In this document: positions 1 to 57,114 of the stretch, piece after piece
Position numbering within the stretch: position 1 is the first letter of the stretch
Layout of the letters: each line of letters starts with the position of its first letter
Origin: Candidatus Parcubacteria bacterium
Lineage (GTDB): Bacteria > Patescibacteriota > Minisyncoccia > Phycocordibacterales > UBA918
Assembly (NCBI GenBank): GCA_039799085.1
Contig: JBDLTL010000002.1
Coordinates: forward strand, 1-57,114
DNA length: 57,114 nt
Reading direction: 5' to 3'
Translations under genes and position numbers: made by a program
The notes under the pieces: model-generated
Told to the model about the DNA's origin: nothing
What the model saw: the letters and a program-made list of their open reading frames with translations, nothing else
Database searches by the model: none

Positions 1-528
1 CGTGGTGAACTTGATACGAGCGTGGCACAGATTGCAGCTGGTGCAGCTGCACAGGGAATGGATACAACTGATCCAGAACTCTCAGCGCAGATTCGTTCTC
101 AGGCTGTCGATATGCTTGTAAACACCGAGCTTCTCATGCAAGAAGCTGATAGTCGTGGTATCGTCGTAAGCGACGAGGATGTCGATGCGCGTATCAATAC
201 ACTTCGTGATGATATCGGTGGAGAAGAAATACTGGCTGAACGTATGAAGGAGTTTGGTATTGACGAGAAAACGCTTCGCCGTGACGTGAAGAATGAACTT
301 ACCATCAAGGCACTTCTCGACGCTGTGTTTGCTGAAAAGGGAATCGAGATTACTGATGAAGAGGTGAAGGAATTCTACGCACAGGCGGGTGGGGCTGAGG
401 CTGGACTTCCGGCGCTTGAAGAAGTGGCTGAGCAAATCAAGGCCCAGATTCAATCTACAAAAGAACAAGAACAGGTTACAACACTCATTGAGGAGCTTCG
501 CGGAAAAGCGACAATTGAAATGCGATAG
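1..528 (+). CDS. SurA-N-like chaperone/PPIase-family protein, 5-prime partial (runs off window start)
   Basis: Frame 1 is open from base 1 to TAG 526-528. Acidic helical sequence (LVNTELLMQEA, KTLRRDVKNELTIKALL) resembles SurA N-terminal chaperone modules. A strong terminator follows. Confidence 0.45.
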   Translation, partial: RGELDTSVAQIAAGAAAQGMDTTDPELSAQIRSQAVDMLVNTELLMQEADSRGIVVSDEDVDARINTLRDDIGGEEILAERMKEFGIDEKTLRRDVKNELTIKALLDAVFAEKGIEITDEEVKEFYAQAGGAEAGLPALEEVAEQIKAQIQSTKEQEQVTTLIEELRGKATIEMR

Positions 529-538
529 AGATATGCAC

Positions 539-586
539 AAAAGCCGCCCCGTCTTGCACAGCAAGACGGGGCGGCTTTCTGTTTTG
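539..586 (+). terminator. Rho-independent terminator
   Basis: 18-bp GC-rich stem aaagccgccccgtcttgc / gcaagacggggcggcttt with a 3-nt loop, followed by a T-run. Confidence 0.85.
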
Positions 587-606
587 TCTTGCTATACTTT
601 AGAGAC

Positions 607-1860
607 ATGCAGCACACAATGAGTACAACTGCTCGTTCCTTGACCTATCGTCCTGAAGAGAGAATGATGCTTTTTCGTGCACTTGGCAGCACTGAGCGGA
701 GTGACGCGTTCCTTGAATTATCGCCCCACCTTCAACAGTCCATACTTCGTCAGATGACGATTACTGAGATTGTTAACATGCTCGACAACATGGACATGCT
801 TCAGGTTGAGCATGTGCTCTCGCGAGTTCCTAATGTGAGATATAGGCAGCGGATTGTTGAAAAGTTGAAAGCCGAAATCAGAGAAAAAGTCGATCACTTC
901 CTCCGTTTCCACCCTCAAGCCACACTCTCACTCATCAACTTTAATTACCTCTACCTTCCAAGTTCACTTACGATTGGGGAAGCTGCCAATATCATTGATG
1001 AACACTATGAAGAGACTGGTAAGTACCCAGAAATCCTCATTCAAGAGAAAGGGCAGCTTCTTGGTGAGGTGCCGTTTGCGGCACTCGTGCGTGAGCGGAA
1101 TTCCGCTCAACTCAAGAAGTTTGTGCAGCCAATTGCAATGATTTCGTATCAAGCTGAAGTCACTGAGATTATCGACATTCTTACGTCGACCAAGCGTAAG
1201 AAAATAGTAATGCTTGATCATGACACAAGTGTACTTGGTGTCATCTATGGCGATGCTGTCCGTTCTTTGTTTGACAAACTTCCGGCCGAATCACTCTACG
1301 ATTTTGCCGGCGTTATGGAGAGTGAGGGAGTTAAGGATGGTGTGTGGAGTAAGGTTCGTCACCGGTATAAGTGGCTCATCATCAACTTAGGAACCGCTTT
1401 TCTTGCTGCGGCTGTCGTGAGTCTCTTTGAAGACACGCTCGATAAGTTGGTACTTTTGGCTATTTACATGCCAATCATCGCAGGGATGGGAGGTAATACC
1501 GCAACCCAGACACTCGCTGTCATGGTGCGAGGTATTGCTGTGGGGGATGTAAAGTTGGCGAATAGTCTGAAACCGATTATGAATGAAGTGGGAGCCGGGC
1601 TTGTGAACGGACTTATAAATGGAGTCCTTGTTGCAATCATTGCTACCTTCTGGAATCAGAGTCCTATGCTCGGATTGGTTTTGGGTATAGCAATGGTTTT
1701 CAATCTTATCATCGCCGGATTCTTCGGCGCCCTTGTCCCGCTTGTTATGAAAGAATTAGGTAAGGATCCTGCCACTTCGGCCACTATATTTATCACCACG
1801 GCCACTGACGTCTTTGGCTTCTTCATCTTTTTAGGACTCGCGACACTTATCTTGCTCTAA
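607..1860 (+). CDS. mgtE: Magnesium transporter MgtE
   Basis: MgtE-N/CBS-like region plus TM domain with PIIAGMGGNTATQT and ATDVFGFFIFLG motifs. The track ORF starts at TTG 589 inside the upstream terminator, so ATG 607 (or 619) is more plausible. Confidence 0.9.
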   Translation: MQHTMSTTARSLTYRPEERMMLFRALGSTERSDAFLELSPHLQQSILRQMTITEIVNMLDNMDMLQVEHVLSRVPNVRYRQRIVEKLKAEIREKVDHFLRFHPQATLSLINFNYLYLPSSLTIGEAANIIDEHYEETGKYPEILIQEKGQLLGEVPFAALVRERNSAQLKKFVQPIAMISYQAEVTEIIDILTSTKRKKIVMLDHDTSVLGVIYGDAVRSLFDKLPAESLYDFAGVMESEGVKDGVWSKVRHRYKWLIINLGTAFLAAAVVSLFEDTLDKLVLLAIYMPIIAGMGGNTATQTLAVMVRGIAVGDVKLANSLKPIMNEVGAGLVNGLINGVLVAIIATFWNQSPMLGLVLGIAMVFNLIIAGFFGALVPLVMKELGKDPATSATIFITTATDVFGFFIFLGLATLILL

Positions 1861-1878
1861 GTGATATACTGAGCCTGT

Positions 1879-2427
1879 ATGAAAATTGCTGAACGAATAG
1901 TAATGGTGTGCATCGTGCTTGCGCTTGTTGGTGGGGGAGTGTGGCTGTACTTTTCAGTGCAGTATAAGCGACAGGCGGTTCGTGATGCTGTCGCGCGAGG
2001 GGAATATGAAATCCGGCCAGATGAAAATAAAAAGGAAGAGGATGTTTTTGCACTTCATTACCCTGAGCTCATACCTATTGCCTTAGGATCAACGACAGTA
2101 AGTGCCTCAGTCGCTGACTCAATGCCAGAGAGAATTAAAGGTCTCTCCGGTACCCCCTACTTACCTGAGGGTGTCGTTAAGCTTTTTGCGTTTGGCACGG
2201 AAGGAGAGCACTCAATTTGGATGAAAGATATGAACTATCCGATTGATATTATTTGGGTTGCAAAAGAGGGAGAGATTGTACATATTGAAGAGCGTATTTC
2301 TCCAGAAACGTATCCAAATTCGTTTGCCTCACCGACTCCTGCCTGGTACGTCATAGAGGCGAATGCTGGATTTGTCGCGAGCTCGTCGATTAAGAAGGGC
2401 GATGAGGTAGTTGTTTCAGGTCGCTGA
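1879..2427 (+). CDS. DUF192 domain protein with N-terminal membrane anchor
   Basis: N-terminal TM helix followed by an IWMKDMNYPIDIIWV...GEIVHIEE pattern typical of DUF192. Confidence 0.7.
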   Translation: MKIAERIVMVCIVLALVGGGVWLYFSVQYKRQAVRDAVARGEYEIRPDENKKEEDVFALHYPELIPIALGSTTVSASVADSMPERIKGLSGTPYLPEGVVKLFAFGTEGEHSIWMKDMNYPIDIIWVAKEGEIVHIEERISPETYPNSFASPTPAWYVIEANAGFVASSSIKKGDEVVVSGR

Positions 2428-2463
2428 GTGTACTTGTTTTAAATAAAATACTGTTGCATAATG

Positions 2464-2825
2464 CTTTTGCACGATGGTCGCCCTGCGCAAGTTAGCAAGG
2501 GGAGGAAAGTCCGAACACGCCCACCTAGTTCGGTGGAGGATGGTAGCGGGTAATGCCCGTCGGCTAGAAATAGCCAGAGGTGCGAGCAGAGACGTCGGCG
2601 CTGAAAAGCAATGAATTCCCTCGTTGGAATAGTCTATATAGCAATATATGGGGTGAAACGGCTAAATCCTTATCTGCGTGCAAGGCCGTGCTTCTGCCGG
2701 ATTTTTGCTGAAAGATTTCAGCAAAAATCCGGCAGAAGAGAGCCGCAAGAGGTGGTTGGTAACAACCATCCTAGGTATATGATCATCCGGGCTTGCCCCG
2801 ACAGAATTCGGCTTATGTGTACAAG
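2464..2825 (+). ncRNA. rnpB: RNase P RNA (bacterial type A-like)
   Basis: P4 strands GGAGGAAAGTCCG (2501-2513) and ACAGAATTCGGCTTA (2801-2815). P1 pairs 2464-2472 with 2817-2825, and P2 pairs 2473-2480 with 2780-2787. Only implausible ORFs are present, and a terminator follows. Confidence 0.85.
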
Positions 2826-2854
2826 AAAACCCCGCAAGGGGTCTTTTTGTTTTA
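2826..2854 (+). terminator. Terminator after rnpB
   Basis: acccc-gcaa-ggggt hairpin followed by ctttttgtttt. Confidence 0.6.
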
Positions 2855-2894
2855 TGATACAATGAACCAATATTTATAGGGAATAGCATTGTAT

Positions 2895-5411
2895 ATGTCT
2901 GGAAGTTTATTTACGCCGAGGGTTTATCAGCCGGAACCGCAGCCACAGCAGCCGCACTACGAGCCACCACGAAAAAATAGCTTTGATAGAATCGGTTCCA
3001 TGATTCTGAAAGTGGAACAATCTCTGATTGTCGGTCTCATTTTTCTGATTCCAACATTCTTCGTTCCTGGTTTGCCAGCATCACTTGGGTTCGATAAGGC
3101 AATTTTGGCCGCAACCATTGGCCTTGCTGTGGTCGTTTTAGCCGGACTCTCGTCACTTCGGTACAGTCAGGTTTCAACCGTCATGCCACGTCCACTTATC
3201 GCGTTTTGGATTTTTGTGGTTGTCGCGTTTTTGAGTGGGATGCTTTCGGGAGATATTCAAGATTCACTCCGGGGAAGTGTTCTTGAAGCGCAGACAGCTG
3301 CTTTCTTTGCCATCATGGCACTAGTCATGACTACACCGCTTATTTTGCAGCGTTCAAAGATCATGAGTCTCAAGACGCTTATTGCACTTGGCGCAGCCTC
3401 TGGAGTTACTATACTCTACACGCTCATTCGGTTGGTGGTCGATGCAAAGGTGCTTGCGCTTGGAAGTTTTGGGTCGCTCACGGTCTCACCTGTGGGAAGT
3501 TTTAACGATCTTGCTATTTTAGCTGCACTCAGTGTCATCATTAGTTTGGTTACACTCTTACAGCTTCCGCTTAAGCAGTCATACCAGGCCGGTCTCTCAG
3601 TGTTGATACTCTTGTCACTTGTTATCATGGCGGTGGTTAATTTCTTCAATCTTTGGATTGTGGTCGGATTCTTTGGATTACTGCTTCTTGTGTACATCTT
3701 TGCTCGAGACACGCTCTTTGGTCGAGTGGGAGAGCAGGACAGAAATCAAGTTTCAGCAATTGTAATCGCGACAACCATGATTGTCTGTGTTGTGAGTATT
3801 CTCTTTGTGGTTGCTGGGGACTACCTTGGTGCTCGCATCAGTAATGTCACTCAAGTTAACTACATTGAAGTTCGTCCTTCTGTAACGGCTACGATTGATG
3901 TTGCTCGCGGTGTATATAGCGATGATATTCTCCTTGGAACAGGACCAAATCGGTTTGCCGATGCGTGGCGTCTCCATAAGGATAGAAGTATTAATGAGAC
4001 TATTTTCTGGAACACCGACTTCAATGCTGGTTTTGGATTTATTCCAACCCTGTTCATCACTATCGGAATCCTTGGCGGTATTGCTATTTTGGCATTCCAG
4101 GGACTCTACCTCTACCTCGGGTATCGTATGCTCTTGCGAGGAGATTCGGCTGATCCGTTCTGGTACTACTTTGGCGTCGTCACGTTCCTCGGAGCATTAT
4201 TTCTTTGGGGTATTTCATACGTTTATGTTTCAGGGCCTGTTATTCTCCTTCTCGCGTCACTTCTCACAGGACTTTCATTCGTAGCCTACCAAGCTCTTGT
4301 TCCAACAGCTTCTATCACCGTTCCGCTTGTCAGTAGTCGTCGTCGTGGATTCTTTCTCATGACGATTGTCATCGTCGCAATCACTGCATCTGTGAGCGCA
4401 CTCTTTACTGTAGGTAAGCAGTATGTGGCTCAAGCAGAATTCACAAAGGCTCGTACCACCGCAACCTCAGTTGAAGAATTCCAGCAGATGACTTCATCTG
4501 CATTTGGTCAGTACAAGGATGATGTCTTTGCAGGTTCAATGGCTCAAGCAAAACTCACAATGCTTCAGTCTATGCTTGGTATCAAGGAGCCTACTAAGGA
4601 AGATCAGGATAAATTTATCGGTCTCGCAGCTCAGGCACGTCAGGACGCTCTGGTTGCAATTGAGCTTGATCCATCAAGCCCCGAAGCTCATGCGACGCTT
4701 GCAAATATTTACATCCTTCTCTCGGGGGTAGGTTTTGAAGACGCCGAAAATCTTGCCAACGGAAAGCTTGAAGATGCTAAGTGGCGTGATCCACTCAATC
4801 CAAGCTACCCGATGCTCGCTGCGTACCTATCTAATCAGCTCGACGATAATGCTCGTGCGAGAGAGAACATTCAAAAGGCGCTTGAACTTAAGAGTAACTT
4901 ATCTGAGGCACTCTTCCTTCTTGCACAGATTGATGTAAAAGAAGGTAATATCCAATCTGCTGTCGATACGACTCGTAAGATTATTACTCTTGAACCAAAC
5001 AATCCAACTCGTTATTACCAGCTGGGAGTACTCCTTGCTGCCAACAAGGATCTTGATGGCGCTGCCGTAGCATACGAATCTGCAATCAAAATTGATACAA
5101 ACTATGCTAATGCTCGCTACATGCTCGCACTCACATACCTTGATCAAAAACGTCTTGAAGACGCGCTTACACAGCTTCGTATCGTCCGTGAGGCTAATAG
5201 GGAAAATGAGCAGCTGAACAATCTCATTACCCAGCTTGAGACAAATGGCCTCCCACTTGTTCCAGCTCAAGGTCTTGAAGGTTCTGTGAACGAACAGCAA
5301 CCAACTCAGCAAAATGGTGAAAACGTAACCACTCAAACTGATCCAAACACTAATCTCGTGAGTCCAGTAAACACTGCTCCAGCAGAGTCGCAAGAACAGC
5401 CTGCTCAGTAG
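2895..5411 (+). CDS. O-antigen ligase/polymerase-like polytopic membrane protein with C-terminal TPR repeats
   Basis: About 12 predicted TM helices with a LLGTGPNRFADAW loop typical of Wzy_C/O-antigen-ligase proteins. The C-terminal ~300 aa are TPR-like (NPSYPMLAAYL, NNPTRYYQLGVLL, NYANARYMLALTYL). The track start is TTG 2889; the ATG is at 2895. Confidence 0.7.
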   Translation: MSGSLFTPRVYQPEPQPQQPHYEPPRKNSFDRIGSMILKVEQSLIVGLIFLIPTFFVPGLPASLGFDKAILAATIGLAVVVLAGLSSLRYSQVSTVMPRPLIAFWIFVVVAFLSGMLSGDIQDSLRGSVLEAQTAAFFAIMALVMTTPLILQRSKIMSLKTLIALGAASGVTILYTLIRLVVDAKVLALGSFGSLTVSPVGSFNDLAILAALSVIISLVTLLQLPLKQSYQAGLSVLILLSLVIMAVVNFFNLWIVVGFFGLLLLVYIFARDTLFGRVGEQDRNQVSAIVIATTMIVCVVSILFVVAGDYLGARISNVTQVNYIEVRPSVTATIDVARGVYSDDILLGTGPNRFADAWRLHKDRSINETIFWNTDFNAGFGFIPTLFITIGILGGIAILAFQGLYLYLGYRMLLRGDSADPFWYYFGVVTFLGALFLWGISYVYVSGPVILLLASLLTGLSFVAYQALVPTASITVPLVSSRRRGFFLMTIVIVAITASVSALFTVGKQYVAQAEFTKARTTATSVEEFQQMTSSAFGQYKDDVFAGSMAQAKLTMLQSMLGIKEPTKEDQDKFIGLAAQARQDALVAIELDPSSPEAHATLANIYILLSGVGFEDAENLANGKLEDAKWRDPLNPSYPMLAAYLSNQLDDNARARENIQKALELKSNLSEALFLLAQIDVKEGNIQSAVDTTRKIITLEPNNPTRYYQLGVLLAANKDLDGAAVAYESAIKIDTNYANARYMLALTYLDQKRLEDALTQLRIVREANRENEQLNNLITQLETNGLPLVPAQGLEGSVNEQQPTQQNGENVTTQTDPNTNLVSPVNTAPAESQEQPAQ

Positions 5412-5422
5412 AGAGTAACCAT

Positions 5423-7099
5423 ATGGTACGAAGAGTCTTCAACTTTATGTATCGAGAAGTACGCGGCCTTCATCAGGCCGCGTATATTCTTGCACTGTTT
5501 GCGGTAGGCTCCCAGATACTTGCTGTTGTCCGTGACCGACTTCTGGCACACCTTTTTGGAGCGGGGAGTGAGCTCGATCTCTACTATGCAGCGTTTCGAA
5601 TCCCTGACCTCATGTATGTGCTGTTTGCATCAGTGCTTTCGGTGTACGTGTTACTTCCGTTTGTCAGTCGATATACAGAAGAGGGAGGTACCAAGGCTGG
5701 AGCCGCTGTAATATCACAAGTGTTCACTATTTTCTTAGTGTTTTACAGTGTTGTGGCCCTGGTGTTGGCACTTACGGCACACTCCTATGTCCCTTGGTTG
5801 TTTCCGGGTTTTACAGAGCAGGCAGGACTTCTTAGTACGCTGACACAAATACTGATGTTCCAAGCCTTCCTGCTTGGTGTTTCAAGTTTGTGTGGCGTCG
5901 TGACACAGATTAGTCATCGATTTGTCCTCTATGCAATCTCTCCACTGCTCTACAACCTCGGTATCATTTTTGGTGTAGCGGTCCTTTATCCGTACTTCGG
6001 ACTCGCTGGTCTTGTGGTAGGGGTTGTTATCGGAGCACTGGGGCATCTTGTCATTCAGCTTCCATTTGTTATCCGAAGTGAGTATCGCTTTGGGGTGACC
6101 AAGATCTTCGACAAGACACTACTTCGTGACGTACTCTTTGTTTCGGTTCCTCGAGCACTCACCCTTTCAGTAAATCAAATTGTTCTCCTTGTTCTCACCG
6201 GTATGGCTACCACGATGGCAGTTGGTTCGGTGTCAGTGTTTCAGTTCGCATTCAATCTCCAATCGGTGCCACTGGCTGTTATCGGGATGAGTTACTCTGT
6301 CGCGGCCTTCCCGACGCTCTCAACCCTTCTTGCCAAGAACATGGTGAAAGAATTTAATCACCAACTCCTCACGGCGCTCAGGCACATTATCTTCTGGTCA
6401 ATTCCAATCACTGCACTTGTGATTGTACTTCGTGCTCAGATTGTTCGCGTACTGCTTGGTACCGGTGCTTTTGACTGGGGTGACACGAGGCTTACAGCCG
6501 CCGCTTTGGCGCTCTTTGTGATTTCGCTTATTGCACAGGCAGTATTGCTACTTATTATTCGGGCCTTTTACGCCGGTGGCCGTACAGTGTTGCCACTTAT
6601 TGTCTCGGTTACATCCTCAGTGCTTTCAGTTGGACTCGCTCTTTATTTGCAGGCCGCCTACCAGGCAAGTGAGTCATTCAGATACTTTATTGAGCAGTCG
6701 TTTCGTCTTGAAGGTGTGGTAGGTACTGAGATTCTCATGCTGATTTTAGCGTTCACTATTGGACAGTTTGTACAACTTTTCATTATGATGGGGCTCTCAA
6801 TCAAAGAGTTCTCAATCAGTTTCAGACCACTGGTCCGACTTTTGGCGGAAGCATTTGGGGCTGCTTTAGCTGGAGGGTTCTCTGCGTACGCTGCGCTAGT
6901 GTTTGTTGTGGATGGCGTTAACCAGGACACCTTCATCGGTATCACGCTCCAAGGTCTCGTGGCTGGTGTGATGGGAATGACAGCTATCATTTTGGTTTAT
7001 CGTCTCGTGAAGGCACCTGAACTCTTTGAAATCTACCGATCATTCCACTCCAGAATCTTTAAAACGGACATCATTGCACCACAGCCAGATACTATGTAA
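5423..7099 (+). CDS. murJ: Lipid II flippase MurJ (MviN family)
   Basis: 14-TM-like protein with an N-terminal SQILAVVRDRLLAHLFGAG..LDLYYAAFRIPD signature of MurJ. Confidence 0.85.
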   Translation: MVRRVFNFMYREVRGLHQAAYILALFAVGSQILAVVRDRLLAHLFGAGSELDLYYAAFRIPDLMYVLFASVLSVYVLLPFVSRYTEEGGTKAGAAVISQVFTIFLVFYSVVALVLALTAHSYVPWLFPGFTEQAGLLSTLTQILMFQAFLLGVSSLCGVVTQISHRFVLYAISPLLYNLGIIFGVAVLYPYFGLAGLVVGVVIGALGHLVIQLPFVIRSEYRFGVTKIFDKTLLRDVLFVSVPRALTLSVNQIVLLVLTGMATTMAVGSVSVFQFAFNLQSVPLAVIGMSYSVAAFPTLSTLLAKNMVKEFNHQLLTALRHIIFWSIPITALVIVLRAQIVRVLLGTGAFDWGDTRLTAAALALFVISLIAQAVLLLIIRAFYAGGRTVLPLIVSVTSSVLSVGLALYLQAAYQASESFRYFIEQSFRLEGVVGTEILMLILAFTIGQFVQLFIMMGLSIKEFSISFRPLVRLLAEAFGAALAGGFSAYAALVFVVDGVNQDTFIGITLQGLVAGVMGMTAIILVYRLVKAPELFEIYRSFHSRIFKTDIIAPQPDTM

Positions 7100-7145
7100 C
7101 CTACTAGTTTTTTCCTAAAACTCAGGTACAGTAGGGCAACTATTC

Positions 7146-8930
7146 ATGAAGCAGATTCGAAATTTTAGTATCATCGCGCACATCGACCACGGGAAGTCGA
7201 CCTTGGCTGACCGTATGCTCGAAGCGACCAAGACAGTTGAGCAGCGCAAAATGAAAGAACAGGTACTCGACTCAATGGAACTCGAGCGAGAACGAGGCAT
7301 CACTATTAAGATGCAGCCAGTTCGTATGCACTACCAGCATGGTGGCGAAACGTACGAACTCAACCTCATCGATACCCCTGGGCACATCGACTTTTCGTAC
7401 GAAGTATCGCGAGCTCTCAAAGCAGTTGAAGGAGTCCTTCTTCTTGTCGACAGTACTCAGGGTGTGCAGGCGCAGACACTCACAACACTTCAGATGGCGA
7501 AAGACCAAAACCTTACTATCATTCCAGTCCTCACGAAGACAGATGTTCCCCATGCGCGAATTGAGGAGGTGGGAGATGAGGTGATTAATCTTTTGGGGTG
7601 TCAGCGAGAAGATATCATGCTCGTCTCTGGTAAGACTGGTGCCGGTGTCTCGGATTTACTCGAAGCTATCTGTGTGCGCGTACCACAGCCAAAGGAAAGC
7701 AAGGGAGACGTCTATCGTGGACTTATCTTCGACTTCCAGTATTCCAATCACCGAGGGATTATTGTCTTTATGCGTGTAATTGATGGTGCGGTAAAGAAGG
7801 GCGACACACTGAAGTTCGCAGCTAGCAAAAAGTCGTTTACCGCACTTGAGGTAGGAGTAGTAACACCGCAAGAGACGCCACAGGATGCGCTTGGAGCGGG
7901 GCAAATTGGCTATATCGTGACTGGCATCAAAGAGCCTGGTGTGGCGTACGTGGGCGATACTCTCATTCCCGACAAGTCTGTTGCAGAAGCTCTACCAGAC
8001 TTCCAGCATGCCAGACCGGTCGTGTGGTCGTCTATTTTTCCAGAGAATCAGGATGAGTTTACACAGCTTCGCCAAGCACTTGATAGACTTCGACTTTCAG
8101 ATTCATCACTTTCATTTGAAGAAGAATCTTCTGGTGTGCTTGGGCGCGGATTTCGTTGCGGCTTCCTTGGGATGCTTCACATGGAAATTATCACCGAGCG
8201 CCTCAGGCGGGAGTTTGATATTGAAATTATTATCACGGCGCCGTCAATTTCATATGAGGTAACCTGGTCAGATGGCAAGATGGAAAACATCTACGCCGCC
8301 AATCGTTTCCCAGAACATGGTGAAAAGGTGACGGTACGCGAACCGTGGGTATTGGGCCAAGTCATTCTTCCGGGAGAGTATATGGGAGATGTTCTTACGC
8401 TCCTGTATGAGCACGAAGCAAGTGTTATAGATACCGAGCTCTTCGGAGACGGGCGCACACTTCTCGCTGTTGAGATGCCACTTCGTGAACTCATGCGAGG
8501 TTTCTTCGATAAGCTCAAGAGTGCCTCAAGTGGCTACGCGTCACTTTCGTATGAGATTGCAGAGATGCGTCCTGCTTCTGTGACGAAACTTGATATTTTG
8601 GTCGCGGAAGAGTTGGTGCCAGCCTTTTCTCGCGTTGTTGGTATGGCTAGGGCAGAGACTGAAGCTAAGATGATTGTCGAGAAGCTGTACCAATCTCTTC
8701 CGCGACAACAGTTCGTGGTGAAGATTCAGGCAAAAGTCATGGGACACCTCACGGCTACAAAGAAACTCTCATCAGTAGGGAAGGATGTAACGGCGCACCT
8801 CTATGGTGGAGACATTACTCGCAAGATGAAGCTTCGTGAGAAGCAGAAGAAGGGTAAGGCGAAAGCACTTGAGCGTGGCAAGGTCCACATTCCTCAGGAT
8901 GTCTTTATGAAGATGATGAGGAATGAATAA
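7146..8930 (+). CDS. lepA: Translation elongation factor 4 (LepA)
   Basis: IRNFSIIAHIDHGKSTLADR G1 motif, DTPGHIDF G3 motif, and the LepA-specific C-terminal domain (YGGDITRKMKLREKQKKGK). Confidence 0.95.
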   Translation: MKQIRNFSIIAHIDHGKSTLADRMLEATKTVEQRKMKEQVLDSMELERERGITIKMQPVRMHYQHGGETYELNLIDTPGHIDFSYEVSRALKAVEGVLLLVDSTQGVQAQTLTTLQMAKDQNLTIIPVLTKTDVPHARIEEVGDEVINLLGCQREDIMLVSGKTGAGVSDLLEAICVRVPQPKESKGDVYRGLIFDFQYSNHRGIIVFMRVIDGAVKKGDTLKFAASKKSFTALEVGVVTPQETPQDALGAGQIGYIVTGIKEPGVAYVGDTLIPDKSVAEALPDFQHARPVVWSSIFPENQDEFTQLRQALDRLRLSDSSLSFEEESSGVLGRGFRCGFLGMLHMEIITERLRREFDIEIIITAPSISYEVTWSDGKMENIYAANRFPEHGEKVTVREPWVLGQVILPGEYMGDVLTLLYEHEASVIDTELFGDGRTLLAVEMPLRELMRGFFDKLKSASSGYASLSYEIAEMRPASVTKLDILVAEELVPAFSRVVGMARAETEAKMIVEKLYQSLPRQQFVVKIQAKVMGHLTATKKLSSVGKDVTAHLYGGDITRKMKLREKQKKGKAKALERGKVHIPQDVFMKMMRNE

Positions 8931-9026
8931 ATGTCCGAAGGACATATTATGAATTTCGTTCCGAATTTGCCTAAACCCTAGGGCAAATTCCTGGAACTAG
9001 TCGAACGCTTACAAAGTATTGTGAAC

Positions 9027-9060
9027 AAAAAGAGCGGCGCTGTAGGCGCCGCTCTTTTCT
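9027..9060. terminator. Bidirectional terminator
   Basis: agagcggcgc / gcgccgctct 10-bp stem with loop tgtag, flanked by an A-run and a T-run. Confidence 0.8.
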
Positions 9061-9066
9061 TACCTT

Positions 9067-9201
9067 CTACGCGAACAATCTCGCGATAACGGTTGGTCCA
9101 CCAGAGTAAGCAAACACCATGCTGATTATGATAAGGATGGCCACAGTGCCCCAAATCCACTTGATTGCTTTCTTGGTTCGTTCATCAAATAAAAAGCTCA
9201 T
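9067..9201 (-). CDS. Possible 44-aa single-TM micro-protein (absent from the ORF track, below its size cut-off)
   Basis: Manual translation gives MSFLFDERTKKAIKWIWGTVAILIIISMVFAYSGGPTVIARLFA*. It has one clear hydrophobic helix and ends 6 nt before the bidirectional terminator. No SD sequence is evident. Confidence 0.3.
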   Translation of the reverse strand: MSFLFDERTKKAIKWIWGTVAILIIISMVFAYSGGPTVIARLFA

Positions 9202-9224
9202 GGGGGCTATTTTAGCACATCTAA

Positions 9225-9233
9225 TGATATACT
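9225..9233 (+). promoter_or_regulatory. Extended -10 promoter element (TGaTATACT)
   Basis: TGATATACT lies about 175 nt upstream of the ftsB-like start codon, and no ORF lies in between. Confidence 0.45.
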
Positions 9234-9261
9234 AGCCACGAGTGACCAGTCGACTGAATGG

Positions 9262-9316
9262 GCAGCTCGCTACAGCCTATTTCTCCCTTGGGGGTCCAAA
9301 TATGCTAAGCGCCTGC
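9262..9316 (+). repeat. 55-nt conserved leader element, copy A
   Basis: 53/55 nt identical to the reverse complement of 53452-53506. It lies in the 5-prime leader of the ftsB-like gene. Confidence 0.8.
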
Positions 9317-9408
9317 TGTCACGTTGCGTACGGAAAATATATTCGCTGTCGCTTATTATTTTCCAGCAATTTTCGCAATAGTCGCGCTACGCGCTCGTTT
9401 GCTCAAAC

Positions 9409-9792
9409 ATGTTCGATTTCTATCAACGCCGCAAATTAAAGACATTCTTCACTTCTCCGTTGACCCGGGGTATTTTAGCCTTGCTCGTTATTCTTATGGG
9501 CTGGAGCGCCTTTACACGCTTTCAAATTGCAGAAGATATGGCAGGTAGAAGGGGCGAGGCAGTGCGCGAGGTGGAGAAGTTAAAAGAGCAAAAATCAGCT
9601 CTTGAGAAACAGGTGCAGTACCTCAGTGACGATAGAGGAATTGAGGCGGAAATGCGCCGACAGTTTGATGTGGCGCTGACCAACGAGCAGGTGGTGGTAA
9701 TTGTGGAGCCAGAGAAGGGGTCTGAAACAAACGTCGCGACCTCAACGTATCAAGAGGAGTCAGAGCCAGCTTGGTATGAGTTTTGGCGCTAA
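9409..9792 (+). CDS. Septum formation initiator family protein (FtsB/DivIC-like)
   Basis: N-terminal TM helix, then a coiled coil (EVEKLKEQKSALEKQVQYL), then SDDRGIEAEMRRQF typical of FtsB/DivIC. Confidence 0.7.
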   Translation: MFDFYQRRKLKTFFTSPLTRGILALLVILMGWSAFTRFQIAEDMAGRRGEAVREVEKLKEQKSALEKQVQYLSDDRGIEAEMRRQFDVALTNEQVVVIVEPEKGSETNVATSTYQEESEPAWYEFWR

Positions 9793-9834
9793 ATTTGTTA
9801 TACTATAAGAACGTTAATGTAATTAAAAATAAAC

Positions 9835-10068
9835 ATGAATACCGTTATCATTTACAGTACCCCCGTATGTCACTTCTGCCATGCTGCTAAGGATTTCTTT
9901 AAGGAGAATAATGTTGCTTATACCGAGCATGATGTCGCCTCAGATCTCGAAAAGCGTTCTGAAATGATCGATATGACCGGTCAGATGGGAGTGCCTGTGA
10001 TTCGTATTGGGGATGACGTCATCATTGGTTTTGATGAGCCAAAGCTTAAAGAGCTTTTGTCACTTTAG
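9835..10068 (+). CDS. Glutaredoxin-like protein (NrdH/YruB type)
   Basis: 77 aa with a CHFC redox motif at residues 12-15 and GVPVIRIGDDVIIGF matching the thioredoxin-fold GVP..f..g pattern. Confidence 0.8.
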   Translation: MNTVIIYSTPVCHFCHAAKDFFKENNVAYTEHDVASDLEKRSEMIDMTGQMGVPVIRIGDDVIIGFDEPKLKELLSL

Positions 10069-10086
10069 GTTGGGTCATTTTGACGC

Positions 10087-10118
10087 AAAACCACCGCTCG
10101 TTGTGAGCGGTGGTTTTA
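10087..10118. terminator. Bidirectional terminator
   Basis: ccaccgctc / gagcggtgg stem flanked by aaaa and tttt. Confidence 0.8.
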
Positions 10119-10130
10119 TAATAGTTTCTC

Positions 10131-10331
10131 TTACGGGAGTTTCGTTTGCGGGTTGTCTTGGTCGATTCTCATCACGAGAGCATCAAGACGTTTGTCGAGC
10201 TCTCCCATAATTGTGTCCAAGTTTCCTGTGATAACATCCGTCACTCTCGCAAGGTCAAAAAATTCTGCCTCAAAGCGATCGAGTCTTTCTCCCATCTCAT
10301 CACCACCTAAGGTCTGAGGCTCATACTCCAT
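10131..10331 (-). CDS. Hypothetical small acidic protein
   Basis: 66-aa ORF, helical and acidic, ending next to the bidirectional terminator. No recognisable family. Confidence 0.45.
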   Translation of the reverse strand: MEYEPQTLGGDEMGERLDRFEAEFFDLARVTDVITGNLDTIMGELDKRLDALVMRIDQDNPQTKLP

Positions 10332-10566
10332 AGATAAAATTCATTACAATGCGTTTGTCTTAAAGATTAAATTCGTTGCTCTACGTTTTTTGAGACAGCG
10401 AAGCTTTAAATCCTATCATGAGGGTTGTGCCAACTTGACTCTCGCTGGGGATAGGGTACTTGGGCACTGGCAATTAAGCGTTGTACGAACACTTCATGTA
10501 TTGTGAGCATTAAGTAGCAGTTTTTCTAGCGAAGGAAAGAAAAACATGTCTCCGCTTCGCGAATCT

Positions 10567-10590
10567 AAAACTATGCTTAGGCATAGTTTT
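10567..10590 (-). terminator. Terminator downstream of tRNA-Arg
   Basis: aaaactatgc / gcatagtttt 10-bp stem with loop ttag. Confidence 0.6.
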
Positions 10591-10601
10591 CTTAACGCTT
10601 G

Positions 10602-10673
10602 TGCCTCCACCAGGAATCGAACCCAGATTTTTTCCTTAGGACGGAATCGTTCTATCCATTGAACTATGAAGGC
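10602..10673 (-). tRNA. tRNA-Arg (anticodon CCT)
   Basis: Manual cloverleaf: GCCTTCA TA GTTC AATGGATA GAAC G ATTCC GTCCTAA GGAAA AAAT CTGGG TTCGATT CCTGG TGGAGGC A. CCA is not encoded. Confidence 0.9.
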
Positions 10674-10727
10674 GGTTGTCGATAGGGTAGCAGAAAAAGA
10701 GAGCGGTGGGTAGGGTATAATTACGTG

Positions 10728-11018
10728 ATGGAACCAAATAGCGGACATTCAGAACTTAAGGCACTTATCCTCGAAAATCAGCGCCTTTTGGCTGAAAATA
10801 ATGAATTGTTAAAGAAGATGCAGCGAAGTGCGAGGAGGCACTTTTGGCTTAATATGGTATACATCTTCGTCTTTCTCGGTCTGCCCGTGGTTGTATATTA
10901 CTATTTTCTTGCGCCGTACCTTGAGACGTTTGAGTCAATCGTGCCCCAAATGGACGCAGTGCCAGAGCTTAAGGCACTACTTGAGCTTCAGGGCGCAGCG
11001 TGGCGGGGTGTAGAATAG
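10728..11018 (+). CDS. Hypothetical membrane protein (coiled-coil N-terminus, one or two TM helices)
   Basis: 96-aa ORF. TATAAT at 10716-10721 sits 6 nt before the ATG, so the mRNA may be leaderless. Confidence 0.55.
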   Translation: MEPNSGHSELKALILENQRLLAENNELLKKMQRSARRHFWLNMVYIFVFLGLPVVVYYYFLAPYLETFESIVPQMDAVPELKALLELQGAAWRGVE

Positions 11019-11078
11019 GCGTTGATATTATTATAAAAATAGGTACAATATCGCCACCAATCACGAAAGTGAATGATC

Positions 11079-11151
11079 GCTTGGATAGCTCAGTTGGTAG
11101 AGCACTCCCCTGAAGAGGGAGGGGTCAGCAGTTCGAGCCTGCTTCCAAGCA
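11079..11151 (+). tRNA. tRNA-Phe (anticodon GAA)
   Basis: Manual cloverleaf: GCTTGGA TA GCTC AGTTGGTA GAGC A CTCCC CTGAAGA GGGAG GGGTC AGCAG TTCGAGC CTGCT TCCAAGC A. Confidence 0.95.
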
Positions 11152-11152
11152 C

Positions 11153-11192
11153 AAAAGAAAAGACCGGTCGCATAGCGACCGGTCTTTTCTTG
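11153..11192. terminator. Bidirectional terminator (tRNA-Phe / hsp20)
   Basis: agaccggtcgc / gcgaccggtct stem flanked by an A-run and a T-run. Confidence 0.8.
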
Positions 11193-11195
11193 TTC

Positions 11196-11717
11196 CTACT
11201 TATGAATGATATTTGATTTAACTCGGAGCTGCGTAGAACGGTGCTTGTCTAGCTTAGGAAGACGGATTTCAAGAAGTCCATGCTTCTCTTGCGCCTCTGC
11301 TTCGTCAATCGCTACTTCTTCAGGAAGGACGAGAGTACGAGAGAAGCTGCCCCAGAATAGTTCACGGTGGTAGTAGCCGTCATCGTGGGTTTCTTGAAAT
11401 TCTTCACGTACACCTCGGATGGTCACCATGTCACGTGTAATGGAGATTTCTAGGTCAGTTGGACTGACACCAGCAACAAGTGCGCGAATAACGATAGCAT
11501 CGTCAGTCTGGAACATGTCGACAGGGAGTTCACCATCTTGTGATGAGCCTGACTGTTGTCCTTGGTCCCATTCATCTTCCTCTTCTTCTTGGTAGGTATC
11601 TTCTTGTACTGCCAAGTCATCATCTTCGCCGAAGTGACGCTTATCGTCGAGAATACGGTCGTATTCATCGCCCTGGCCACCGCCGGTGAGTCGATCTAGA
11701 AATGAAGGTTTTTTCAT
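11196..11717 (-). CDS. Hsp20/alpha-crystallin family small heat-shock protein
   Basis: Alpha-crystallin domain (VDMFQTDDAIVIRALVAGV...LPEEVAIDEAEAQEKHGLLEIRLPK). ATG 11717 overlaps the prsW stop as ATGA. The track start 11729 is a TTG. Confidence 0.9.
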   Translation of the reverse strand: MKKPSFLDRLTGGGQGDEYDRILDDKRHFGEDDDLAVQEDTYQEEEEDEWDQGQQSGSSQDGELPVDMFQTDDAIVIRALVAGVSPTDLEISITRDMVTIRGVREEFQETHDDGYYHRELFWGSFSRTLVLPEEVAIDEAEAQEKHGLLEIRLPKLDKHRSTQLRVKSNIIHK

Positions 11718-12421
11718 AGTATTGGACAAGATTTAGGATTATGGGCGCATTCAAGTTGCTTTATCTTCTCAAACAGAAGAAAGAGTACGATTACTCCCAT
11801 CCAGACAAAGAGGAATACTCCGAGAATGGTTTCTCCGCTTGCATCCATTATAAAAAAGTTAAATAGGGCATGCAATACAATCGCAATGAATAACCCGACG
11901 GTTCCGTAGGTGAGTTGTGCGAGTTTTGGCTTGTAGTAACTGAGTGCGAGCATGACACCAACAGTGCCTGAGGCAAGAATGTGGAGAAGGGTGGCACCAA
12001 GGAAGCGGAAACTTCCGGTGAGCGCTGAGTTCACGAAATCTCCAGAGACAAGTGGATTGAAGATGAAGAGAGCATTTTCAAGGGCTGCAAAACCTAGTGC
12101 AATGGTAATCATGTAGATGACCATGTCGATAGGTTCATCAACTTCACGGTTCCAGAAGATCAGAATAAGAGCCGCGGCATATTTGAGGAGCTCCTCAATA
12201 ATGACCCAAACGAGAATAACATTGGAGCCAGTATAGATTTCGATGGCTGCCTTCTGGAGAGGAAGAGTGAGTGGTACCACAGCCATGCCAGCTATGAAGC
12301 TTATGGCGATAAGGAGGTAGGGTTCTGGATGCGAATTGTCTTCACGAAGCCAAAACCATAGCCAAAAGAGCGCGGGTGTGAGACCGGCAAGAAACGCAAT
12401 GGCAAAGTACGTCGATAACAT
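11714..12421 (-). CDS. PrsW family intramembrane metalloprotease
   Basis: Polytopic protein with EELLKYAA and HALFNFF motifs characteristic of PrsW. Confidence 0.8.
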   Translation of the reverse strand: MLSTYFAIAFLAGLTPALFWLWFWLREDNSHPEPYLLIAISFIAGMAVVPLTLPLQKAAIEIYTGSNVILVWVIIEELLKYAAALILIFWNREVDEPIDMVIYMITIALGFAALENALFIFNPLVSGDFVNSALTGSFRFLGATLLHILASGTVGVMLALSYYKPKLAQLTYGTVGLFIAIVLHALFNFFIMDASGETILGVFLFVWMGVIVLFLLFEKIKQLECAHNPKSCPIL

Positions 12422-12436
12422 TTAACTCTATTGTAG

Positions 12437-12473
12437 CAAAAGACGGCCAGAGCTTTGCTCTGGCCGTCTTTTA
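12437..12473 (-). terminator. Terminator of valS
   Basis: agacggccagagc / gctctggccgtct 13-bp stem, with a T-run on the minus strand. Confidence 0.8.
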
Positions 12474-12490
12474 AAAGGGGATTATTCTGC

Positions 12491-14662
12491 TTATTTATCT
12501 TGCGGCCATTTTGCCACCATCAGAAGCTCACTATCTTTCATTGTTTCTGGGAGCTCTTGCCAGATTGTCTCGGTGACAAATGGCATGAATGGATGGAGGA
12601 GCTTGAGAGAGGTGGTTAGACATTCGATTAGTAATTTCTGTCTAGCTTGGCGAGCGTTTCCTCCACCATCACTTTTTATGTAGATTTTTGAGTCCTCAAT
12701 TATATCGGAAGCGAATTTATCCCATACAAAGTGATAGATTTTCTCAGCAGCCAGGTCAAAACGGTCTTTATCCATTAATGCATCAATCTCTTGAGTAGTC
12801 ACCTCGAGTTCATTTCTTAATATAGTGTCAACTGCCCCCGGCTCAGGATTATTTAGATAGTCGTGGTCAGTTGTCGAATCAAGCACAAACCTAGTGATAT
12901 TCCAAAGTTTATTTGCGAATTTCTTGTACGCGTTTACTTTATCAGGATCAAGGTTCATGTCAGTTCCTGGTACGTTGTTTACCATAAGTGCCATACGGAG
13001 AGCATCGGTTCCGTACTTTTCTTGAATTTCGCTTGGGGCAATCACATTTCCTTTACTCTTACTCATCTTTTTACCATGCTTATCTCGTACCATTCCGTGT
13101 AGGTAGATTTTCTTAAACGGCACTTTTTGGGTGCGGTAAAGTCCAAGCATAATCATGCGCGCCACCCAGAAAAAGATGATATCTTTTCCTGTTTCCATCA
13201 CAGAAGTAGGGTAGTAGTTTTTGAAGTCATCGCTTTCACCACCAAAGTCAGTAACACAAAGCGGCCATTGCCCAGAAGAAAACCAAGTGTCAAACGTATC
13301 AGGATCTTGGTGGACATTGCCACCACACTTCGCGCAAGAAGAAACATTATTTTCGATATCTACCATCCCGTGACCACAGTCATCACATACTTTGGCAGGG
13401 ATCGAGATACCCCACGCAATTTGTCGCGCGATTGGCCAGTCGTCGATGTTGGTAAGCCAGTGCCGGAAGACACGTTCGTCTCGTTCAGTTACAAATTCAA
13501 ACTTCTTAGCGTCGAGTGCACTCAGTGCTTTTTCAGCCAGCGGCTTCATGTTTACAAACCACTGCTCTTTAATTTGTGGTTCGATTTCACGGCCACACTT
13601 ATAACAACAGGGAACAGAGTGATTATATTTTTCATCAATATGGTCCAGCAATCCTTTAGCTTCAAGTTTTTCAACTATCTTCTTACGAGCATCGCGAATA
13701 TCCATGCCAGCAAATTCTTCCGCAATCGGGAGCAGCTTTCCGCGCCAGTCGATAATTTGCTCATAGTCTAGATTGTGGCGCTTGGCGATTTCGAAGTCGA
13801 TACCAGAGTGCCACGGAGTGATAGTCATCACACCAGTACCCATTTCAGGGTCACCAGCTTCATCTTTAATCACGGTTGCTGTAATCGGTCCGTTAATCCA
13901 TTCAAGTTCAATTTTTTGTCCGTGTTCGTATTCGGCGTAACGGGCGTCATCGGGGTGCATCACCACGTACTTGTCACCGAATTTTGTCTCCGGACGTGCG
14001 GTACCAATTACAAACGGTCCGTACTTGAAGTAGTAGAACGGCTCGGTTCGTTCCTCGTGTTCTACCTCAAGATTTGAAAAAGAAGTCTGATGTTTCGGAC
14101 ACCAGTTGCTTGAACGAGCGCCGCGATAGAGCAGTCCATCAGTTTCGAGCTGCTTAAAAGTGTCATAGACAATCTTGACCACCTTGTCATCAAGGGTGAA
14201 GAGTTCGCGCGACCAATCGCAGGATGCTCCAAGGGAACGAATCTGGCCTTCCATGAAAGACTTGTTGGCAAGGGTGAAGTCGAGAATTTCTTTATATAGT
14301 TCCTCGCGACTCATTTGGAAGCGAGAACGACCTTCTTTTTCAAGTTTCTTCTCATACACTACCTGTGTCTCAAAGCCAGCGTGATCAGCTCCAGGGAACC
14401 AAACAGCTTTCTTCCCGCGCATACGCTCAAAACGCATCATGATGTCTTGGACGGTCACAAAAAGCGCGTGGCCAGCATGGAGTGAACCATTAGCATTAGG
14501 CGGAGGCATCACAATAGAGAATTGCTCAGTCCGCTCACCAGGTAGATTGTCAGGGTTAAAATACCCCGATTTTTCCCAAAGCTCATAGATGCGATTCTCA
14601 TGATCTTCGGGGCTGTAGGGGCTTAAAAAAAGCTTAGGAATATTGGTTTTTTCGTCACTCAT
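12491..14662 (-). CDS. valS: Valine--tRNA ligase (short form, 723 aa)
   Basis: Class I aaRS with PPPNANGSLHAGHA (HIGH region) and KMSKSKGN. The ValRS-like N-terminus is YSPEDHENRIYELWEKSGYF. There is no long C-terminal coiled coil. Confidence 0.9.
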   Translation of the reverse strand: MSDEKTNIPKLFLSPYSPEDHENRIYELWEKSGYFNPDNLPGERTEQFSIVMPPPNANGSLHAGHALFVTVQDIMMRFERMRGKKAVWFPGADHAGFETQVVYEKKLEKEGRSRFQMSREELYKEILDFTLANKSFMEGQIRSLGASCDWSRELFTLDDKVVKIVYDTFKQLETDGLLYRGARSSNWCPKHQTSFSNLEVEHEERTEPFYYFKYGPFVIGTARPETKFGDKYVVMHPDDARYAEYEHGQKIELEWINGPITATVIKDEAGDPEMGTGVMTITPWHSGIDFEIAKRHNLDYEQIIDWRGKLLPIAEEFAGMDIRDARKKIVEKLEAKGLLDHIDEKYNHSVPCCYKCGREIEPQIKEQWFVNMKPLAEKALSALDAKKFEFVTERDERVFRHWLTNIDDWPIARQIAWGISIPAKVCDDCGHGMVDIENNVSSCAKCGGNVHQDPDTFDTWFSSGQWPLCVTDFGGESDDFKNYYPTSVMETGKDIIFFWVARMIMLGLYRTQKVPFKKIYLHGMVRDKHGKKMSKSKGNVIAPSEIQEKYGTDALRMALMVNNVPGTDMNLDPDKVNAYKKFANKLWNITRFVLDSTTDHDYLNNPEPGAVDTILRNELEVTTQEIDALMDKDRFDLAAEKIYHFVWDKFASDIIEDSKIYIKSDGGGNARQARQKLLIECLTTSLKLLHPFMPFVTETIWQELPETMKDSELLMVAKWPQDK

Positions 14663-14763
14663 GTAGCGTCGATAATAACATATTTCTATATTAAATTAAA
14701 ACCGTGTTATATAATTTTAGAAATCTCACTTTAAGATAAAAAAGTAATTAAATTCTTGTAGCA

Positions 14764-16932
14764 ATGAATGTAAAAAATGAAATTATAACAATCAGAGCCT
14801 GTGGGTACCCCTATCTAGTTGAAAGGTTGGTCATTTCTATTTTATCGAATATTAAAAGTTACGGAATGCAGCGTGACTGTGTAATTATAAATATAATAAA
14901 TGACACAAAAACAAAGGATTCAGTAAAAGTTTTTGAAACTTTAGTTTCTCGACTTAATTCTGTAACATTGAGTAATGTTGTAATAGATTTGTATCACATA
15001 CATGACAAAAACAGACTCTTAAAAAAACTTGATGATTACAGAGGTAACACGATCCCAAAAGAAGAGTTAAGGATGATAATTTCTCAAGAGTTTCAAAATC
15101 TCGGAGGTACAGTAGGGGCTTATAACTATGCATTACTTGTAAGTCAGTACACAATCGGAAAGTATAATTTAAATGAGATAGAAACAATTGCAACTTTCCA
15201 CGATGACGATGTTCATTATAGTGTATTAGAAAAAAGTAAAGATGGATACAAAGTAAGTAATTTTGATTTTTTTAGAGAGAGACAGACATTATTTCTTGAT
15301 TCAAGATGTAAGGCCATCTCAGGCAGGTATACTCATCATACAGGATCTCCTTATAAAATGCTCCTAAATTTTTTTTCTGTTCTAGAAATAATGGTCAAGT
15401 TATCTGTTAATAAAAAAAATGACAGGACAGTCCTTCACACTTTTGAGAATGAAGAAAATCAAATTATTACGAGTGGTAATATCAAAAATAATGTAACAAA
15501 AGTACTCAATAGTTTCATACAGAGAACACCAGTAGCGGGACTCTATACTGTAGAGGGGAACGCCAGAGAAGCAGATCAAGAAAATTTTACAATCAATGGC
15601 GGCATTTTAAGTATTAGAGCAACCGAACTTGAAAATCTGTTGATAATTCCGTTTTCCCTTCAAGATTTAGTGTTAACTGCACAAATAAGGAACGAACTTG
15701 GTCAGGGTAGTCTTTTTGTTTGTACAGGATTAAGGCATATACGAAACCCTAAAGAGACAGGTCTTGCCGCAAGTCCTCATCTTTTGATAGATGCTGTCTT
15801 GCGTGAAGATGATGCAAAATTATACATGTGTCTAAAGAAGCTTTTGGTTGATAAAAAAGAGATTTTAGGTAAAAAAATGAAGGACATATCAGTCAACAGA
15901 TACAATGAACTTAGGAAAGCGTTTTCACAGTTGAAAAAAAATTCTCATAATCTAGAAAACCTAAAAGTAACGAGTCCATATTTAGCACAGACTTATAAAG
16001 AAGTCTTATCCTGCGAAAAGACTTTGTTGAATCTGGTTTCTTACTCAAATTCAGATGCTGCTCTCTATCGAAGAAGTGAATATCTTTGGAATCTTTACAT
16101 TAATGTTTATCCCTACAGAAAAGAAATACATAAACTTTTTAAAGACTTGGGATCTCATGATTTAGTTTCTAAAAAATTCAAAGCGGCACATCTAGCCCTT
16201 GGGGCGGAAGTCCCCGTGCTTTTCTCGTTTGATTTGGATGGTACTCTACGATCAGGGGAGACGGGTCCATTAAGGAAAGGTTCAGATACGTTGACTTCTC
16301 TGATAAAAAAAATCAATGAGAATAATATAACTGTATTAAATACTAATAACAGTATTGAGTCGGCGCTGAGTGCTAATGAGATTTTGCGATTTGATTATGT
16401 TATCTGTGAGAACGGTTCTCTGATTTTTGATTGTAAGTCAAAAGAGTTAGTAGTTGTCGCTAAAACAAGTTATTTAACTGAACAGAGAGAGATTATTAAT
16501 AAGCTAAAGAGAGCAAATATTAAGTTTTTTCATCAAAGAAAAGCAACTATTTATATACGTGATGGAGAAAAATTTTTACTTTTGTTAAACTCATTAAATA
16601 TAAATCTTGAAAATTTAGGAGTACAGTGTTTTTTTTCAAGAAATGGAAACTATAAAATCCAACTCGGTCCGCCGAACGTTAATAAATTTACCAGCATAAA
16701 TTACATCCTTGATTATAATCAAGCAATCGAAAACGCCTTTCATTTTGGAGACGATGTACTGGATGTACTTCCAGAGGATTGTGTGAGTAAAAAAATTAAG
16801 ACAATTGGAATCAAAAACCATAGATTAGAGGAAGGGTCTAATTCTCGATTTGACCATATTTTGGCACATGAAGATATTCACGGTATAATAAATTTTCTTA
16901 AAATCTTGGATTCTAGTAGAATGTTTTTATGA
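14764..16932 (+). CDS. Fusion protein: N-terminal GT-A-like glycosyltransferase-type domain plus C-terminal HAD-IIB phosphatase domain
   Basis: N-terminal part has ITIRACGYPY beta1, GGTVGAYNYALL and a HDDDV (DxD-like) motif. C-terminal part has FSFDLDGTL (HAD motif I), VLNTNNS (II), NVNKFTS (III Lys) and FGDDVLDV (IV). Confidence 0.55.
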   Translation: MNVKNEIITIRACGYPYLVERLVISILSNIKSYGMQRDCVIINIINDTKTKDSVKVFETLVSRLNSVTLSNVVIDLYHIHDKNRLLKKLDDYRGNTIPKEELRMIISQEFQNLGGTVGAYNYALLVSQYTIGKYNLNEIETIATFHDDDVHYSVLEKSKDGYKVSNFDFFRERQTLFLDSRCKAISGRYTHHTGSPYKMLLNFFSVLEIMVKLSVNKKNDRTVLHTFENEENQIITSGNIKNNVTKVLNSFIQRTPVAGLYTVEGNAREADQENFTINGGILSIRATELENLLIIPFSLQDLVLTAQIRNELGQGSLFVCTGLRHIRNPKETGLAASPHLLIDAVLREDDAKLYMCLKKLLVDKKEILGKKMKDISVNRYNELRKAFSQLKKNSHNLENLKVTSPYLAQTYKEVLSCEKTLLNLVSYSNSDAALYRRSEYLWNLYINVYPYRKEIHKLFKDLGSHDLVSKKFKAAHLALGAEVPVLFSFDLDGTLRSGETGPLRKGSDTLTSLIKKINENNITVLNTNNSIESALSANEILRFDYVICENGSLIFDCKSKELVVVAKTSYLTEQREIINKLKRANIKFFHQRKATIYIRDGEKFLLLLNSLNINLENLGVQCFFSRNGNYKIQLGPPNVNKFTSINYILDYNQAIENAFHFGDDVLDVLPEDCVSKKIKTIGIKNHRLEEGSNSRFDHILAHEDIHGIINFLKILDSSRMFL

Positions 16933-17540
16933 GTCGAGTCCATTCTCCCAAAAGTCTAATTTTAGAAGGTGTTTCTGGCTCTGGAAAGACGACGATATAT
17001 CAAAATTTAGCCAGATACGCGATTGAGCATTCTATTAAATCAGAATTTGTTTCTGAGGAAAGAACTGTTTTAAAAATGTTGGATTCCACTGTACTTTCTG
17101 ACAATGTAGTGTATTTATTAAATTTGTTAGATATAACTTACTTAGATCAAAAGGATTTAACTGTTTTTGACAGGTTTCATTTTACACACACAATCAAAAC
17201 GAACGCAGGTCTTGATGATTTCAAAGAGGTTGAAGATATTCTTTTAGCCAAGGAGACGATTATTTTGTTTCTGCGCGTTTCTAAGAAGGAAATGTACGAT
17301 AGATTTAATAAAGCCTTAAAGTACAAATCAACAAAGTGGGTTAATTACATGAGGAAAGCTGGATTGGTTAGCACTGAAGATCTTGTGGAATATCATTTCG
17401 CACGCCAAAATTATTTCGAGAATTTATTAAACTCCACTCGATTGGAGCATTCTATTTTAGATGTCGCCGATTATAATTATATAGATTTGACTTACAAAAT
17501 TATTGATATTCTCCAGATAGAACCTGGTCAACTTTTGTGA
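16929..17540 (+). CDS. P-loop kinase-like protein (dNK/NMP-kinase fold)
   Basis: Walker A LILEGVSGSGKTT and a DRFHFTH segment. The start overlaps the upstream stop as ATGA. Confidence 0.55.
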   Translation: MSRVHSPKSLILEGVSGSGKTTIYQNLARYAIEHSIKSEFVSEERTVLKMLDSTVLSDNVVYLLNLLDITYLDQKDLTVFDRFHFTHTIKTNAGLDDFKEVEDILLAKETIILFLRVSKKEMYDRFNKALKYKSTKWVNYMRKAGLVSTEDLVEYHFARQNYFENLLNSTRLEHSILDVADYNYIDLTYKIIDILQIEPGQLL

Positions 17541-19257
17541 GCAGGTAGTCTCCGATTGCCAAGTATTTCAAGTCGCTGTTAATAAAAGTTTTGACTGCGT
17601 CTAAGGGACTCTCTACAATAGGTTCCCCGTGTAAGTTAAAACTTGTATTCAATATTACGCTTTCGCCAGTGATTTCTTTGAAGTATTTTATTAAATTATA
17701 GTACTTACTATTATTTTCGTAACTAACCATTTGAGGTCTGCAGGTTTTATCGCTTGGGTGAATGGCGGCCTGCATAGATGATTGTTCGCTAAGTTTTGTA
17801 TGAAAACCAAGTGCCATATAAGGAGAAAAATAGCCTCTTTCATTATATAAGTATTTCACACTGTCTTCTAAAAGAATGCTGGGCGCAAAGGGCATCCAGA
17901 AATCTCTACATTTTATAGAGTCGTTAATTTTTTGCACAATTCCAAATATGGAAGGATTCGCTAATATCGACCTGTTTCCTAATCCTCGCGCACCCCACTC
18001 CATTCGGCCGTTAAATCGCGCGACAATCTCTCCGACTGATAACAATCTTGCAATTTCCTTTTCAATTTTTAAATTTTCGTCAAAAAAAGTAATCGATACT
18101 TTTTGATTTTGAATTGAACTTATACACTTAAAAATATCATTATTGTTGTATTCTGTTCCTAAGTATAAGTCATTAATCCTCCGCGGTGTAAAACCGTTTG
18201 TTGCATGAAAACCATAGTATGCTGCACCAATTGCTAGCGATTCATCCCCGCAGGATGGTGTAACCTGAAAATCTTCAAGATCTAGGGTCTCTAATAGTCT
18301 CTGGTTCATTTTAATGTTCATGAAGACGCCGCCACTTACAGATATTTTTTTACAATCGTATGTATTTATAGTTTCTGATAGTAATTCGAGAACAGTTTCT
18401 TCTGTAAAATTTTGAATAGCCAGTGCCAATTCATCAAATCTATAATTCAAAAAATTCTGCACTAGCATATCCAAGTGTGCGAATTTCATATCGAAATTAC
18501 TACTCAATGAAAGGGTTTTTCTATTGACTCTAAGAATTTTACGGAAATACTCGAGAGGTTCTCTGTCAGAGCCCTGTCTGGCGTATGGAGCCATTCCCAT
18601 TACCTTAAATTCATGTTCGTTTTCTCGCATGGCTAGCAATTGCGTTACCTTTGAATATAAAATTCCAAGCGATGATTTTTTGTCTGTTGTGGCCAGCCTA
18701 ACTAGCTTGTTATTCTGAAATGATGATATTGATCCTGATTCACCATCGCCCTCTCCATCGAGTGTGATAATAAATCTGCCATCTCTATCATCAGTAAAAG
18801 CTAACGCCGTCCATGCATGTGAGTCGTGATGATTGAGGTTAATGATGGGTGTGCCTGGAAAAAGCTCGCCCAAAATTAGCGATATCTTTCTGTGCAAAAT
18901 GAAACCTCGAAAGTATTTATAGAACCCCCTTACTTCATCGTATAATTCAGTCAGTCCGATCTTGTAAAATAGAACAGAAGCAAAATACTTTTGCTTTCTG
19001 CGTTTTCTCAGATTTATATTTTTGTCTATACTAAACAGTGCAGTTTTATACTTACCATTAGCAGATACGGTTACTACTTTATCAAAGTTACTGATTTTGT
19101 ATTTTTCTTTAATATAGTTTACTGACAAGTAGGGAATGCCACGATGCCCTTTTTGTCTAGAAAACCTTTCTTCGTTTATTGCTTCTATTAATAAATCATC
19201 ACATAGAAGAGCTACACCTGCATCGTGACCAACATTAACACCTAAAATATATTTCAT
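17500..19257 (-). CDS. Carbamoyltransferase (NodU/CmcH family)
   Basis: N-terminus ILGVNVGHDAGVALL..EAINEERFSRQKGHRGIP, and a C-terminal LNTSFNLHGEPIVESPLDA motif typical of the family. Confidence 0.85.
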   Translation of the reverse strand: MKYILGVNVGHDAGVALLCDDLLIEAINEERFSRQKGHRGIPYLSVNYIKEKYKISNFDKVVTVSANGKYKTALFSIDKNINLRKRRKQKYFASVLFYKIGLTELYDEVRGFYKYFRGFILHRKISLILGELFPGTPIINLNHHDSHAWTALAFTDDRDGRFIITLDGEGDGESGSISSFQNNKLVRLATTDKKSSLGILYSKVTQLLAMRENEHEFKVMGMAPYARQGSDREPLEYFRKILRVNRKTLSLSSNFDMKFAHLDMLVQNFLNYRFDELALAIQNFTEETVLELLSETINTYDCKKISVSGGVFMNIKMNQRLLETLDLEDFQVTPSCGDESLAIGAAYYGFHATNGFTPRRINDLYLGTEYNNNDIFKCISSIQNQKVSITFFDENLKIEKEIARLLSVGEIVARFNGRMEWGARGLGNRSILANPSIFGIVQKINDSIKCRDFWMPFAPSILLEDSVKYLYNERGYFSPYMALGFHTKLSEQSSMQAAIHPSDKTCRPQMVSYENNSKYYNLIKYFKEITGESVILNTSFNLHGEPIVESPLDAVKTFINSDLKYLAIGDYLLTKVDQVLSGEYQ

Positions 19258-19539
19258 GATATTGAAGAGAATAGACCAATATATTGTAATGTATTAAAAA
19301 GCAGAAGTTGTGTATTTGTGTAGATAATCTAAAACAAATAAGTGACGGATACTAAAATACCTCTGGAATATTGGGTGTTTGCTCGTTCATATGTAAGGGC
19401 GATGGTATCACGAAATAGGGGATTTAAAAAACGTCCGGGCCGCTCTATTTCTCTTGCGTTGTGTGAGCAAAGGAGTACAATTTTGTAAACGTTGAGCCTG
19501 CTGTGCCCCGGTAGCCACCCTTATAAAAATCGTAACAAA

Positions 19540-20151
19540 ATGCTTATGTCAGAGATAATTCTTTATCCGACAGAGACGGTGTATGCGCTTGGGGTCAATC
19601 CCTTCGATCGCACCGCATGGCACGACCTCTGTGAACTCAAAGGTCGTCATGGTGATCAGACGGCAAGTTGGCTCCTGCCATCGATTGAAGATATTAGTTC
19701 TTATGCTGAGGTGACTCCCAAAGCAAAGGAGCTTATAGAGCGCTACATGCCGGGACCGTTTACTATTGTGCTCAAAGCCAATAGCTACATTCCGCGCTCC
19801 ATGCAAGCACTTGATGGAACGGTGAGTTTTAGGGTGTCATCAGACCCCGTTGCCAAGCAACTCATTGAAGAGTACATGGCAGTTCATAATGTACCGCTCA
19901 CCTGTACTAGCGCCAATCTTCACGGTCAGCCGACAATGGGCACGCCACAAGATATTGCTCGGCAATTTGGTGATAAGGTGCAAATGATTACCAAGATTAT
20001 CGACGACGGTCCTAGAATGGGTCGCCCATCAACTATTGTGCGATGTGTCGACAATCAGGTGTCAGTACTTCGTCAGGGAAGTGTGAAGATTAATATAGAA
20101 GAGGCAGAATCAGTGGTTAGATCAAGCTATCTAGTCAGGGTGGAGTTGTAG
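19540..20151 (+). CDS. tsaC: L-threonylcarbamoyladenylate synthase (TsaC/YrdC/Sua5 family)
   Basis: YPTETVYALGVNPFD, KGRHGDQ and LTCTSANLHGQP motifs. The track start TTG 19492 was replaced by ATG 19540. Confidence 0.85.
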   Translation: MLMSEIILYPTETVYALGVNPFDRTAWHDLCELKGRHGDQTASWLLPSIEDISSYAEVTPKAKELIERYMPGPFTIVLKANSYIPRSMQALDGTVSFRVSSDPVAKQLIEEYMAVHNVPLTCTSANLHGQPTMGTPQDIARQFGDKVQMITKIIDDGPRMGRPSTIVRCVDNQVSVLRQGSVKINIEEAESVVRSSYLVRVEL

Positions 20152-20176
20152 CGACTTCGGTCGAGAGGGTTTGTAT

Positions 20177-21352
20177 TTACGCGAGTGATTTATTGCCATC
20201 TGCTCTTATAACATCACTCCCTCTTGGTGCAAAAGCATTTCTAGCACGAGCATGGCCTGCAAGTGCAATCATGATGCTGTTGTCGGTTGAGAGTTTTGGT
20301 TGCGGGAAGTAGACAGTCATGTCGGGGTGTTCGGAGAGGAATTTTGCTTCGAACATTCGCTTGAGGTGTTGATTGGCGCTCACTCCACCACCGACAATGA
20401 GAGTCTTGGCGTTGTGTGCTTCGACCGCCAAAAGTGACTTCTTTAGAAGGACAGCCGTAACTGCGTCTTCAAAGTCGCGTGCAATCGCGCAGACATCTGT
20501 TTCGGTGAGTTCCTTATTTTGCACTGCATAGCGCACAGCTGTCTTCAGTCCAGAAAAAGAAAAGTCCAAGTCACCAGAATTGAGCATCGGGGTCGGGAAG
20601 TCAGCAAATTTCGGAAGTTTTTCTTTGCGTGCCTTTTCAGCTCGTTTGGCGATTTCAGGTCCACCTGGGTATTGCAGGCCAATGAGACGAGCGACTTTGT
20701 CGTACGCTTCACCAACAGCATCATCTCTCGTCTGACCAATCTTTTCGTACTGACCCCAGTCTTTCATGAGTATGAGTTCGGTGTGTCCTCCAGAAATGAG
20801 AAGCGAGATGGTCGGGAAAGAGATATCAGAGAGCATGTCATCGCGTTCGATATCAAACACGCTTGAGAGAACATGGCCTTCCATATGATTGACTGGAACA
20901 ATCGGTACGTTCCAGAGAAGAGCAAGGGCGCGAGCGAAGTTCACTCCAACCCAGAGTGCTGGCTCAAGTCCAGGGCCGCTCGTAACCGCAATGAGGTCAA
21001 TCGCGTACGCACCGTGTTCACGGTGAAAGGTGAGGAGTTCGTCAGCGAGTTCGCGTTCGCGTGAGAGTACGGTACGGATTTCTTCCTCCTGCTGTATCGT
21101 GAGGCCGGGAGTGTAGTCATGGGGCTCTAGGCCGGATTCTTCGACAGCTTTCTCAAGCATCGGGACGATAGTCACGACATGTTCGCGTTTCGCGAGCATG
21201 GGGAAGACGCCACCGTACTCGCGGTGAATGTCAATTTGTGACCAGAGTGCATTACCGTGAATCTCGTACGTAGCATGTGGGAATTCCCCCGTCGCTTCTA
21301 CAAGACTGATAGCGGTCTCGTCGCAGGATGTTTCAATACTCAGAATAAGCAT
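20177..21352 (-). CDS. tsaD: tRNA N6-adenosine threonylcarbamoyltransferase TsaD
   Basis: MLILSIETSCDETAISLV, VNHMEGH, SGGHTEL and VGGGVSAN motifs. ATG 21352 is preferred over 21388. Confidence 0.9.
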   Translation of the reverse strand: MLILSIETSCDETAISLVEATGEFPHATYEIHGNALWSQIDIHREYGGVFPMLAKREHVVTIVPMLEKAVEESGLEPHDYTPGLTIQQEEEIRTVLSRERELADELLTFHREHGAYAIDLIAVTSGPGLEPALWVGVNFARALALLWNVPIVPVNHMEGHVLSSVFDIERDDMLSDISFPTISLLISGGHTELILMKDWGQYEKIGQTRDDAVGEAYDKVARLIGLQYPGGPEIAKRAEKARKEKLPKFADFPTPMLNSGDLDFSFSGLKTAVRYAVQNKELTETDVCAIARDFEDAVTAVLLKKSLLAVEAHNAKTLIVGGGVSANQHLKRMFEAKFLSEHPDMTVYFPQPKLSTDNSIMIALAGHARARNAFAPRGSDVIRADGNKSLA

Positions 21353-21411
21353 GATGGTTACTATATCCAAGATGTTGTCACTTGGCAAAAGTGTGGTATT
21401 TTCATTTTATT

Positions 21412-22281
21412 ATGTATACGGTAGTTACACACGATGGACGTTTTCATGCAGACGATATCTTTGGAGTGGCGGTAGTGCAGCTGCGCTTTGGTGCCGAGAA
21501 TATTCATCTTATTCGGACACGAGAGCAGGCTCATATTGATGAGGCTGATATTGTGCTCGATGTTGGTGGTATCTATGACTCATCTCGGATGCGTTTTGAT
21601 CATCATCAAAATGGCGCACCAGTCCGCGAGAATGGTCTCCCGTACGCTGCGTTTGGTTTGCTTTGGAAGGAGTTTGGACCTGCTATTACCGGAAGTGAAG
21701 TAATCGCAGAGAAAATTGAAAAGAAACTAGCGCAGCCAATCGATGCTGGCGACAACGGCATTATTTTGTACAACACGACTGAGCACGACATTGCGCCTGC
21801 AGAAGTCTATGATTTGGTGGAATCATTTATGCCACCGCTTGGCTCGCATGGTGATGCTAACGAAGCATTTATGAAAGCGGTAGAGGTGGCGCGTGCGTAT
21901 CTCGAGCGTGTCATTGAGCGAGCTAAAATAAAAGAAGCGCTCCGAGAGAAGGCTCGTGCTGGGTATGATTCAGCTGAAGATAAAACAGTCATCGTTTTTG
22001 ATGTTCCGATGAAGCGAGATTTGCTCATGGAGTTTCCCGAGGTAAAAATAATCGTGACGCCAGACGAGGAGGGGAGTAAATGGTCGGCACTTGCAGTGCC
22101 GACCGAAGACGGTACCTTTGAGACGCGAGTGTTATTTCCGTCAGATTGGGCTGGACTTCGTGATGAAGAGCTTGCAGAGGTGAGTGGAGTTCCTGATGCT
22201 ATCTTTTGTCACAAGAATCTTTTCTTGTTTGTAGCAAGGAGTAAGGAGGGGGCGGTGGAGGCGGCGAAGAAGGCTGTGTAA
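21412..22281 (+). CDS. MYG1/UPF0160 family metal-dependent hydrolase
   Basis: VTHDGRFHADDIFG, DVGGIYD and FDHHQ motifs. ATG 21412 is preferred over TTG 21382. Confidence 0.8.
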   Translation: MYTVVTHDGRFHADDIFGVAVVQLRFGAENIHLIRTREQAHIDEADIVLDVGGIYDSSRMRFDHHQNGAPVRENGLPYAAFGLLWKEFGPAITGSEVIAEKIEKKLAQPIDAGDNGIILYNTTEHDIAPAEVYDLVESFMPPLGSHGDANEAFMKAVEVARAYLERVIERAKIKEALREKARAGYDSAEDKTVIVFDVPMKRDLLMEFPEVKIIVTPDEEGSKWSALAVPTEDGTFETRVLFPSDWAGLRDEELAEVSGVPDAIFCHKNLFLFVARSKEGAVEAAKKAV

Positions 22282-22500
22282 TTTTGTGGTCACGAATCAC
22301 TAAGTATATTTGTTTACACACAAGGGGTACTTCTTGTTTTCTAATTCGCAAGCTCATAAGAAAACAATGTCGCGTACGTTCCAAATCTACTAAGTGTTCT
22401 CGACCCCGTCTCGCAGTTCGTTGCGGCGGGCTAAAGCCGCAACTCACATTGCTCCGACTCGCACCAAGGTCCGAAAGTGGCGCAGGCCACTTTCTAAAGA

Positions 22501-22535
22501 AAAACTCCAGTTCTTAAGAACTGGAGTTTTTCTTT
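22501..22535. terminator. Bidirectional terminator
   Basis: actccagttc / gaactggagt 10-bp stem with loop ttaa, an A-run before it and a T-run after it. It serves tRNA-Val on the minus strand and plus-strand transcripts from the MYG1 side. Confidence 0.85.
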
Positions 22536-22539
22536 ACCT

Positions 22540-22614
22540 TGGTGCGCGATGGAAGGATTGAACTTCCGGCCTCTTCAATGTCAATGAAGCGCTCTACCAC
22601 TGAGCTAATCGCGC
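22540..22614 (-). tRNA. tRNA-Val (anticodon GAC), CCA encoded
   Basis: Manual cloverleaf: GCGCGAT TA GCTC AGTGGTA GAGC G CTTCA TTGACAT TGAAG AGGCC GGAAG TTCAATC CTTCC ATCGCGC A CCA. Confidence 0.95.
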
Positions 22615-22702
22615 GTATGTATACACGCCAGCTTCGATGGATATGGTGAAGGGTGTGGGACACCGTTCACCGCTACCACTCGGCTATCCGCGCAGTTGCA
22701 CC

Positions 22703-22730
22703 AGTATACTGAATATTGTCTCGGTTGCAA
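22703..22730 (-). promoter_or_regulatory. Sigma70-like promoter reading toward tRNA-Val
   Basis: On the minus strand, TTGCAA (22730-22725), a 16-nt spacer, then TATACT (22708-22703). It lies about 90 nt upstream of the tRNA 5-prime end. Confidence 0.6.
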
Positions 22731-23642
22731 TTATTCATCTCCATCATTGATTGCAAACATTCCTAGTCCCTTCACTAGGGCATCGTCTGCTCTGCGGTTT
22801 TTTGTGTATTCTGATTGCTGTAATCGAACTTCTGAATCTAGTCTCTCAACTAGGTCATGAATGAAATCGGCAGCACGTTGTATTGGTTTTGTTGCGGCAG
22901 GGTTCTTTTGTTCTGCATATCGTAAGAATACATCAAGTTGGTGTTGTATTTCGAGTAGTGTGATGTGTCGTGAAATGTGCGTATGTAATGATTGTGGATC
23001 TTTTGTTCCTGTCATGTCTTTTAGCATAGGCAAGTCAACGGCAATCACCGCCCTTACCAGGTTGTTTAATTCACCGCGCGTGCCCGTGTTTGGGGAGTCG
23101 AAGTATTTGACACGAGCTAAGCGATTTTTGTCGCCATCGTAATTGTCTATCTCATCTTTAATTCGTTTGAATTTTTTCTCCACGTTGTGTGAAAACGTTA
23201 TGTCCACACCAAGACCGAGTTGTCCAAAGTTTTTACCTTCTTGAATTTCCAAAACAACATCAACGCCGTTTGCAATATCATCGAATTCAGAAGTTTTGTA
23301 GGCACCGACTCCCTCAAACCACTGGCCGACATTAATGCCGCGGATCACTTCATACTCGACTCGTTCGGAAAGTTCTTTGACATCTCTTTCTGTTAGACCT
23401 TCAATAACTTCGTGTCTTGAAGTTTGATCGAAGAGTCTGTTCATATTTTCTACATAGCGCAAATCATTCTCGACACCTGCCTCTGTGTATAGATCTTCGA
23501 ATTTTTGAGGATCAAACGCAATCTCATCCAAGCGCTCACGGACCTTTTCGGCATTTTTAAGGAGTGTGGCCGCGACCTCTTTTATTTCCTCTGGTCGAGT
23601 GCGTCGATCTAAATTTCGAATGGCTTGGTTTTCTGGACTCAT
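22731..23642 (-). CDS. Hypothetical protein (303 aa, soluble)
   Basis: Long ORF with coding-like composition. No family recognised. Confidence 0.6.
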   Translation of the reverse strand: MSPENQAIRNLDRRTRPEEIKEVAATLLKNAEKVRERLDEIAFDPQKFEDLYTEAGVENDLRYVENMNRLFDQTSRHEVIEGLTERDVKELSERVEYEVIRGINVGQWFEGVGAYKTSEFDDIANGVDVVLEIQEGKNFGQLGLGVDITFSHNVEKKFKRIKDEIDNYDGDKNRLARVKYFDSPNTGTRGELNNLVRAVIAVDLPMLKDMTGTKDPQSLHTHISRHITLLEIQHQLDVFLRYAEQKNPAATKPIQRAADFIHDLVERLDSEVRLQQSEYTKNRRADDALVKGLGMFAINDGDE

Positions 23643-23748
23643 ATTCTTAAGGATAATTACAGTTTATGCATAATACCATGATGCTCTAAGTATGGATTGG
23701 TCTCCAGGTAAGGTAATATAAGGAGATTTTCTACGTCATATTTAAAAT

Positions 23749-25527
23749 ATGCCCCAAAAACAAGATAAAATGCCACATATTCCTAATACGCCACTGAAGT
23801 ATCTGTGGTTTTTAACCCGTCCGTACAGATTCAAGGTTTTCCTTACGTTTCTTGTCGTCACAGCGGCGCAGTTACTAGGAACAAGTATTCCACTTCTTTT
23901 TAAAAAGATAATTGATACGGCTGGCAAGGTTGATGCGGGAACACTGACTCAGGCTGATGTGTGGTTTTGGGTGTTGGCGTATCCGGCAGCTATTGCTGTG
24001 ATGTTTGGGCTCTGGAGAACAAGTGGCTTTCTTGGTATGCGGTGGATGTCAGGAGCTGTTGCGGACTCATACCAGACACTTTTTGCCTATTTGGGAAGAC
24101 ATAGTCACACGTACTTTTCTGATCGCTTTGCTGGTTCGCTTTCTAGTAAGGTAACTCATGCGAGTGAAGGTGCCGAGTCTCTCTATGAAGCTTTTGTCTG
24201 GAATTGGTATCCGGGAGTTTTGGCGCTCGTGATTACGTTCGTATACATTACGCATGCAAGCCTCATCGCAGGAGGTATATTCTTCCTGCTCCTGTGTGTG
24301 CTCATTCCAGGGAATATTCTTTTGGCAAAATATCGACGGCCGCACGTGGTTGCGTTTGTTGCTCAGGCAACAAAGACTCGGGGGCGCTTGGTTGATACCA
24401 TAACCAACATTGGTGCTGTGAGACAGTACGCTTTATACGATTTTGAAAATAAGGCATTTGGAGAGGAGGCAAATATACGTCGTCGTCTCGATCTCAAGCA
24501 GTGGATGATTAGTGAATGGGGTCTTCTCCTTAACAACATTTTGATTGTACTGTTTGAAGTGTTGCTCATTATTGTAATCGTCACCAAATGGACACACGGT
24601 ACTCTAAGTACAGGTTCATTGGTTATGCTTATTACGCTCCTTGTCAATGTGAACGGAACGCTCGTATTTATTGGAAGTAGCATCAACGGTTTTATTCGTC
24701 GGTATGCCGATGTTGAAGAAGGCTTGTCTGATATTTTGCTTCCGTATGAAGTTTCTGATGTGGAAAATGCGACAGCGCTCGTGACAGATAGGGCTGGCAT
24801 TGAATGGAAAAATGTTGGGTTTGAATTTGGGGACAATAAAGTTTTCAAGGACTTTAACCTCACCATAAAACCAGGAGAGCGAGTGGGGCTTGTCGGGCAC
24901 TCTGGGGCGGGGAAGACGACATTTGTGTCGCTACTCTTGCGTCAGCATGATGTGACGAATGGCTCAATAGAAATCGACGGACAAAATATCTCACAAGTGA
25001 CACAGGATTCACTCAGGCAGGCAATTGCGGTTGTGCCACAAGAGCCGCTCCTGTTCCATCGCACAATTCGAGAAAATATTGCCTACGGAAAGTCAGATGC
25101 AACCGATGAAGAGATTGTTGCGGTGGCTAAGAAGGCGCAAGCGCATGATTTTATTGTGGCACTCCCAGAAGGATATGAGACGCTTGTGGGTGAACGAGGT
25201 ATTAAGCTCTCTGGTGGTCAGAAGCAACGCGTCGCAATTGCACGCGCAATGCTTAAAGATGCGCCAATTCTTGTGCTTGATGAAGCAACGTCTGCACTTG
25301 ATAGTGAAAGTGAAGTGGCGATTCAGGAGGCGCTTCATAAGCTCATGGAAGGAAAGACAGTGGTCGCGATTGCGCATCGTCTCTCAACGCTTCGCGAGAT
25401 GGATAGAATTATTGTGCTTGAAAACGGACAAATTATTGAGGATGGAACACACGAGAAGCTTGCGCAAGCCGGAGGCGTGTATCAACGACTCTGGGAGCAT
25501 CAGGCGGGAGGTTTTTTGGTGGAGTAG
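23749..25527 (+). CDS. ABC transporter, fused permease/ATP-binding exporter (MsbA/ABCB-like)
   Basis: Six-TM N-terminal domain, Walker A GHSGAGKTT, signature LSGGQKQR, Walker B ILVLDEATSALD. Confidence 0.9.
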   Translation: MPQKQDKMPHIPNTPLKYLWFLTRPYRFKVFLTFLVVTAAQLLGTSIPLLFKKIIDTAGKVDAGTLTQADVWFWVLAYPAAIAVMFGLWRTSGFLGMRWMSGAVADSYQTLFAYLGRHSHTYFSDRFAGSLSSKVTHASEGAESLYEAFVWNWYPGVLALVITFVYITHASLIAGGIFFLLLCVLIPGNILLAKYRRPHVVAFVAQATKTRGRLVDTITNIGAVRQYALYDFENKAFGEEANIRRRLDLKQWMISEWGLLLNNILIVLFEVLLIIVIVTKWTHGTLSTGSLVMLITLLVNVNGTLVFIGSSINGFIRRYADVEEGLSDILLPYEVSDVENATALVTDRAGIEWKNVGFEFGDNKVFKDFNLTIKPGERVGLVGHSGAGKTTFVSLLLRQHDVTNGSIEIDGQNISQVTQDSLRQAIAVVPQEPLLFHRTIRENIAYGKSDATDEEIVAVAKKAQAHDFIVALPEGYETLVGERGIKLSGGQKQRVAIARAMLKDAPILVLDEATSALDSESEVAIQEALHKLMEGKTVVAIAHRLSTLREMDRIIVLENGQIIEDGTHEKLAQAGGVYQRLWEHQAGGFLVE

Positions 25528-25542
25528 TGGAGAAGAGTGCAT

Positions 25543-25598
25543 GTGCGGCGCCGAAGGCGCCGCACGAGAAAAGGTCACGAGCTTGCTCGTGACCTTTT
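25543..25598. terminator. Two tandem hairpins between convergent genes
   Basis: gtgcggcgcc-gaa-ggcgccgcac, then aaggtcacgag-cttg-ctcgtgacctt followed by a T-run. Confidence 0.75.
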
Positions 25599-25599
25599 C

Positions 25600-25923
25600 T
25601 TATTTTTTCTTCTTTTCTGAGACCACCTGCGCAGACATTGCTGAAAGTGTTTCTCCGACGAACTTCGCAAATTGGTCAGTGGTTTGCGGCGGATTATCCT
25701 CGATGTATTCAACTAGCTTAGCTACCAATTCTTTGGGGGGAATCTGCACTCCCTCATCAGTTACAAATTTATTTTTGAAGAGAACCGCCAATTGGTCGTT
25801 GTCTAGCATGAGAGGGTAGTTTCTTGCTTCCTCAAGTGCTGCAACAATGAGTTCGTCCATAGAAACTTCAACTAGCTTCTTCGGCATGAATGGTAGTCGT
25901 AATTTTTTTAGTTTTTGGAACAT
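25600..25923 (-). CDS. Hypothetical protein (107 aa)
   Basis: ORF with a lysine tail. No family recognised. Confidence 0.5.
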   Translation of the reverse strand: MFQKLKKLRLPFMPKKLVEVSMDELIVAALEEARNYPLMLDNDQLAVLFKNKFVTDEGVQIPPKELVAKLVEYIEDNPPQTTDQFAKFVGETLSAMSAQVVSEKKKK

Positions 25924-26022
25924 ACGAAGTAACAGCTATGGAAACATCTTGAAATCAGTTTACAATAACCAATATGGCATCAAGATAGTTATCAGTAATT
26001 GTAGCAGGTAATGTAAGTATAT

Positions 26023-27837
26023 ATGTGTGGAATCTTCGGTTATGTAGGAACAAGAACAGCAGCTCCTCTTTTGCTTGAGGGACTTCGGACGCTCGAGTAT
26101 CGTGGTTACGACTCCGCTGGTATTTTTATTCCCGGACAGGAGGTGGTGAAGGCGGTGGGTCCAATCGACGAACTTGCCAAGAAAATTACCACTACTATTC
26201 CTGGTACTACCGGCATTGCGCATACTCGCTGGGCGACACATGGTGCACCGACCGAAAAAAATGCTCATCCGCACCTCGACATGAGCGGTACGCTCGCTAT
26301 CGTACACAATGGCATTATCGAGAACTACCGTGAGATAAAGGAAGGTCTCACTATGCGAGGGATTACCTTTGAATCAGATACTGATACCGAAGTGCTAGCA
26401 AAGCTCATCGGCACCTTTTACACTGGCGACCTCATTACCGCTGTGCGCCAAGCGCTTCAGACAGTGCGTGGTACGTATGGTCTTGCGGTCGCTTCTCACA
26501 AAGAGCCGGGTAAGATAGTCGTTGCTCGCATGGGAAGTCCGATTGTTATTGGCTTGGCCTCCGATGGTAATTTCGTGTCTTCTGATCCTTCAGCGCTTCT
26601 CGTGCACACAAAAGACGTTATCTTTCTTGAAGACGGTGAGTGTGCGGTATTGAAAAAAGATGAGTACAAAGTCATGACTATAAAGGGAGAGTCTCGTACA
26701 AAAGAACCAGAAAGAGTCTATTGGGATGTTGAGTCAGTGCAGAAGCAGGGGTACGACCACTTCATGCTGAAGGAGATTTTTGAAGCCCCGCAAGTAATTG
26801 AAATTGCTATCCGAGGCAGATTACAGACAGACAAAGGTCGAGCCAAGCTCGGTGGGCTGGAGCCGGTCCTCGACCGATTGGCAGCGCTTAATCGACTTAC
26901 TATCATTGGGTGCGGCTCAGCATACTATGCTGGCTTGGTAGGTAAGTACATGATTGAAGAATATGCCGGATTACCTGTTGATGTTGAGCTTGGGAGCGAG
27001 TATCGGTATAAGCGAAATCTGCCCGATAAAGACAGTGCGGTGTTGGCTGTCACACAATCGGGAGAAACTGCTGACACACTCGCATCAATTCGTATGGCGA
27101 AACGCGATGGACTTCTTACACTTGGGGTGGTGAATGTTGTCGGTTCTACCATCGCGCGCGAAACAGATGCGGGTATCTACAACCACGCTGGTCCAGAAGT
27201 GGCGGTAGCTTCTACCAAGGCTTTCATTTCACAACTCACTGTGTTTGTGCTCCTCACACTGCTCATTGGTCGTGAGCGCGGTATGTCGATAGAGGAGGGA
27301 GAACAGATTGCAAAGGAGCTCGAAGCACTCCCAGGTATTATTGAGCAGTACCTTAAGAAAACTGATGAAATAAAAAAGGTGGCAGAAAAGTACGCAAAGT
27401 ATCGAGATGTGATGTATATTGGACGCAAATTCCATACGCCGCTTTCGTATGAAGGAGCACTGAAGCTCAAAGAAGTAACCTACATTCACGCCGAAGCATA
27501 TGCTGGTGGAGAATTGAAGCATGGCTCGATTGCAATGCTTGATGAAAACTTCCCGATTGTGGCACTTGCACCACAGGATGATGTGTATGAAAAAATGGTC
27601 TCAAATATCGAAGAGGCCAGAGCACGCAAGGCGCCAATTCTTATGATTACCACTGAAGGCAACTACAAAGCCACAGACTTCGCAGACGATGTCCTCTTTA
27701 TTCCAAAAGTACATCCGACTCTTCAGCCGATTGTGTCGACAATTCCACTGCAACTTCTGGCGTATCACATTGGTGTCGCCAAGGGGCTTAATGTTGATAG
27801 GCCAAGGAATCTGGCGAAGTCAGTCACGGTGGAGTAA
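26023..27837 (+). CDS. glmS: Glutamine--fructose-6-phosphate aminotransferase
   Basis: N-terminal MCGIFGYVG (Ntn Cys), two SIS domains, C-terminal DRPRNLAKSVTVE. Confidence 0.95.
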   Translation: MCGIFGYVGTRTAAPLLLEGLRTLEYRGYDSAGIFIPGQEVVKAVGPIDELAKKITTTIPGTTGIAHTRWATHGAPTEKNAHPHLDMSGTLAIVHNGIIENYREIKEGLTMRGITFESDTDTEVLAKLIGTFYTGDLITAVRQALQTVRGTYGLAVASHKEPGKIVVARMGSPIVIGLASDGNFVSSDPSALLVHTKDVIFLEDGECAVLKKDEYKVMTIKGESRTKEPERVYWDVESVQKQGYDHFMLKEIFEAPQVIEIAIRGRLQTDKGRAKLGGLEPVLDRLAALNRLTIIGCGSAYYAGLVGKYMIEEYAGLPVDVELGSEYRYKRNLPDKDSAVLAVTQSGETADTLASIRMAKRDGLLTLGVVNVVGSTIARETDAGIYNHAGPEVAVASTKAFISQLTVFVLLTLLIGRERGMSIEEGEQIAKELEALPGIIEQYLKKTDEIKKVAEKYAKYRDVMYIGRKFHTPLSYEGALKLKEVTYIHAEAYAGGELKHGSIAMLDENFPIVALAPQDDVYEKMVSNIEEARARKAPILMITTEGNYKATDFADDVLFIPKVHPTLQPIVSTIPLQLLAYHIGVAKGLNVDRPRNLAKSVTVE

Positions 27838-27853
27838 ATGAAAATGTAAGTGT

Positions 27854-27890
27854 AAAAAACGCGGCGACCTCCGGTCGCCGCGTTTTTTAT
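27854..27890. terminator. Bidirectional terminator
   Basis: acgcggcgacc / ggtcgccgcgt stem flanked by an A-run and a T-run. It overlaps the stop codon of the convergent gene. Confidence 0.85.
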
Positions 27891-28792
27891 TTTGGAAACT
27901 CTACGAGGAGTTCATCAGAGTGGTAAAACGTTGCGCCGAGGTCACCGAAGCTGTACTTCTGACCACCGATGGTAATCGGGGCGCCGGCCACTTGAGGATT
28001 TATCTTGGGTTCTGACGCATCAAACCCGAGGTTGAACAGCGTGACCAACACATCCGGCCGGCGCCCCACATCATACCCAGCTCGCTTCCACTGCGTTTCA
28101 ATTTCTTTGAGATAGATTGCGGTGTAGAGGTATGAGTAGTAGTGGTCTTTTTCATTGGTGAGCCGATTAAATAATTCGTTGTCTTTGTCAGTCGTACTAG
28201 AACTGTACGCAATAAGATTTGCGAACTCTGGTCCAGGATAAAAAGATGAAGTTGTGTCAGTAATGTGTCGCTCTACTTCCTCGGCAGTTTTCTGCTTCAT
28301 GCCAGAAACACCAAGTGAGAACTGTGAGAGGGAAGCGAGGATTTTGAGTGGTTCGAAGTAGCGTTTGAAGACTTCACGGTTTTCATCTTGCGCAAAGAAT
28401 CGCATTTGCTCTGGCATCACTGCCGCGGCAATCATGCGTGCTGGAACACCTGTCTCACTTGCGACTCTGGCGATAACTGCTTGGTCCTTTTGGAGTCCTC
28501 CTTTCACTACTTCCCACTGTACCGTCTCGTGCCATTCGCATGGTTTTGTTTGATCAAATCCTTCCACACAGCCATTACCAACCGGTCCGCTCTCCACATC
28601 TTCGCGTGTAGAGCTGCTGGTATTGAGGTTGAAGGTCGGTACTTTTCCGAAGAATGAATTGCGCTCCTCGATACTTCCGCGCACATTGGTGAGTCCAAAC
28701 TGCATACCAACAAAGACTGCCGTAAACGCCATACCGATGAGCGCGAAAATAAGAATGATGGTGATGATTATATATTTAAGAGCTTTTTTCAT
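27887..28792 (-). CDS. Hypothetical membrane-anchored/secreted protein
   Basis: MKKALKYIIITIILIFALIG signal-anchor taken from ATG 28792. No family recognised. Confidence 0.6.
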   Translation of the reverse strand: MKKALKYIIITIILIFALIGMAFTAVFVGMQFGLTNVRGSIEERNSFFGKVPTFNLNTSSSTREDVESGPVGNGCVEGFDQTKPCEWHETVQWEVVKGGLQKDQAVIARVASETGVPARMIAAAVMPEQMRFFAQDENREVFKRYFEPLKILASLSQFSLGVSGMKQKTAEEVERHITDTTSSFYPGPEFANLIAYSSSTTDKDNELFNRLTNEKDHYYSYLYTAIYLKEIETQWKRAGYDVGRRPDVLVTLFNLGFDASEPKINPQVAGAPITIGGQKYSFGDLGATFYHSDELLVEFPK

Positions 28793-28852
28793 GGCACTAG
28801 TGTAGCAAAGAGAAAGGGGTGGCGCACTCACGTGCGCCACCCCTTCATTCCG

Positions 28853-29278
28853 CTAGCCTTTCTTCCACTCCTGATATCGCTTATCGAGTGTCGGTGCGTA
28901 TGTGTCGTATGATTCCCAAGTATTAGGGGCATGGTAGGGAGATTGTTCGATCTCACCAAATACAGCAAGGTAGTCCGCCAAGAATCTCTCGCCACCATCT
29001 TCGCCTTCGTAGTAAGCTAAAGCAAAAGCATTTCCTTCTTCGTTTAAGTCTTGATCAGAGAGCATGCCGTCATTCTCCCTATCGAAGTATTCTGCTGGTG
29101 TGATCTCGTGAGCTTTTAGTTTTTCCAGAGACCGCGTTTGCGATAGATGTTCTTCACTTGAAAGATTATTAAAAATTGCCCACGCGAAGAACATTCCCGG
29201 CATCACAAATGCCTGAATCTCCGGAAGTCCCTGTGGAAACTGGTTTTCATAGTGCCAACTGGCGTCGTCGTATTTCAT
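28853..29278 (-). CDS. Hypothetical protein (141 aa, MKYDDASWHYENQFP N-terminus)
   Basis: Compact ORF with coding-like composition. Family uncertain. Confidence 0.55.
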   Translation of the reverse strand: MKYDDASWHYENQFPQGLPEIQAFVMPGMFFAWAIFNNLSSEEHLSQTRSLEKLKAHEITPAEYFDRENDGMLSDQDLNEEGNAFALAYYEGEDGGERFLADYLAVFGEIEQSPYHAPNTWESYDTYAPTLDKRYQEWKKG

Positions 29279-29309
29279 ATAAGAAATTGTAGCACCCCCC
29301 TCTTCGTAC

Positions 29310-29618
29310 TTACGGAAGTGTAAAGAGCATTACCACAAATACAATCGCTGTAAACGCTGCGAAGATACCGACAGTTTTGAGGAATAAATCGAGGGCTTTC
29401 TTCTGCTCGTTTTGGAAGAGCATGAGTGTGGGTTGATAGAAGAAGATGTAGGCCATGGTGGATGCTGATAATACGAGGAGTGAGAGCATGGCAACCGGTG
29501 CGAGGAACTCATTGTCTGGCTTGTCACTGGCAAAAATTTCCAGAAAACGAATGATGCTCACCACAAACACAACGTACATAAGCGCCGCAGCCGCGTTGTA
29601 AAAAGGGTTTTTTGTCAT
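29310..29618 (-). CDS. Hypothetical 3-TM membrane protein
   Basis: Hydrophobic ORF. ATG 29618 (MTKNPFYN) is preferred over 29675. Confidence 0.5.
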   Translation of the reverse strand: MTKNPFYNAAAALMYVVFVVSIIRFLEIFASDKPDNEFLAPVAMLSLLVLSASTMAYIFFYQPTLMLFQNEQKKALDLFLKTVGIFAAFTAIVFVVMLFTLP

Positions 29619-29692
29619 ACTAAATATAACTACGGTGGAGTAGATAGGGTTGTGATGTAGGAAAAAGTCTCGCATAAGGAGCGAGACTTTCC

Positions 29693-30025
29693 CTACATTG
29701 CTTCAATAATTTCCATCACCTCAATGTAGCTGTCCTGAAACTCTAAGTGTGGTGAATTCTTGAGAAGTTCCACAGCATCATCCATTGAGTCGGCTGTTAT
29801 GATCGAGTAGCCGCCGACCTCGTTTGGCACGGACATGCCACCGCCAGTTTTTATTCTCGTGTTCTTGCCGACGGGGTTACCTTCGTCTAAGAAGTTGGCA
29901 CTGTGGCTATCCATCCACTTCTTCCACTTTTCCACCTCATCTCTCTGTTCGGAGAAGGGTTGCTCAGCCATCATCTTTGCCATCGCTTCACTCGGCATGT
30001 TGTACAAGATTAAAAATTTTTTCAT
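29693..30025 (-). CDS. YCII/DGPF-like small protein
   Basis: About 110 aa with a GGYSIITADSMDDAVELLKNSPHL...IEVMEI pattern resembling the YciI-like fold. Confidence 0.5.
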   Translation of the reverse strand: MKKFLILYNMPSEAMAKMMAEQPFSEQRDEVEKWKKWMDSHSANFLDEGNPVGKNTRIKTGGGMSVPNEVGGYSIITADSMDDAVELLKNSPHLEFQDSYIEVMEIIEAM

Positions 30026-30199
30026 ATTGTGCATGGTGCTTGTGATTAAGGGCTAGTAATGCTGATAATACTTGTATGGTACTCCTCTGATAATGGAGGT
30101 CAAATATGTGCAAACGTTATTCGACGTGCGGGCAATGATTTCGGTAAGTTAGGTAAAAACCAGACAGAAATGCCATATCTTCCTGTCTGATTTTAATTC

Positions 30200-30361
30200 T
30201 CACCTACTTCGTGTAAGTCTATATTCACCCCAGACACCAAGCGCAACAATAACCACTCCCAGTCCCTGGGCCCCCGGACTATCGTCATATCCTCCATATA
30301 TAAATAGGAATACACCAAAAGCGACAACGACGCTTAAGCCAAGCATTTTGATAATTTTCAT
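30200..30361 (-). CDS. Hypothetical 2-TM micro-protein
   Basis: MKIIKMLGLSVVVAFGVFLFIYGG...VVIVALGVWGEY. A terminator hairpin lies downstream. Confidence 0.4.
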   Translation of the reverse strand: MKIIKMLGLSVVVAFGVFLFIYGGYDDSPGAQGLGVVIVALGVWGEYRLTRSR

Positions 30362-30441
30362 ACACCAAATATAACTGACATGGTCGTGTGGTAGTTGTGA
30401 AGTGGTTTCAAAAAACATTAGTAAAAAGGCAAGCATATAAA

Positions 30442-30479
30442 GAAAAAGTCCGGCGCACGTGTGTGCGCCGGACTTTTTC
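30442..30479 (-). terminator. Terminator
   Basis: gtccggcgcac / gtgcgccggac stem flanked by an A-run and a T-run. Confidence 0.8.
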
Positions 30480-30518
30480 TTTATGCTGTGAGCCGAATCG
30501 TGATGGAACCAAATGATT

Positions 30519-30719
30519 TCATTGCCCTGTAAGGCTTTTTTGACTATTCATATCTGATTCACTTCGACCCTTCTCGAGAGGAGCATTTTTATACAAATCA
30601 GGGTTCTGTTTCTTGTCTTCCTTAAGTAGCCAAGTAAAGACATTTACCACTCGCTCTCGCTCTTCATCTGTCCAACCACTTATATTTTTAATATCCATAA
30701 AAAGTGACAAAAGTGACAC
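30519..30719 (-). CDS. Hypothetical small protein
   Basis: 66-aa ORF. No family recognised. Confidence 0.4.
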   Translation of the reverse strand: MSLLSLFMDIKNISGWTDEERERVVNVFTWLLKEDKKQNPDLYKNAPLEKGRSESDMNSQKSLTGQ

Positions 30720-30756
30720 ATATCACAAGTTAAAAGTTACAATCGTGTGTAACTTT

Positions 30757-30966
30757 TTATGGCGTAGTAATTAATTGTGTCAGCACTGAAATCAATACAA
30801 GACTGGCTATGATTGCGACTACCTTGCCATAGATACTCTTAAATATATCTTGGAAGAATCTACATGTCATTTTAAAAATTAGCCTAAATAGACCAATAAC
30901 TATTTGCCATAGAACAGTTACTATAATCAGCAATATCTCCAAGAGATTTTCTAAGAAATTTTTCAT
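30757..30966 (-). CDS. Hypothetical 2-TM membrane protein
   Basis: 69-aa hydrophobic ORF followed by a 10-bp inverted repeat (30732-30757). Confidence 0.45.
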   Translation of the reverse strand: MKNFLENLLEILLIIVTVLWQIVIGLFRLIFKMTCRFFQDIFKSIYGKVVAIIASLVLISVLTQLITTP

Positions 30967-31125
30967 AAATAAAGAATTTTAATAAACAGCAAAGCACCCG
31001 AAGGTGCTTTGTGAGCAGGTGCATCTTCTGATCGCCGTTATGCGTGCCATTCTGAAATGAACTGAGTCCTGAGTACCTATATCAAGCAAGCAGGCTCTAT
31101 CTTTCTCGAAGCGTTTGCCAAGTAC

Positions 31126-31332
31126 CTATTTTTTGCGGTTGTACGGCGACTGGTTAGTTGGTCGCAGACTTACGTCTAGCTGACTCGCTCTGGAGCGTAC
31201 CGCATCCTCGGTTCTTCCCAGTTTAAGGCCAATTACGCGCGTCGGTGTATTCTGTTTGGCTAGTTGACCAAGCTCACGCTCTTGCTTTGGTGTCCATGCT
31301 GTTCCAGAATTTCTGATGTAGTGTTTTGTCAT
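31126..31332 (-). CDS. Small basic protein with putative SANT/Myb-like helix-turn-helix
   Basis: MTKHYIRNSGTAWTPKQERELGQLAKQNTPTRVIGLKLGRTEDAVRSRASQL. It starts 4 nt after the upstream gene stop. Confidence 0.45.
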   Translation of the reverse strand: MTKHYIRNSGTAWTPKQERELGQLAKQNTPTRVIGLKLGRTEDAVRSRASQLDVSLRPTNQSPYNRKK

Positions 31333-31336
31333 ACGA

Positions 31337-31603
31337 TTAGTGATTATTGAGCCATTTGGCTGTGTTGGGCAGGTTGTAGGTTGCCCATACTTTAGTATTA
31401 ATGTTAATGACCAGAACCTTGTCATTTGAGTCAACGAGCTTCTGGAGGTCGTTTAGGATATCTTCTGCCGAGCGAGCTGACTGGATAAGATACACAGTCT
31501 GTAGGGGTTTCATCCTATCGGTGTATTTTTCCATGTAGTCGTACACGGGCTGGTAGTTTCTTCCTGGGCTAACCAGGTCGAAGCTGATCAGGTAGCTATT
31601 CAT
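31337..31603 (-). CDS. Hypothetical 88-aa protein (predicted beta-alpha-beta-beta-alpha-beta pattern)
   Basis: MNSYLISFDLVSPGRNYQPVYDYMEKY...DKVLVININ. First gene transcribed divergently from the XRE repressor gene. Confidence 0.5.
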   Translation of the reverse strand: MNSYLISFDLVSPGRNYQPVYDYMEKYTDRMKPLQTVYLIQSARSAEDILNDLQKLVDSNDKVLVININTKVWATYNLPNTAKWLNNH

Positions 31604-31696
31604 TGTTCTTGTTTTAGTTATACTGATAAGTGAATAATGGGTGAGCGGTAGCGAAGCGCTCCCAAATATGATACTCTCATCCAGTAACATGTAAAC

Positions 31697-31770
31697 GTAA
31701 CAAATTGTTACCAATGTAACTGTAAGTTACATAGATGTAATCCTAGATAACATTTGTAACGAATCGTTAC
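31697..31770. promoter_or_regulatory. Three GTAAC-N5-GTTAC palindromic operators in a divergent control region
   Basis: gtaacaaattgttac (31697-31711), gtaactgtaagttac (31716-31730) and gtaacgaatcgttac (31756-31770). Confidence 0.7.
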
Positions 31771-31795
31771 CTGTTGCCCACATCAATATCAACTT

Positions 31796-32161
31796 ATGCC
31801 CAAGAAGAAGGCTACACTAATAGATGAGCAGTCAAACGCTGAGGAAGCGGTGAAAAAATGCGTCGGCAAGAAAATCAGTGAGATGCGCAATCGCCTGAAC
31901 TTCAGTGCACTCACTGTGTCTGAACATCTAGGTATTTCCCGTGTGGCGGTGACCCAGATTGAGACTGGTAGAAACAACATCACTGCCGTCAGTCTCTGGA
32001 AATTGGCTACATTGTTTGGTTGTGAGGTTTCAGATTTTTTCCCTGATGTACCGGATGGATATGCGCTTACAAAAGTCGATATCCATAAGGTGGCTCAAGA
32101 AGACGAAAAGGCCGCAGTGTGGGCCGAAAAGATTTTCATAAAGAAAAAACATGATAAGTAG
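31796..32161 (+). CDS. XRE-family HTH transcriptional regulator (ImmR-like repressor)
   Basis: LNFSALTVSEHLGISRVAVTQIETGRNNITAVSLWKLATLFGCEV, a canonical XRE HTH. Confidence 0.85.
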   Translation: MPKKKATLIDEQSNAEEAVKKCVGKKISEMRNRLNFSALTVSEHLGISRVAVTQIETGRNNITAVSLWKLATLFGCEVSDFFPDVPDGYALTKVDIHKVAQEDEKAAVWAEKIFIKKKHDK

Positions 32162-32645
32162 AATTGAAAAAATAGCCGAGGACGTACTCACACATTTCAA
32201 ATTAGATGTGACTCCTGTTCCTGTAGAAGAGGTGGCGAGTCGTCTACAGATAAAAATCGGCAGAGAGCCTAGTGAAGATTTTTCTGGAATCCTTATACGT
32301 AAAGATGGTAAGGCGTTAATCGGTGTAAATAGTAATGAGTCTTTTGTTCGCCAACGATTTACAATTGCTCATGAATTAGGTCATTTTATTCTTCATAAGG
32401 AGAAGGAAACTTTTGTTGACTACCGTGATAATCAAAAGGAAATTATGAGAACACCTCGTGAGAAGCAGGCAAATGCTTTTGCCGCTGCTTTACTTATGCC
32501 TAGAACTAGACTTATTAAAGATGTAAAAGCTAAGTTTAAAGATGGTATATATGAAGAAGATCTTGTCGAGTTAGCAGAATTGTACGAAGTGAGTACAGAA
32601 GCAATGAAGTATAGACTAATGAATTTAAATTTGATTCACTCATAA
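32151..32645 (+). CDS. ImmA/IrrE family metallo-endopeptidase
   Basis: HELGHFILH zinc motif, overlaps the XRE gene end, and ANAFAAALLMP is typical of the family. Confidence 0.85.
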   Translation: MISRIEKIAEDVLTHFKLDVTPVPVEEVASRLQIKIGREPSEDFSGILIRKDGKALIGVNSNESFVRQRFTIAHELGHFILHKEKETFVDYRDNQKEIMRTPREKQANAFAAALLMPRTRLIKDVKAKFKDGIYEEDLVELAELYEVSTEAMKYRLMNLNLIHS

Positions 32646-32655
32646 ATTTCAGACT

Positions 32656-33072
32656 ATGGATTACAAGATTGAAGCAAAACCATTTGTCCATAAATCAGGA
32701 CAGAAGTATCTCACTTTAGAGATTACTGACATGGCTTTTCATTCTAGTAATCCGAGAGAGACCGTGAAGATCGGTAAAAAGATGGAAGAAGCAATTGCCG
32801 AGAAGCGGGCTGGACGTTTTTACAAACCCTTAACAAGTCCGCCTCCATTGGATCGTGCTTCGATTAGGCAATATATAATAGAACAACTTCAACAGAATGA
32901 AGATTTTGTACGTCTGGTTAAGGAGCAGGAGGAACAAGGTGTAAAAGTTCTCATCGCCATACCTGAAGACTATATTCCTGTCGGCCTAGGGGCTGATGCC
33001 GTTGAATTTATGAATAGTAAGAATGGTAAACGGTTAATAAGAGGGGTTGCAAAGGAAAAAAGAGAGGAATAG
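32656..33072 (+). CDS. Hypothetical protein (138 aa)
   Basis: Third gene of the XRE/ImmA operon. No family recognised. Confidence 0.55.
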   Translation: MDYKIEAKPFVHKSGQKYLTLEITDMAFHSSNPRETVKIGKKMEEAIAEKRAGRFYKPLTSPPPLDRASIRQYIIEQLQQNEDFVRLVKEQEEQGVKVLIAIPEDYIPVGLGADAVEFMNSKNGKRLIRGVAKEKREE

Positions 33073-33235
33073 AATTACAAGTACAACTTTGCGTAGTAAA
33101 AAGTAGAGTAGCGTATCGCCTTAGGCCATGCCTACTTCGCGCAAGAAATAAGTAGTCTTTCGACCAGCTTATTTCGTGTGTGGAGTAGGCATTTTCTATA
33201 TCCATACATTTTATTGAATTTAATTCACTAAAAGT

Positions 33236-34519
33236 ATGCAAAAGCTACAATGGGCAACTGTCCAGAAGAAAGTAGACGATCTTGTTCCGCAGGAAATTAA
33301 TCCTCGCAAGATCACCGACGCTCAGATGAAAGCTCTCACAGAGAGTCTGAAGAAGTTCAATCTAGTAGAGATACCAGCTATAGACGCAGATGGCACAATC
33401 CTTGCTGGTCACCAGCGTATTAAGGCACTTCAGCTCTTAGGTCGGGGTGAAGAATTAATCGACGTACGGGTACCAAACCGCAAACTCTCTGACAAAGAGT
33501 CTAAGCAATACCTCATAGGTTCAAACAAGCTCGGGGGCGACTGGAATTATGATCTCCTCAAAGCGTTCGATATGGACACTTTGTCTTTCGCTGGCTTTGA
33601 ATCAATGGAGCTAGCGAAGTTTTGGGACGAGGACAGCGCTACTAAAGAAGATGACTTCGACGTAGAAAAGGAACTAAAGAAAATCTTCACCCCTAAGACG
33701 AAACTCGGGGACGTTATTCATCTCGGGCGACATAAGCTTATTTGTGGCGACTCCACTAAACCAGAAACGCTTACTCGACTACTCGGCACTGAGCGAGCCT
33801 CGATGATCTACTCAGACCCTGTATATAACATTCAGGTGAACTATGACGGTGGAATCGGTGGTAAGAAAGAGTACGGCGGAAATGTAAATGACTCTCGTAC
33901 CTTTGAAGAATACCAGACGTTCATCAAGGATAGTCTCAGTGCCGCCCTTGCTGTATCAGAACCTAACACGCACGTCTTCTACTATTGCGACCAAATCTAT
34001 ATTGGACTGATTCAGGAGGTATATCGCTCACTGGGTATCGCAAATAAGCGAGTTTGTTTATGGCTTAAAAATTCGCAAAATCCCGTACCGAAAGTGTTTT
34101 GTAATAAGGCGTATGAGCCTGCTGTGTATGGTGTGCGAGGAAAGCCCTATCTAGCTGAGAGTATGCAGGATCTAAATGAAGTACTTAACAAAGAATTTAG
34201 TACAGGTAACGAGCTGATCACACAGGTTGATGATTTTATTGAAATATGGACCGCTAAGCGACTGTCTGCCAAAGACTACCAGCACGCCACCTCAAAACCA
34301 TTCACACTCCACGAAAAAGCGATTAAACGTTGTACCAAGCCAAATGACATTATCCTCGATAGTTTTCTTGGCTCTGGTAGTACGCTCCTAGCGGCTGAAC
34401 AGCTAGGACGACGAGTCTATGGTTGCGATTTAGAACCTCGGTTTTGCGACCTCATTATCAACCGCTTTGAAGCTATGACAGGCACCAAAGCAATCGTTGA
34501 ACGGTATGAAGAAAAGTAA
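33236..34519 (+). CDS. ParB-like nuclease domain fused to N4/N6 DNA methyltransferase
   Basis: N-terminal INPRKI...ILAGHQRIKAL (ParB/Srx motif). C-terminal SDPVYN (motif IV-like) and DSFLGSGST (motif I). Confidence 0.85.
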   Translation: MQKLQWATVQKKVDDLVPQEINPRKITDAQMKALTESLKKFNLVEIPAIDADGTILAGHQRIKALQLLGRGEELIDVRVPNRKLSDKESKQYLIGSNKLGGDWNYDLLKAFDMDTLSFAGFESMELAKFWDEDSATKEDDFDVEKELKKIFTPKTKLGDVIHLGRHKLICGDSTKPETLTRLLGTERASMIYSDPVYNIQVNYDGGIGGKKEYGGNVNDSRTFEEYQTFIKDSLSAALAVSEPNTHVFYYCDQIYIGLIQEVYRSLGIANKRVCLWLKNSQNPVPKVFCNKAYEPAVYGVRGKPYLAESMQDLNEVLNKEFSTGNELITQVDDFIEIWTAKRLSAKDYQHATSKPFTLHEKAIKRCTKPNDIILDSFLGSGSTLLAAEQLGRRVYGCDLEPRFCDLIINRFEAMTGTKAIVERYEEK

Positions 34520-34907
34520 GTCTGCTAAGCAGTTTCTTCTTGAACTGACTAAAGTACCGATTGTGCAGGTAGCGTGTGAGAAAGCTGGTCTGTCTCGTAA
34601 TACCGTCTATCGCTGGCGGAAGGAGGATAAGGAATTTGAGAAGAAAATGGATCAAGCCATCACTGATGGTGTGGCTTTAGTGAACGACATGAGCGAAAGC
34701 CAACTCCTCACCCTTATAAAAGAAAAGAACTTTCAAGCGGTACGATTTTGGCTCAATAAGCGCCACCCAGCCTACAAGGACAAGATTGAAGTAACAAGGG
34801 TAGGAACTATCGAAGAACTGACGCCCGAACAGGAAGTTACTGTGCGAAAGGCACTAGAAATGGCTCGCATTATTCCATCTAAAAAACATGATCATGATAA
34901 ACAATAA
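34506..34907 (+). CDS. Terminase small subunit-like HTH protein
   Basis: VACEKAGLSRNTVYRWRKEDKEFEKKMDQA HTH, located immediately upstream of the large terminase. Confidence 0.6.
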   Translation: MKKSKSAKQFLLELTKVPIVQVACEKAGLSRNTVYRWRKEDKEFEKKMDQAITDGVALVNDMSESQLLTLIKEKNFQAVRFWLNKRHPAYKDKIEVTRVGTIEELTPEQEVTVRKALEMARIIPSKKHDHDKQ

Positions 34908-36477
34908 CCCAATTTCAGAAGAACTATTTAACTCAATGAAGAAAGACCGTGTGGTACGGCAACAGATTATGAGTGGGAGCTTCAACTACTTCTTTCATTT
35001 CTACTTCGCTCACTACGTACAGTTTCCGACCGCTGCGTTCCAACGAGACCTTATCGGCAAGCTTGAGAATGAGCCTGACGAACACCTGTTTGTGGTGGCG
35101 TTTCGTGGGTCGGGCAAATCGACGATTGTAACGACAGCTTTTCCGATTTGGGCGATTCTCGGTAAACAAGAAAAGAAATTTGTTGTTATCTTTTGCCAGA
35201 CCCGAGTGCAAGCCAAACAGCACATGATGAATATTCGTAACGAACTAGAAAATAACCAATTACTCAAGAATGACCTCGGTCCCTTTAGTGAAGAGTCTGA
35301 CGAGTGGGGATCACATTCGATTGTGTTCTCAAACACTAAGTCTCGTATCACGGTCGCTTCGACTGAACAAAGTATTCGTGGACTTCGCCACCACCAACAT
35401 CGTCCAGATTTATTTATCTGTGATGACGTCGAGGACGTAGCCTCTACCAAAACCCGAGAGGGACGCAACAAGACCTATCAGTGGCTCACGGGTGATGTGA
35501 TACCAGCTGGTGACCAAGGCACACGACTCATAGTGATTGGTAACTTGCTCCATGAAGATTCTCTCCTCATGCGGTTGCGAGAGCGAGTCTTTAAGAAAGA
35601 ATTAGACGGAACCTTTATGTCTTGTGCAATTGCCGATGCTAAGGGAAAGTCTAATTGGCCAGGCAAATTCCCGAACGCTAAAGCTCTTGATAAAGAGCGA
35701 AAGAAAATCGGCGACGAAGTGGCATGGCAACGTGAGTATTTGCTTAATATTATTCCTGATGATGATCAGGTCATTCACCCTGATTGGATTCAGTACTATC
35801 ATGCCGACAAGTTGCCAGAAATTAATACGAAAGCCTATCGAGCGACGTATTCTGGCGTAGACTTGGCGATTTCAGTCAAAGACACGGCAGATTGTACGTC
35901 GATGGTATCGGCTCGGATTTATGGCAGGAACGAGAAACTCCGAGTTTTTATCATGCCTCAACCGTACAATCAGCGACTAACATTTCCGCAACAGGTGGAG
36001 TTGATGAAAGTCCACAAGAAGACTGTTCTTAATCGCAGTACCGATAAACTCATTATTGAAAGTGTTGGCTACCAAGACGCACTTGCTCAGATGCTTGACT
36101 CGCAAGGAGTCGATGCTGAGTCGGTAAAACCACATAACGATAAACGAACCCGACTGGCTCTTACGTCATCTATGATCCGCAATGGTACCGTTCTCTTCCC
36201 AGACAAGGGGTGCGAGCAGTTACTTCAGCAGATGATTGGGTTTGGTGTAGAAAAGCACGATGACTTAGCTGATGCATTCTCACTCCTTGTTCTCAAAATC
36301 GTTGAAGACTTTACTCATGAAAGTACTTTCCTCATGGCGTGGCTCGGTGACGGTGATATGGATGATAATGTCTTGTGGTACAACGACTACCGTGACGTTC
36401 TCCAAGACGTTGACTGCTTGCTTCCAAAAGCTAAAGAACAGATCGAGATAATTTTTACCAAGGATAGACGACGTTAA
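34888..36477 (+). CDS. Phage terminase large subunit
   Basis: Walker A VAFRGSGKST, Walker B LFICDDVED, and a C-terminal RNaseH-like nuclease region (GVDLA...DD..DA). Confidence 0.8.
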   Translation: MIMINNNPISEELFNSMKKDRVVRQQIMSGSFNYFFHFYFAHYVQFPTAAFQRDLIGKLENEPDEHLFVVAFRGSGKSTIVTTAFPIWAILGKQEKKFVVIFCQTRVQAKQHMMNIRNELENNQLLKNDLGPFSEESDEWGSHSIVFSNTKSRITVASTEQSIRGLRHHQHRPDLFICDDVEDVASTKTREGRNKTYQWLTGDVIPAGDQGTRLIVIGNLLHEDSLLMRLRERVFKKELDGTFMSCAIADAKGKSNWPGKFPNAKALDKERKKIGDEVAWQREYLLNIIPDDDQVIHPDWIQYYHADKLPEINTKAYRATYSGVDLAISVKDTADCTSMVSARIYGRNEKLRVFIMPQPYNQRLTFPQQVELMKVHKKTVLNRSTDKLIIESVGYQDALAQMLDSQGVDAESVKPHNDKRTRLALTSSMIRNGTVLFPDKGCEQLLQQMIGFGVEKHDDLADAFSLLVLKIVEDFTHESTFLMAWLGDGDMDDNVLWYNDYRDVLQDVDCLLPKAKEQIEIIFTKDRRR

Positions 36478-36503
36478 GCCAGTACCGAGTATGTGACGTT
36501 TTT

Positions 36504-36531
36504 CAAACCCTGCATAGCTATGCAGGGTTTG
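36504..36531. repeat. 28-bp perfect palindrome upstream of the serine recombinase gene
   Basis: caaaccctgcatag / ctatgcagggtttg. This could be a terminator hairpin for terL or a recombinase/regulator site. Confidence 0.7.
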
Positions 36532-36553
36532 TGGTTCTGTCATTAATTAACCT

Positions 36554-37831
36554 ATGACAGAGGTATTACAAAGCGACTATAAATACGTCCTATACGCACG
36601 TAAGTCGACCGAAGGCGATGAAAAACAAGCTCTTTCAATTGATTCACAGATTAAAGAAATGACTCAAATTGCTGAACGAGAGAAGCTCAATATTGTTGAG
36701 ATAAGACGAGAGTCTCACTCAGCTAAAGAATCAAGTCAGCGTCCTGTATTTGAGGAAATAGTACGAGATATCGATAACGGCATTTTTAATGCCGTTATCA
36801 CATGGGCTCCTGATAGACTTTCTCGTAATGCAGGCGACCTAGGCAAGCTTGTAGACCGAATGGACCAGAAGAAACTCATAACGATAAAGACTTTTGGACA
36901 AAACTTCACAAATTCACCAAGTGACAAGTTTCTCCTCATGATCTTGTGTTCGCAAGCCAAGCTCGAGAATGACAATAAAAGTATCAATGTGAAGCGTGGT
37001 ATGAGAACGAGGTGTGAGATGGGCTTGTGGCCAGCTCAGCCACCAACGGGGTACCGAAAAGTTGATGGGCGACTTGCAAAATGCGAGGTGGAAATTGATC
37101 CTGAAAGAGCTGATATTATACGGCAAGTCTTTGAAAAGATTGCCTATGAGAAATGGAGTGCTTCCAAGGTGCATGCGTGGCTTAAATACGATCTAAACTT
37201 CCGTACTTTACGTGGTTATCACTTAAGTATTGGGAATGTCTTCAAAATCATTAATAACACTTTCTACTATGGCAGATTTGAGTTCCCTCAAGGTTCTGGT
37301 ATCTGGTATGACGGCAAGCACACACCCCTTATAACCAAAGAGCTATTTGATGAGACCAGAAACTCAATCAAATCACAGGTCATAAAGTCACAAGGCAAGG
37401 AATTTGCCTTCACTCGAATGATGAAGTGTGGAGTTTGTGGATCGGGTATTACGGCTGACGAGAAATTCAAGAAACTCAAAGCTGGAGGAGTGAATCGTCA
37501 TGTCTACTATCGTTGTACCAAAGCAAAGGACAGAAGTTGCAAGAATCCAGCAATTAATGAGCCCGACTTAATTACAGCCATGACAAAAATGCTCGATACT
37601 ATCAGTCTTGATCAAGTGAAGCTAAACACCAAGCTGAATGCTGAAATTCAGAAGTTTAAGAAGCTTCAGGCGATGTTTCTAGGAAAGAAGAAGACTGAAA
37701 AGATCGAATCAATTGATGTGCGTGATTATGCAAGATTTGTACTCACTGAAGGAAGCGTACTTGAGCAGAGGTCTGTATTGGAGTGTATTAGCAGTGAATT
37801 GATTTTAAAAAATTCAATTATAAAAATTTAG
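36554..37831 (+). CDS. Large serine recombinase (integrase)
   Basis: Resolvase catalytic N-terminus YARKSTEGDEKQALSIDSQ, a recombinase domain, and a zinc ribbon CGVCGS...YYRC. Confidence 0.9.
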   Translation: MTEVLQSDYKYVLYARKSTEGDEKQALSIDSQIKEMTQIAEREKLNIVEIRRESHSAKESSQRPVFEEIVRDIDNGIFNAVITWAPDRLSRNAGDLGKLVDRMDQKKLITIKTFGQNFTNSPSDKFLLMILCSQAKLENDNKSINVKRGMRTRCEMGLWPAQPPTGYRKVDGRLAKCEVEIDPERADIIRQVFEKIAYEKWSASKVHAWLKYDLNFRTLRGYHLSIGNVFKIINNTFYYGRFEFPQGSGIWYDGKHTPLITKELFDETRNSIKSQVIKSQGKEFAFTRMMKCGVCGSGITADEKFKKLKAGGVNRHVYYRCTKAKDRSCKNPAINEPDLITAMTKMLDTISLDQVKLNTKLNAEIQKFKKLQAMFLGKKKTEKIESIDVRDYARFVLTEGSVLEQRSVLECISSELILKNSIIKI

Positions 37832-38817
37832 GTTTTCTTTTGGTAGTATTTATCCAGTTCCTTGAATATTTCAGGACTGTAATACATTTTTTTATTTTTC
37901 TTTGTGTCTAAATCTAGATACCTTGGTCTAGCATATTTGTAACCACCTATAGACTCAAGTGTCCTTTTTATGGCATGAAATTTTGGATTTGGCTTGAAAT
38001 CAATGTACCTCTCTTTACATGTTTCTTGTAACTTTTTAAAGGACAGTGGATATTTTGTCTGGAAAACATTGTCTTCTTCAACCTTTACCGGTACAGCTTT
38101 TGGATCGTCAGTATATCTAACTGACATAGCGGAGGTTGAATTACTCTTGACGAATTTAGTTTCGAGAGCCAGTCCAATATTGTGTGTCTTGCTTTCGTCC
38201 GATGGATATTTCTTTTCTTTCCGTTTAATAAAAGAGAGAATATTTTTAATCTGGATTGGAATTTTATTAAGTGAGTGACTTTCGAATTCAAATGGATGAA
38301 AGAAAGAAAGTGGCATCAAATAAAAATTGTATCTGCTCAGATCTTCTTCAAACCAGTCACGATTTATTGCTACGTAACTTCTAAGAGTTGCTGTACCAAT
38401 TTCCAACACCTTTTTACTAAATGATTTATCATCATTTGTGAAATGTACTGCGTTATCTCTGATCTCTACAAGCAACTCAATATTTTCTCGTAAGATTTTA
38501 TCCGGATTTGTTTTATCAAGTGCGGTATATATATCTATGGTTTGAGGATTGCCGCTTCGGTTAGTTGCTGGAAAAAATCTTTTCAGTACTTTGTTATCTT
38601 TAGTTCTTGTTTTCCCAGGTTTATAAATTGATTTTAGTACATTCTTGTTATCTTTTAATACTTTTGCTTTAAGAAGAAGTTCCCATGCATTTACCATTAA
38701 GATCGCAAAAGTTTCTTCACGATAATGGAAATCTGGTTTGTTGTATATTTCAATTGCTGAGACGGCAGCGGCAAGTGACTTATCAAGGAGATTCTTGTAT
38801 TTTTGTCGCTTTGCCAT
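37828..38817 (-). CDS. Uncharacterised 329-aa protein, last gene of the Type III R-M operon (N-terminus reminiscent of DUF3644; recalled, unverified)
   Basis: N-terminal AAAVSAIEIYNKPDFHYREETFAILMVNAWELLLKAK. It starts 6 nt after the res stop and overlaps the recombinase gene stop by 4 nt. Confidence 0.6.
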   Translation of the reverse strand: MAKRQKYKNLLDKSLAAAVSAIEIYNKPDFHYREETFAILMVNAWELLLKAKVLKDNKNVLKSIYKPGKTRTKDNKVLKRFFPATNRSGNPQTIDIYTALDKTNPDKILRENIELLVEIRDNAVHFTNDDKSFSKKVLEIGTATLRSYVAINRDWFEEDLSRYNFYLMPLSFFHPFEFESHSLNKIPIQIKNILSFIKRKEKKYPSDESKTHNIGLALETKFVKSNSTSAMSVRYTDDPKAVPVKVEEDNVFQTKYPLSFKKLQETCKERYIDFKPNPKFHAIKRTLESIGGYKYARPRYLDLDTKKNKKMYYSPEIFKELDKYYQKKT

Positions 38818-38822
38818 ATTTT

Positions 38823-41738
38823 TTAGAACAATTTACCTCCGGCCATAGCTTCACTAACTTTTGCCAGCTCGCAAATCTCACTTATTGAAGCATTATTACT
38901 CTTAAGACTATAGAAGTTATTTTCACCAAGTAACACGTATGACCACTCTCTACTCATTCTTTCTTCTGGTGGTAGTGAATTAGTTCGCTTCACCCAATCA
39001 ATTGTAGCAAGTTGTTTTTGCTTAACATTTTGATCATTCAGATCTTTGTCTGCTTTTGTTTCAACCAAGTAGATTTTATCTGTCGTCTTTATAATAAAAT
39101 CAGGAGAATACAAAGAAAGAAGACCGTCTGCACGAATGTATGAGATTGTTGCGAATGAGTGATAATACTCATTTACTTTAATAAGAGATTCAACATTTGA
39201 ATCTGAGTCTGCGTATTCCAGCAGGTTTTTTTCGAACTCACCTTTGTTAGACGGGTACGGTAAACGTTCGTATATAGTTTTTGCAATCTCTAGGGAGTAA
39301 TTTTCACGCATTCGAAGCTCTGTAACTTCGGAAAAATATCTCTTTTCAACTTTTGCCTCCGTAGGTTGAATTGACTGTTGCATGCTGAAAATAGCTTTAC
39401 CAATTTCCTTAACAATATGGTCTGTAATTAGACCGTTTTTAAGTAGCAGTACCTTCCAATTATTGTCTGCAAAAGGGTTAAAGTTGTCACCAAACAATCT
39501 GCTTCGAACATAACGATCTACTGTGCCAGCAATAGCTACCGTGTTTACTTGGAGAGACGGAAATACTTTATTCTTTCTCTGACTAATTCGATCAAGACGA
39601 TTTACAACGACTGAGACAATCTTTTGGAGGTATTCGTTGTAGCTTTGTGACTTAAACAATGCGCCATCTACTACATATTCTCCAAAACGTGTCTTTACTG
39701 TCATTTCTTCGGATACGAATTTTTCACCATCGGCAGCAAAAAACTTCCTCAGCTCTTCAAGAGGATACAATGTAAAAGGTTCAAGTGAAGTAACATCAAT
39801 TTCAGTCTCAACTAGTTCCTCATCAGCATCACGTACTATAAATGGCCAGAACAAGTCGTATTGAGGATAGTTTTCTCGTAGACCAACTTTGATAATGTCA
39901 CCTAGCACACCTTTACTGTCTTGAGGATCATCTCCAATCTCACCAAGTAATCCTTCTTTAAGGAGATCTTCATAGAATTGAATGAAGGCTGGGTGTTCAA
40001 TAATTGTTAAGATATCAAGATAGTTACTTGGCTCTCGTTTTTCCGAAAGAAGACGCCTACGATTATCTGCTTTGATTTCTAAAAACTCCGGCTCACGCCA
40101 CATCAAGCGAAGCCCTCGACCAATTGTTTGTTCAAGCAATATTGGGGCGGAAGAGGAGCGCAAAGGTACAACTACACAAATGTTACTTACATCAAAGCCT
40201 TCACGGAGCATAAGTACAGAAACAATAACTTTTGGATGTTCATGTTTGTCTACGTTGAAGAGTTTTTGCTTAACCTCTTTCCACTCATCTTCAGGAAGCT
40301 CTCCTTTACGGTTTGAATCAATACGCATTACATCATCATCTGAGAGACCCTCTGTTTTGAGAAAATCTTCAATAAATGGTGTCACTGTCGTATCTTCACA
40401 CATCACAAGCATCTTAGGATGTTTATTTGAAGCACCATTCTTATCCGCGGTAAAAGAGGTGAAGTGCTCCTCTAAAATACGGAGCTTGTTGAGTCCTGCA
40501 CGGAGCATCATTTTTTGTCCCTCTGACAACCCAACAACCACAGCATTTTCTCGGATAGCATTGTATTCAAGAGGTAAATCAACAAGCTCCTTTCTTTTAT
40601 CAATGACTATTGTCTTTACTAGACCACCACGGATTGCTGTCTTAAGATCAAAATCAACAATAACGTGTGGGAAATAGTGTTTTACTCGATTTTGCCCACT
40701 ACCAGTTACCTCGTACGGAGTTGCAGAAATGTCAATTTGAATAAAGCTAGATCCCTTTGAATGCGAGATAGCATTAAGACTCTTTTGCCACTCTACTTCT
40801 TTAATTTCACCATATGATTTGTTTTCATGAATGTGGTGAGCCTCATCATTCATTACCATTAAATCTGGAAGGTCTTTAAGAAATTCGATTTCCTTACCAC
40901 TTTGGTACTGCGAGTCGAGTGTGTCTAGACTATTTCCACCAGAAGTTCCTGGACGAACAGGAAAAACATCTCGAATAACACCGCCTATGTCATCCATGGG
41001 CGCACTGTCTTCAGTTATATCCTCATCAGTGATAAAGAGGTGCCAGTTTGCGATGGCAATTATTCCATCTCCAGTCACTTTTGTTCCGATTTCTTGTTTG
41101 CGAGCTACTGAGTTTTGTATAAAACCAAATATGTCATCCCGATAGCTTGGTGGTATGAAGGTCTCTCTAAATAAATATAGATCAGAGGTCTCAAAGTCAC
41201 GGTCACCAGCTGGTTTTTCTTTACCAAGATAAGCATCAAGGAGTCGCTCATACACGATGAGACCCGGGGCAACAAGAAGAAAGTTTTTTGTAAATTTACC
41301 AGTCTTTTGTTCCTCATATCGTGCGTTTAGGTATTGCCATACCAGTAATGCGTGCATGACCCACGTCTTACCAGTACCAGTTGCCATCTTTATGGCGTAT
41401 TTTGGTATCTCGTATTTCGACTTCTTGAACTCAGTCATGTCCATTTCAGACATGAGTTCAAATTCAGTAGTTTCGTATATCTCTCGTACTGACTTCACTC
41501 CGATTACTTCATGGAGATAGACCGTATTCAAGATAGCTTGTCGCTGACCTTCATGAAAGTTTGCATATCGTGTTTCAGTATGAGGAGAGGTAAACCAAAA
41601 TGTTAGTAAATCACGAGTTACAGGAGTGACTTTAGAGAGCAATTCACTATTTGCCCATGACTCATTTACCTTGTCCGTGAGTGAGCGTGCTAGCTTAAGT
41701 GGTATGTCACGTGTACCAATGTTTATTGGAGTTGCCAT
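38823..41738 (-). CDS. res: Type III restriction endonuclease Res subunit (SF2 helicase plus PD-(D/E)xK nuclease)
   Basis: MATGTGKTW (motif I), MNDEAHH (DEAH), ISATP (III), and C-terminal SPDFIIKT...YLVETKADKD nuclease motif. Confidence 0.85.
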   Translation of the reverse strand: MATPINIGTRDIPLKLARSLTDKVNESWANSELLSKVTPVTRDLLTFWFTSPHTETRYANFHEGQRQAILNTVYLHEVIGVKSVREIYETTEFELMSEMDMTEFKKSKYEIPKYAIKMATGTGKTWVMHALLVWQYLNARYEEQKTGKFTKNFLLVAPGLIVYERLLDAYLGKEKPAGDRDFETSDLYLFRETFIPPSYRDDIFGFIQNSVARKQEIGTKVTGDGIIAIANWHLFITDEDITEDSAPMDDIGGVIRDVFPVRPGTSGGNSLDTLDSQYQSGKEIEFLKDLPDLMVMNDEAHHIHENKSYGEIKEVEWQKSLNAISHSKGSSFIQIDISATPYEVTGSGQNRVKHYFPHVIVDFDLKTAIRGGLVKTIVIDKRKELVDLPLEYNAIRENAVVVGLSEGQKMMLRAGLNKLRILEEHFTSFTADKNGASNKHPKMLVMCEDTTVTPFIEDFLKTEGLSDDDVMRIDSNRKGELPEDEWKEVKQKLFNVDKHEHPKVIVSVLMLREGFDVSNICVVVPLRSSSAPILLEQTIGRGLRLMWREPEFLEIKADNRRRLLSEKREPSNYLDILTIIEHPAFIQFYEDLLKEGLLGEIGDDPQDSKGVLGDIIKVGLRENYPQYDLFWPFIVRDADEELVETEIDVTSLEPFTLYPLEELRKFFAADGEKFVSEEMTVKTRFGEYVVDGALFKSQSYNEYLQKIVSVVVNRLDRISQRKNKVFPSLQVNTVAIAGTVDRYVRSRLFGDNFNPFADNNWKVLLLKNGLITDHIVKEIGKAIFSMQQSIQPTEAKVEKRYFSEVTELRMRENYSLEIAKTIYERLPYPSNKGEFEKNLLEYADSDSNVESLIKVNEYYHSFATISYIRADGLLSLYSPDFIIKTTDKIYLVETKADKDLNDQNVKQKQLATIDWVKRTNSLPPEERMSREWSYVLLGENNFYSLKSNNASISEICELAKVSEAMAGGKLF

Positions 41739-41740
41739 AT

Positions 41741-43612
41741 CTATACTTTCTTAATTACGACACTTTCAAACCCAAATACATCAACTGCCTTAACGCATAC
41801 CGTACGGTCTTCTTTTTTCGGAACGAGAAAATCCACCTCATAAAGAACTCTCATAGAGTCTCCATCTTTTTCAGTATTTCCACGGTAATCTTGCCAGCGA
41901 CTTCGGAAAGTTACTCCGTCGTAGTCAGGATCAATGCTCCAATACTCAATGAGTGCCAATGAGTCTTCCGCAAGGATGTCTGATAGCTTTTCTTTATCCT
42001 TCTCATCAAGTGGCAAAATGTCTGCAGATAGAAGGGCGTAATAATCCAACGCAACTTTAATTCGTTCATCATCTCCATGATCACCTTCAGTTTTTTCAAT
42101 AGATTTTAGTACGAGATATTGAGGAGTAGAGAATCGAATTTTGCCACTATCGATAAGCTTTTTGTAACTAGCTTTTGTTTTAAGACGATCAATAAGGTCT
42201 GGAGGTATTACTGCCACATCGAGATTCTCATCATCAAGAGAACCCTTAGCATCTACAATGTCATGTGAAAAGTTCCAGCCAAGCACTACCACTTTTCGCC
42301 AACCACCCATGAATGTATTTCGTAATTCCTGTGCTTTCTTGAGTGTTGAAAGACCAGTTACTTTATTTGGCGAATCAACGTACACGAGTGTTTTTGATTC
42401 CTTGATGTATCCAAGATTTCGTTGACTTGATTCAGAGTCAGGGAAAGGAATCGCACCATATAGTTGCATTACCACTTGTGACAAGTCACCGATACGTTTA
42501 AATAACTTACTTCCAGCAATTGCTTCTTTTTGATAGTCACCGACTGATTGGTATAGAAAAGGTTTTGCATTTTGATCTATAAGTCGTTTTCGTGTGACCA
42601 TGCAAGCAGGTTTACCAAGATCGGACATTATCCATTTACGTCCAAGTCTTTCAGCAACAGCTCCAGTTGTACCCGAGCCCATAAAAAAGTCTGCCACAAC
42701 ACCACCTTCAGGGCATGATGAATCAATGATCCTTTGAAGTAACTTCTCGGGCTTCTGGGTATTATAGTTTACGAGTTCATTTCTAGACTTTACGTGACCT
42801 ATGGTCCATACATCATCAGATAATTTTGTATCACTCTTTAAATACTCCGCTTTATCACTATTGAATCCTGCAGCGTACTTGCTTCTATTTATCGTGCCCT
42901 CAGCATATTTCTCTCGAACGTACTCTGAACCGGAATTAAAATAAAAATTGTTTGCATTCTTTGCGTATCGGAATATGTTGTCATGTTTTCGTGGGAAAAA
43001 CGATTGCGTTACAGACATCGAGGGATAATGCCATATGATTTCGTTGATGAAATTTTCCTTGCCAAAAATTTCATCCAACAAAATTTTTGCATAATGTCCG
43101 ACATGCCAATCAATATGTACATATATTGATCCAGTGTCAGAAAGTAACTCTTTCATCAATGCAAGACGAGGATATAACATTTTAAGATAGGAAACAGTAC
43201 CGTCTTTCCATGTGTCTGAATATGCGAATTGTTCAATTACTGTTGGCTTTTGTTCAAGATCAGCGCCTGGAAGTACCACCTTTGAACGATAATCAGCTTT
43301 TGAGTCGAATGGAGGATCGATATAGATGAGATCAATCTTACCTCGCATTGAAGGCAGGCCAGTGGCAGGATCGCCAGCGAGGAGTGATTGCATCACTAAA
43401 AGATTGTCACCATAGACGAGTCGGTTCATCCAATCTGAAAATTGCGGAACCTCACCCATGAACATTCCTGCCGTTTCTTTTGACGGAAGTACCAGCTCGT
43501 TTGTCTGCAGACCAAGCTTGTTTGTGCTTGAGAGTCGCTCAAGTATCTCCTCAACTTCTTTTCGTCCATCTGCGACAATCTTTGGAAGTTCTTCTATCAA
43601 TGATTTTTTCAT
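41741..43612 (-). CDS. mod: Type III Mod DNA methyltransferase (beta-class N6-adenine)
   Basis: [10 protein letters not shown] (motif IV) followed by [21 protein letters not shown] (motif I). It ends 3 nt upstream of res. Confidence 0.85.
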
Positions 43613-43614
43613 AT

Positions 43615-43821
43615 TTATTTCAAAAGCTCGGCGGCTGTGACCCCAAGTACTTTGGCTAAGCTGGTAATTGTTGAAAGAGTAGGGTTTGTCTTGCCGTTCT
43701 CAATGTTGCTCACGAACGATTTATCTACACCAATTAGCTCGGCTAGCTGACTCTGGGTAATATTCTTATTAGCACGAAGCGTTTTAAGATTAGTACCCAG
43801 TTTTTTTGACTCCTCTTGCAT
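43615..43821 (-). CDS. XRE-family HTH protein, probable R-M controller (C) protein
   Basis: 68 aa with [32 protein letters not shown]. Its stop lies 3 nt before the mod start. Confidence 0.75.
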
Positions 43822-43868
43822 AGACAGAGTCTACCACAGTTAGTTGTATTAAACTACAACTTGTCTAC
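43821..43868. promoter_or_regulatory. Nested palindromes at the C-gene start (candidate C-boxes/operator)
   Basis: tagac-aga-gtcta (43821-43833), gttgta-ttaaac-tacaac (43843-43860) and gtctac (43863-43868). Confidence 0.45.
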
Positions 43869-43892
43869 ATGGTTTACCTCAGAAAAAAGTTG

Positions 43893-43898
43893 TATAAT
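43893..43898 (+). promoter_or_regulatory. -10 box (TATAAT) for the retron-like non-coding transcript
   Basis: A consensus TATAAT preceded by TG. It is followed within 4-8 nt by the a1 repeat. Confidence 0.5.
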
Positions 43899-43901
43899 TT
43901 C

Positions 43902-44095
43902 ATTGCTTACAAATAGAGCCACCTTTGTTTTTGTCTTTTAATCAAAAAGACTTCAGGGTAAAGACAGTAAGACCTGTTAATGCGTAACTGATGAGCTCCG
44001 CTCGACAGGTACGCACCACCAGTTAGTACCACCTTTGCTTTGTCCCTTGAGAGGTAGGTAGTCGAATACCAACAATAACAAAATTTGTAAGTAAT
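43902..44095 (+). ncRNA. Candidate retron msr-msd non-coding RNA
   Basis: a1 attgcttacaaat (43902-43914) pairs with a2 atttgtaagtaat (44083-44095), giving 13 bp with one G-U. AGAGC follows a1 directly. There is an internal 7-bp hairpin at 43933-43951, no credible ORF, and the region lies 5-prime of the RT gene. Confidence 0.45.
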
Positions 44096-44206
44096 CTGAG
44101 GTGGCCCCGTTATTGTCCACTTCAAAATAGTCACTATGGAATTAATTATTTCATTGTTGCTTATTTGGCTTATCGCAAGAGAAACCAAATAGGGACTAAG
44201 ACCTTA

Positions 44207-45088
44207 ATGGATAAAGTAGATATTTTTGCATCGAAACAATCCTTACTAAATCTCCTAGGCATTAGAGACAATTTTTTATATTCTGACTTTGCAAGTAAGT
44301 ATTCCGAAAGGGATTTTCCCAAAAAGAATGGTGGTGTAAGAAAAATTAAGCCACCAGCAAAACGCCTCAAAACTCTTCAAAGAGAGATTCTCGATAAAAT
44401 ATTAGTACATACAGATCAACTGGATTGCGTGTACGGCCTTTCAAAAGCAAGAGATTTAAAAGCAAACGCTTTATTACACATAAAAAGTTCTGATCACTTT
44501 TTATTAAATCTTGATATAGAAAACTTTTTTCCTAGTTTAAGTCGAAAAAGAGTTCTTAATCTATTTCGACAAATTGGCTTTTCAAAAGAAAATGCAACTA
44601 TACTCACAAAGTTTAGTACTGTTGATAATTCATTACCTCAAGGCGCTCCTACTAGCCCTTATTTAGCGTCTCTAGCCTGTCAGAAAATGGACAGAAAACT
44701 ATATAACTACTGTCGTAGGAGAAACCTAATTTATTCAAGGTACTTTGATGATATTAGTATTTCAGGGGAGGTTGTTACTGAATCCAATGTTCAGGATATT
44801 AAGAATATGATCTCTGATTCTGGACTGACTTGTAATGAACAGAAAACTCATTTGTACTCATCTCTTGATAAGGAAAAGATAATTAATGGGGTCTTGATCA
44901 AGTCAGGAGCACTGTCTGTTCCAGAGCCTTACAAATCAGAGATAGAAGCCTGCTACAAGAAATATGTTTCTGAAAAGACTCTACAGTTGCAGAGAATATA
45001 TAAAGGTAAGATTGGTTTTTACATTTATATCAACAGAAAAGAAGCTCTTCTATTTGAAAAGGGTCTTAAAAATAAATACGGTGTTTAG
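44207..45088 (+). CDS. Retron-type reverse transcriptase
   Basis: GGVRKIKPPAKRLKTLQREI (RT1), VYGLSKARDLKANALLH (the NAxxH signature), LNLDIENFFPS (RT3), LPQGAPTSPYLAS (RT4), YSRYFDDISISG (RT5) and IINGVLIKSG at the VTG position. ATG 44207 is preferred over TTG 44165. Confidence 0.8.
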   Translation: MDKVDIFASKQSLLNLLGIRDNFLYSDFASKYSERDFPKKNGGVRKIKPPAKRLKTLQREILDKILVHTDQLDCVYGLSKARDLKANALLHIKSSDHFLLNLDIENFFPSLSRKRVLNLFRQIGFSKENATILTKFSTVDNSLPQGAPTSPYLASLACQKMDRKLYNYCRRRNLIYSRYFDDISISGEVVTESNVQDIKNMISDSGLTCNEQKTHLYSSLDKEKIINGVLIKSGALSVPEPYKSEIEACYKKYVSEKTLQLQRIYKGKIGFYIYINRKEALLFEKGLKNKYGV

Positions 45089-45131
45089 GTTTGATTTGAG
45101 CCTTCTCGAGTGCTCGAACCTGCTCTCTCTT

Positions 45132-45206
45132 TGGTGATCCTACGGAGAATCGAACTCCGATTTCCAGGATGAAAACCTGGCGTCCTGACCGTTAGACGAT
45201 AGGACC
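45132..45206 (-). tRNA. tRNA-Glu (anticodon TTC), CCA encoded
   Basis: Manual cloverleaf: GGTCCTA TC GTCT AACGGTCA GGAC G CCAGG TTTTCAT CCTGG AAAT CGGAG TTCGATT CTCCG TAGGATC A CCA. Confidence 0.9.
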
Positions 45207-45670
45207 AAAAATGCCGTGTGACATTCCGCCAGCCAGAGCATGTCTGGGACCTGACTCGTTTTGCAGGGCGGTAGTGCTTGCCAGCATGTCCGCAAAACGT
45301 GACCGAAATAATAGCAGACTTTTTAAAAAATGCTAGTCCTGTGACTTTTAAACAGGGAAGTTACCAGCTACTTTAGGCTTGGTGCTATACTGACAAAGTA
45401 TCGATTTGAGCCTAAAAATAAGCTTTAAATCAGACTTTCTCACTAATATTTTTCCACCTAGTTACACCCACGGTTTTCCTCATAGTTATACCTATGTTAT
45501 GCACAGAGTTGTGCACATTTGCTCTTTTCAGGGCTATTTTTGTATGTATTGACTATTTTTACCCATATGAGACCCTAGTAGTAGGTTTGCGCGGTGGTGA
45601 AGTATGTTAATACTCAAGTCCGAGGCTACGGACAAATGCGCGCAGACCGAAGCTCTACGTTGTACAAAGC

Positions 45671-45694
45671 AAAAGCGCCCTACGGGGCGCTTTT
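45671..45694 (-). terminator. Terminator of the methyltransferase/trxB operon
   Basis: aaaagcgccc / gggcgctttt stem with loop tacg. Confidence 0.75.
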
Positions 45695-45705
45695 GTGTTT
45701 TTGGT

Positions 45706-46341
45706 TTATGGAAGCTGTACGATATACCATCGCCAGATGGCTTTTGAGTGGTAGCCATCCATTACTCCTGACTTTACTATTTTCCAATTTCGCTTTTTTA
45801 GAATTGCACGTTGTTCTTCTTCACTAAGAATCGTTACATGTCTCGTGTCGTCTTCGTATACACCCGGATGACCAAAGGGGAGTGAAATGACGCCAATGGA
45901 TTGGGGTTTACAGAGAGATTCAAGGTTGGTAAAAGTCTCGTCCCAAAGCTCAAACGGTATGTGATGGAGGGTCGATTGGCACCAAAAGCCATCGTACTTT
46001 TTCTTAGGTAGAGAATCTCCGTCTGCTATATTTCCTTTTGAAAAAGAGAGCTGAGGATATCGACGCTTTGCTATCTTCAGGAATGATTTGCTGATATCAA
46101 CGCCTTCATATTTGAGGTTTCTTCCCATACCTAGAAATAGGGGGACATGAATACCAGATGCACAACCGATATCAAGAATGCGACCCTTTTCCGGCCATAG
46201 CTTTACCGCTTTTGCAAATGTATCTTCGTGGTAGAAAGCATTTGTTTTTTGGGTTGTCCAAATAGAAAAATACTTATCGTAGAATTTTTCTGTTTCTTTT
46301 ATTTTCTTAGTGTGCGCGGAGCGTAACATAGATGTCTTCAA
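45706..46341 (-). CDS. Class I SAM-dependent methyltransferase
   Basis: ILDIGCASGIH motif I. It overlaps the 3-prime end of trxB by 35 nt (23 nt if it starts at 46329). Confidence 0.75.
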   Translation of the reverse strand: MKTSMLRSAHTKKIKETEKFYDKYFSIWTTQKTNAFYHEDTFAKAVKLWPEKGRILDIGCASGIHVPLFLGMGRNLKYEGVDISKSFLKIAKRRYPQLSFSKGNIADGDSLPKKKYDGFWCQSTLHHIPFELWDETFTNLESLCKPQSIGVISLPFGHPGVYEDDTRHVTILSEEEQRAILKKRNWKIVKSGVMDGYHSKAIWRWYIVQLP

Positions 46342-47236
46342 GGGCGCGGACGGCGTCGCCGGCTGCGATGTTGTTTTGGTGGTACTTCACATTCGTGCAG
46401 TCACCAGCGGCCCAGATGTTGGAAGCAGATGTCTTCTGGGTCCACGGGTCGATTACGATGCGGTTGTAGTCGTCGCGTTCTACTATGTCGGCGACGAAGT
46501 CGGTGTTGGGGAGCATGCCGATTTCGATGAAGATACCATTTACGGCAAGCTCATGGAGTTCTCCCGTAGATTTGTCTTTGTAAGTGAGGCCAGAGACGAA
46601 CTTTTCACCTTGTACGGCTATGGTCTCGGTATTGGTGACGCTTCGCATGTTGGGGTGGGCAAGTACCTTTTCTACGGTTACGGGATCTGCTTTATATGTT
46701 TCGCTGTTATTGAGAAGTGTAACGCTCTTGGTGTAGGCAAGGAGCTGCGCTGCTGTCTCGAAGCCGGCATTGCCGCCACCGATGACGGCAACATCCATTC
46801 CAGAGAACATCGGTCCGTCACAGCTCGCACAGTAGGTAACACCCTTGTGTTCGAAGGTGTCAGCATTCTCAGCTTGAAGGCGGCGACGAGTTGAGCCCGC
46901 GGTGATAAGCACTGCTTTAGTAGTGTGAGTGCTTCCGTCAGAAAGGGTGGCAGTGTAGGTACCGTCGGCTTCCTTGGTGAGATCGGTAACGATTTGGTTG
47001 CCGATGATATCGACGAATTCTCCCGCGTAGGTTTCTAGGTGGGTGCGAAGACTCTTGGCGAGTTCGTCACCACTGATGTGCGGGGTACCAATCCAGTTTT
47101 GGATGTCGGTTGAGACGGTGCTTTGTCCACCCCATTCTTTGGTAACAAAGAGGGTTTTGAGCTGCTTGCGTGACGCGTAGACACCTGCTGCGGTACCGGC
47201 TGGACCTCCTCCAATGATCAAAAGTTCGTACATCAT
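46307..47236 (-). CDS. trxB: Thioredoxin-disulfide reductase
   Basis: LLIIGGGPAGTAAGVY (FAD), redox CASCDG, VIGGGNAGFETA (NADPH) and IWAAGDC. ATG 47236 is preferred over 47371. Confidence 0.9.
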   Translation of the reverse strand: MMYELLIIGGGPAGTAAGVYASRKQLKTLFVTKEWGGQSTVSTDIQNWIGTPHISGDELAKSLRTHLETYAGEFVDIIGNQIVTDLTKEADGTYTATLSDGSTHTTKAVLITAGSTRRRLQAENADTFEHKGVTYCASCDGPMFSGMDVAVIGGGNAGFETAAQLLAYTKSVTLLNNSETYKADPVTVEKVLAHPNMRSVTNTETIAVQGEKFVSGLTYKDKSTGELHELAVNGIFIEIGMLPNTDFVADIVERDDYNRIVIDPWTQKTSASNIWAAGDCTNVKYHQNNIAAGDAVRALEDIYVTLRAH

Positions 47237-47281
47237 TTCAATTCTTAAACTTAAAAGTCCGACTATCATAGCAGATTGTGC

Positions 47282-47310
47282 TTGACCTGTATACCCCCTG
47301 GGGGTATACT
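47282..47310 (+). promoter_or_regulatory. Promoter with embedded palindromic operator
   Basis: TTGACC (47282-47287), a 17-nt spacer, then TATACT (47305-47310). The palindrome ataccccctgggggtat (47291-47307) spans the spacer and the -10 box. The ATG lies 6 nt after the -10 box. Confidence 0.75.
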
Positions 47311-47316
47311 CTACAT

Positions 47317-47550
47317 ATGGCAAGTAAAAGTATGGAAAATAGACTGCGTCGCCTCGAAGGGCAGGTGGCAAGTCTTCGCGCGAGTATTATGAAAGATACT
47401 GCGTGTGAGGTGGTGGTACCACAGTTTTTGGCGGTGAAGGGAGCGTTTAATGCTGCCTTTGAGCAGTACGTTAAAGAGTCACTCGCGGATTGTTCCTCGA
47501 AGGATACCAAGAAGCGTGACCAGCTCATTAGTATGTTAATTAAGAAGTAG
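47317..47550 (+). CDS. CsoR/RcnR/CstR-family (DUF156) transcriptional repressor
   Basis: RLRRLEGQVASLRASI followed by two Cys residues 29 positions apart (TAC...LADC). Confidence 0.8.
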   Translation: MASKSMENRLRRLEGQVASLRASIMKDTACEVVVPQFLAVKGAFNAAFEQYVKESLADCSSKDTKKRDQLISMLIKK

Positions 47551-47553
47551 GAT

Positions 47554-48123
47554 ATGTTTGAACGTTTGAAGCAGTATGGATTTTTTATGTATGGAAGGGT
47601 GATTCCAGGGCTTACGATACATGGACGGCCGGCGCCGTACCCGGTCCTAAATGAGCGAGCGATTCGTGCCGGCGCCGGCCTTGTCTTCGCTATAGGATTC
47701 TTTTCATTTTTCCAGGCGCTCTATCTCGGGAATTTTTTCTTTTTGAAATTACTCGTACCGTTCCTCTTGTTTGATTTTCTTATGAAGGTGGTGGTGGGTA
47801 TCAAGTTTTCACCAATGTCTCGCTTAGCAAATCTCATCGTGGCTAATCAAGCACCAGAATGGGTAGGAGCTGTGCAGAAGCGCTTTGCATGGTCGATTGG
47901 TCTTGTGCTCTCAGGCACTATGTTCATCTTGCTTTACGTCTTTGAGGTGCGTGGGTGGCCAAATCTTACGATTTGTAGCATTTGTCTCACCTTCATGTTT
48001 ATGGAAAGTGCGTTCGGGATTTGTGTCGGATGCAAGATATACAACTATCTTCTGAAGGTGGGAATTATCCCCGCTCCAGAACACAAGCCGGCCTGTCCGG
48101 GGAATGTGTGTGCGATAGAGTAG
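47554..48123 (+). CDS. DUF4395-like integral membrane protein
   Basis: 4-TM protein ending in FGICVGCKIYNYL. Family assignment is from memory. Confidence 0.5.
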   Translation: MFERLKQYGFFMYGRVIPGLTIHGRPAPYPVLNERAIRAGAGLVFAIGFFSFFQALYLGNFFFLKLLVPFLLFDFLMKVVVGIKFSPMSRLANLIVANQAPEWVGAVQKRFAWSIGLVLSGTMFILLYVFEVRGWPNLTICSICLTFMFMESAFGICVGCKIYNYLLKVGIIPAPEHKPACPGNVCAIE

Positions 48124-48133
48124 AGCTTATTGC

Positions 48134-48166
48134 AAAAGCCCCGCGACCTTCGGTCGCGGGGCTTTT
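48134..48166. terminator. Bidirectional terminator
   Basis: gccccgcgacc / ggtcgcggggc stem flanked by aaaa and tttt. Confidence 0.85.
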
Positions 48167-48182
48167 GAATCGAGAATTGATT

Positions 48183-49445
48183 TTACTTTAATTTCGAACG
48201 GCGGAGGAAAGCAGGCACTGCCCCCCAATCATCCTCATCATCACTTTCTTCAGTGACATCAACTGGCTTTGGATCACGACGAGGAATATCGTTGTGAATT
48301 GCGTTTGGAGTAGAGGCTACGGTTGGGGCGGGTGTTGGTTCCTGGCGCTCTTCTGTCTTTCGGCTTGGAAGTGAGTTGAAGATTTTGCCACGAGGCGCGA
48401 TTTCTTCTTCTGGCTCACGCTCAGGTACTGGCTGTTGCATCGGAGCCTGACGGGTGATGTGGCTTCGGCTCATTCCGGGTACGACTGACTCCTCTGGGAA
48501 TCCGGTTGCAATAACAGTCACTTTAATTTCGTTCTTCTTCAATTTGTCATCACGGATGGCTCCGAAGATTACCTTCGCGTGTGAGTCGATAGATTCGGTA
48601 ATCACACGAGCAGCATCTTGGATTTCGAGCATTCCGAGGTCGTCTCCACCGGCGATAGCAAAGAGTACACCCTTAGCTCCTGTGATAGAGACTTCAAGGA
48701 GAGGTGAGTTGATAGCAGAACGAGCTGCTTCTTCAGCGCGCTTCTCGCCTGAAGAGACTCCGACACCCATGAGTGCTGAACCAGCGTTCTCCATCACTGA
48801 ACGGATGTCAGCGAAGTCGACGTTGATGATACCTGGCATAGTGATGAGGTCTGAGATACCTTCTACCGCTTGCTTAAGGACGTTGTCACACATCTCAAAC
48901 GCATTCTTCACCGTTGTCTCCTTGTCGACGATAGCGAGCAGGCGATCGTTTGGAATGGTGATGAGCGCGTCTACTTCCTTCTTGAGCTCTTCGATACCTT
49001 GAAGGGCGAGACGCATGCGTTCCTGACCTTCAAAGAGAAATGGCTTAGTTACAACACCAACTGTGAGTGCGCCGCTTTCGCGAGCAATCTTAGCGACTAC
49101 TGGTGCTGAACCGGTACCGGTACCACCACCCATACCACCAGTCACGAAGATCATGTCTGAACCTTTGATGGCGTTCGCAATTTCTTCACGAGTTTCTTCA
49201 GCTGCTCGACGACCCATATCTGGGTTACCGCCAGCACCGAGACCGCGAGTGAGGTTCTTTCCGATGTGGATTTTTTTCTTGGCAAGTGAATGATGAAGGT
49301 CTTGTGCATCGCTATTGATGGCGATGAACTCAACACCCTTCACTTTTGAGTTGACCATGTAGTTCACGGCGTTATTACCTGAACCACCGACGCCAACTAC
49401 ACGAATACGTGCGAATGACTCAACGTCTGACTTAATTTGTTCCAT
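48183..49445 (-). CDS. ftsZ: Cell division protein FtsZ
   Basis: [11 protein letters not shown] and the GGTGTGSAP tubulin signature, a disordered linker, and a C-terminal [12 protein letters not shown] peptide. Confidence 0.95.
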
Positions 49446-49606
49446 ACTAAAAATTACTTTGTTCTTCTACAACCACCCACCCCTGAGTCGATGTAGCTGA
49501 TAACAGAGCTATCATACATAAGGAAAAACTATCTGTCACGATATTGACATTGCTACGTTTCGTGCGATTGACACACTGTTCAAATGGGTTGAAATGGAGG
49601 CTCTAT

Positions 49607-50782
49607 TTAAGGAAGGAATTGAGAAAGCCAAGAAAGAAATGTGTGTTTGGTGTGTTTGACAATACCAAGTGTTGAGGTCTCTTCAGTATCGCTTGCTCCC
49701 CACATACAGAGACCGTACGCGACTGCCCAAGAGGCGTCTTTGACTTTGGTGTTCTTGCTAATTTCAAGAGCGGCTGTGCGGGCTGGAAGCTCAAGTGTGT
49801 TCTTGGCTACGTCAACAGTCTGGGCGAGATTGGCACCACCACCAGTGAGAATGACACCAGCTGGCAAGAGACCGTCGCGTTTTATTTTCTTTAAGTGGTT
49901 ATCAATCAAATCGAAGATGCCCTTGAGGCGTTCGCCGACGATTTCTTCGACACGCTTGCGTGAGAAGGTTGCACTCGTCATAGCGCCACGTTTAATCTTC
50001 TCAGCGTCTTCAAGCGGAATGCGGAGACCAAGAGCGAGGTCGTTGGTGATATCACTTGAACCAACCGGAAAGATTTTTACTGATATAGGGGTGGTGTCTT
50101 CAAAGACGACGATAGAGGTTGTTTCAGCACCAATGTTCACAAGGACACAGCCAGCCCGTTTCTGGGCCTTTGAGAGGAGGACAAAGCTCGCTGCCAGCGG
50201 AGAAGCGATGACGTCTTCCACGTAAATACCGAGACCTTCGATGGTCTTAATCAGGTCGCTCACATGCTGCTCATAGGTGGTGATGAAGAGGCTGTCCACT
50301 TCGAGTTTGGTGCCCTTGAGTCCCTGTGGTCGGCCCATCACTTCGGCACCATCAATGGTGTAGCGCAGTGGAATACCGTGAAGAATGCGGCGGTTTGGAA
50401 TACGGTCGAGGATGCGCTCCTCGCTGTCTTGCATGAGCTTCTCGAGGTCTGCTCCAGTAACCTCAGAGTCAGCGCGGCTAGGGATGATTTCGCCGTGTGA
50501 GTACATCTCTTCGAGGCCGATGCTGCCGATAGCTACGTGGGCACGCTTCACAATGATGCCGGCTGCTTTTTCTGCCTGCATGACAGCGCTCTTGATACTT
50601 CGGGCCACGTCAGAGTCATGCATGATGTAGCCACTGCGAAGACCACGACTCTCAGCGAGTCCAGTGCCGATAATTTCAGGCTTGGCTCCTGGGGGAGCGT
50701 TCTTGGGGATACGAGCAATCGCCACCTTCACGTGGAAGGTGCCAACATCGATACCGGTGATGATGTGTTCTGGATTTGCCAT
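49607..50782 (-). CDS. ftsA: Cell division protein FtsA
   Basis: Actin-fold ATPase (GIDVGTFHVKVAI, VNIGAETTSIVVF, LTGGGANL) located immediately upstream of ftsZ. Confidence 0.9.
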   Translation of the reverse strand: MANPEHIITGIDVGTFHVKVAIARIPKNAPPGAKPEIIGTGLAESRGLRSGYIMHDSDVARSIKSAVMQAEKAAGIIVKRAHVAIGSIGLEEMYSHGEIIPSRADSEVTGADLEKLMQDSEERILDRIPNRRILHGIPLRYTIDGAEVMGRPQGLKGTKLEVDSLFITTYEQHVSDLIKTIEGLGIYVEDVIASPLAASFVLLSKAQKRAGCVLVNIGAETTSIVVFEDTTPISVKIFPVGSSDITNDLALGLRIPLEDAEKIKRGAMTSATFSRKRVEEIVGERLKGIFDLIDNHLKKIKRDGLLPAGVILTGGGANLAQTVDVAKNTLELPARTAALEISKNTKVKDASWAVAYGLCMWGASDTEETSTLGIVKHTKHTFLSWLSQFLP

Positions 50783-51159
50783 TATGTGATGTTGAACTGA
50801 CGCACGTACTTCTGCTCCAATTTGTCCATTGTATCGCCATGGTCATGGCCTTTCAAATGCACACAACCGTGGATAAACAAGTACGCCATGTATCCGTCCA
50901 CAGACAGATTAAAATCTTTTGCTTGTGTCTTCGCTACGTTGGGGCAGATGATGATTTCTCCGTGACTTTCATCAAGTGGGAAAGAGAGAACATTCGGCGT
51001 ATAGTCCTTGTTTCGGTACTGTACGTTAAAGTGCTGTGCACGGGTGGGACCAACAAAGCTGAGTGAGAGTTCGTACTTCTTACCAAGAACAGCGTCCTTG
51101 ATGGCTTCATATGGCCACGTAGGGTACCGTTTTACGGTGCTTGAGATAGAGAGATTCAT
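50782..51159 (-). CDS. ybeY: rRNA maturation RNase YbeY
   Basis: HGCVHLKGHDH zinc motif in a protein of about 125 aa. Confidence 0.9.
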   Translation of the reverse strand: MNLSISSTVKRYPTWPYEAIKDAVLGKKYELSLSFVGPTRAQHFNVQYRNKDYTPNVLSFPLDESHGEIIICPNVAKTQAKDFNLSVDGYMAYLFIHGCVHLKGHDHGDTMDKLEQKYVRQFNIT

Positions 51160-51188
51160 GTGTGTCTATTATACATATATACCGTACA

Positions 51189-51220
51189 CAAAAGGCCCCG
51201 GTATGCACCGGGGCCTTTTG
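51189..51220 (-). terminator. Terminator after rpsU
   Basis: aaaggccccggt / accggggccttt stem with loop atgc. Confidence 0.8.
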
Positions 51221-51231
51221 CAGATTGTGGT

Positions 51232-51474
51232 CTATCGACGAGAGCGGTGCTCTGCGACTTTTCCGAGCTTTACCATCTTTTCGTAGTTGTCTCGCTTTGC
51301 AAGCTTCTTGAGCTTAGCAAAACGCTGAACGTTGCTACTCTTGATGCGGGTGAAGTACCGACCGCCACGCACCTTTGGAATGATGCCTGCGCCCTGTACG
51401 CGCTTAGTAAAGCGACGAATCACATTCGCGCTACTTTCGTTGTTATTCTTTACCACTTGAACGTTGGTTGCCAT
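51232..51474 (-). CDS. rpsU: 30S ribosomal protein S21
   Basis: 80-aa basic protein with a VKNNNESSANVIRRFTKRVQGAGII...FTRIKSS pattern similar to bS21. ATG 51474 is preferred. Confidence 0.7.
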   Translation of the reverse strand: MATNVQVVKNNNESSANVIRRFTKRVQGAGIIPKVRGGRYFTRIKSSNVQRFAKLKKLAKRDNYEKMVKLGKVAEHRSRR

Positions 51475-51521
51475 ATGTGGGCATGAGCATACCATGTCCA
51501 CTATTTCTGCGCAAGGGCGAT

Positions 51522-52688
51522 TTAGGACACTGCGACGCCTTGTTTTTTGAGTTTTTTGACCACTGCTGATTGATCGACAAATTCTTGGTTGCGGATGTTC
51601 AAATCACGAAGAATGACAGTGTTTTCGACGAATTCTTTCTGTCCGATGATGACTGCGTAGCGTACGCCTTTTGCTTCAGCGTCACGAAGTTGAGCTGAGA
51701 GTGAGTCACTCGCAAGGTTGTGCATGACAGGGATGCCAGCAAGGCGCATCTCGTCGATGAGCATAAGACTCTTGATCTTTGGACCAAAGCCAAGATGGAT
51801 AACGTAAACCGAAGGGATAGTTGATTTTACACGCGGAAGGCGACTTGGGATTTTGTTATCCTTCAAAATAGCGATAGCGCCGACTACGGGCGTACGACTC
51901 TTGGTGTTGCGCTGCATGTACTCATTGAAGCGACCGCCGCGAATGGTGAGTGGAGAAGGAGAGCCATCTTCGCTTGCGATATCAAGTGAAAAGATAGCAT
52001 CAGAGTAGTACTCGTGATGACCAAGCATTTTTGGATCAATTTCATACGGAGTTTCGCTCATGTCTAGGTACTCGATGATTTCACGGAAGTGCTTGCGGCT
52101 ACCGTCTGAGAGGAATTCTAGTGGGCTGGGGCTGCGGTGCGCGAGTTCGTGATCGACATCAACGAGATTAGAAAGAGCTGAGAGCGGGTGCTCTTTCATG
52201 AGCTCGCGTGCTTGTGGTGGCATGTGGTCGAGACGTTTTTTGAGGTAGTTGGTGATTTCACGAGTGTACCGCGTGACTGAGTCGCGGTCTCCAAGAGAAT
52301 TGATGCGTACAGTGTGGTCTGTGTGGCCGAGTTCGTTCGCGAGCGCACGTGACACTTGAATCAGAATCGCTTCTGCGATACTGCGCTCAACATTGAAAAT
52401 GTGAAAGGTCACGGCTGGTTCGCCAGTTTTTGGCATCTGGTCGACAGAGTATAGGAGGACAGGTTCACCAAGTGCGTGTAGCTTTTCTTCACAATAAGTC
52501 ACGACGCCATTACTAAGAAGGCCGCCATGCGAGTCGATTTTTTTGTTGGTCGCCGTTACTGTGTGTGGGAGCGTGACTTCACACTCTTTGCATGCCGGAT
52601 GTTTCCGCAACTGTTCAATGGTCTGAAACCCGTAGTGTTCAGCGGTTTGGTGTGCGACCTTCAAAAATTCAGTTGGTGAATATGACAT
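51522..52688 (-). CDS. Histidyl-tRNA synthetase-like protein (HisS/HisZ family) with degenerate N-terminal catalytic motifs
   Basis: RINSLGDRDSVTRY, IRGGRFNEY (motif 3-like) and a C-terminal anticodon-binding-like domain (VRYAVIIGQKEFVENTVILRDL). No clear RPEGT or motif 2 was seen by eye. Confidence 0.65.
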   Translation of the reverse strand: MSYSPTEFLKVAHQTAEHYGFQTIEQLRKHPACKECEVTLPHTVTATNKKIDSHGGLLSNGVVTYCEEKLHALGEPVLLYSVDQMPKTGEPAVTFHIFNVERSIAEAILIQVSRALANELGHTDHTVRINSLGDRDSVTRYTREITNYLKKRLDHMPPQARELMKEHPLSALSNLVDVDHELAHRSPSPLEFLSDGSRKHFREIIEYLDMSETPYEIDPKMLGHHEYYSDAIFSLDIASEDGSPSPLTIRGGRFNEYMQRNTKSRTPVVGAIAILKDNKIPSRLPRVKSTIPSVYVIHLGFGPKIKSLMLIDEMRLAGIPVMHNLASDSLSAQLRDAEAKGVRYAVIIGQKEFVENTVILRDLNIRNQEFVDQSAVVKKLKKQGVAVS

Positions 52689-52698
52689 GAATATGTAA

Positions 52699-53322
52699 TT
52701 ACAACTCGCTTATAAGTGGACTTGCGGCTCCTGGAAGGTGATCAATAACTGTTGGCGGGAAGAGGCGAACCCAAGCTCGTCCAACAATACGTTCTTCTTG
52801 TAGCACGCCCCAGGTCCGTGAGTCAGAGCTTTCGTCACGATTGTCGCCCATCACGAAGTATTCGCGGTCGCCGAGAGTCTCGGTGAGCTTTGGTGCTGGG
52901 GGCATTGCTTCAGCGTACGGTTCTTCGAGGGTGAATCCGTCTAGGTGCTGCTCATTGGTAATGGTTACGATACCATCTTCGATAGTTACGGTGTCACCAG
53001 GAAGTCCGATGATGCGCTTAATAAAGAACTTTGAGGGGTCGCGGGGGTAGCGGAAGATGATGACGTCACCTCGCTTTGGTTCGTGGAGGTAGTAGCTTAC
53101 TTGGTCGACAATGAGATACTCACCGCTATGGAAGGTTGTTTCCATCGAGGCACCAGAGACAATAAATGGCTGGGCCACAAACATGCGGATCGGCACGACA
53201 ATAAGAATCGCAATCAGCGAGAAGCGGACGATTTCAGCAAGAGGGTGCTCTGCATTCTCAAGAACAGTTTCATCAACGTCAGAGTGAGTAATATCTGTTT
53301 TTTTGTTTGAGAAGAATGACAT
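52699..53322 (-). CDS. lepB: Signal peptidase I
   Basis: SGASMETTF (catalytic Ser box), KRIIGLPGD (Lys box) and GDNRDESSDSR. ATG 53322 is preferred over TTG 53337. Confidence 0.9.
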   Translation of the reverse strand: MSFFSNKKTDITHSDVDETVLENAEHPLAEIVRFSLIAILIVVPIRMFVAQPFIVSGASMETTFHSGEYLIVDQVSYYLHEPKRGDVIIFRYPRDPSKFFIKRIIGLPGDTVTIEDGIVTITNEQHLDGFTLEEPYAEAMPPAPKLTETLGDREYFVMGDNRDESSDSRTWGVLQEERIVGRAWVRLFPPTVIDHLPGAASPLISEL

Positions 53323-53451
53323 AGCACTACGATGCAAAGCATTATACGAAAATTAAAATACGAACACAAACTTTTATGAAATTTTTCTTCATTGCGCCAC
53401 GACTTTTAAGCAAGCCAAGGAGAAGCTGGCTTCGACTATGGTTTTGCTTAC

Positions 53452-53506
53452 GCAGGCGCTTAGCATATTTCGACCTCCAAGGGAGAAATAGGCTGTAGCG
53501 AGCTGC
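53452..53506 (-). repeat. 55-nt conserved leader element, copy B
   Basis: The reverse complement is 53/55 identical to 9262-9316. It lies in the 5-prime leader of lepB. Confidence 0.8.
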
Positions 53507-53541
53507 GTCATGTATCGTAAGTTATTGACTTTTAGAAAAAA

Positions 53542-53547
53542 ATTATA
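53542..53547 (-). promoter_or_regulatory. -10 box (TATAAT, minus strand) upstream of the lepB leader
   Basis: A consensus TATAAT directly after the terminator-like hairpin of the upstream gene, about 30 nt before element copy B. Confidence 0.45.
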
Positions 53548-53576
53548 AAGGTACGTAAAATAAAGAAAAGGGGAGG

Positions 53577-54026
53577 TCATGTGCTGACCTCCCATAGTTT
53601 CTCCGTCGTGTGATAGACGGTGCCGGGGTATACCCCAGTCGTGGTGAAAAATGCTTCTTCGACGAGCGTGTCCATGATGCGCATCATATGTCCAGTCGTC
53701 AGGCGCTTGGTGTAGACCTCTTCCGGAAGAAGAATGTCCGGCTTCCGCACCACTTCGTCGCTGTCAGCGGTGATTTTGCTCGGCGGTACGGGCTTCTCGT
53801 AGAAGAAAAGGTAGATGCCAAGCGTGGCGATGGTAGCGGCTCCGCTCAAGAACTGCGCGCGTTGATAGTACGCAAAACGCTGGATATTCTCGAGGTGGAG
53901 ACGCTGGTAAAAGTGCTGATTGTCGTTGATGTGTGCGGCGAGTTCGTGAAGAGAGAAGTATCCCTCATCTTCAGCCATAATCTTGGCGATTTTGATGAGG
54001 AGGATTTTGGCTTCCTGGTCGTTCAT
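53577..54026 (-). CDS. Hypothetical protein with one central TM helix
   Basis: 149-aa ORF. No family recognised. Confidence 0.5.
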   Translation of the reverse strand: MNDQEAKILLIKIAKIMAEDEGYFSLHELAAHINDNQHFYQRLHLENIQRFAYYQRAQFLSGAATIATLGIYLFFYEKPVPPSKITADSDEVVRKPDILLPEEVYTKRLTTGHMMRIMDTLVEEAFFTTTGVYPGTVYHTTEKLWEVST

Positions 54027-54103
54027 GGTCGGATCCTTCGTGCTGTCCTGTCGCTATTTATACGTTTCTTGGTGTTTCTGTCAAAGGTTGTACAATATTT
54101 AGT

Positions 54104-54691
54104 ATGTTTTATATCGTCGGTCTCGGTAATCACGGAGAGAAGTATCAGAACACGCGACATAATGTCGGGTGGTCGGTCTGTGACTATGTGCGAGAGAAGG
54201 GTGGACTACCGACACTTGCTCCTGATAATTCTATGAGTGGACGAGTCACCGAAGGAAGTATCTCTGGCGTCGCGGTGCGTATGCTCTACCCAGACACTTT
54301 TATGAATAATTCTGGTAGTGCGGTGGCGAAGTTTGTGCCGAAAGCAGAGTTAGAAAACCTTATCGTGATTCACGACGATATCGATCTACCGCTTGGTGAG
54401 ATTAAGCTTGGGAAGGGGCGTGGCGATGGTGGCAACAACGGCATTAAGTCAGTCATTGAAAAACTTGGCACGAAGGATTTTATTCGGATTCGAATTGGTA
54501 TTGCGCCGCGAAGCTTTTGGAGTGGGGAAGTGAAACGACCGAAGGGTGGCGGTCCGCTCGAGCGATTTGTCTTAAAGCCATTTACGCGGAGTGAGGAAGC
54601 GAAGCTCGAAGAAGTAAAGGAGCGCGCCTACGGCGCGCTCCAAGAAACCCTCCTCCGTGGCCTCGAAAGCGCGATGAATAAATATAATTAA
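54104..54691 (+). CDS. pth: Peptidyl-tRNA hydrolase
   Basis: IVGLGNHGEKYQNTRHNVGW and VIHDDIDLPLGEIKL motifs. Confidence 0.95.
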   Translation: MFYIVGLGNHGEKYQNTRHNVGWSVCDYVREKGGLPTLAPDNSMSGRVTEGSISGVAVRMLYPDTFMNNSGSAVAKFVPKAELENLIVIHDDIDLPLGEIKLGKGRGDGGNNGIKSVIEKLGTKDFIRIRIGIAPRSFWSGEVKRPKGGGPLERFVLKPFTRSEEAKLEEVKERAYGALQETLLRGLESAMNKYN

Positions 54692-54767
54692 CCCAAGAAG
54701 CAGACGCAGTGCTTTGTTCGACACGCGTTCAATTTTTTCTTGGAAGGAAAAAATCGTCGCTATGCTC

Positions 54768-54811
54768 GAAGCAGAAAATCCCGAAGCCTAGGCTTCGGGA
54801 TTTTCTGCTTC
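54768..54811 (+). terminator. 44-nt perfect palindrome (probable terminator hairpin downstream of pth)
   Basis: gaagcagaaaatcccgaagcct / aggcttcgggattttctgcttc, with 22-nt arms and no mismatch. Confidence 0.6.
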
Positions 54812-54933
54812 TGCGCAATGTCTCACAAAACACCGCGGCTGCTTCTGATATGGTTAGACTTTTGAATATTTCTGTGATTTAGTGTGATTAGTTCGTTCAC
54901 GGGTTTCACCCATTTTGAGGAAGGATATTTGAC

Positions 54934-55722
54934 ATGCTGCAACTTAGCGTAGCAGAAGTTTCTGCAATCAACATCGTTGTTCGCTCCGTTCGGAATACTG
55001 CTCATCGTCAAACTCTAGCCGCCCGGCGTAGAGATGCTGCTGAAGCTGAAAAGCAAAAGAATCTGCAGCGCCGAACGGCTCTCCATCAAGAACGGTTTTT
55101 GGGTATCATAAGTCGTGCAGAGAAGGGTTGGCTCAGTTTGCTGACTGCTCTGCGCACTCCCAAATTGCAGGAGTTGTTTTCTCATACCCCTTACTTCGAG
55201 CTGTATTCGGCAGCTGATGAGGCAACCAATGTCGCTGTTGCGATCGTTGGCAACAAGATTGAGTTATCAATCACCGGCACACGCGTGTCTTCGTGCCAAG
55301 CTGCTGGAATGGCGACCTCATACAGGGATTGCCATACGACTCGCCGATATATCATTATTGACGATTTCGTGCCGGTGGCTTTCTTTCGAAGTATCTTCGC
55401 TGAAAATTTTGACTACGAGTGGTTCGATTGGCTTGAATCCGGCGAAGACTGGTCGGATGAATCTTTTGCTGAAGAAAGAGCTCGTGGTGTTGATTCACAT
55501 GCGCTCAAACAGTTCTTCAGCTTCAGTTCGACTTCAATCTTTTCCCAAACCCAAGAAATGATTGAAGATAATGACAATGCATCTCGTGAGGGTTTTCAAG
55601 TACTTCGAGCTTGGGAGGAGATGCATATCAGTCCAGGTTGGGTGCTGGTGCGATTCTTCCATGATTGTGCTGACCCTGAAGTGCTCGGGAGGCATCTGTC
55701 CGACGCGCTGAAGCGGTTGTAA
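54934..55722 (+). CDS. Hypothetical protein (262 aa)
   Basis: ORF preceded by the SD-like sequence GAGGAAGG. No family recognised. Confidence 0.5.
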   Translation: MLQLSVAEVSAINIVVRSVRNTAHRQTLAARRRDAAEAEKQKNLQRRTALHQERFLGIISRAEKGWLSLLTALRTPKLQELFSHTPYFELYSAADEATNVAVAIVGNKIELSITGTRVSSCQAAGMATSYRDCHTTRRYIIIDDFVPVAFFRSIFAENFDYEWFDWLESGEDWSDESFAEERARGVDSHALKQFFSFSSTSIFSQTQEMIEDNDNASREGFQVLRAWEEMHISPGWVLVRFFHDCADPEVLGRHLSDALKRL

Positions 55723-55744
55723 TCGCTATTCATCATCGTCCTTC

Positions 55745-55813
55745 ATGGCCGCCCCCTCAAAGGGCGGCCATTTGCTTTGTTACAAAAAATCCGCTCTCAA
55801 GAGCGGATTTTTT
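55745..55813. terminator. Two hairpins between convergent genes
   Basis: atggccgccc / gggcggccat, then aaaaaatccgctc / gagcggatttttt. Confidence 0.8.
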
Positions 55814-55830
55814 GTGCTTTGTATTTTTTA

Positions 55831-56922
55831 TTACGCAGCTTCGTTGGCTTCTTTGAATGAGAGGGTCATCTTCTGGTCGTTTGGTTCGAAGAGAGTAATC
55901 TTGAACTTGTAGACACCACCGAGAGAGAGGGCTGTCTTGAGCTTCTCTTCAGTTTCGAATTCAGAAACGTGAACGAGACCAGCTACACCTTCTTCGATTG
56001 AAGCAAGAGCGCCGTGCTTGTTGTACTTGATGACAACAGCATCAACAACCTGTCCCTTTTCGTACTTCTTGCCAGCTGCTTGCCATGGGTTTTCACGGAG
56101 CTGCTTGATTGAAAGAGAAACCTTGTCATCCTTCACTTCGATAATCTTCACATCTACCTTGTCGCCAACCTTGAACATACTCTTCGTGTCTTCCACGAGA
56201 CCCCAGTCGATTTCTGAGATGTGAACGAGACCTTCAAGACCTGGTTCGAGCTTAACGAATACTCCGAAGTCTACGGCGCCAGTCACTTCACCCTTCACAA
56301 TCTGACCGACTTCGTACTTGTTCATCTTTTCACCCTTTTCTTCCTTTTCTTGGAGGCTCTTCTCAGAGAAGATGAGCTTGTGTTCCTTCTGGTCGGCAGT
56401 AATCATGACGACAGAGAGACTCTTACCAATGAGATCGTTGAGGGCAGTGAGGATCTTGTCCTTGTCACCATCTGATACACGTGGGTAGTTTTCTGCTGAA
56501 AGCTGTGATGCAGGAAGGAATCCCTGGATACCTTGCCATTCGATGATAAGACCACCCTTGTTGGCGTCTTTTACAACGAGTGAGAGGACAGTTCCTCGCT
56601 TGACTGCTTCCTCAGCGTCTGACCAGATGAGAGCCTGACGAGCTTCCTTGAGAGAGAGTTCGATGTAGCCGTCTTCGTTTTCTGGCATAACCACCTTTGA
56701 AGCGATGGTGTCACCAGGAGACACTTTGCGAAGAATATCGCGAGCGTTCATGTATTCACGACCGTAGATGATACCGGTTCCGTGGGGAAGAATATCGATG
56801 TACACGCGAGCACGACCGATAGCTGAGACAACACCTTCAACAATCTGGCCTTCTTTTAATGGTTCTGGAGTCTGCGCCACGAAGTGGTGCATGATTCCTG
56901 AAACTACTGGAGTTTCTGACAT
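55831..56922 (-). CDS. rpsA: 30S ribosomal protein S1 (four S1 domains)
   Basis: Repeated S1 OB-fold motifs (G.IVEGVV, GFLPASQLS, GLVHISEI, GLVHVSEF). Confidence 0.9.
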   Translation of the reverse strand: MSETPVVSGIMHHFVAQTPEPLKEGQIVEGVVSAIGRARVYIDILPHGTGIIYGREYMNARDILRKVSPGDTIASKVVMPENEDGYIELSLKEARQALIWSDAEEAVKRGTVLSLVVKDANKGGLIIEWQGIQGFLPASQLSAENYPRVSDGDKDKILTALNDLIGKSLSVVMITADQKEHKLIFSEKSLQEKEEKGEKMNKYEVGQIVKGEVTGAVDFGVFVKLEPGLEGLVHISEIDWGLVEDTKSMFKVGDKVDVKIIEVKDDKVSLSIKQLRENPWQAAGKKYEKGQVVDAVVIKYNKHGALASIEEGVAGLVHVSEFETEEKLKTALSLGGVYKFKITLFEPNDQKMTLSFKEANEAA

Positions 56923-57114
56923 ATATTTATATCTTTTATTCCGACGACACGCGTCCGCTCAACTGTGTCTCGTGGCCATGTCCATGAGAGCGGGGTTAAA
57001 CGTGTGTCGCTAGAAGCTGTTAATTACCTATAAGGTGCGGCAAATATAATATAGAAAGGGTTTTTTGTCTATGTTTAAAAAGAAAAGCCGGCGCCTGGGA
57101 AATTCTTGAGAATT

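Follow-up and report, generated by a model that had tools for sequence, protein, structure and literature searches.

How did three AT-rich genes come to adjoin valS and tsaC in a Kaiserbacteria-like Parcubacterium (CPR), and what might their products make? The genes, termed A, B, and C here, are intact and form an islet of ∼4.7 kb in a 57,114-nucleotide stretch of contig JBDLTL010000002.1 (the window). An earlier note had described them as a horizontally acquired cassette for glycoside or surface-glycan modification. Tentatively, we explain the locus as an acquired cassette in valS that encodes three cytoplasmic enzymes making a small carbamoylated glycoside.

Composition and insertion site of the islet

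The sharp G+C drop to which the earlier note had pointed was evident in the composition analysis: the islet (positions 14663 to 19353) has a GC content of 0.337, compared with 0.452 elsewhere in the window, and sliding composition gave 0.32 to 0.37 between 14.5 and 19.5 kb and 0.44 to 0.50 in the flanks. None of 172 non-overlapping windows of the same length matched the islet's low GC content or its high tetranucleotide distance (z = 6.6), and its GC-normalised tetranucleotide correlation with the background was 0.385, versus 0.817 ± 0.065 for the other windows. GC3 values were 0.27 to 0.33 for A, B, and C and 0.45 to 0.50 for valS, tsaC, and tsaD. The dN/dS ratios (0.05 to 0.10 for A, B, and C; 0.05 for valS) indicate that the three islet genes are strongly constrained.

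The native valS body, from codon ∼13 to the stop (12491 to 14625, minus strand), matched the valS of close relatives with 80 to 88% DNA identity along its length and Pfam tRNA-synt_1 with an E value of 1e-117. A, B, and C were absent from all 80 related species-level genomes, and in 39 of the 80 related loci tsaD or tsaC lies ≤400 nt from valS. A relative with valS beside tsaC and no islet, as the earlier note had suggested looking for, was found in L023, and window positions 19354 to 19620 are collinear with its empty site, starting 37 nt inside valS. Contigs of relatives from the same sample also carry empty sites, jumping from 14578 to 19354 and from 14591 to 19509, and in the contig of one relative valS runs on precisely at 19354. 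Between tsaD and valS, relatives encode variable surface proteins. Misassembly does not account for the arrangement in the window: an independent assembly from JGI (L101) reproduces it at 99.90% identity over 15.4 kb, and both junctions are covered by contigs from three separate studies.

Collinearity with L023 places the right end of the foreign DNA at 19353 and not, as first proposed, at 19491; positions 19354 to 19491 are native and comprise a valS 5′ remnant and valS/tsaC intergenic sequence. The remnant is the orphaned original valS 5′ end, MNEQTPNIPEVF (19354 to 19390, minus strand), followed by a TAG made by the junction. The active gene begins with a replacement 5′ end, MSDEKTNIPKLF (14626 to 14662, minus strand; repeat family D2). 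The two are the right and left copies of an imperfect direct repeat of 37 nt (73% identical), with similarity reaching ∼50 nt, so that the earlier finding of no repeats does not stand. By itself, this 37- to 50-nt repeat has only modest significance (equally high scores in 16 of 500 shuffles); it was taken as real because of the collinearity with L023. The remnant has 5 mismatches in 37 positions to the L023 valS start, whereas the replacement start has 9 to L023, 14 to L008, and 10 to the remnant itself. The active valS start is thus further from the relatives than the remnant is, and, judging from these counts, it most likely arrived with the islet.

At the level of sequence comparison, the L023 alignment, with the original start stranded at the far end, puts the entry point of the islet at about codon 13 of valS, ∼37 nt past the start codon. 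The islet separates valS from tsaC, as had been described, but more exactly it lies inside valS. The incoming DNA would have brought 12 codons of a valS-like start together with an AT-rich promoter region, leaving valS intact and islet-dependent. This islet-borne region of 101 bp (14663 to 14763), between the divergent valS and A, presumably holds the promoters of both and resembles the native intergenic region only in patches and with a shift towards AT. At the right end of the foreign DNA, an islet-borne 96-nt leader lies upstream of C (19258 to 19353, minus strand), since empty-site collinearity starts at 19354. The native divergent valS/tsaC intergenic region (19391 to 19545) aligns to that of L023, and the native valS promoter would now be directed at C, with the remnant in between. 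For tsaC, the TTG start at 19492 probably lies too far upstream, as the L023 alignment favours an ATG at ∼19540 to 19546; tsaC lengths called in other assemblies are 201 to 203 amino acids (aa).

Horizontal acquisition, as originally proposed, is firmly supported by the extreme composition, the absence of the genes from 80 species, the L023 empty site, and the empty-site contigs from the same sample. Its mechanism had been called unclear, which is incomplete for an islet that lies in valS and is flanked by a repeat. The most likely route would be recombination, within the 5′ region of valS, of the chromosome with DNA of a low-GC Parcubacterium in which the cassette was already beside valS. The mode could have been Campbell-type or homology-facilitated illegitimate recombination; alternatively, a recombinase since gone from the islet could have integrated it site-specifically. 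The integration route is a model, since the islet itself contains no recombinase and no donor was found in which a window-type valS adjoins A. Integrative elements that enter a translation gene at its 5′ end and restore it offer a parallel. The SXT ICE in prfC, for one, likewise occupies the opening codons of an essential or near-essential gene of translation and is bordered by imperfect direct repeats; Hochhut and Waldor are reported to have described in 1999 how prfC gains a new promoter and new 5′ coding sequence from SXT. Unlike SXT, the islet has no integrase or conjugation genes, measures only 4.7 kb, and resides in a CPR host, and its repeats do not form the short identical core of integrative elements.

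Homologous cassettes in Lloydbacteria-type genomes

The only other carriers found were Lloydbacteria-like Parcubacteria (loci compared: L001-L007, L088-L089, and L098-L099). The trio does co-occur there, as the earlier note had envisaged, with the A-B-C order, orientation, and ATGA-type coupling kept in nine loci. This cassette resembles the islet in its homologous genes, their overlaps, and its position beside valS; it differs in sitting 6 nt downstream of the native valS stop and not in the 5′ end. A tie of the cassette to valS in a second, distant lineage is not visible from the window alone. The Lloydbacteria-type loci carry an extra HTH gene and a gene, U, that resembles NDP-sugar dehydrogenases (E = 9e-6), and one of them (L099) contains a large serine recombinase. 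Their A has a 38-aa N-terminal extension, which the window A lacks. The L001 cassette has a lower GC content than its host flanks; L099-type genomes have a GC content of ∼0.38, matching the cassette.

Identity between the two lineages is 41% for A, 37% for B, 51% for C, and 41% for valS. Taken alone, this similar divergence would fit an ancestral native cluster lost in the relatives. Insertion, however, is shown by the collinear empty site and by the valS 5′ remnant left stranded; the absence of the genes from related species and the extreme composition also count against this reading, and the junction-spanning contigs speak against a chimera; an ancestral cluster, or a misassembled contig, is therefore extremely improbable.

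In both lineages, with valS proteins this divergent, the cassette adjoins valS, and, to judge from geometry, C would stand behind a valS promoter. Both observations would fit a cassette that makes or modifies a nucleoside-like or aminoacyl-adenylate-like compound or a tRNA-related substrate, with expression deliberately tied to valS; an antimetabolite against the aminoacyl-tRNA synthetases of competitors or hosts would be one example. The best family matches of B, which are thymidylate/nucleoside kinases, point the same way, as does L097, in which valS is followed by genes for a GluRS/GluQRS-like paralogue, a SAM synthetase, and a sulfotransferase, plus a homologous HTH gene. However, valS is a native single gene in both lineages, rather than an additional, resistant one: in the window, the body of valS is close to that of relatives throughout, and the L001 valS is syntenic with that of the cassette-free L100. 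Recombination anchored in valS can explain the adjacency, and the GT-A domain, the Cof-type HAD domain, and U point to sugars, not nucleosides. We consider such a product, including the antimetabolite, quite unlikely.

Domain organization of A, B, and C

Gene sizes, strands, and motifs agreed with those first read. Gene A (14764 to 16932, plus strand) encodes 722 aa and carries the motifs HDDDV, FSFDLDGTL, and FGDDVLDV. For its N-terminal domain (∼aa 1 to 335; 14764 to 15770), which had been thought to have a glycosyltransferase fold, an AF2 model (pLDDT 86.7, pTM 0.88) gave Foldseek top matches that were all GT-A (probability 1.00). These included GpgS and MpgS, which were among the most compact matches (target-normalised TM 0.42 to 0.47); the matches are distant, with E values of 5e-6 to 1e-3, 8 to 13% identity, and high rmsd. 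Neither a Pfam match nor a PDB sequence match was obtained, and at this identity the domain has no sequence-level membership in GT81, GT78, or GT55. It contains a DXD motif (H146 to D149) and an "NDT" at 46 to 48, and all of 31 family members share D148 and D149. On the model, it is a rare glycosyltransferase domain of GT-A fold (GT2-like).

An all-helical linker or bundle follows in the model (∼aa 338 to 478; 15771 to 16197, plus strand) and is also present in stand-alone A-family homologues of 470 to 496 aa. The C-terminal domain (16198 to 16932, plus strand; motif I DLDGT, motif IV GDDVLD) is a HAD-IIB phosphatase domain, as proposed, and of Cof type: Pfam Hydrolase_3 matched with an E value of 4e-13, above the cutoff in five of five members, and a scan of the domain by itself scored 50 bits (cutoff, 20.9). 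The NCBIfam Cof subfamily (E = 5e-9) and, as best PDB profile match, PfHAD1 (E = 2.8e-5) agreed. Its N-terminal part also resembles eukaryote-type phosphomannomutases, so that the domain could be a mutase and not a phosphatase.

Gene B (16929 to 17540, plus strand; 203 aa) is joined to A by an ATGA overlap and has conserved motifs, with a Walker A motif (GVSGSGKT) and "DRFHFTHT". It is P-loop kinase-like, with a putative NMP-kinase/TMPK fold: it matched phrog_761 thymidylate kinase over its full length (E = 1.2e-8) and Pfam Thymidylate_kin with 26.1 bits, under the cutoff of 27, and passed no curated cutoff. The structures nearest to it leave its identity ambiguous (gluconate kinase, E = 0.014; TMPK, E = 0.13), and with these sub-threshold matches its assignment as a kinase is not established.

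Gene C (17500 to 19257, minus strand; 585 aa), convergent with B and sharing 41 nt with it at the 3′ ends, is an O-carbamoyltransferase of the NodU/CmcH/TobZ type, in line with the earlier note: it matched Carbam_trans_N (E = 1.6e-30), Carbam_trans_C (E = 7.5e-56), and, in PDB, 7xb6 (E = 2.9e-57) as well as GdmN, TobZ, and NovN. Like the characterised NodU/CmcH/TobZ/GdmN/NovN enzymes, it has full-length Kae1-like and YrdC-like domains, at ∼30% identity or less, and it presumably uses the carbamoyl-AMP mechanism of known O-carbamoyltransferases. Its genomic partners differ from theirs; PKS, aminoglycoside, and Nod genes are absent from its surroundings.

Candidate products of the cassette

The product is most likely a carbamoylated sugar compound. 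A carbamoylated glycoside formed via a phospho-intermediate would fit the domains and the resemblance to GpgS and MpgS. The NDP-sugar-dehydrogenase-like U and the association of remote A homologues with GT-B domains or with DegT and GT2 genes are in keeping with it. B would phosphorylate an acceptor or a sugar, and the GT-A domain of A would move a sugar from an NDP-sugar onto the phosphorylated acceptor, as in GpgS and MpgS. The fused HAD-IIB domain would then take off the phosphate, and C, using carbamoyl phosphate and ATP, would O-carbamoylate the compound through carbamoyl-AMP, as TobZ does. A shares the combination of glycosyltransferase and HAD-IIB sugar-phosphate phosphatase with GpgS/GpgP, MpgS/MpgP (including bifunctional fusions), SPS/SPP, and TPS/TPP. 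These two-step glycoside synthases are, like the cassette proteins, apparently cytoplasmic and soluble; they lack the 140-aa helical insert between the two domains of A. To our knowledge, a P-loop kinase and an O-carbamoyltransferase are not partners in any described compatible-solute pathway.

NodU-type enzymes carbamoylate oligosaccharides, and the cassette might modify a cell-surface glycan, placing a carbamoylated sugar on a surface polymer or glycoprotein (pili, S-layer, or wall glycan) and so altering the episymbiont's host-attachment or phage-receptor properties. Some remote A homologues are fused to GT-B (GT28/GT1-like) domains and others lie beside DegT and GT2 genes (P0007 shares a cluster with genes for a DegT aminotransferase and a GT2 enzyme), relatives have variable surface proteins between tsaD and valS, and AT-rich strain-variable islets commonly code for surface variation. 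We nevertheless hold this to be somewhat unlikely: neither a transmembrane segment nor a flippase, polyprenyl-phosphate transferase, or polymerase was found in or beside the cassette, A, B, and C all look cytoplasmic (no signal peptide or transmembrane segment was apparent by eye), and a soluble kinase with a fused HAD-IIB sugar-phosphate phosphatase is atypical for surface-glycan assembly.

The phosphomannomutase resemblance suggests a different division of labor, in which B would be a kinase for sugars, the HAD-IIB domain would be a mutase of the phosphomannomutase type, and the GT-A-like domain would serve as a sugar-1-phosphate nucleotidyltransferase; with C (and U where present), they would supply an NDP-(carbamoyl)-sugar to glycosyltransferases encoded elsewhere. 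A UDP-GlcNAc pyrophosphorylase among the fold matches (rank 24) and the likeness of U to NDP-sugar dehydrogenases are consistent with this. Both this scheme and its product are unlikely, as the best fold matches are true glycosyltransferases and the best HAD match, PfHAD1, is a Cof-type phosphatase. As read from the sequences, moreover, A lacks the GxGTR signature of nucleotidyltransferases, and its N terminus follows the GT2 order of beta1-(T/A)C(N/G), "DDS/NDT," and DXD.

Composition and insertion site of the islet

The islet (window 14663 to 19353) has a G+C content of 0.337, compared to 0.452 for the remainder of the window; in sliding windows, the values are 0.32 to 0.37 at about 14.5 to 19.5 kb and 0.44 to 0.50 on both sides. 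Its tetranucleotide distance has a z score of 6.6; of 172 equally long, non-overlapping windows, not one is as extreme in G+C content or distance. Its base-composition-normalized tetranucleotide correlation with the background is 0.385 (other windows, 0.817 ± 0.065; minimum, 0.69). The drop in G+C content described in the earlier note is thus borne out, and the three open reading frames (ORFs), their quoted motifs, and the coupling of the first two are all present as claimed: A (722 amino acids [aa]; 14764 to 16932, plus strand), B (203 aa; 16929 to 17540, plus strand), and C (585 aa; 17500 to 19257, minus strand), together referred to as the cassette. A and B overlap in an ATGA, and B and C, which converge, share 41 nucleotides (nt) at their 3′ ends. 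GC3 is 0.27 to 0.33 for A, B, and C versus 0.45 to 0.50 for valS, tsaC, and tsaD. The locus is not an assembly artifact, because an independent JGI assembly has the identical arrangement (99.90% identity across 15.4 kb) and both junctions are spanned by identical pieces in contigs of three studies (two freshwater, one aquatic).

The host is a Kaiserbacteria-like Parcubacterium, with several metagenome-assembled genomes (MAGs) containing a valS gene that is 82 to 87% identical. The synteny tsaD-(tsaC)-valS-PrsW-Hsp20 is kept in relatives, with tsaD or tsaC located ≤400 nt from valS in 39 loci, and a tblastn search of 80 species-level relatives with A, B, and C returned no matches. Relatives were checked for valS next to tsaC without the islet, and L023 is one of them (identity to the window of 86% for valS, 89% for tsaD, and 79% for tsaC): its tsaC and valS genes are divergent neighbors 145 bp apart, an empty site. 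Window 19354 to 19620 is collinear with L023 from 37 nt inside valS, across the intergenic region, and into tsaC; therefore, 19354 to 19390 (minus strand) is the original valS start. This remnant reads MNEQTPNIPEVF, followed by a TAG made by the junction, and the matching segments are MNEQKPNIPELF in L023 and MNEQKPTIPELF in L008, another relative. The active valS start is a different stretch of 37 nt, MSDEKTNIPKLF, at 14626 to 14662.

The active start and the remnant form a direct repeat (73% identical, 10 mismatches in 37 positions), with similarity reaching about 13 nt upstream of the ATG. The islet had been said to come with neither integrase nor repeats; imperfect direct repeats of 37 to 50 nt do flank it, but no recombinase was found between them, where A, B, and C are the sole genes. 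The remnant has 5 of 37 mismatches to L023 and 9 to L008, and the active start has 9 and 14, respectively. Because the relatives resemble the remnant more than they do the active start, the comparison, on a small sample of 37 nt, fits an active start that was imported with the foreign DNA and not a recent target-site duplication. Beyond roughly nt 90, valS is 80 to 88% identical to its relatives, as any native gene. A large chimeric block in valS was rejected by sliding identity, as only the first 40 to 90 nt are atypical; this segment is variable in all relatives, and the crossover point can therefore not be fixed.

In the same metagenome, lower-depth contigs of relatives join valS straight to position 19354 (4,775 nt skipped) or to tsaC (4,917 nt skipped), and the islet is covered at the depth of one contig, with deeper flanks. 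The islet-bearing population therefore lives alongside relatives that lack the islet. The extreme composition, the empty site in L023, the lack of A, B, and C in the 80 relatives, and these empty-site contigs firmly support the proposed horizontal acquisition, which is now defined at base resolution. New with respect to the earlier note are an insertion within valS that left it with a substitute 5′ end, a predicted promoter swap, and a recurring association with valS.

The first 12 valS codons are now islet DNA, and the valS promoter probably lies in the 101-bp AT-rich islet segment at 14663 to 14763. The native valS promoter region (19391 to 19491) now faces C, on the same strand, with the 12-codon remnant and a 96-nt leader in between. 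We infer promoter activity at both valS and C from this geometry. The longest tsaC ORF starts from a TTG at 19492; proteins of 201 to 203 aa are called in other assemblies, and the L023 alignment favors an ATG at about 19540 to 19546, which gives a native valS/tsaC intergenic region of about 150 nt, similar to that of L023.

The islet probably entered by recombination in the valS 5′ region with donor DNA in which the cassette already adjoined valS, and the route could have been Campbell-type recombination, illegitimate recombination facilitated by homology, or site-specific integration after which the recombinase was lost. Like site-specific integrative elements, the islet is flanked by direct repeats and has an empty counterpart site in relatives, but it differs from them in carrying no integrase or recombinase of its own. 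SXT reportedly brings a new promoter and 5′ coding sequence. The junction segments 14663 to 14763 and 19258 to 19353 gave no significant match in any of the fetched loci. The idea that insertions generally favor the valS 5′ end in the window clade was considered and rejected, since the larger tsaD-valS gaps hold surface-protein genes of host G+C content without valS remnants. These intervals, which differ in content within the clade, in five relatives (L021, L028, L034, L053, and L067) comprise 4.8 to 6.9 kb of genes for large surface-type proteins with DUF11, lamin-tail, PG-binding, and camelysin-like domains, without relation to the islet.

A serine recombinase gene lies 17 kb from the islet, in a separate mobile and defense island. 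This second low-G+C block (about 0.38; 36554 to 45206) lies beside tRNA-Glu (45132 to 45206) and encodes the large serine recombinase (36554 to 37831), a DUF3644 protein, a type III restriction Res subunit (38823 to 41738), a DNA methylase (41741 to 43612), a helix-turn-helix (HTH) protein (43618 to 43827) that is 42 to 47% identical to the cassette HTH protein of Lloydbacteria-type genomes, and a reverse transcriptase (44165 to 45088). G+C content is also lowered (0.37 to 0.41) at 30000 to 33500, a region with several small ORFs.

Genomes of CPR/Patescibacteria are tiny, and to our knowledge, little is known of their gene gain and accessory chemistry. Here, a gene gain is resolved to the base: both junctions are defined, a relative has the empty site, and further relatives with an empty site coexist in the sample. 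The gain sits inside an essential aminoacyl-tRNA synthetase gene, which the incoming DNA restored.

Domains and families of A, B, and C

At fold and family level, the enzymatic annotation in the earlier note is largely right. The C-terminal third of A is assigned to the Cof-type HAD-IIB domains: scanned alone, it matches PF08282 (Hydrolase_3) with an E value of 4e-13 (50.1 bits; cutoff, 20.9) and is above the cutoff in all five cassette proteins, although a full-length Pfam scan missed it. HAD motif I (D490-L-D492-G-T494) and motif IV (G662-D663-D664...D667) are invariant in the five, in line with the HAD-IIB domain proposed for the 722-aa fusion. The closest solved relative is the sugar phosphatase PfHAD1. 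Scores for phosphatase subfamily models are below cutoff (20.8 bits versus 107 for SPP; 36 versus 137 for the Cof subfamily), and no MPGP or T6PP model is among the NCBIfam matches listed.

For aa 1 to 478 of A, a Pfam/NCBIfam scan gave no match, including to curated glycosyltransferase family models such as Glycos_transf_2. A PDB sequence search gave no match for the domain, even with a 31-sequence profile, which reached PDB entries only via the GT-B domains that remote homologues carry. Among 1.84 billion representative proteins, a profile search detected only 28 relatives, 26 of them remote (16 to 24% identity); the family is very rare and lies outside every curated one. Its shared core lies around invariant G115...D148-D149...G194, and the DXD motif H146-D147-D148-D149 follows the strand E141-147, with D148 and D149 invariant in the 31 sequences. 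With five input sequences, AlphaFold modeled the domain at a pLDDT of 45; with the remote homologues added, AF2 predicted a Rossmann-like alpha/beta/alpha nucleotide-sugar-binding fold at a pLDDT of 86.7 and a pTM of 0.88, with residues 338 to 478 all helical. In a Foldseek search with this model, all top PDB and BFVD matches were GT-A folds (probability, 1.00), at modest E values of 5e-6 to 1e-3 and identities of 8 to 13%. The top PDB matches were Chlorella-virus hyaluronan synthase, glucosyl-3-phosphoglycerate synthases, mannosyl-3-phosphoglycerate synthase, GlfT2, and chitin and cellulose synthases. The sequence has the GT2 order of β1 followed by (T/A)C(N/G), β2 followed by DDS/NDT, and β4 followed by DDD. 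The suggestion of a GT-A-like N-terminal domain is therefore largely right, and the domain is predicted by this model to be a GT-A-fold (GT2-like) glycosyltransferase.

Stand-alone remote relatives of A are 470 to 496 aa long and occur in small CPR-like genomes, one of them adjoining DegT and GT2 genes. Four remote homologues of 990 to 1,370 aa (P0010, P0014, P0016, and P0024) combine the rare GT-A-like domain with a C-terminal GT28/GT1-type (EryCIII-like) GT-B domain, with an additional N-terminal StiP-like region in P0016, and may be two-step glycosyltransferases.

B has an invariant Walker A motif (GVSGSGKT) and an invariant "DRF" motif (DRFHFTHT). It scored 26.1 bits for Pfam Thymidylate_kin, just under the cutoff of 27, and matched phrog_761 (E value, 1.2e-8); profile matches in the PDB were ambiguous (gluconate kinase, 0.014; TMPK, 0.13), and a word-indexed homology search returned the query as the sole match. 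We call B a putative small-molecule P-loop kinase. C scores 107 bits for Carbam_trans_N (cutoff, 24) and 189 bits for Carbam_trans_C (cutoff, 27), with a Kae1-like N-terminal and a YrdC-like C-terminal domain, and aligns over its full length to 7xb6, TobZ, GdmN, and NovN, the closest solved structures (E values, 1e-57 to 1e-39). By these family scores, it is classified as a full-length NodU/CmcH/TobZ-type O-carbamoyltransferase, as had been suggested; its score for the NodU equivalog NF041651 (Nod-factor carbamoylation) is 91 bits, far below the cutoff of 1,000. Between variants of the cassette in Lloydbacteria-type genomes, dN/dS is 0.05 to 0.10 for A, B, and C (valS, 0.05), and the three genes are under strong purifying selection.

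Predicted product and rejected origins

The cassette best fits synthesis of a small cytoplasmic glycoside via a phosphorylated intermediate, followed by O-carbamoylation; the substrates, the order of steps, and the product are all ones that we infer. This reading is suggested by the fusion of a GT-A domain to a Cof-type sugar-phosphate phosphatase, the small-molecule kinase, and the O-carbamoyltransferase, and also by the fuller cassette of Lloydbacteria-type genomes, which adds an NDP-sugar-dehydrogenase-like protein and a regulator. It draws on observed features of the genes, namely, folds and families, catalytic motifs, gene coupling, purifying selection, and co-occurrence. Glycoside synthesis through a phosphorylated intermediate is the logic of GpgS/GpgP, MpgS/MpgP, SPS/SPP, and TPS/TPP; the proposed route shares this two-step logic but adds two steps. 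We know of no described pathway combining a GT-A-HAD fusion, a P-loop kinase, and an O-carbamoyltransferase. Integrative islets and two-step glycoside pathways with a carbamoyltransferase are both known kinds of object, and the cassette is a variant of these, not a new category.

The same enzymes might instead decorate a surface glycan, which we regard as unlikely. It is quite improbable that the cassette supplies an NDP-carbamoyl-sugar, a route in which the GT-A-like domain would be a nucleotidyltransferase and the HAD domain a mutase: although the N-terminal portion of the HAD domain has weaker matches to phosphomannomutases, its closest solved relative is a phosphatase, and the GT-A model has glycosyltransferases as its top matches. 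Were the product a new carbamoylated solute or an interaction molecule, it would give rare access to the accessory metabolism of these episymbionts, and A, B, and C are small enough for heterologous expression.

Several origins were rejected. Viral contigs gave no matches for A and B and one 29% match for C, tblastn with B found none in phages, and tblastn with A and B found none in plasmids. PADLOC gave no matches for A and C and only generic P-loop matches for B (E values of at least 1e-5), which speaks against an anti-phage defense system. Phage-type DNA hypermodification by the kinase and carbamoyltransferase was rejected in view of the absence of viral context and of base-modifying partner genes.

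The cassette in Lloydbacteria-type genomes

Among 5.8 billion proteins, A has four other clusters at 90% identity (41 to 42% identity to A), all from Lloydbacteria-type Parcubacteria. A, B, and C occur together in nine loci, in the order HTH gene, U, A, B, and then convergent C, which shares the strand of valS and starts 6 nt after the valS stop. U encodes a protein of 205 to 214 aa with a GxGxxG N terminus and a weak NDP-sugar dehydrogenase match (E value, 9e-6). In one of the loci, L099, a large serine recombinase gene follows the HTH gene; its product is 52% identical to the recombinase at window 36554 to 37831. The cassette has a G+C content of 0.35 to 0.38, versus 0.45 to 0.49 in the flanks of another locus, L001, and roughly 0.38 in L099-type contigs; because it matches the latter, low-G+C Parcubacteria are plausible sources.

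In L001, the 8-kb HTH-U-A-B-C-valS segment next to tRNA-Ser lies between the copies of a 55-nt direct repeat (84% identical) and of a 100-nt inverted repeat (86% complementary); an inversion or scars of earlier integrations are candidate origins. Two degenerate partial copies of the tRNA-Ser 5′ half lie upstream of tRNA-Ser (8544 to 8631); these features fall within L001 8350 to 8937 and 16988 to 17126. The far edge of the cassette in Lloydbacteria was examined for a valS 3′ remnant, and none was found. L100, a cassette-free relative with 82% identity in valS, keeps the valS...tRNA-Ser...PRTase-PilM-T2SSE synteny, and the L001-type valS has a smooth gradient of relatives. These two observations rule out valS as cargo in this lineage; valS is therefore native, and the cassette fills a variable slot directly after it. 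In L097, a cassette-free relative with 90% identity in valS, other cargo follows valS (12196 to 15437): tRNA-Val, a 294-aa GluRS/GluQRS-like paralogue, an archaeal-type methionine adenosyltransferase, a sulfotransferase-like protein, and finally an HTH protein 71% identical to that of the cassette. The slot may exchange HTH-linked cassettes.

Two lineages with valS proteins of only 41% identity thus have the cassette next to their native valS, at the 3′ end in one and inside the 5′ end in the other; in each case, a valS promoter region precedes C. This association could reflect transfer anchored by valS homology or functional coupling. We consider a valS-coupled nucleoside-like or tRNA-related function very unlikely beside the glycoside reading of the enzyme families. 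It is likewise improbable, on our estimate, that the cassette is a valS-seeking mobile unit that lodges in or against valS and captures its expression signals. In the Lloydbacteria-type loci, C would then lie within the valS transcription unit, and in the window, the cassette would have swapped the valS promoter and first 12 codons and put C behind the native valS promoter. If so, the host would be unable to shed the cassette by sloppy deletion, expression would be in step with translation capacity, and the product might be a new carbamoylated glycoside or nucleoside-like metabolite targeting the symbiont's host or competitors.

The two valS types (window 12491 to 14662 and L001 14616 to 16796) are deeply divergent, at 41% amino acid identity. 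Each has many 70 to 90% identical relatives in MAGs labeled Kaiserbacteria, Paceibacteria, or Parcubacteria, reflecting either loose taxonomic labels or two valS lineages circulating in the group.

Follow-up and report, generated by a model that had tools for sequence, protein, structure and literature searches.

Does the fourth gene of a Type III restriction-modification (R-M) operon, putatively headed by a controller gene, encode a subunit of the enzyme or a function that merely travels with it? The question is raised by a 57,114-nucleotide stretch of DNA from a Candidatus Parcubacteria bacterium (the window, contig JBDLTL010000002.1), in which four minus-strand genes in one orientation encode an XRE-family helix-turn-helix (HTH) protein, Mod, Res, and a protein of 329 aa (Table 1). 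An earlier note on this DNA read them as an atypical four-component Type III system. We consider it most likely that the fourth gene is a portable module independent of R-M type and not a Type III subunit. It most likely represents a hitchhiking second defense layer, from a family of predicted RNA-cutting HEPN proteins found in R-M operons.

Table 1. Features of the operon and of the surrounding island (positions in the window)
Feature	Position	Strand	Evidence
Phage-like genes: ParB-like/DNA methyltransferase fusion, small terminase-like protein, large terminase	33236..36477	+	PHROGs
Large serine recombinase/integrase, convergent with the DUF3644 gene, 4-nt overlap	36554..37831	+	Resolvase, Recombinase, Zn_ribbon_recom
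DUF3644/HEPN protein, 329 aa, last cistron, 5 nt past the Res stop	37828..38817	-	PF12358 1.2e-49
C-terminal domain of the 329-aa protein, residues 246-329, helix-helix-helix-strand-strand-helix	37831..38082	-	structure models
Codons for R120-D-N-A-V-H125, HEPN Rx4H motif	38443..38460	-	homologue alignment
Type III-like Res, SF2 helicase and C-terminal PD-(D/E)xK motif, 971 aa	38823..41738	-	ResIII 1.3e-12
Type III Mod, beta-class N6/N4 DNA methyltransferase, 623 aa	41741..43612	-	N6_N4_Mtase 4.7e-45
XRE-family HTH, C-protein-like first cistron, 68 aa	43615..43821	-	HTH_3 6.5e-19
Inverted repeat TAGAC-N3-GTCTA, abuts the HTH ATG	43822-43834	-	read from sequence
Inverted repeat AGTTGTA-N6-TACAACT, upstream of the HTH start	43842-43861	-	read from sequence
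Candidate retron ncRNA (msr-msd), 13-nt closing stem 43902-43914/44083-44095	43902..44095	+	inverted repeat
Retron-type reverse transcriptase, 307 aa, divergent from the operon, upstream	44165..45088	+	RVT_1 2.9e-21
tRNA-Glu(UUC), right-hand edge of the low-GC island	45132..45206	-	ARAGORN, Rfam, GC profile

RESULTS

The operon and its putative controller

The four open reading frames and their coordinates agreed with the earlier note, all the motifs it had quoted for Mod and Res were found in the translations, and the 32-residue N-terminal peptide it had quoted corresponds to residues 21 to 52 of the 329-aa protein. The gaps between stop and next start, previously given as 3, 2, and 5 nt, were read as 2, 2, and 5 nt, a discrepancy of a single base without consequence. 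These are not chance frames, given that they are long and have strong profile matches. We infer from the gaps of 2 to 5 nt that the HTH, mod, res, and DUF3644 genes are cotranscribed and translationally coupled. Mod matched the PADLOC model MTase_III (PDLC03633) at 2.1e-81 over residues 53 to 620, with DPPF at residue 99 followed by FMGSG at 310. Res carries GTGKT (121), DEAH (298), and PD...ETK (879-895) and further matched Helicase_C (2.3e-5) and, weakly, a TnsA-like nuclease (2.6e-4). Its match to PADLOC REase_III was partial (1.1e-24), and that to the BPTD_3080-family restriction endonuclease (1.5e-59) fell below the cut-off.

The proposal that the first cistron encodes a C protein is supported by its size, its position, and its similarity to C.AhdI and C.BclI, which were among the top 5 of 41 PDB sequence matches (E = 1.2e-7 each). 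Against the PADLOC models, the HTH protein matched Control_protein at 2.1e-12, retron HTH_VI at 6.1e-16, and capH at 1.3e-13. As in R-M systems with C proteins, a small XRE HTH gene comes first and co-oriented, with palindromes before its own start; the inverted repeats at 43822..43861 are suggestive of an operator. No Shine-Dalgarno sequence was seen before the HTH ATG. Classical C proteins belong to Type II systems and usually control the REase gene, whereas the operon here is Type III. In Mycoplasma gallisepticum, an entire Type I operon is repressed by a C gene that precedes hsdM, S, and R (PMC12707154), and the available part of that review mentions no Type III case of C-protein control. 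The HTH at the operon head fits a putative controller-type XRE repressor or activator.

The 329-aa protein belongs to the DUF3644 family

The earlier note had tentatively called the N terminus of the fourth protein DUF3644-like, and this was correct: PF12358 matched residues 9 to 203 at 168.8 bits (cut-off, 27.6). The PADLOC candidate model PDC-S19 (PDLC04954) matched over its full length at 3e-116, with residues 4 to 328 aligned to model positions 3 to 328 of 330. A search for homologues returned 3818 at E<=1e-3, and sequence comparison indicates that the architecture is conserved throughout in thousands of them. The gene is intact rather than a piece of some mobile gene, given that 329 aa lies inside the family range of 320 to 348 aa. 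Nor can it be called uncharacterized, since the family has been known as HEPN since 2013 and described as one that "occurs in R-M system operons" (PMC3710099, in the part available), PDC-S19 covers the protein in full, and DUF3644 proteins have been shown to defend.

R120 and H125 of the Rx4H motif were unchanged in 35/35 aligned homologues. When residues 1 to 160 of the structural model were searched against 48,161 chains with VIA-align, the best matches were solved HEPN domains, led by 2hsb (Z 10.5, rmsd 3.0, 119 aligned) and followed by 1ufb (9.5), 4nqf (9.4), 5yep SO_3166 (9.2), 1wol (9.1), 8xdj (8.9), and sacsin HEPN (8.9), with Z values of 8 to 10 lying in a range that helical bundles can reach through arrangement alone. 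Foldseek gave no significant match for the 329-aa protein, its weak top rows being HepT and SO_3166 toxins, and a profile search of PDB sequences returned 0 matches. We find that the N-terminal part, as modeled, has a HEPN fold carrying the invariant Rx4H motif. The C-terminal part is more variable, with a majority-residue fraction of 0.55 for residues 206 to 329 versus 0.71 for residues 1 to 205. The C-terminal half, described earlier as basic, is mildly so (K+R 26 versus D+E 17 in 124 residues). Fold matches to the C-terminal domain were weak and mostly winged-helix (best Z, 4.4; best Foldseek E, 0.86), and this domain may be a winged helix.

Homologues adjoin R-M systems of many types

We sampled 77 homologous loci and called R-M genes by Pfam domains within ±2 gene positions of the DUF3644 gene. 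The suspected association with R-M genes was borne out: such domains occurred in 46 of 272 nearby genes versus 1 of 91 control genes at least 6 kb away in the same loci (Fisher p = 1.6e-5, which overstates independence because the loci are interrelated, with L016, L019, L020, and L023 having one common architecture). At least one R-M neighbor was present in 30 of the 77 loci, comprising 11 Type I, 7 ISP/IIG, 6 Type III-like, 3 Type II, 2 methyltransferase-only, and 1 McrBC. In 20 of these 30, the DUF3644 gene and an R-M gene were immediate neighbors in the same orientation, no more than 60 nt apart, and in 4 it had R-M genes on both flanks. The homologues thus sit tightly, on the same strand, within R-M operons or at their 3' ends, with every major R-M type represented, and some stand alone. 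In the remaining 47 loci, many of them short contigs or more distant homologues, the two genes on either side carried no R-M domain; the R-M link is thus common but not obligate.

Among homologues with gene context, the closest, L085 at 70% identity, forms part of a Type I operon, where it has HsdS and a PIN protein on one side and HsdR on the other. The order HTH-methylase-nuclease-DUF3644 recurs in two other loci, L002 and L003, the latter repeating HTH-Mod-Res-DUF3644, i.e., Type III. The small ORFs that follow the gene in some loci arise from translating a conserved noncoding element.

The cassette lies on a prophage-like island

The cassette is flanked by the serine integrase and tRNA-Glu on a low-GC prophage-like island in a genome of 864 kb. 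The integrase matched phrog_95 (integrase, 1.8e-62), and the phage-like genes beside it matched phrog_498 (2.6e-84), phrog_4044 (5.4e-11), and phrog_38 (9.3e-76). The reverse transcriptase matched PADLOC RT_III-A (3.3e-65), RT_II-A (3.1e-61), and RT_VI (3.1e-58) and, below the cut-off, the retron St85 family (1.1e-52); its motifs are NALLH at 101 and YFDD at 193. The region from 43895 to 44170 folds at -72.7 kcal/mol (z = -3.94; 0/200 shuffles as good), and Rfam returned no match for the candidate ncRNA. The DUF3644 gene has one copy in its own genome. Across the phylum, 9 of 401 genomes, this one included, had a PF12358 score above the cut-off, and a search for the operon DNA in 12 genomes of the same genus found it in none. 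The distribution of the gene is patchy and mobile.

DISCUSSION

We favor the reading, with a probability of roughly 0.62, that the 329-aa protein is a self-contained HEPN-type defense effector (DUF3644/PDC-S19) that is lodged last in a controller-headed Type III mod-res operon and acts independently. The portability of the module is suggested by R-M-linked loci that span many types and by the 70%-identical homologue between hsdS and hsdR. The protein would act apart from the Type III enzyme as a second defense layer: it would detect a cue from a phage or plasmid, probably via the more variable C-terminal domain, upon which the predicted HEPN site would cut RNA and cause growth arrest or invader loss. 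Embedding would provide cotransfer and coregulation with the R-M system, not a four-subunit enzyme. The gene order kept in L003 and L002 could, alternatively, reflect functional coupling. The earlier view of the fourth gene as a functional accessory is partly supported: the gene is intact, conserved, and defense linked, and the evidence points toward the abortive-infection or sensor module suggested at that time.

We considered whether the HEPN protein could instead be held latent on the R-M complex until an anti-restriction protein frees it to cut tRNA or mRNA, an "anti-anti-restriction" backup that we regard as unlikely. PrrC is kept latent by EcoprrI, and T4 Stp activates PrrC. Such a guard would be consistent with the tight same-strand linkage, with the four loci in which the gene lies between R-M genes, and with the listing of the PrrC/RloC HEPN families as "often found in R-M operon" in the available part of PMC3710099. 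However, the partners are unrelated (Type I HsdM/S/R, single-chain ISP, Type II, Type III, and McrBC), which makes a conserved protein-protein interface hard to picture, 47/77 loci have no R-M domain nearby, and no ATPase or other known partner-binding module was among the domain matches of the 329-aa protein.

It is doubtful, too, that the protein acts chiefly against plasmids or other replicons entering the cell, for example on their replication RNA primers, rather than against phage, complementing the R-M DNA barrier in the manner of the Ishtar proteins. The model does comprise a DUF3644 HEPN domain followed by three helices and short strands, and the homologue L060 from Acinetobacter (43% identity) has housekeeping-type genes on both sides, as is reported for ist2 in the Ishtar preprint. 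This structural resemblance is one to a verbal description and not to the Ist1/Ist2 sequences, however, and the other tested DUF3644 protein, HEC-08, is anti-phage.

In the line of the earlier note, the gene product could be an obligate fourth component, serving this Type III enzyme as a subunit for specificity, regulation, or sensing; this now appears highly improbable. The 5-nt gap after res, the same strand, and the presumed common transcript are in its favor, as are the repeated order in L003 and the proximity of the gene in other Type III-like loci (L010, L011, L029, L045, and L054, plus L044, an extra case by tblastn). The census weakens this reading, given that 24 of the 30 R-M-linked loci are of other types, that the family adjoins Type I, ISP/IIG, II, III, and IV systems, and that the 70%-identical homologue belongs to a Type I operon. 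Even among Type III loci the gene position differs, falling after res (the window and L003), after mod (L010, L054, and L029), or between mod and res (L045 and L044). We give very little credence to an HTH-repressed addiction or stabilization toxin that kills island-losing cells and serves the mobile element more than the host: the cassette is cargo beside an integrase, the toxin-antitoxin HEPN toxins 5yep, 7ae2, and 8xdj are among the best structural matches, and the XRE HTH also resembles the antitoxins HipB, HigA, and PezA, but no conserved antitoxin partner accompanies the family, immediate neighbors vary, only 1/77 loci (L011) has an HTH_3 protein within ±2 genes, tblastn found relatives of the window's HTH in 4/80 loci, and the small downstream ORFs are a translated noncoding element.

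The 329-aa protein can be compared with several known systems, as described in the available portions of the cited sources. The EC042_2821 family, a HEPN family overlapping Pfam DUF3644 (Anantharaman et al. 2013, PMC3710099), resembles the 329-aa protein in its Pfam domain and its conserved Rx4-6H motif and is likewise found in R-M operons. Its prototype has a ~180-aa C-terminal REase-fold domain, and some members have an N-terminal wHTH or Zn ribbon, whereas the C-terminal part of the 329-aa subfamily is shorter and without a conserved (D/E)xK, the ETK at residues 219 to 221 varying across the homologue alignment. PDC-S19 is a "guilt-by-embedding" DUF3644 single-gene candidate, and the likeness is a full-length match with the gene in or against an R-M operon. 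PDCs are defined, and their models seeded, by embedding in BREX, DISARM, or Type I R-M (10.1101/2024.01.29.577857), whereas here a Type III operon headed by an HTH gene is the host; no experimental test of PDC-S19 under that name was found in the literature. HEC-08 (Hma-embedded candidate 8) is a DUF3644 HEPN protein that defends against phage, and mutation of its Rx4-6H histidine abolishes defense (10.1101/2024.01.29.577857). Both proteins have an N-terminal DUF3644 HEPN domain with the Rx4-6H motif (essential H128 there, H125 here) and share SO_3166 (5yep) as a structural match, but the 329-aa protein has a single cysteine and a different C-terminal domain of ~85 residues of helices and strands, and no HEC-08 model was among its PADLOC matches.

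Ishtar Ist1/Ist2 of Acinetobacter baumannii have an N-terminal HEPN domain (DUF4145 in one protein, DUF3644 in its counterpart) followed by a functionally unassigned C-terminal domain with 5 to 7 strands and 3 helices; the system is monogenic, is often near defense genes, and rapidly clears plasmid RP4 (10.64898/2026.07.06.735840). Compared by description only, the 329-aa protein likewise combines HEPN with a helix/strand C terminus, a patchy distribution, and proximity to defense genes. The Ishtar genes are described as standalone and their tested activity is against RP4, whereas the 329-aa gene is operonic with R-M. PrrC/RloC and ApeA are likewise HEPN proteins with an Rx4-6H motif, and their genes, too, lie within R-M operons (PMC3710099). 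They are HEPN families other than DUF3644, PrrC/RloC have an N-terminal ABC ATPase that the 329-aa protein lacks, and we do not carry PrrC/RloC-type anticodon-nuclease activity over to DUF3644. As a working analogy, these proteins are the most plausible: the 329-aa protein would provide an RNA-level backup to a DNA-level barrier.

RESULTS

A full-length HEPN family protein in fourth position

The 329-aa protein encoded after res is a predicted RNA-cutting HEPN protein from a known, catalogued family. The likeness to DUF3644 that the earlier note had suggested was borne out by Pfam, in which PF12358 matched residues 9-203 on model positions 1-182 of 183 with 168.8 bits against a cut-off of 27.6; the N-terminal peptide quoted there occupies residues 21-52. 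Among the PADLOC models of PDC-S19, a single-gene phage-defence candidate family, PDLC04954 matched the protein over its full length (3e-116, residues 4-328), and eight more also matched, the weakest at 1.6e-6; a literature search found no experimental test of PDC-S19. A search of 5.8 billion clustered proteins returned 3818 homologues at E ≤ 1e-3, and the best 120 of these span 98-100% of the query at lengths of 320-348 aa. Given this near-complete coverage and the matching lengths in the best 120, the architecture is conserved from end to end and the gene is no fragment, which disposes of the concern, raised with the original proposal, that it is a piece of an unrelated mobile gene.

The HEPN motif Rx4-6H is present as R120-DNAV-H125, and both R120 and H125 are invariant in 35 of 35 aligned homologues, as are E23, Y25, N26, K27, P28, N43, W45 and E46. 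When the full AlphaFold2 model (mean pLDDT 80.1) was searched against the PDB with Foldseek, nothing was returned at E ≤ 1e-3, the weak top rows being the HEPN toxins HepT and SO_3166. Comparison of residues 1-160 with 48,161 chains by VIA-align ranked solved HEPN domains first (rmsd 2.9-3.9, 115-122 residues aligned), at Z scores from 10.5 to 8.8 that helical bundles can attain through arrangement alone: 2hsb (10.5), 1ufb (9.5), 4nqf (9.4), 5yep (9.2), 1wol (9.1), 8xdj (8.9) and the sacsin HEPN domain (8.9), with Csm6, AbiV and HepS placed lower. An alignment profile of the family had 0 hits among PDB sequences at E ≤ 10. Since the modelled fold, the motif and the published family assignment concur, we accept the N-terminal part as a HEPN domain with a predicted four-helix up-and-down fold. 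A homodimer prediction for the 329-aa protein scored 0.16 against a mark of 0.42 and weighs neither way.

Conservation is lower in the C-terminal part: the majority-residue fraction is 0.55 over residues 206-329 versus 0.71 over residues 1-205. Residues 246-329 modelled alone (46 sequences, pLDDT 77) gave a helix-helix-helix-strand-strand-helix order, for which the best structural match, an excisionase, was weak (Z 4.4). Foldseek found nothing for this model in the PDB at E ≤ 1e-3 (top row LmrR/PadR, E 0.86); many of the weak C-terminal rows were winged-helix, excisionase and MerR-like DNA binders, none of them significant, and a winged helix is a modelling lead for this domain. Residues 205-329, searched against the ESM Atlas with DUF3644 clusters left out, yielded no usable match and no Atlas model.

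A Type III-like operon behind a controller-like regulator

All four minus-strand open reading frames of the earlier note were recovered at the coordinates it had given them. Its stop-to-start gaps of 3, 2 and 5 nt measured 2, 2 and 5 nt, the second and third being right and the first off by one base.

Features of the locus and copies of the conserved non-coding element in homologous loci (L numbers)
Feature	Position	Strand	Details
XRE HTH	43615-43821	minus	68 aa; HTH_3 6.5e-19
Mod	41741-43612	minus	623 aa; N6_N4_Mtase 4.7e-45
Res	38823-41738	minus	971 aa; ResIII + Helicase_C
Fourth gene	37828-38817	minus	329 aa; DUF3644
Retron-type RT	ends 45088	plus	307 aa; divergent, upstream of HTH; NALLH, YFDD
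tRNA-Glu	45132-45206		closes low-GC region
XRE regulator + ImmA-like protease (metalloprotease)	within 31126-37831		phage-like gene, low-GC region
ParB-methyltransferase fusion	within 31126-37831		phage-like gene, low-GC region
Small terminase-like + large terminase	within 31126-37831		phage-like genes, low-GC region
Large serine integrase	right after large terminase		converges on DUF3644 gene, 4-nt overlap
Non-coding element	L005:6832-6985		
Non-coding element	L007:6244-6411		
Non-coding element	L009:2769-2938		
Non-coding element	L006:1480-1609		
Non-coding element	L016/L019:10997-11166		
Non-coding element	L020:10997-11131		
Non-coding element	L023:10997-11114		
Non-coding element	L018:2747-2833		
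Non-coding element	L008:6959-7028		further copy
Non-coding element	L021:8822-8954		further copy
Non-coding element	L021:16407-16566		further copy

The motifs named for the two R-M proteins were likewise found. In Mod, DPPF at residue 99 (motif IV) precedes FMGSG at residue 310 (motif I, FxGxG), the order of beta-class N6/N4 methyltransferases, and the PADLOC model MTase_III matched at 2.1e-81 over almost the whole length. Res carries DEAH at 298 and PD…ETK at 879-895, as well as GTGKT at 121, and these motifs and its Helicase_C domain correspond to an SF2 helicase-like ATPase with a C-terminal PD-(D/E)xK nuclease; the nuclease region itself gave a weak TnsA-like match (2.6e-4). The mod gene lies immediately 5' of res on the same strand, as in Type III operons, and no phase-variation simple-sequence repeats were found in either gene. 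The PADLOC match of Res to REase_III was partial (1.1e-24, residues 283-548 only). Res is not a member of the curated Type III Res equivalog (PRK15483, 25.3 bits against a cut-off of 564), its best NCBIfam match, the BPTD_3080 restriction-endonuclease family, stayed under the cut-off of 800 with 201.9 bits, and phmmer returned 0 hits among PDB sequences. Because Res falls below the equivalog cut-offs and is without a PDB sequence match, we file it by sequence as divergent and Type III-like.

The HTH gene is XRE-type, co-oriented and the first cistron, with its stop immediately before mod, which is the position of a C-protein gene. Neither a Shine-Dalgarno sequence before its start nor a consensus promoter in its upstream region was found. 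Ahead of it lie two inverted repeats that may be C-box operators, TAGAC-N3-GTCTA (43822-43834, touching the ATG) and AGTTGTA-N6-TACAACT (43842-43861); by a rough estimate, a perfect 7-bp repeat would arise by chance within 80 bp about 5% of the time. Of the 41 PDB sequence hits of the HTH protein, the top 5 include C.AhdI and C.BclI (E 1.2e-7), and PADLOC matched it to Control_protein at 2.1e-12 and to retron HTH_VI at 6.1e-16. In passages of a 2025 review, C proteins are common in Type II systems, one Type I case is described in which a C gene ahead of hsdM, S and R represses the operon, and no Type III case is given (PMC12707154). Given that retron HTH_VI, capH and HipB-type antitoxin models match equally well or better than C-protein models, and that the cited cases are Type II plus one Type I, we call the HTH protein only controller-like, with a putative role in control.

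The best PADLOC hit, HTH_VI, prompted a reading of the HTH gene as part of a Type VI retron. Such retrons are described, in the relevant part of the source, as an HTH protein of 91-110 aa with a small effector of 75-79 aa (PMC7736814). We rejected this reading because the HTH protein is just 68 aa, because 43822-45131 holds no small partner open reading frame apart from a 93-aa frame antisense over the candidate ncRNA, because the gene is coupled to mod by 2 nt, and because HTH-first R-M operons occur elsewhere, in L003 and L002, with no RT in view. A toxin-antitoxin pair of HTH and HEPN was also rejected, the family being without an HTH gene as a regular neighbour.

The neighbouring retron and the island

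The RT gene that diverges from the operon encodes a protein matching the RT_III-A (3.3e-65) and St85 family (1.1e-52) profiles. Upstream of it, a 13-nt stem (43902-43914 with 44083-44095) encloses a structure that folds much more stably than shuffled sequences (z = -3.94), and this predicted closed structure fits a retron ncRNA, a candidate msr-msd. Rfam gave nothing at the gathering threshold for the HTH-RT spacer, and at E ≤ 10 chance-level snoRNA rows alone. The 93-aa antisense frame (43907-44188, minus) is unsupported and probably spurious. No recognised effector gene adjoins the RT, since the tRNA-Glu gene comes straight after it. Only 8 of 401 phylum genomes, its own counted, encode relatives of the RT at E ≤ 1e-10. 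An RT lies near a DUF3644 gene in 1 of the 80 retained loci and is there of the group II intron type, so a general link between retrons and DUF3644 is not supported.

The region of about 30-45 kb has a GC content of 0.35-0.45 against about 0.48 in its flanks. From the phage-like genes, the integrase and the closing tRNA-Glu, we read the region as a prophage-like island that carries the defence cassette as cargo at its end; no att-like direct repeats were found. The stretch 31126-37831 is a remnant of prophage or satellite type, capsid and tail genes not being seen among its genes. A second low-GC stretch at 14000-19000 (0.33-0.40 against flanks of about 0.47) may be another island.

The host genome (864 kb, 40 contigs, 98% complete; phylum relatives 0.5-2 Mb) has one copy of the DUF3644 gene. 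None of the 12 same-genus genomes searched contained the operon DNA, and 9 of 401 phylum genomes, this one included, had a PF12358 match above the cut-off. Island fragments occur in contigs of four other DNA runs, identical in X3 and X5 and 3-8% diverged in X4 and X6. Record 15 of X4 spans Mod-HTH-spacer-RT, record 30 of X6 spans Mod-HTH, and both runs have a 16-nt insertion after 44041, within the candidate ncRNA. Among the run contigs listed, the Res/DUF3644 junction is unbridged and DUF3644 is partly uncovered in some runs, from which we draw nothing. A joint of 37284 to 45131 in X4 was disregarded, its shorter side being just 26 letters.

Neighbourhoods of the DUF3644 family

A search for homologous loci matched at least 600 stretches, at least 511 of them encoding relatives, and the best 80 loci were retained. 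Their open reading frames came from a simple greedy caller, which located the centre gene in 78 of the 80 (missing: L042, L044); it picked a wrong centre in L043 and L058, the gene was split or short in L007 and L029, and L077 had no neighbours. The census set held 272 genes within two positions in 77 loci, assigned with Pfam at E ≤ 1e-8, and the control set held the nearest genes of at least 100 aa lying at least 6 kb off on either side (91 proteins, 61 loci). As R-M we counted HsdM/S/R, N6_N4_Mtase, ResIII with RE_endonuc or Eco57I, Type_ISP_C, EcoRI methylase, C5 methylase, named REases, McrBC and GmrSD, and left aside DUF1156 (L057), a lone HNH (L037), TIR, RhuM, AAA_21/RloB, PIN and Fic. 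The R-M enrichment for which the earlier note had proposed such a census was found: R-M domains occur in 46 of 272 near genes versus 1 of 91 control genes, with a Fisher p of 1.6e-5 that is overstated, the loci being kin to each other.

R-M neighbours of the DUF3644 gene, by type
R-M type	Number of loci	Loci
Type I	11	L005, L006, L007, L009, L014, L017, L021, L022, L036, L041, L051
ISP/IIG-like	7	L016, L019, L020, L023, L031, L050, L063
Type III-like	6	L003, L010, L011, L029, L045, L054
Type II	3	L002, L047, L059
Methyltransferase only	2	L065, L079
McrBC	1	L039

At least one R-M neighbour was present in 30 of the 77 loci, and tblastn added L044 as a seventh Type III case. In 20 of these 30 an R-M gene is the immediate same-strand neighbour, at most 60 nt away; R-M genes lie upstream only in 20, downstream only in 6 and on both sides in 4. 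The order of our operon, HTH-Mod-Res-DUF3644, is repeated in L003 and paralleled in L002 by HTH–EcoRI-type methylase–GmrSD/HNH–DUF3644. The closest homologue with usable context (L085, 70% identity) stands in the order HsdS – PIN_12 protein – DUF3644 – HsdR. As a family, these genes behave like a portable module and enter R-M operons of any type. Since 47 of the 77 loci have no R-M domain within two genes, among them housekeeping, prophage (L072) and IS contexts, the gene also occurs alone.

Several further arrangements were seen in these loci. At L085:991-7447, two predicted RNase-type genes (PIN_12 and DUF3644 HEPN) are neighbours within one Type I operon. At L011:7640-16325, a large serine recombinase adjoins DUF3644-HTH-Res-Mod, the parts of our operon in another order, which suggests that such cassettes move on serine-recombinase elements. 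A DUF488 protein (~295 aa) and an unannotated protein (~270 aa) recur beside the DUF3644 gene in five Bacteroidota loci, upstream in L012, L013 and L018 and downstream in L008, where the DUF488 member alone was identified, and L021; the pair may form a further embedded module. A conserved non-coding element of ~120-170 nt starts straight after the DUF3644 stop in several Bacteroidota loci, Type I- and ISP-associated alike, and repeats behind other embedded defence genes within those loci. The element matched neither a tRNA nor an Rfam family, is absent from the window, and could be a cassette-boundary mark or a common terminator or 3' element. Small open reading frames overlapping the DUF3644 stop were considered as a partner protein and rejected, 6 of 14 (L005, L007, L009, L016, L019, L020) being translations of this element and no protein family.

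DISCUSSION

The earlier note had proposed an atypical four-component R-M system, and this proposal does not hold, given that the fourth gene is one of an already catalogued HEPN family whose members travel in R-M operons of every type; no new kind of system is revealed. Its suggestion of a functional accessory survives in part. The census and the PDC-S19/HEPN match speak for a real defence-type accessory, and insertion independent of R-M type favours an independent second-layer effector over a subunit specific to Type III. Its tie to the R-M system may be one of co-regulation, or the system may guard it functionally, in analogy with PrrC.

We considered a wider reading, to which we give a probability of roughly one in ten, in which DUF3644 HEPN proteins are R-M-type-agnostic guards that fire when the adjoining restriction is disabled, and in which, at this locus, one HTH protein co-regulates three layers in one mobile cassette. 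The layers would be the Type III R-M system, the HEPN effector and the effector-less retron (RT plus ncRNA), and the operator-like palindromes of the HTH would lie in 80 bp common to the divergent retron. The unit would then be a compact mobile defence cassette on a prophage-like island in a 0.86-Mb genome. A bolder variant, drawn by analogy with type IX retrons, would make the HEPN protein the retron's missing effector.

The reading we prefer is that of an independent second-layer effector. The locus is a clean natural case of a defence gene embedded inside another defence system: the gene for a predicted RNA-cutting HEPN protein is closely joined to a Type III R-M operon and follows a controller-type regulator. 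The DUF3644 family is abundant and, by our census, travels with every major R-M type. The compact operon, the mutable predicted catalytic residues R120 and H125 and the related loci with like gene order offer a convenient test case, which could tell whether embedded HEPN genes work alone, guard R-M systems or target plasmids. The locus also records a controller-like HTH gene before a Type III system, together with a retron, a rarity in this phylum of small genomes.

DUF3644 was assigned to the HEPN superfamily by Anantharaman et al. (2013, PMC3710099), where it overlaps the EC042_2821 family, which 'occurs in R-M system operons'; the EC042_2821 prototype is described there with an REase domain of ~180 aa, which is absent from the fourth protein. 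As stated in portions of a preprint (10.1101/2024.01.29.577857), PDC models derive from genes embedded in BREX, DISARM and Type I R-M systems, and the HEPN protein HEC-08 guards against phage. HEC-08 has zinc fingers, whereas the fourth protein, with one cysteine (C267) in its whole length, is without fingers of that type. PrrC and RloC have an N-terminal ABC-type ATPase fused to HEPN, whereas the fourth protein starts with HEPN, and no ATPase domain was found in it by Pfam or NCBIfam. According to the sections on Ishtar in another preprint (10.64898/2026.07.06.735840), two monogenic Ishtar proteins cause loss of plasmid RP4, and they combine an N-terminal HEPN domain, DUF4145 in one and DUF3644 in the other, with a C-terminal domain of unassigned function.

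Follow-up and report, generated by a model that had tools for sequence, protein, structure and literature searches.

Retron classes rest on annotated protein neighbours, and retrons without a partner are set aside as 'orphans'. [quoted passage not shown] 2020, PMC7736814), and the workings of such retrons have been an open question since that study. Type VI retrons encode a helix-turn-helix (HTH) protein of 91-110 aa, co-directional with the RT gene and upstream of or overlapping it (PMC7736814; bioRxiv 10.64898/2026.04.27.721009). They also provide the precedent of a hybrid RNA (hyRNA) combined with an SP toxin, described for Retron-Vpa2 (Zhang et al., bioRxiv 10.1101/2025.10.22.683967); Retron-Sen3 is a second Type VI case (Garcia-Rodriguez et al., bioRxiv 10.64898/2026.04.27.721009). 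Type VI SPs measure 55-79 aa and have a helical fold. This hybrid-RNA/small-toxin principle has so far come only from two 2025-26 Type VI preprints, and a literature search found no paper on Patescibacteria retrons or on retron micro-ORFs.

We analysed a stretch of 57,114 nucleotides (the window; positions 1 to 57,114 of contig JBDLTL010000002.1, assembly GCA_039799085.1, Candidatus Parcubacteria bacterium), whose host belongs to the Patescibacteria (Parcubacteria/Paceibacteria-like). An initial annotation had noted a retron-type RT preceded by an ncRNA and lacking a conventional annotated effector, an unusual arrangement that was borne out. The account that we favour, with guarded confidence, is that of a self-contained retron of ~1.23 kb (promoter, ncRNA, micro-ORF and RT) in a slot of a tRNA-Glu island, next to a separate HTH and restriction-modification (R-M) cassette. 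Neighbourhoods of the RT clade were surveyed in 19 distinct relatives, and the micro-ORF was compared in 20 relatives with RT identities of 41-82%. L-numbers and P0010 denote comparison loci fetched for their neighbourhoods.

Organisation of the locus

The protein genes and island elements of the locus are as follows.

36554..37831, + strand: large serine recombinase (SREC), likely the island integrase (Resolvase, Recombinase and Zn_ribbon domains)
37828-38817, - strand: DUF3644/PDC-S19 gene (PDC-S19 3e-116)
38823-41738, - strand: Type III res (REase_III 1e-24; ResIII and Helicase_C also present)
41741-43612, - strand: Type III mod (MTase_III 2e-81)
43615..43821, - strand: XRE HTH, 68 aa, leader/controller of the R-M cassette, outside the retron
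43842..43861, no strand: operator-like dyad AGTTGTA-N6-TACAACT, upstream of the HTH
43871..45097, + strand: retron cassette (promoter, ncRNA, micro-ORF, RT), bounded by homology breakpoints against RT-less sister islands
44207..45088, + strand: retron-type RT, 293 aa, intact (RVT_1 2.7e-21; PADLOC retron RT models)
45098..45131, no strand: island terminal sequence, att-like, abutting the tRNA 3' end
45132..45206, - strand: tRNA-Glu(UUC), integration target (ARAGORN; Rfam 63 bits)

Two details of the initial annotation were confirmed, namely the RT stop at 45088 followed after 43 nt by the 3' end of tRNA-Glu, and the divergent 68-aa XRE HTH gene tightly packed with mod and res (2-nt gaps between HTH and mod and between mod and res). 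Its statement that only non-coding DNA lies upstream of the RT did not hold: the 385-nt gap contains a covarying structured RNA and, at the 3' end of that RNA, a conserved co-directional ORF of 18 codons (44136-44192) whose last base is 14 nt short of the RT start.

The RT is of the retron lineage

The RT start was placed at the ATG at 44207, in agreement with the N-termini of its homologues. PADLOC retron RT models matched the protein with E-values of 1e-58 to 1e-65. Of the solved structures, that of the Ec86 RT came closest, with an end-to-end alignment (E 7e-49). Both motifs of retron-lineage RTs, N87-A88-x-x-H91 and Y179-x-D181-D182, are present and invariant across the clade, and all clade-invariant residues are kept in the window. 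A search of IMG/VR viral contigs for relatives of the RT found none.

Assignment to a known retron class was less direct. The three PADLOC models scored 218 (RT_III-A), 205 (II-A) and 195 bits (VI), and the nearest NCBIfam model, retron_St85_RT, reached 179 bits, below its cut-off of 235. Although RT_III-A was the top model, no PRTase-like or winged-helix gene was found within ~4 kb in any clade member. With type II-A, the Retron-Eco1 (Ec86)/St85 family, the locus shares an ncRNA upstream of the RT and closure of that RNA by an a1/a2 helix; it differs in its St85 score and in that no nucleoside-deoxyribosyltransferase-like effector was present in any neighbourhood surveyed. As a control for class scoring, the genuine HTH-RT Type VI locus L082 gave RT_VI 225 versus 167 bits. 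Judged from profile scores alone, the RT of the window does not fall within the Type VI lineage (clade 3).

The retron is exchangeable cargo of a mobile island

Comparison with RT-less sister islands delimited the cassette. Homology with these islands ends at ~43870 on the HTH side and resumes at 45098. In the otherwise near-isogenic islands of L108 and L111, the slot of the retron is occupied by a DUF4238 gene and a 310-aa gene, although SREC and HTH of the L108 island are 95% and 99% identical to those of the window. In L109 and L115 the HTH gene lies directly at the island end. Such pairs of nearly identical islands, one with the cassette and one lacking it, amount to natural swap experiments, and they show that the cassette is exchanged as a unit.

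At the far border, the 22-mer GAGCCTTCTCGAGTGCTCGAAC (45098-45119) has exact copies in 12 other loci (L104-L109, L111-L113, L115-L117) against 0 expected by chance; in the window and in L109, L111 and L115 a tRNA-Glu 3' end comes after it. The 43-nt spacer between RT and tRNA is not random, as it represents the conserved end of a mobile island. A tRNA-Glu also lies downstream of the RT in L001, L002, L006, L010 and L038-42. The serine recombinase was the only protein recurring near the RT clade, in 7 loci and the window. No direct repeats beyond chance were found flanking the island, as expected for a serine recombinase. The retron is best read as cargo of a serine-recombinase island, in which it fills a variable defence slot on the side nearest to tRNA-Glu.

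These comparisons bear on the earlier proposal that an effector was lost when the retron inserted next to the tRNA. No conserved protein partner was found up- or downstream of the RT in the clade, no homologue carried a downstream effector that is deleted here, and the junction between RT and island end is identical in relatives. We therefore abandoned this proposal.

The HTH and R-M genes form an independent cassette

Mod and Res are encoded in one operon, as in Type III R-M systems, and the small HTH gene comes first. Homologues of 99% and 94% identity lead the same mod-res operon without an RT, more distant homologues lead Type I or MmeI-type R-M systems, and all of them keep the same operator dyad. 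Operons consisting of HTH and R-M without an RT were found in L108, L109, L111, L112 and L115-117, and four of these loci (L108, L109, L111, L112) have the same mod/res/DUF3644 operon as the window. The HTH family comprises 487 clusters, far more than the RT clade. The operator-like dyad is invariant in 8 loci, five of them without an RT, and probably serves as the binding site of the HTH. By sequence, this is the arrangement of C-protein-controlled R-M systems, with a small XRE HTH gene in first position, tight packing and an invariant palindromic box; it differs from them in that one near-invariant 68-aa family leads Type I, MmeI-type and Type III systems across bacteria of the candidate phyla radiation (CPR). 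We conclude that the XRE HTH, mod/res and DUF3644 genes are an independent cassette and that the HTH is its own controller. A third AGTTGTA half-site, over the -10 box of the ncRNA, was considered as a point of HTH control and discarded, as it is present in the window only and absent from L104 and L105.

The initial annotation had suggested an HTH-type retron whose HTH doubles as R-M controller; such a locus would be a Type VI retron in which the HTH gene has been inverted. Among PADLOC models the HTH does match HTH_VI best (6e-16), with capH and the C-protein model (Control_protein 2e-12) scoring slightly lower, and the hybrid-RNA logic proposed below is similar. However, both the HTH and its dyad occur in loci without an RT, the family being linked to R-M independently of RTs, and 16 of the 19 RT relatives have no HTH. 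When the small ORFs beside other clade RTs were searched with jackhmmer, relatives of the HTH turned up only in the window, L104, L105 and L082. At 68 aa and in divergent orientation, the HTH also departs from the 91-110-aa, co-directional or overlapping HTHs of Type VI, and RT_VI is not the best model for the RT, unlike at L082. We regard this reading as hardly credible.

Functional coupling of the retron to the Type III R-M system, also suggested earlier, might for example involve anti-restriction sensing by msDNA or RT, or shared regulation at the divergent promoters. The genes are adjacent, and ~70 nt separate their divergent promoters; an HTH-led R-M cassette adjoins each of the three closest RT relatives, and in P0010 a Type I hsdM follows the RT. 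Against this, the same 16 of 19 relatives have neither HTH nor R-M partner, and the type of R-M varies by relative (Type III, MmeI-type, Type I), the closest RT relative lying beside an MmeI-type system. The identical R-M cassette is found without the retron in L108, L109, L111 and L112, and the retron without R-M in L001, L118, L119 and others: in L001 a serine recombinase (59% identical) is followed directly by ncRNA and RT, and in L118 ncRNA and RT sit between host-type genes. Divergence is discordant as well (L104, HTH 75% and RT 82%; L105, HTH 94% and RT 66%). This pattern fits co-residence in a defence hotspot, and we consider a retron-R-M link, tempting as it is, to be a mistaken idea and very improbable.

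A covarying structured RNA precedes the RT

The following elements were mapped between the HTH and the RT.

43890..43895, + strand: TATAAT -10 box of the ncRNA promoter (from the alignment only)
43902..44095, + strand: msr-msd-like ncRNA, closed by a helix of a1 (43902-43914) and a2 (44083-44095)
43916..43923, + strand: 5' arm of alternative helix P2 (partner 44100-44107)
43933..43951, + strand: stem-loop SL1 (GUCUUUU...AAAAGAC), 100% paired in 19 sequences, 2 covarying pairs
43955..44046, + strand: long variable hairpin, msd-like template region, in predicted folds of the window, L104 and L001
44042..44053, + strand: GUCCCUUGAGAG motif, single in the window, a tandem pair in 18/18 relatives
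44072..44123, + strand: H-type pseudoknot, P3 (44072-79/44109-16) crossed by P4 (44098-104/44117-23)
44136..44192, + strand: micro-ORF, 18 codons and stop (MELIISLLLIWLIARETK), a conserved ATG-to-stop ORF
44162..44191, + strand: hairpin at the 3' end of the micro-ORF (inverted repeat I5; in MFE folds)

A TATAAT or TACAAT box, mostly in the extended form TGnTATAAT, aligns 7-12 nt before a1 in nearly all clade members. A consensus sigma-70 scan gave no -35 element fitting this box, and sigma-70 and terminator scans yielded nothing useful for the promoter or the 3' end of the ncRNA.

The minimum free energy fold of the ncRNA closes through a1/a2 (z = -3.7), and L104 and L001 adopt the same fold. 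Covariation supported the helices. In 19 sequences, the 10-bp P1 core (a1/a2) is 97% paired, and 8/10 of its pairs show two-sided changes; P3, whose loop contains a2, is 98% paired with 6/8 compensatory pairs, and P4 95.8% paired with 3/7. P1, SL1, P3 and P4 together have 95.6% of cells paired, compared with 42-47% in slid controls, and 20 compensatory pairs; none of 500 shuffles matched the observed helix pairing. For the alternative helix P2, pairing reaches 93.4% (slid controls, 30-51%), and 4 of its pairs show two-sided changes. Since P2 pairs with 44100-44107, P2 and P4 compete for the same GGUGG element, and both covary.

The 3' domain of this RNA was invariably located 70-90 nt upstream of the RT and occurred nowhere else. 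Like retron ncRNAs, the RNA is adjacent to the RT gene, closed by a1/a2 and equipped with an msd hairpin. The hairpin varies in length and sequence among relatives, as msd stems do, and is presumably the template for reverse transcription; synthesis of msDNA from it would be expected by analogy with known retrons. Retron msDNA is primed from the 2'-OH of a conserved G after a1; in the alignment no conserved G stood directly after a1, and Rfam, at gathering and permissive E-values, returned no family for the ncRNA. Two further pairings were set aside: GAGGU (44051-55) with ACCUY before the RT start, proposed by RNAalifold, has near-invariant sides that make covariation uninformative, and I2, which would join 44070-85 to the 5' part of the micro-ORF, is missing from L031.

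The ncRNA is transcribed

Contigs from four independent metatranscriptomes covered 43917-44192 and nothing else between HTH and RT. When matches to the window at 80% likeness were admitted, there was still no RT or HTH signal. The RNA contigs start at 43917/43918, just past G43916, although contig starts are not diagnostic of branching, and end at 44169, 44186 and 44192; these contigs are strandless, and their ends possibly reflect branching of the assembly graph at the borders of the conserved segment and not the ends of transcripts. Enrichment of a hybrid RNA was judged from contig ends and depth, which are weak measures.

All four RNA contigs, and DNA contigs of runs X3 and X5, have an extra 16 nt, GTCCCTTGAGAGATTA, after 44041. 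One may ask whether the copy in the window is a decaying or inactive member of a functional family that has lost one tandem GUCCYUUGAGAG unit. Among 19 sequences, the single repeat is confined to the window and the identical contig L107, and the extra 16 nt in all RNA contigs and related DNA contigs would agree with such a loss. However, RT, micro-ORF, promoter and every covarying helix are intact, and the loss of exactly one unit leaves the msd stem paired at its base. Decay is improbable.

A conserved micro-ORF lies between the ncRNA and the RT

The micro-ORF is open at the aligned position in 20/20 relatives and encodes 17-23 codons of hydrophobic character, while the other two frames are open in just 1/19 and 2/19. 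Divergence at the three codon positions was 0.43/0.25/0.54, the order 3>1>2 being recovered in 98.6% of bootstraps, and indels are multiples of three. Synonymous codons turn over across relatives: the basic residue is encoded by 5 Arg codons from both codon families and by Lys, and many different codons keep an acidic residue after the start and a basic-acidic pair after the hydrophobic run. Conservation therefore acts at the protein level. Part of it must also be at the RNA level, since a conserved hairpin overlaps the 3' half of the ORF. The hydrophobic run is only 12-14 residues long, too short for a bilayer-spanning helix. No Shine-Dalgarno sequence precedes the micro-ORF, nor HTH, mod or RT. 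Fusion or frameshifting of the micro-ORF into the RT was rejected because their relative frame differs among relatives.

As no conserved protein gene was found, the micro-ORF is the only candidate for a third component, or effector, of the retron. It had been missed by gene callers, although it is strictly conserved and transcribed, in a clade of dozens across Patescibacteria. Orphan retrons lack a recognisable partner; here the conserved micro-ORF occupies the position of the missing component.

A different role for the micro-ORF must be weighed. It may be only a cis-regulatory leader, a Leu/Ile-codon attenuator or a translational coupler setting RT expression, in a retron without a cis effector that relies on a host factor in trans or has a non-abortive role such as island maintenance. 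The Leu/Ile runs of the micro-ORF recall those of classical attenuation leaders. Its stop lies 4-13 nt before the RT start, and that start is GTG in 15/19 distinct clade members, with no obvious ribosome-binding site. In more distant CPR clades, hydrophobic ORFs of 55-86 aa at the same position overlap the RT start. The hairpin in the 3' half of the micro-ORF, together with RNA contigs ending there, would fit control by termination and read-through, and orphan retrons without a known effector have been described (Mestre et al., PMC7736814). However, selection acts on the kind of residue and not on codons alone, and growth to 55-86 aa in distant relatives is atypical of a mere leader. We find a purely regulatory role rather unlikely; leader and effector roles are in any case compatible.

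A micro-ORF on a hybrid RNA as proposed third component

The best reading is that the micro-ORF, carried on a hybrid RNA, would be the third component of a retron analogous to Type VI without being a member of it. In both, a small helical or hydrophobic protein is encoded immediately before the RT gene, direct repeats occur within the RNA, and no enzymatic effector is present. In Type VI the small ORF shares an abundant structured transcript with msr-msd (the hyRNA), and RNA-seq signal covers ncRNA and small ORF; the metatranscriptome contigs suggest a similar arrangement here. The differences are substantial. Here no co-directional HTH separates the small ORF from the RT, the ORF encodes 17-23 aa and not 55-79, the RT lies outside the Type VI model (RT_VI third, 195 versus 218 bits), the hosts are Patescibacteria, and two competing pseudoknots lie directly upstream of the ORF.

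By analogy with Retron-Vpa2, an abundant hybrid RNA would hold the template for reverse transcription together with the micro-ORF. At rest, folding of the RNA beside the micro-ORF start would limit its translation. Reverse transcription would begin beside a2 and first cross the 5' arm of P3, remodelling the fold. A membrane-active peptide and, by coupling, more RT might then be made, and the infected cell arrested. The toxicity of the peptide, the direction of the switch and a role in defence are all modelled on Type VI. As a more specific proposal, which we put forward tentatively as a possibility short of an even chance, the 18-aa peptide could be the complete effector of a 1.2-kb retron, its translation gated by a two-state pseudoknot (P2 or P4) that reverse transcription would remodel.

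Peptides of this size have precedents outside retrons. Ibs (18-19 aa), TisB and ShoB are very small hydrophobic type I toxins. The micro-ORF product resembles such toxins in length and extreme Leu/Ile content, and translation is presumably checked by RNA structure in both. It differs from them in having no antisense RNA partner and no detectable homology, and in its linkage to an RT and a template RNA.

Should the peptide prove to be the effector, the hybrid-RNA/small-toxin principle would extend to another RT lineage and to far smaller peptides. The retron would then be the smallest tripartite retron known, hidden micro-ORFs would explain at least some 'orphan' retrons, and CPR bacteria would use a minimal version of the hybrid-RNA logic of Type VI that dispenses with the HTH antitoxin. 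A retron this compact, made up of ncRNA, micro-ORF and a 293-aa RT, could also be of interest for retron-based tools.

A retron cassette with no recurring protein partner

The locus holds a compact retron cassette (promoter, non-coding RNA, a conserved and expressed micro-ORF, and reverse transcriptase, RT; 43871-45097), carried as exchangeable cargo of a tRNA-Glu island beside an independent, HTH-controlled Type III restriction-modification (R-M) cassette. ORF, homologue and ARAGORN/Rfam checks confirmed the gene map of the initial annotation (RT, tRNA, HTH, mod and res); the purely non-coding region it had described upstream of the RT did not hold up, since a structured RNA and a co-directional micro-ORF lie there. 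The genes are as follows:

36554-37831, plus strand: large serine recombinase (SREC)
37828-38817, minus strand: DUF3644/PADLOC PDC-S19 gene (E 3e-116), 5 nt past res
38823-41738, minus strand: res, followed by the DUF3644/PDC-S19 gene
41741-43612, minus strand: Type III mod, 2 nt before res
43615-43821, minus strand: XRE HTH, 68 aa, 2 nt before mod
44207-45088, plus strand: RT, 293 aa, its ATG set by homologue alignment
45132-45206, minus strand: tRNA-Glu(UUC), on which ARAGORN and Rfam agree

The DUF3644/PDC-S19 gene overlaps the SREC stop, and 43 nt separate the RT stop from the tRNA. GC content drops from ∼0.47 to 0.35-0.41 over 37-45 kb and rises again past the tRNA.

Judged by model comparison, the RT is retron-type. 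PADLOC retron RT models matched it at E 1e-58 to 1e-65 (III-A 218 bits, II-A 205, VI 195), NCBIfam retron_St85_RT gave 179 bits, under its cut-off of 235, and the closest solved structure was Ec86 RT (E 7e-49). It belongs to a well-populated clade of ∼290-aa RTs (41-82% identity) from Patescibacteria MAGs (Nomurabacteria, Paceibacterota, Saccharibacteria) and from freshwater, groundwater and wastewater metagenomes. The nearest named relatives of the host gene adjoining the island (Candidatus Parcubacteria and Pacebacteria, 85-89%) also point to Patescibacteria.

The lack of a conventional effector was borne out by a survey of 19 distinct close-clade loci and one pseudogenised member (L007), in which no protein gene recurred directly up- or downstream of the RT. 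The downstream gene was convergent in most close-clade loci and co-directional in only four, where it differed each time (DUF3223/HamC-like, NUDIX, recombinase fragments, hsdM). The gap upstream of the RT measured at least 340 nt in every surveyed locus. With no recurring neighbour and always a large upstream gap, the scenario of a downstream effector simply deleted here does not apply. None of the three explanations first offered for the solitary RT (an HTH-type retron, coupling to R-M, loss of an effector) is supported. The sole family recurring within 4 kb of the RT is the large serine recombinase, found in 7 loci and the window.

One relative (L001) carries the clade's only co-directional defence-type gene fused to the cassette, a DUF3223/HamC-like gene (L001:8890-9558; PADLOC HamC 2e-36) with an 8-nt overlap with the RT stop.

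The HTH and R-M genes form a separate cassette

With 487 clusters at E<1e-8, the family of the 68-aa HTH is very large, and its members hardly vary in length. The same HTH-mod-res(-DUF3644)-SREC order, without an RT, is led by homologues of 99% and 94% identity; in L108 and L111 the divergent neighbour of the HTH is a DUF4238(-Pers) gene with a 310-aa gene, and in L112 it is a T5orf172/PDC-S57 gene. An 81% homologue leads a Type I operon (hsdM-hsdS-PIN-hsdR). In L104, the locus with the closest RT (82%), the HTH is only 75% identical and leads an MmeI-type enzyme; in L105 (RT 66%), it is 94% identical and leads a truncated copy of the window's mod gene. Divergence of HTH and of RT is thus discordant across loci. 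The HTH is preceded by the following element:

43842-43861: dyad AGTTGTA-N6-TACAACT, upstream of the HTH, invariant in all compared loci, RT-less ones included

Homology to the RT-less islands stops at ∼43870. L108 is nearly the same island as the window (SREC 95%, HTH 99%) with other cargo at the retron position. Conversely, L001 has an SREC (59% identical), the ncRNA promoter within ∼15 nt and then the RT, with no R-M at all. A retron-less form also exists, as a groundwater contig in which 43729 is fused directly to 45094. Together, these comparisons argue against an HTH shared between retron and R-M system, and against a specific link between the two (R-M without retron in L108, L111 and L112; retron without R-M in L001). 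Their proximity fits co-location in a defence hotspot.

One nearly invariant 68-aa XRE HTH family with its AGTTGTA-N6-TACAACT box leads Type I, MmeI-type and Type III R-M systems in CPR bacteria, the distance to the first R-M gene being 2-5 nt in every case (window, L104, L108, L109, L111, L112, L115-L117), and looks like a portable controller module across R-M types. The DUF3644/PDC-S19 gene, present in L109 and missing from L108 and L111, appears to be an optional fourth member of the R-M cassette.

The gap upstream of the RT encodes a structured, expressed RNA

The 385-nt gap upstream of the RT is the most conserved part of the locus: nucleotide identity of the ncRNA is 97% to L104 and 89% to L105, above that of the RT gene (81-85% and 63-72%). 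In alignments of 16 and 19 sequences, a 10-13-bp a1/a2 helix (P1; 43902-14/44083-95) comes after a TATAAT box and encloses a conserved stem-loop, a long hairpin that differs in length between sequences, and a small hairpin. As read from these alignments, this is a classical msr-msd layout. Three further helices were identified:

43916-23/44100-07: P2, covarying, 93.4% paired vs 30-51%
44072-79/44109-16: P3, just 3′ of the msd, crossing P4, ∼96-98% paired, covarying
44098-104/44117-23: P4, just 3′ of the msd, crossing P3, ∼96-98% paired, covarying

Across the 19 sequences, 95.6% of cells were paired vs 42-47% with slid partners; both sides had changed in 20 pairs, and 0/500 shuffles matched the observed values. 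The a2 strand lies within the P3 loop. Because P2 and P4 draw on one GGUGG and both covary, the RNA must adopt at least two exclusive conformations, on the evidence of covariation. An nhmmer profile of the 3′ domain gave hits in each clade locus, all of them 70-90 nt ahead of the RT, and none elsewhere; Rfam held no family matching the ncRNA.

Four independent metatranscriptomes (sediment, freshwater, two wastewater) each contained one contig that matched along its entire length (43918-44169, 43917-44087, 43923-44192 and 43927-44186), and none contained contigs over the HTH or RT, even at 80% likeness. The ncRNA is therefore made in nature, micro-ORF included. It is apparently much more abundant than the flanking mRNAs, as far as strandless assembler contigs from strains other than the window's can tell; the contig ends may reflect graph branching where conservation stops. 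The contigs of runs X25 and X20 start at 43917 and 43918, right after G43916. This is the first G past a1, the place at which the branching G of a retron would stop cDNA synthesis, although it is not conserved among clade members.

GUCCYUUGAGAG stands as a tandem pair in each of the 18 relatives and in every RNA contig, but only once in the window and its identical contig L107, where an exact 16-nt unit is deleted after 44041; the unit absent at 44041/44042 (GTCCCTTGAGAGATTA) is carried by all RNA and DNA contigs of other samples. The window copy, otherwise intact, could be a variant that still functions or one that was impaired recently.

The micro-ORF is under peptide-level selection

Twelve nucleotides past P4 begins the following ORF:

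44136 (ATG) to 44192 (TAG), plus strand: micro-ORF MELIISLLLIWLIARETK

An ORF of 17-23 codons starts at the aligned ATG in 20/20 relatives, L007 included; the other two frames are open in only 1/19 and 2/19. Divergence per codon position was 0.43/0.25/0.54 (order 3>1>2 in 98.6% of bootstraps), pN/pS was 0.54 in frame vs 0.76 and 1.67 in shifted frames, and length differences were multiples of three. Leu and Ile columns use 3-9 different codons each, and the conserved basic position is encoded by AGA, AGG, CGT, CGA, CGG or AAA, demonstrating selection on the peptide (consensus M-[ED]-x-(x)-I-I-S-L-L-L-I-L-L-I-[IL]-[RK]-[ED]-polar). An N-terminal extension of the RT was ruled out, since the frame of the micro-ORF relative to the RT varies. 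Taken together, it is very probable that the cassette is autonomous, the micro-ORF real, and the HTH and R-M genes unrelated to the cassette.

In L007, the RT is broken into three ORFs (L007:7992-8870), by frameshifts or assembly errors, and the ncRNA domain and micro-ORF (MELILSLLLILLILRESQIRH) are intact.

More distant CPR RT clades (36-41% identity) have hydrophobic ORFs of 55-86 aa in the same place, overlapping the RT start (upstream of the RT in L010, L013, L016, L043, L045, L011 and L061). Ahead of them lies an a1/a2 pair of their own (CCTTCCCGA/TCGGGAAGG), and at their end a hairpin, CATCGCC...GGCGATG, which is able to pair with a 5′ CATCGC as well. The arrangement is reminiscent of the hybrid RNA (hyRNA) of Retron-Vpa2, as a similar wrap with no HTH gene.

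A possible activation mechanism

As in other retrons, the RT would prime at the a1/a2 junction and copy the msd. The P3 5′ arm, lying 5′ of a2, would supply the first template nucleotides, so that the P3/P4 pseudoknot beside the micro-ORF start would come apart once cDNA is made and RNase H removes the template. The hydrophobic peptide could then be translated and, by coupling, the RT too, by analogy with Retron-Vpa2, in which infection-induced msDNA lifts translational repression of a small toxin encoded by the shared hybrid RNA (bioRxiv 10.1101/2025.10.22.683967). The peptide would then damage the membrane and abort infection. The broken RT with intact ncRNA and micro-ORF in L007, a single MAG, is easier to reconcile with such activation than with msDNA acting as antitoxin.

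In the leading alternative, the micro-ORF serves only as a leader that sets RT expression. Its stop lies 4-13 nt before a GTG start without ribosome-binding site, a hairpin sits within its 3′ half, where the RNA contigs stop, and its composition resembles an attenuator; leader and effector roles are nevertheless compatible. By analogy, an effector role for the peptide is plausible at slightly less than even chances, and we lean modestly towards the overall reading of a self-contained compact retron that carries the micro-ORF on its RNA.

Type VI retrons appear closest in functioning, yet the window retron falls outside them: RT_VI is not the best model for its RT, although a genuine HTH-RT locus in the set does score best there; it lacks the co-directional 91-110-aa HTH of Type VI (PMC7736814; bioRxiv 10.64898/2026.04.27.721009); and its micro-ORF is one third the size of known small toxin proteins (SPs). 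Types II-A and III-A provide the best-matching RT models, but their effectors are missing here. Present retron classification would file it as orphan or unclassified. A literature search for work on Patescibacteria retrons or on micro-ORFs of retrons yielded no paper.

The retron occupies an exchangeable slot in a tRNA-Glu island

The 43 nt between RT and tRNA are the element's conserved end and contain the following sequence:

45098-45119: 22-mer GAGCCTTCTCGAGTGCTCGAAC, exact in 12 other fetched loci (L104-L109, L111-L113, L115-L117)

In L104-L106 it follows the RT, in L108 and L111 it follows the 310-aa gene, and in L109, L112 and L115-L117 it sits immediately upstream of the HTH; in several of these loci a tRNA-Glu 3′ end comes next. 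The 22-mer is an imperfect palindrome that stays exactly the same at the ends of islands whose cargo differs widely, and it probably forms part of the attachment site for the serine recombinase. In L115 it is flanked by a partial tRNA-Glu 3′ end, with a complete tRNA-Glu ∼230 nt off.

Left of SREC lies a phage-like module:

31796-32645: XRE regulator and ImmA-like metalloprotease
33236-34519: DNA methyltransferase
34497-34907: small terminase
34888-36477: large terminase

No capsid genes follow the terminases in this module (31796-36477), and IMG/VR yielded no relatives of the RT. L003, L120 and L121 have a comparable set of methyltransferase, terminase and recombinase genes in the vicinity of the RT. 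The carrier is therefore an integrative element of phage-like or satellite-like character, and may be a satellite or a prophage remnant.

In near-identical islands the slot holds DUF4238 (PADLOC DUF4238-Pers) with the unannotated 310-aa gene (L108:102-1923, L111:365-2186) or the T5orf172/PDC-S57 gene with a 151-aa gene (L112:88-1158). Neither the 310-aa nor the 151-aa protein has any match, and both are possible new defence candidates. Elsewhere in the window, a second low-GC stretch at 14000-20000 (0.33-0.41 vs ∼0.47), a few kb from a tRNA-Val (22540-22614), may be another island.
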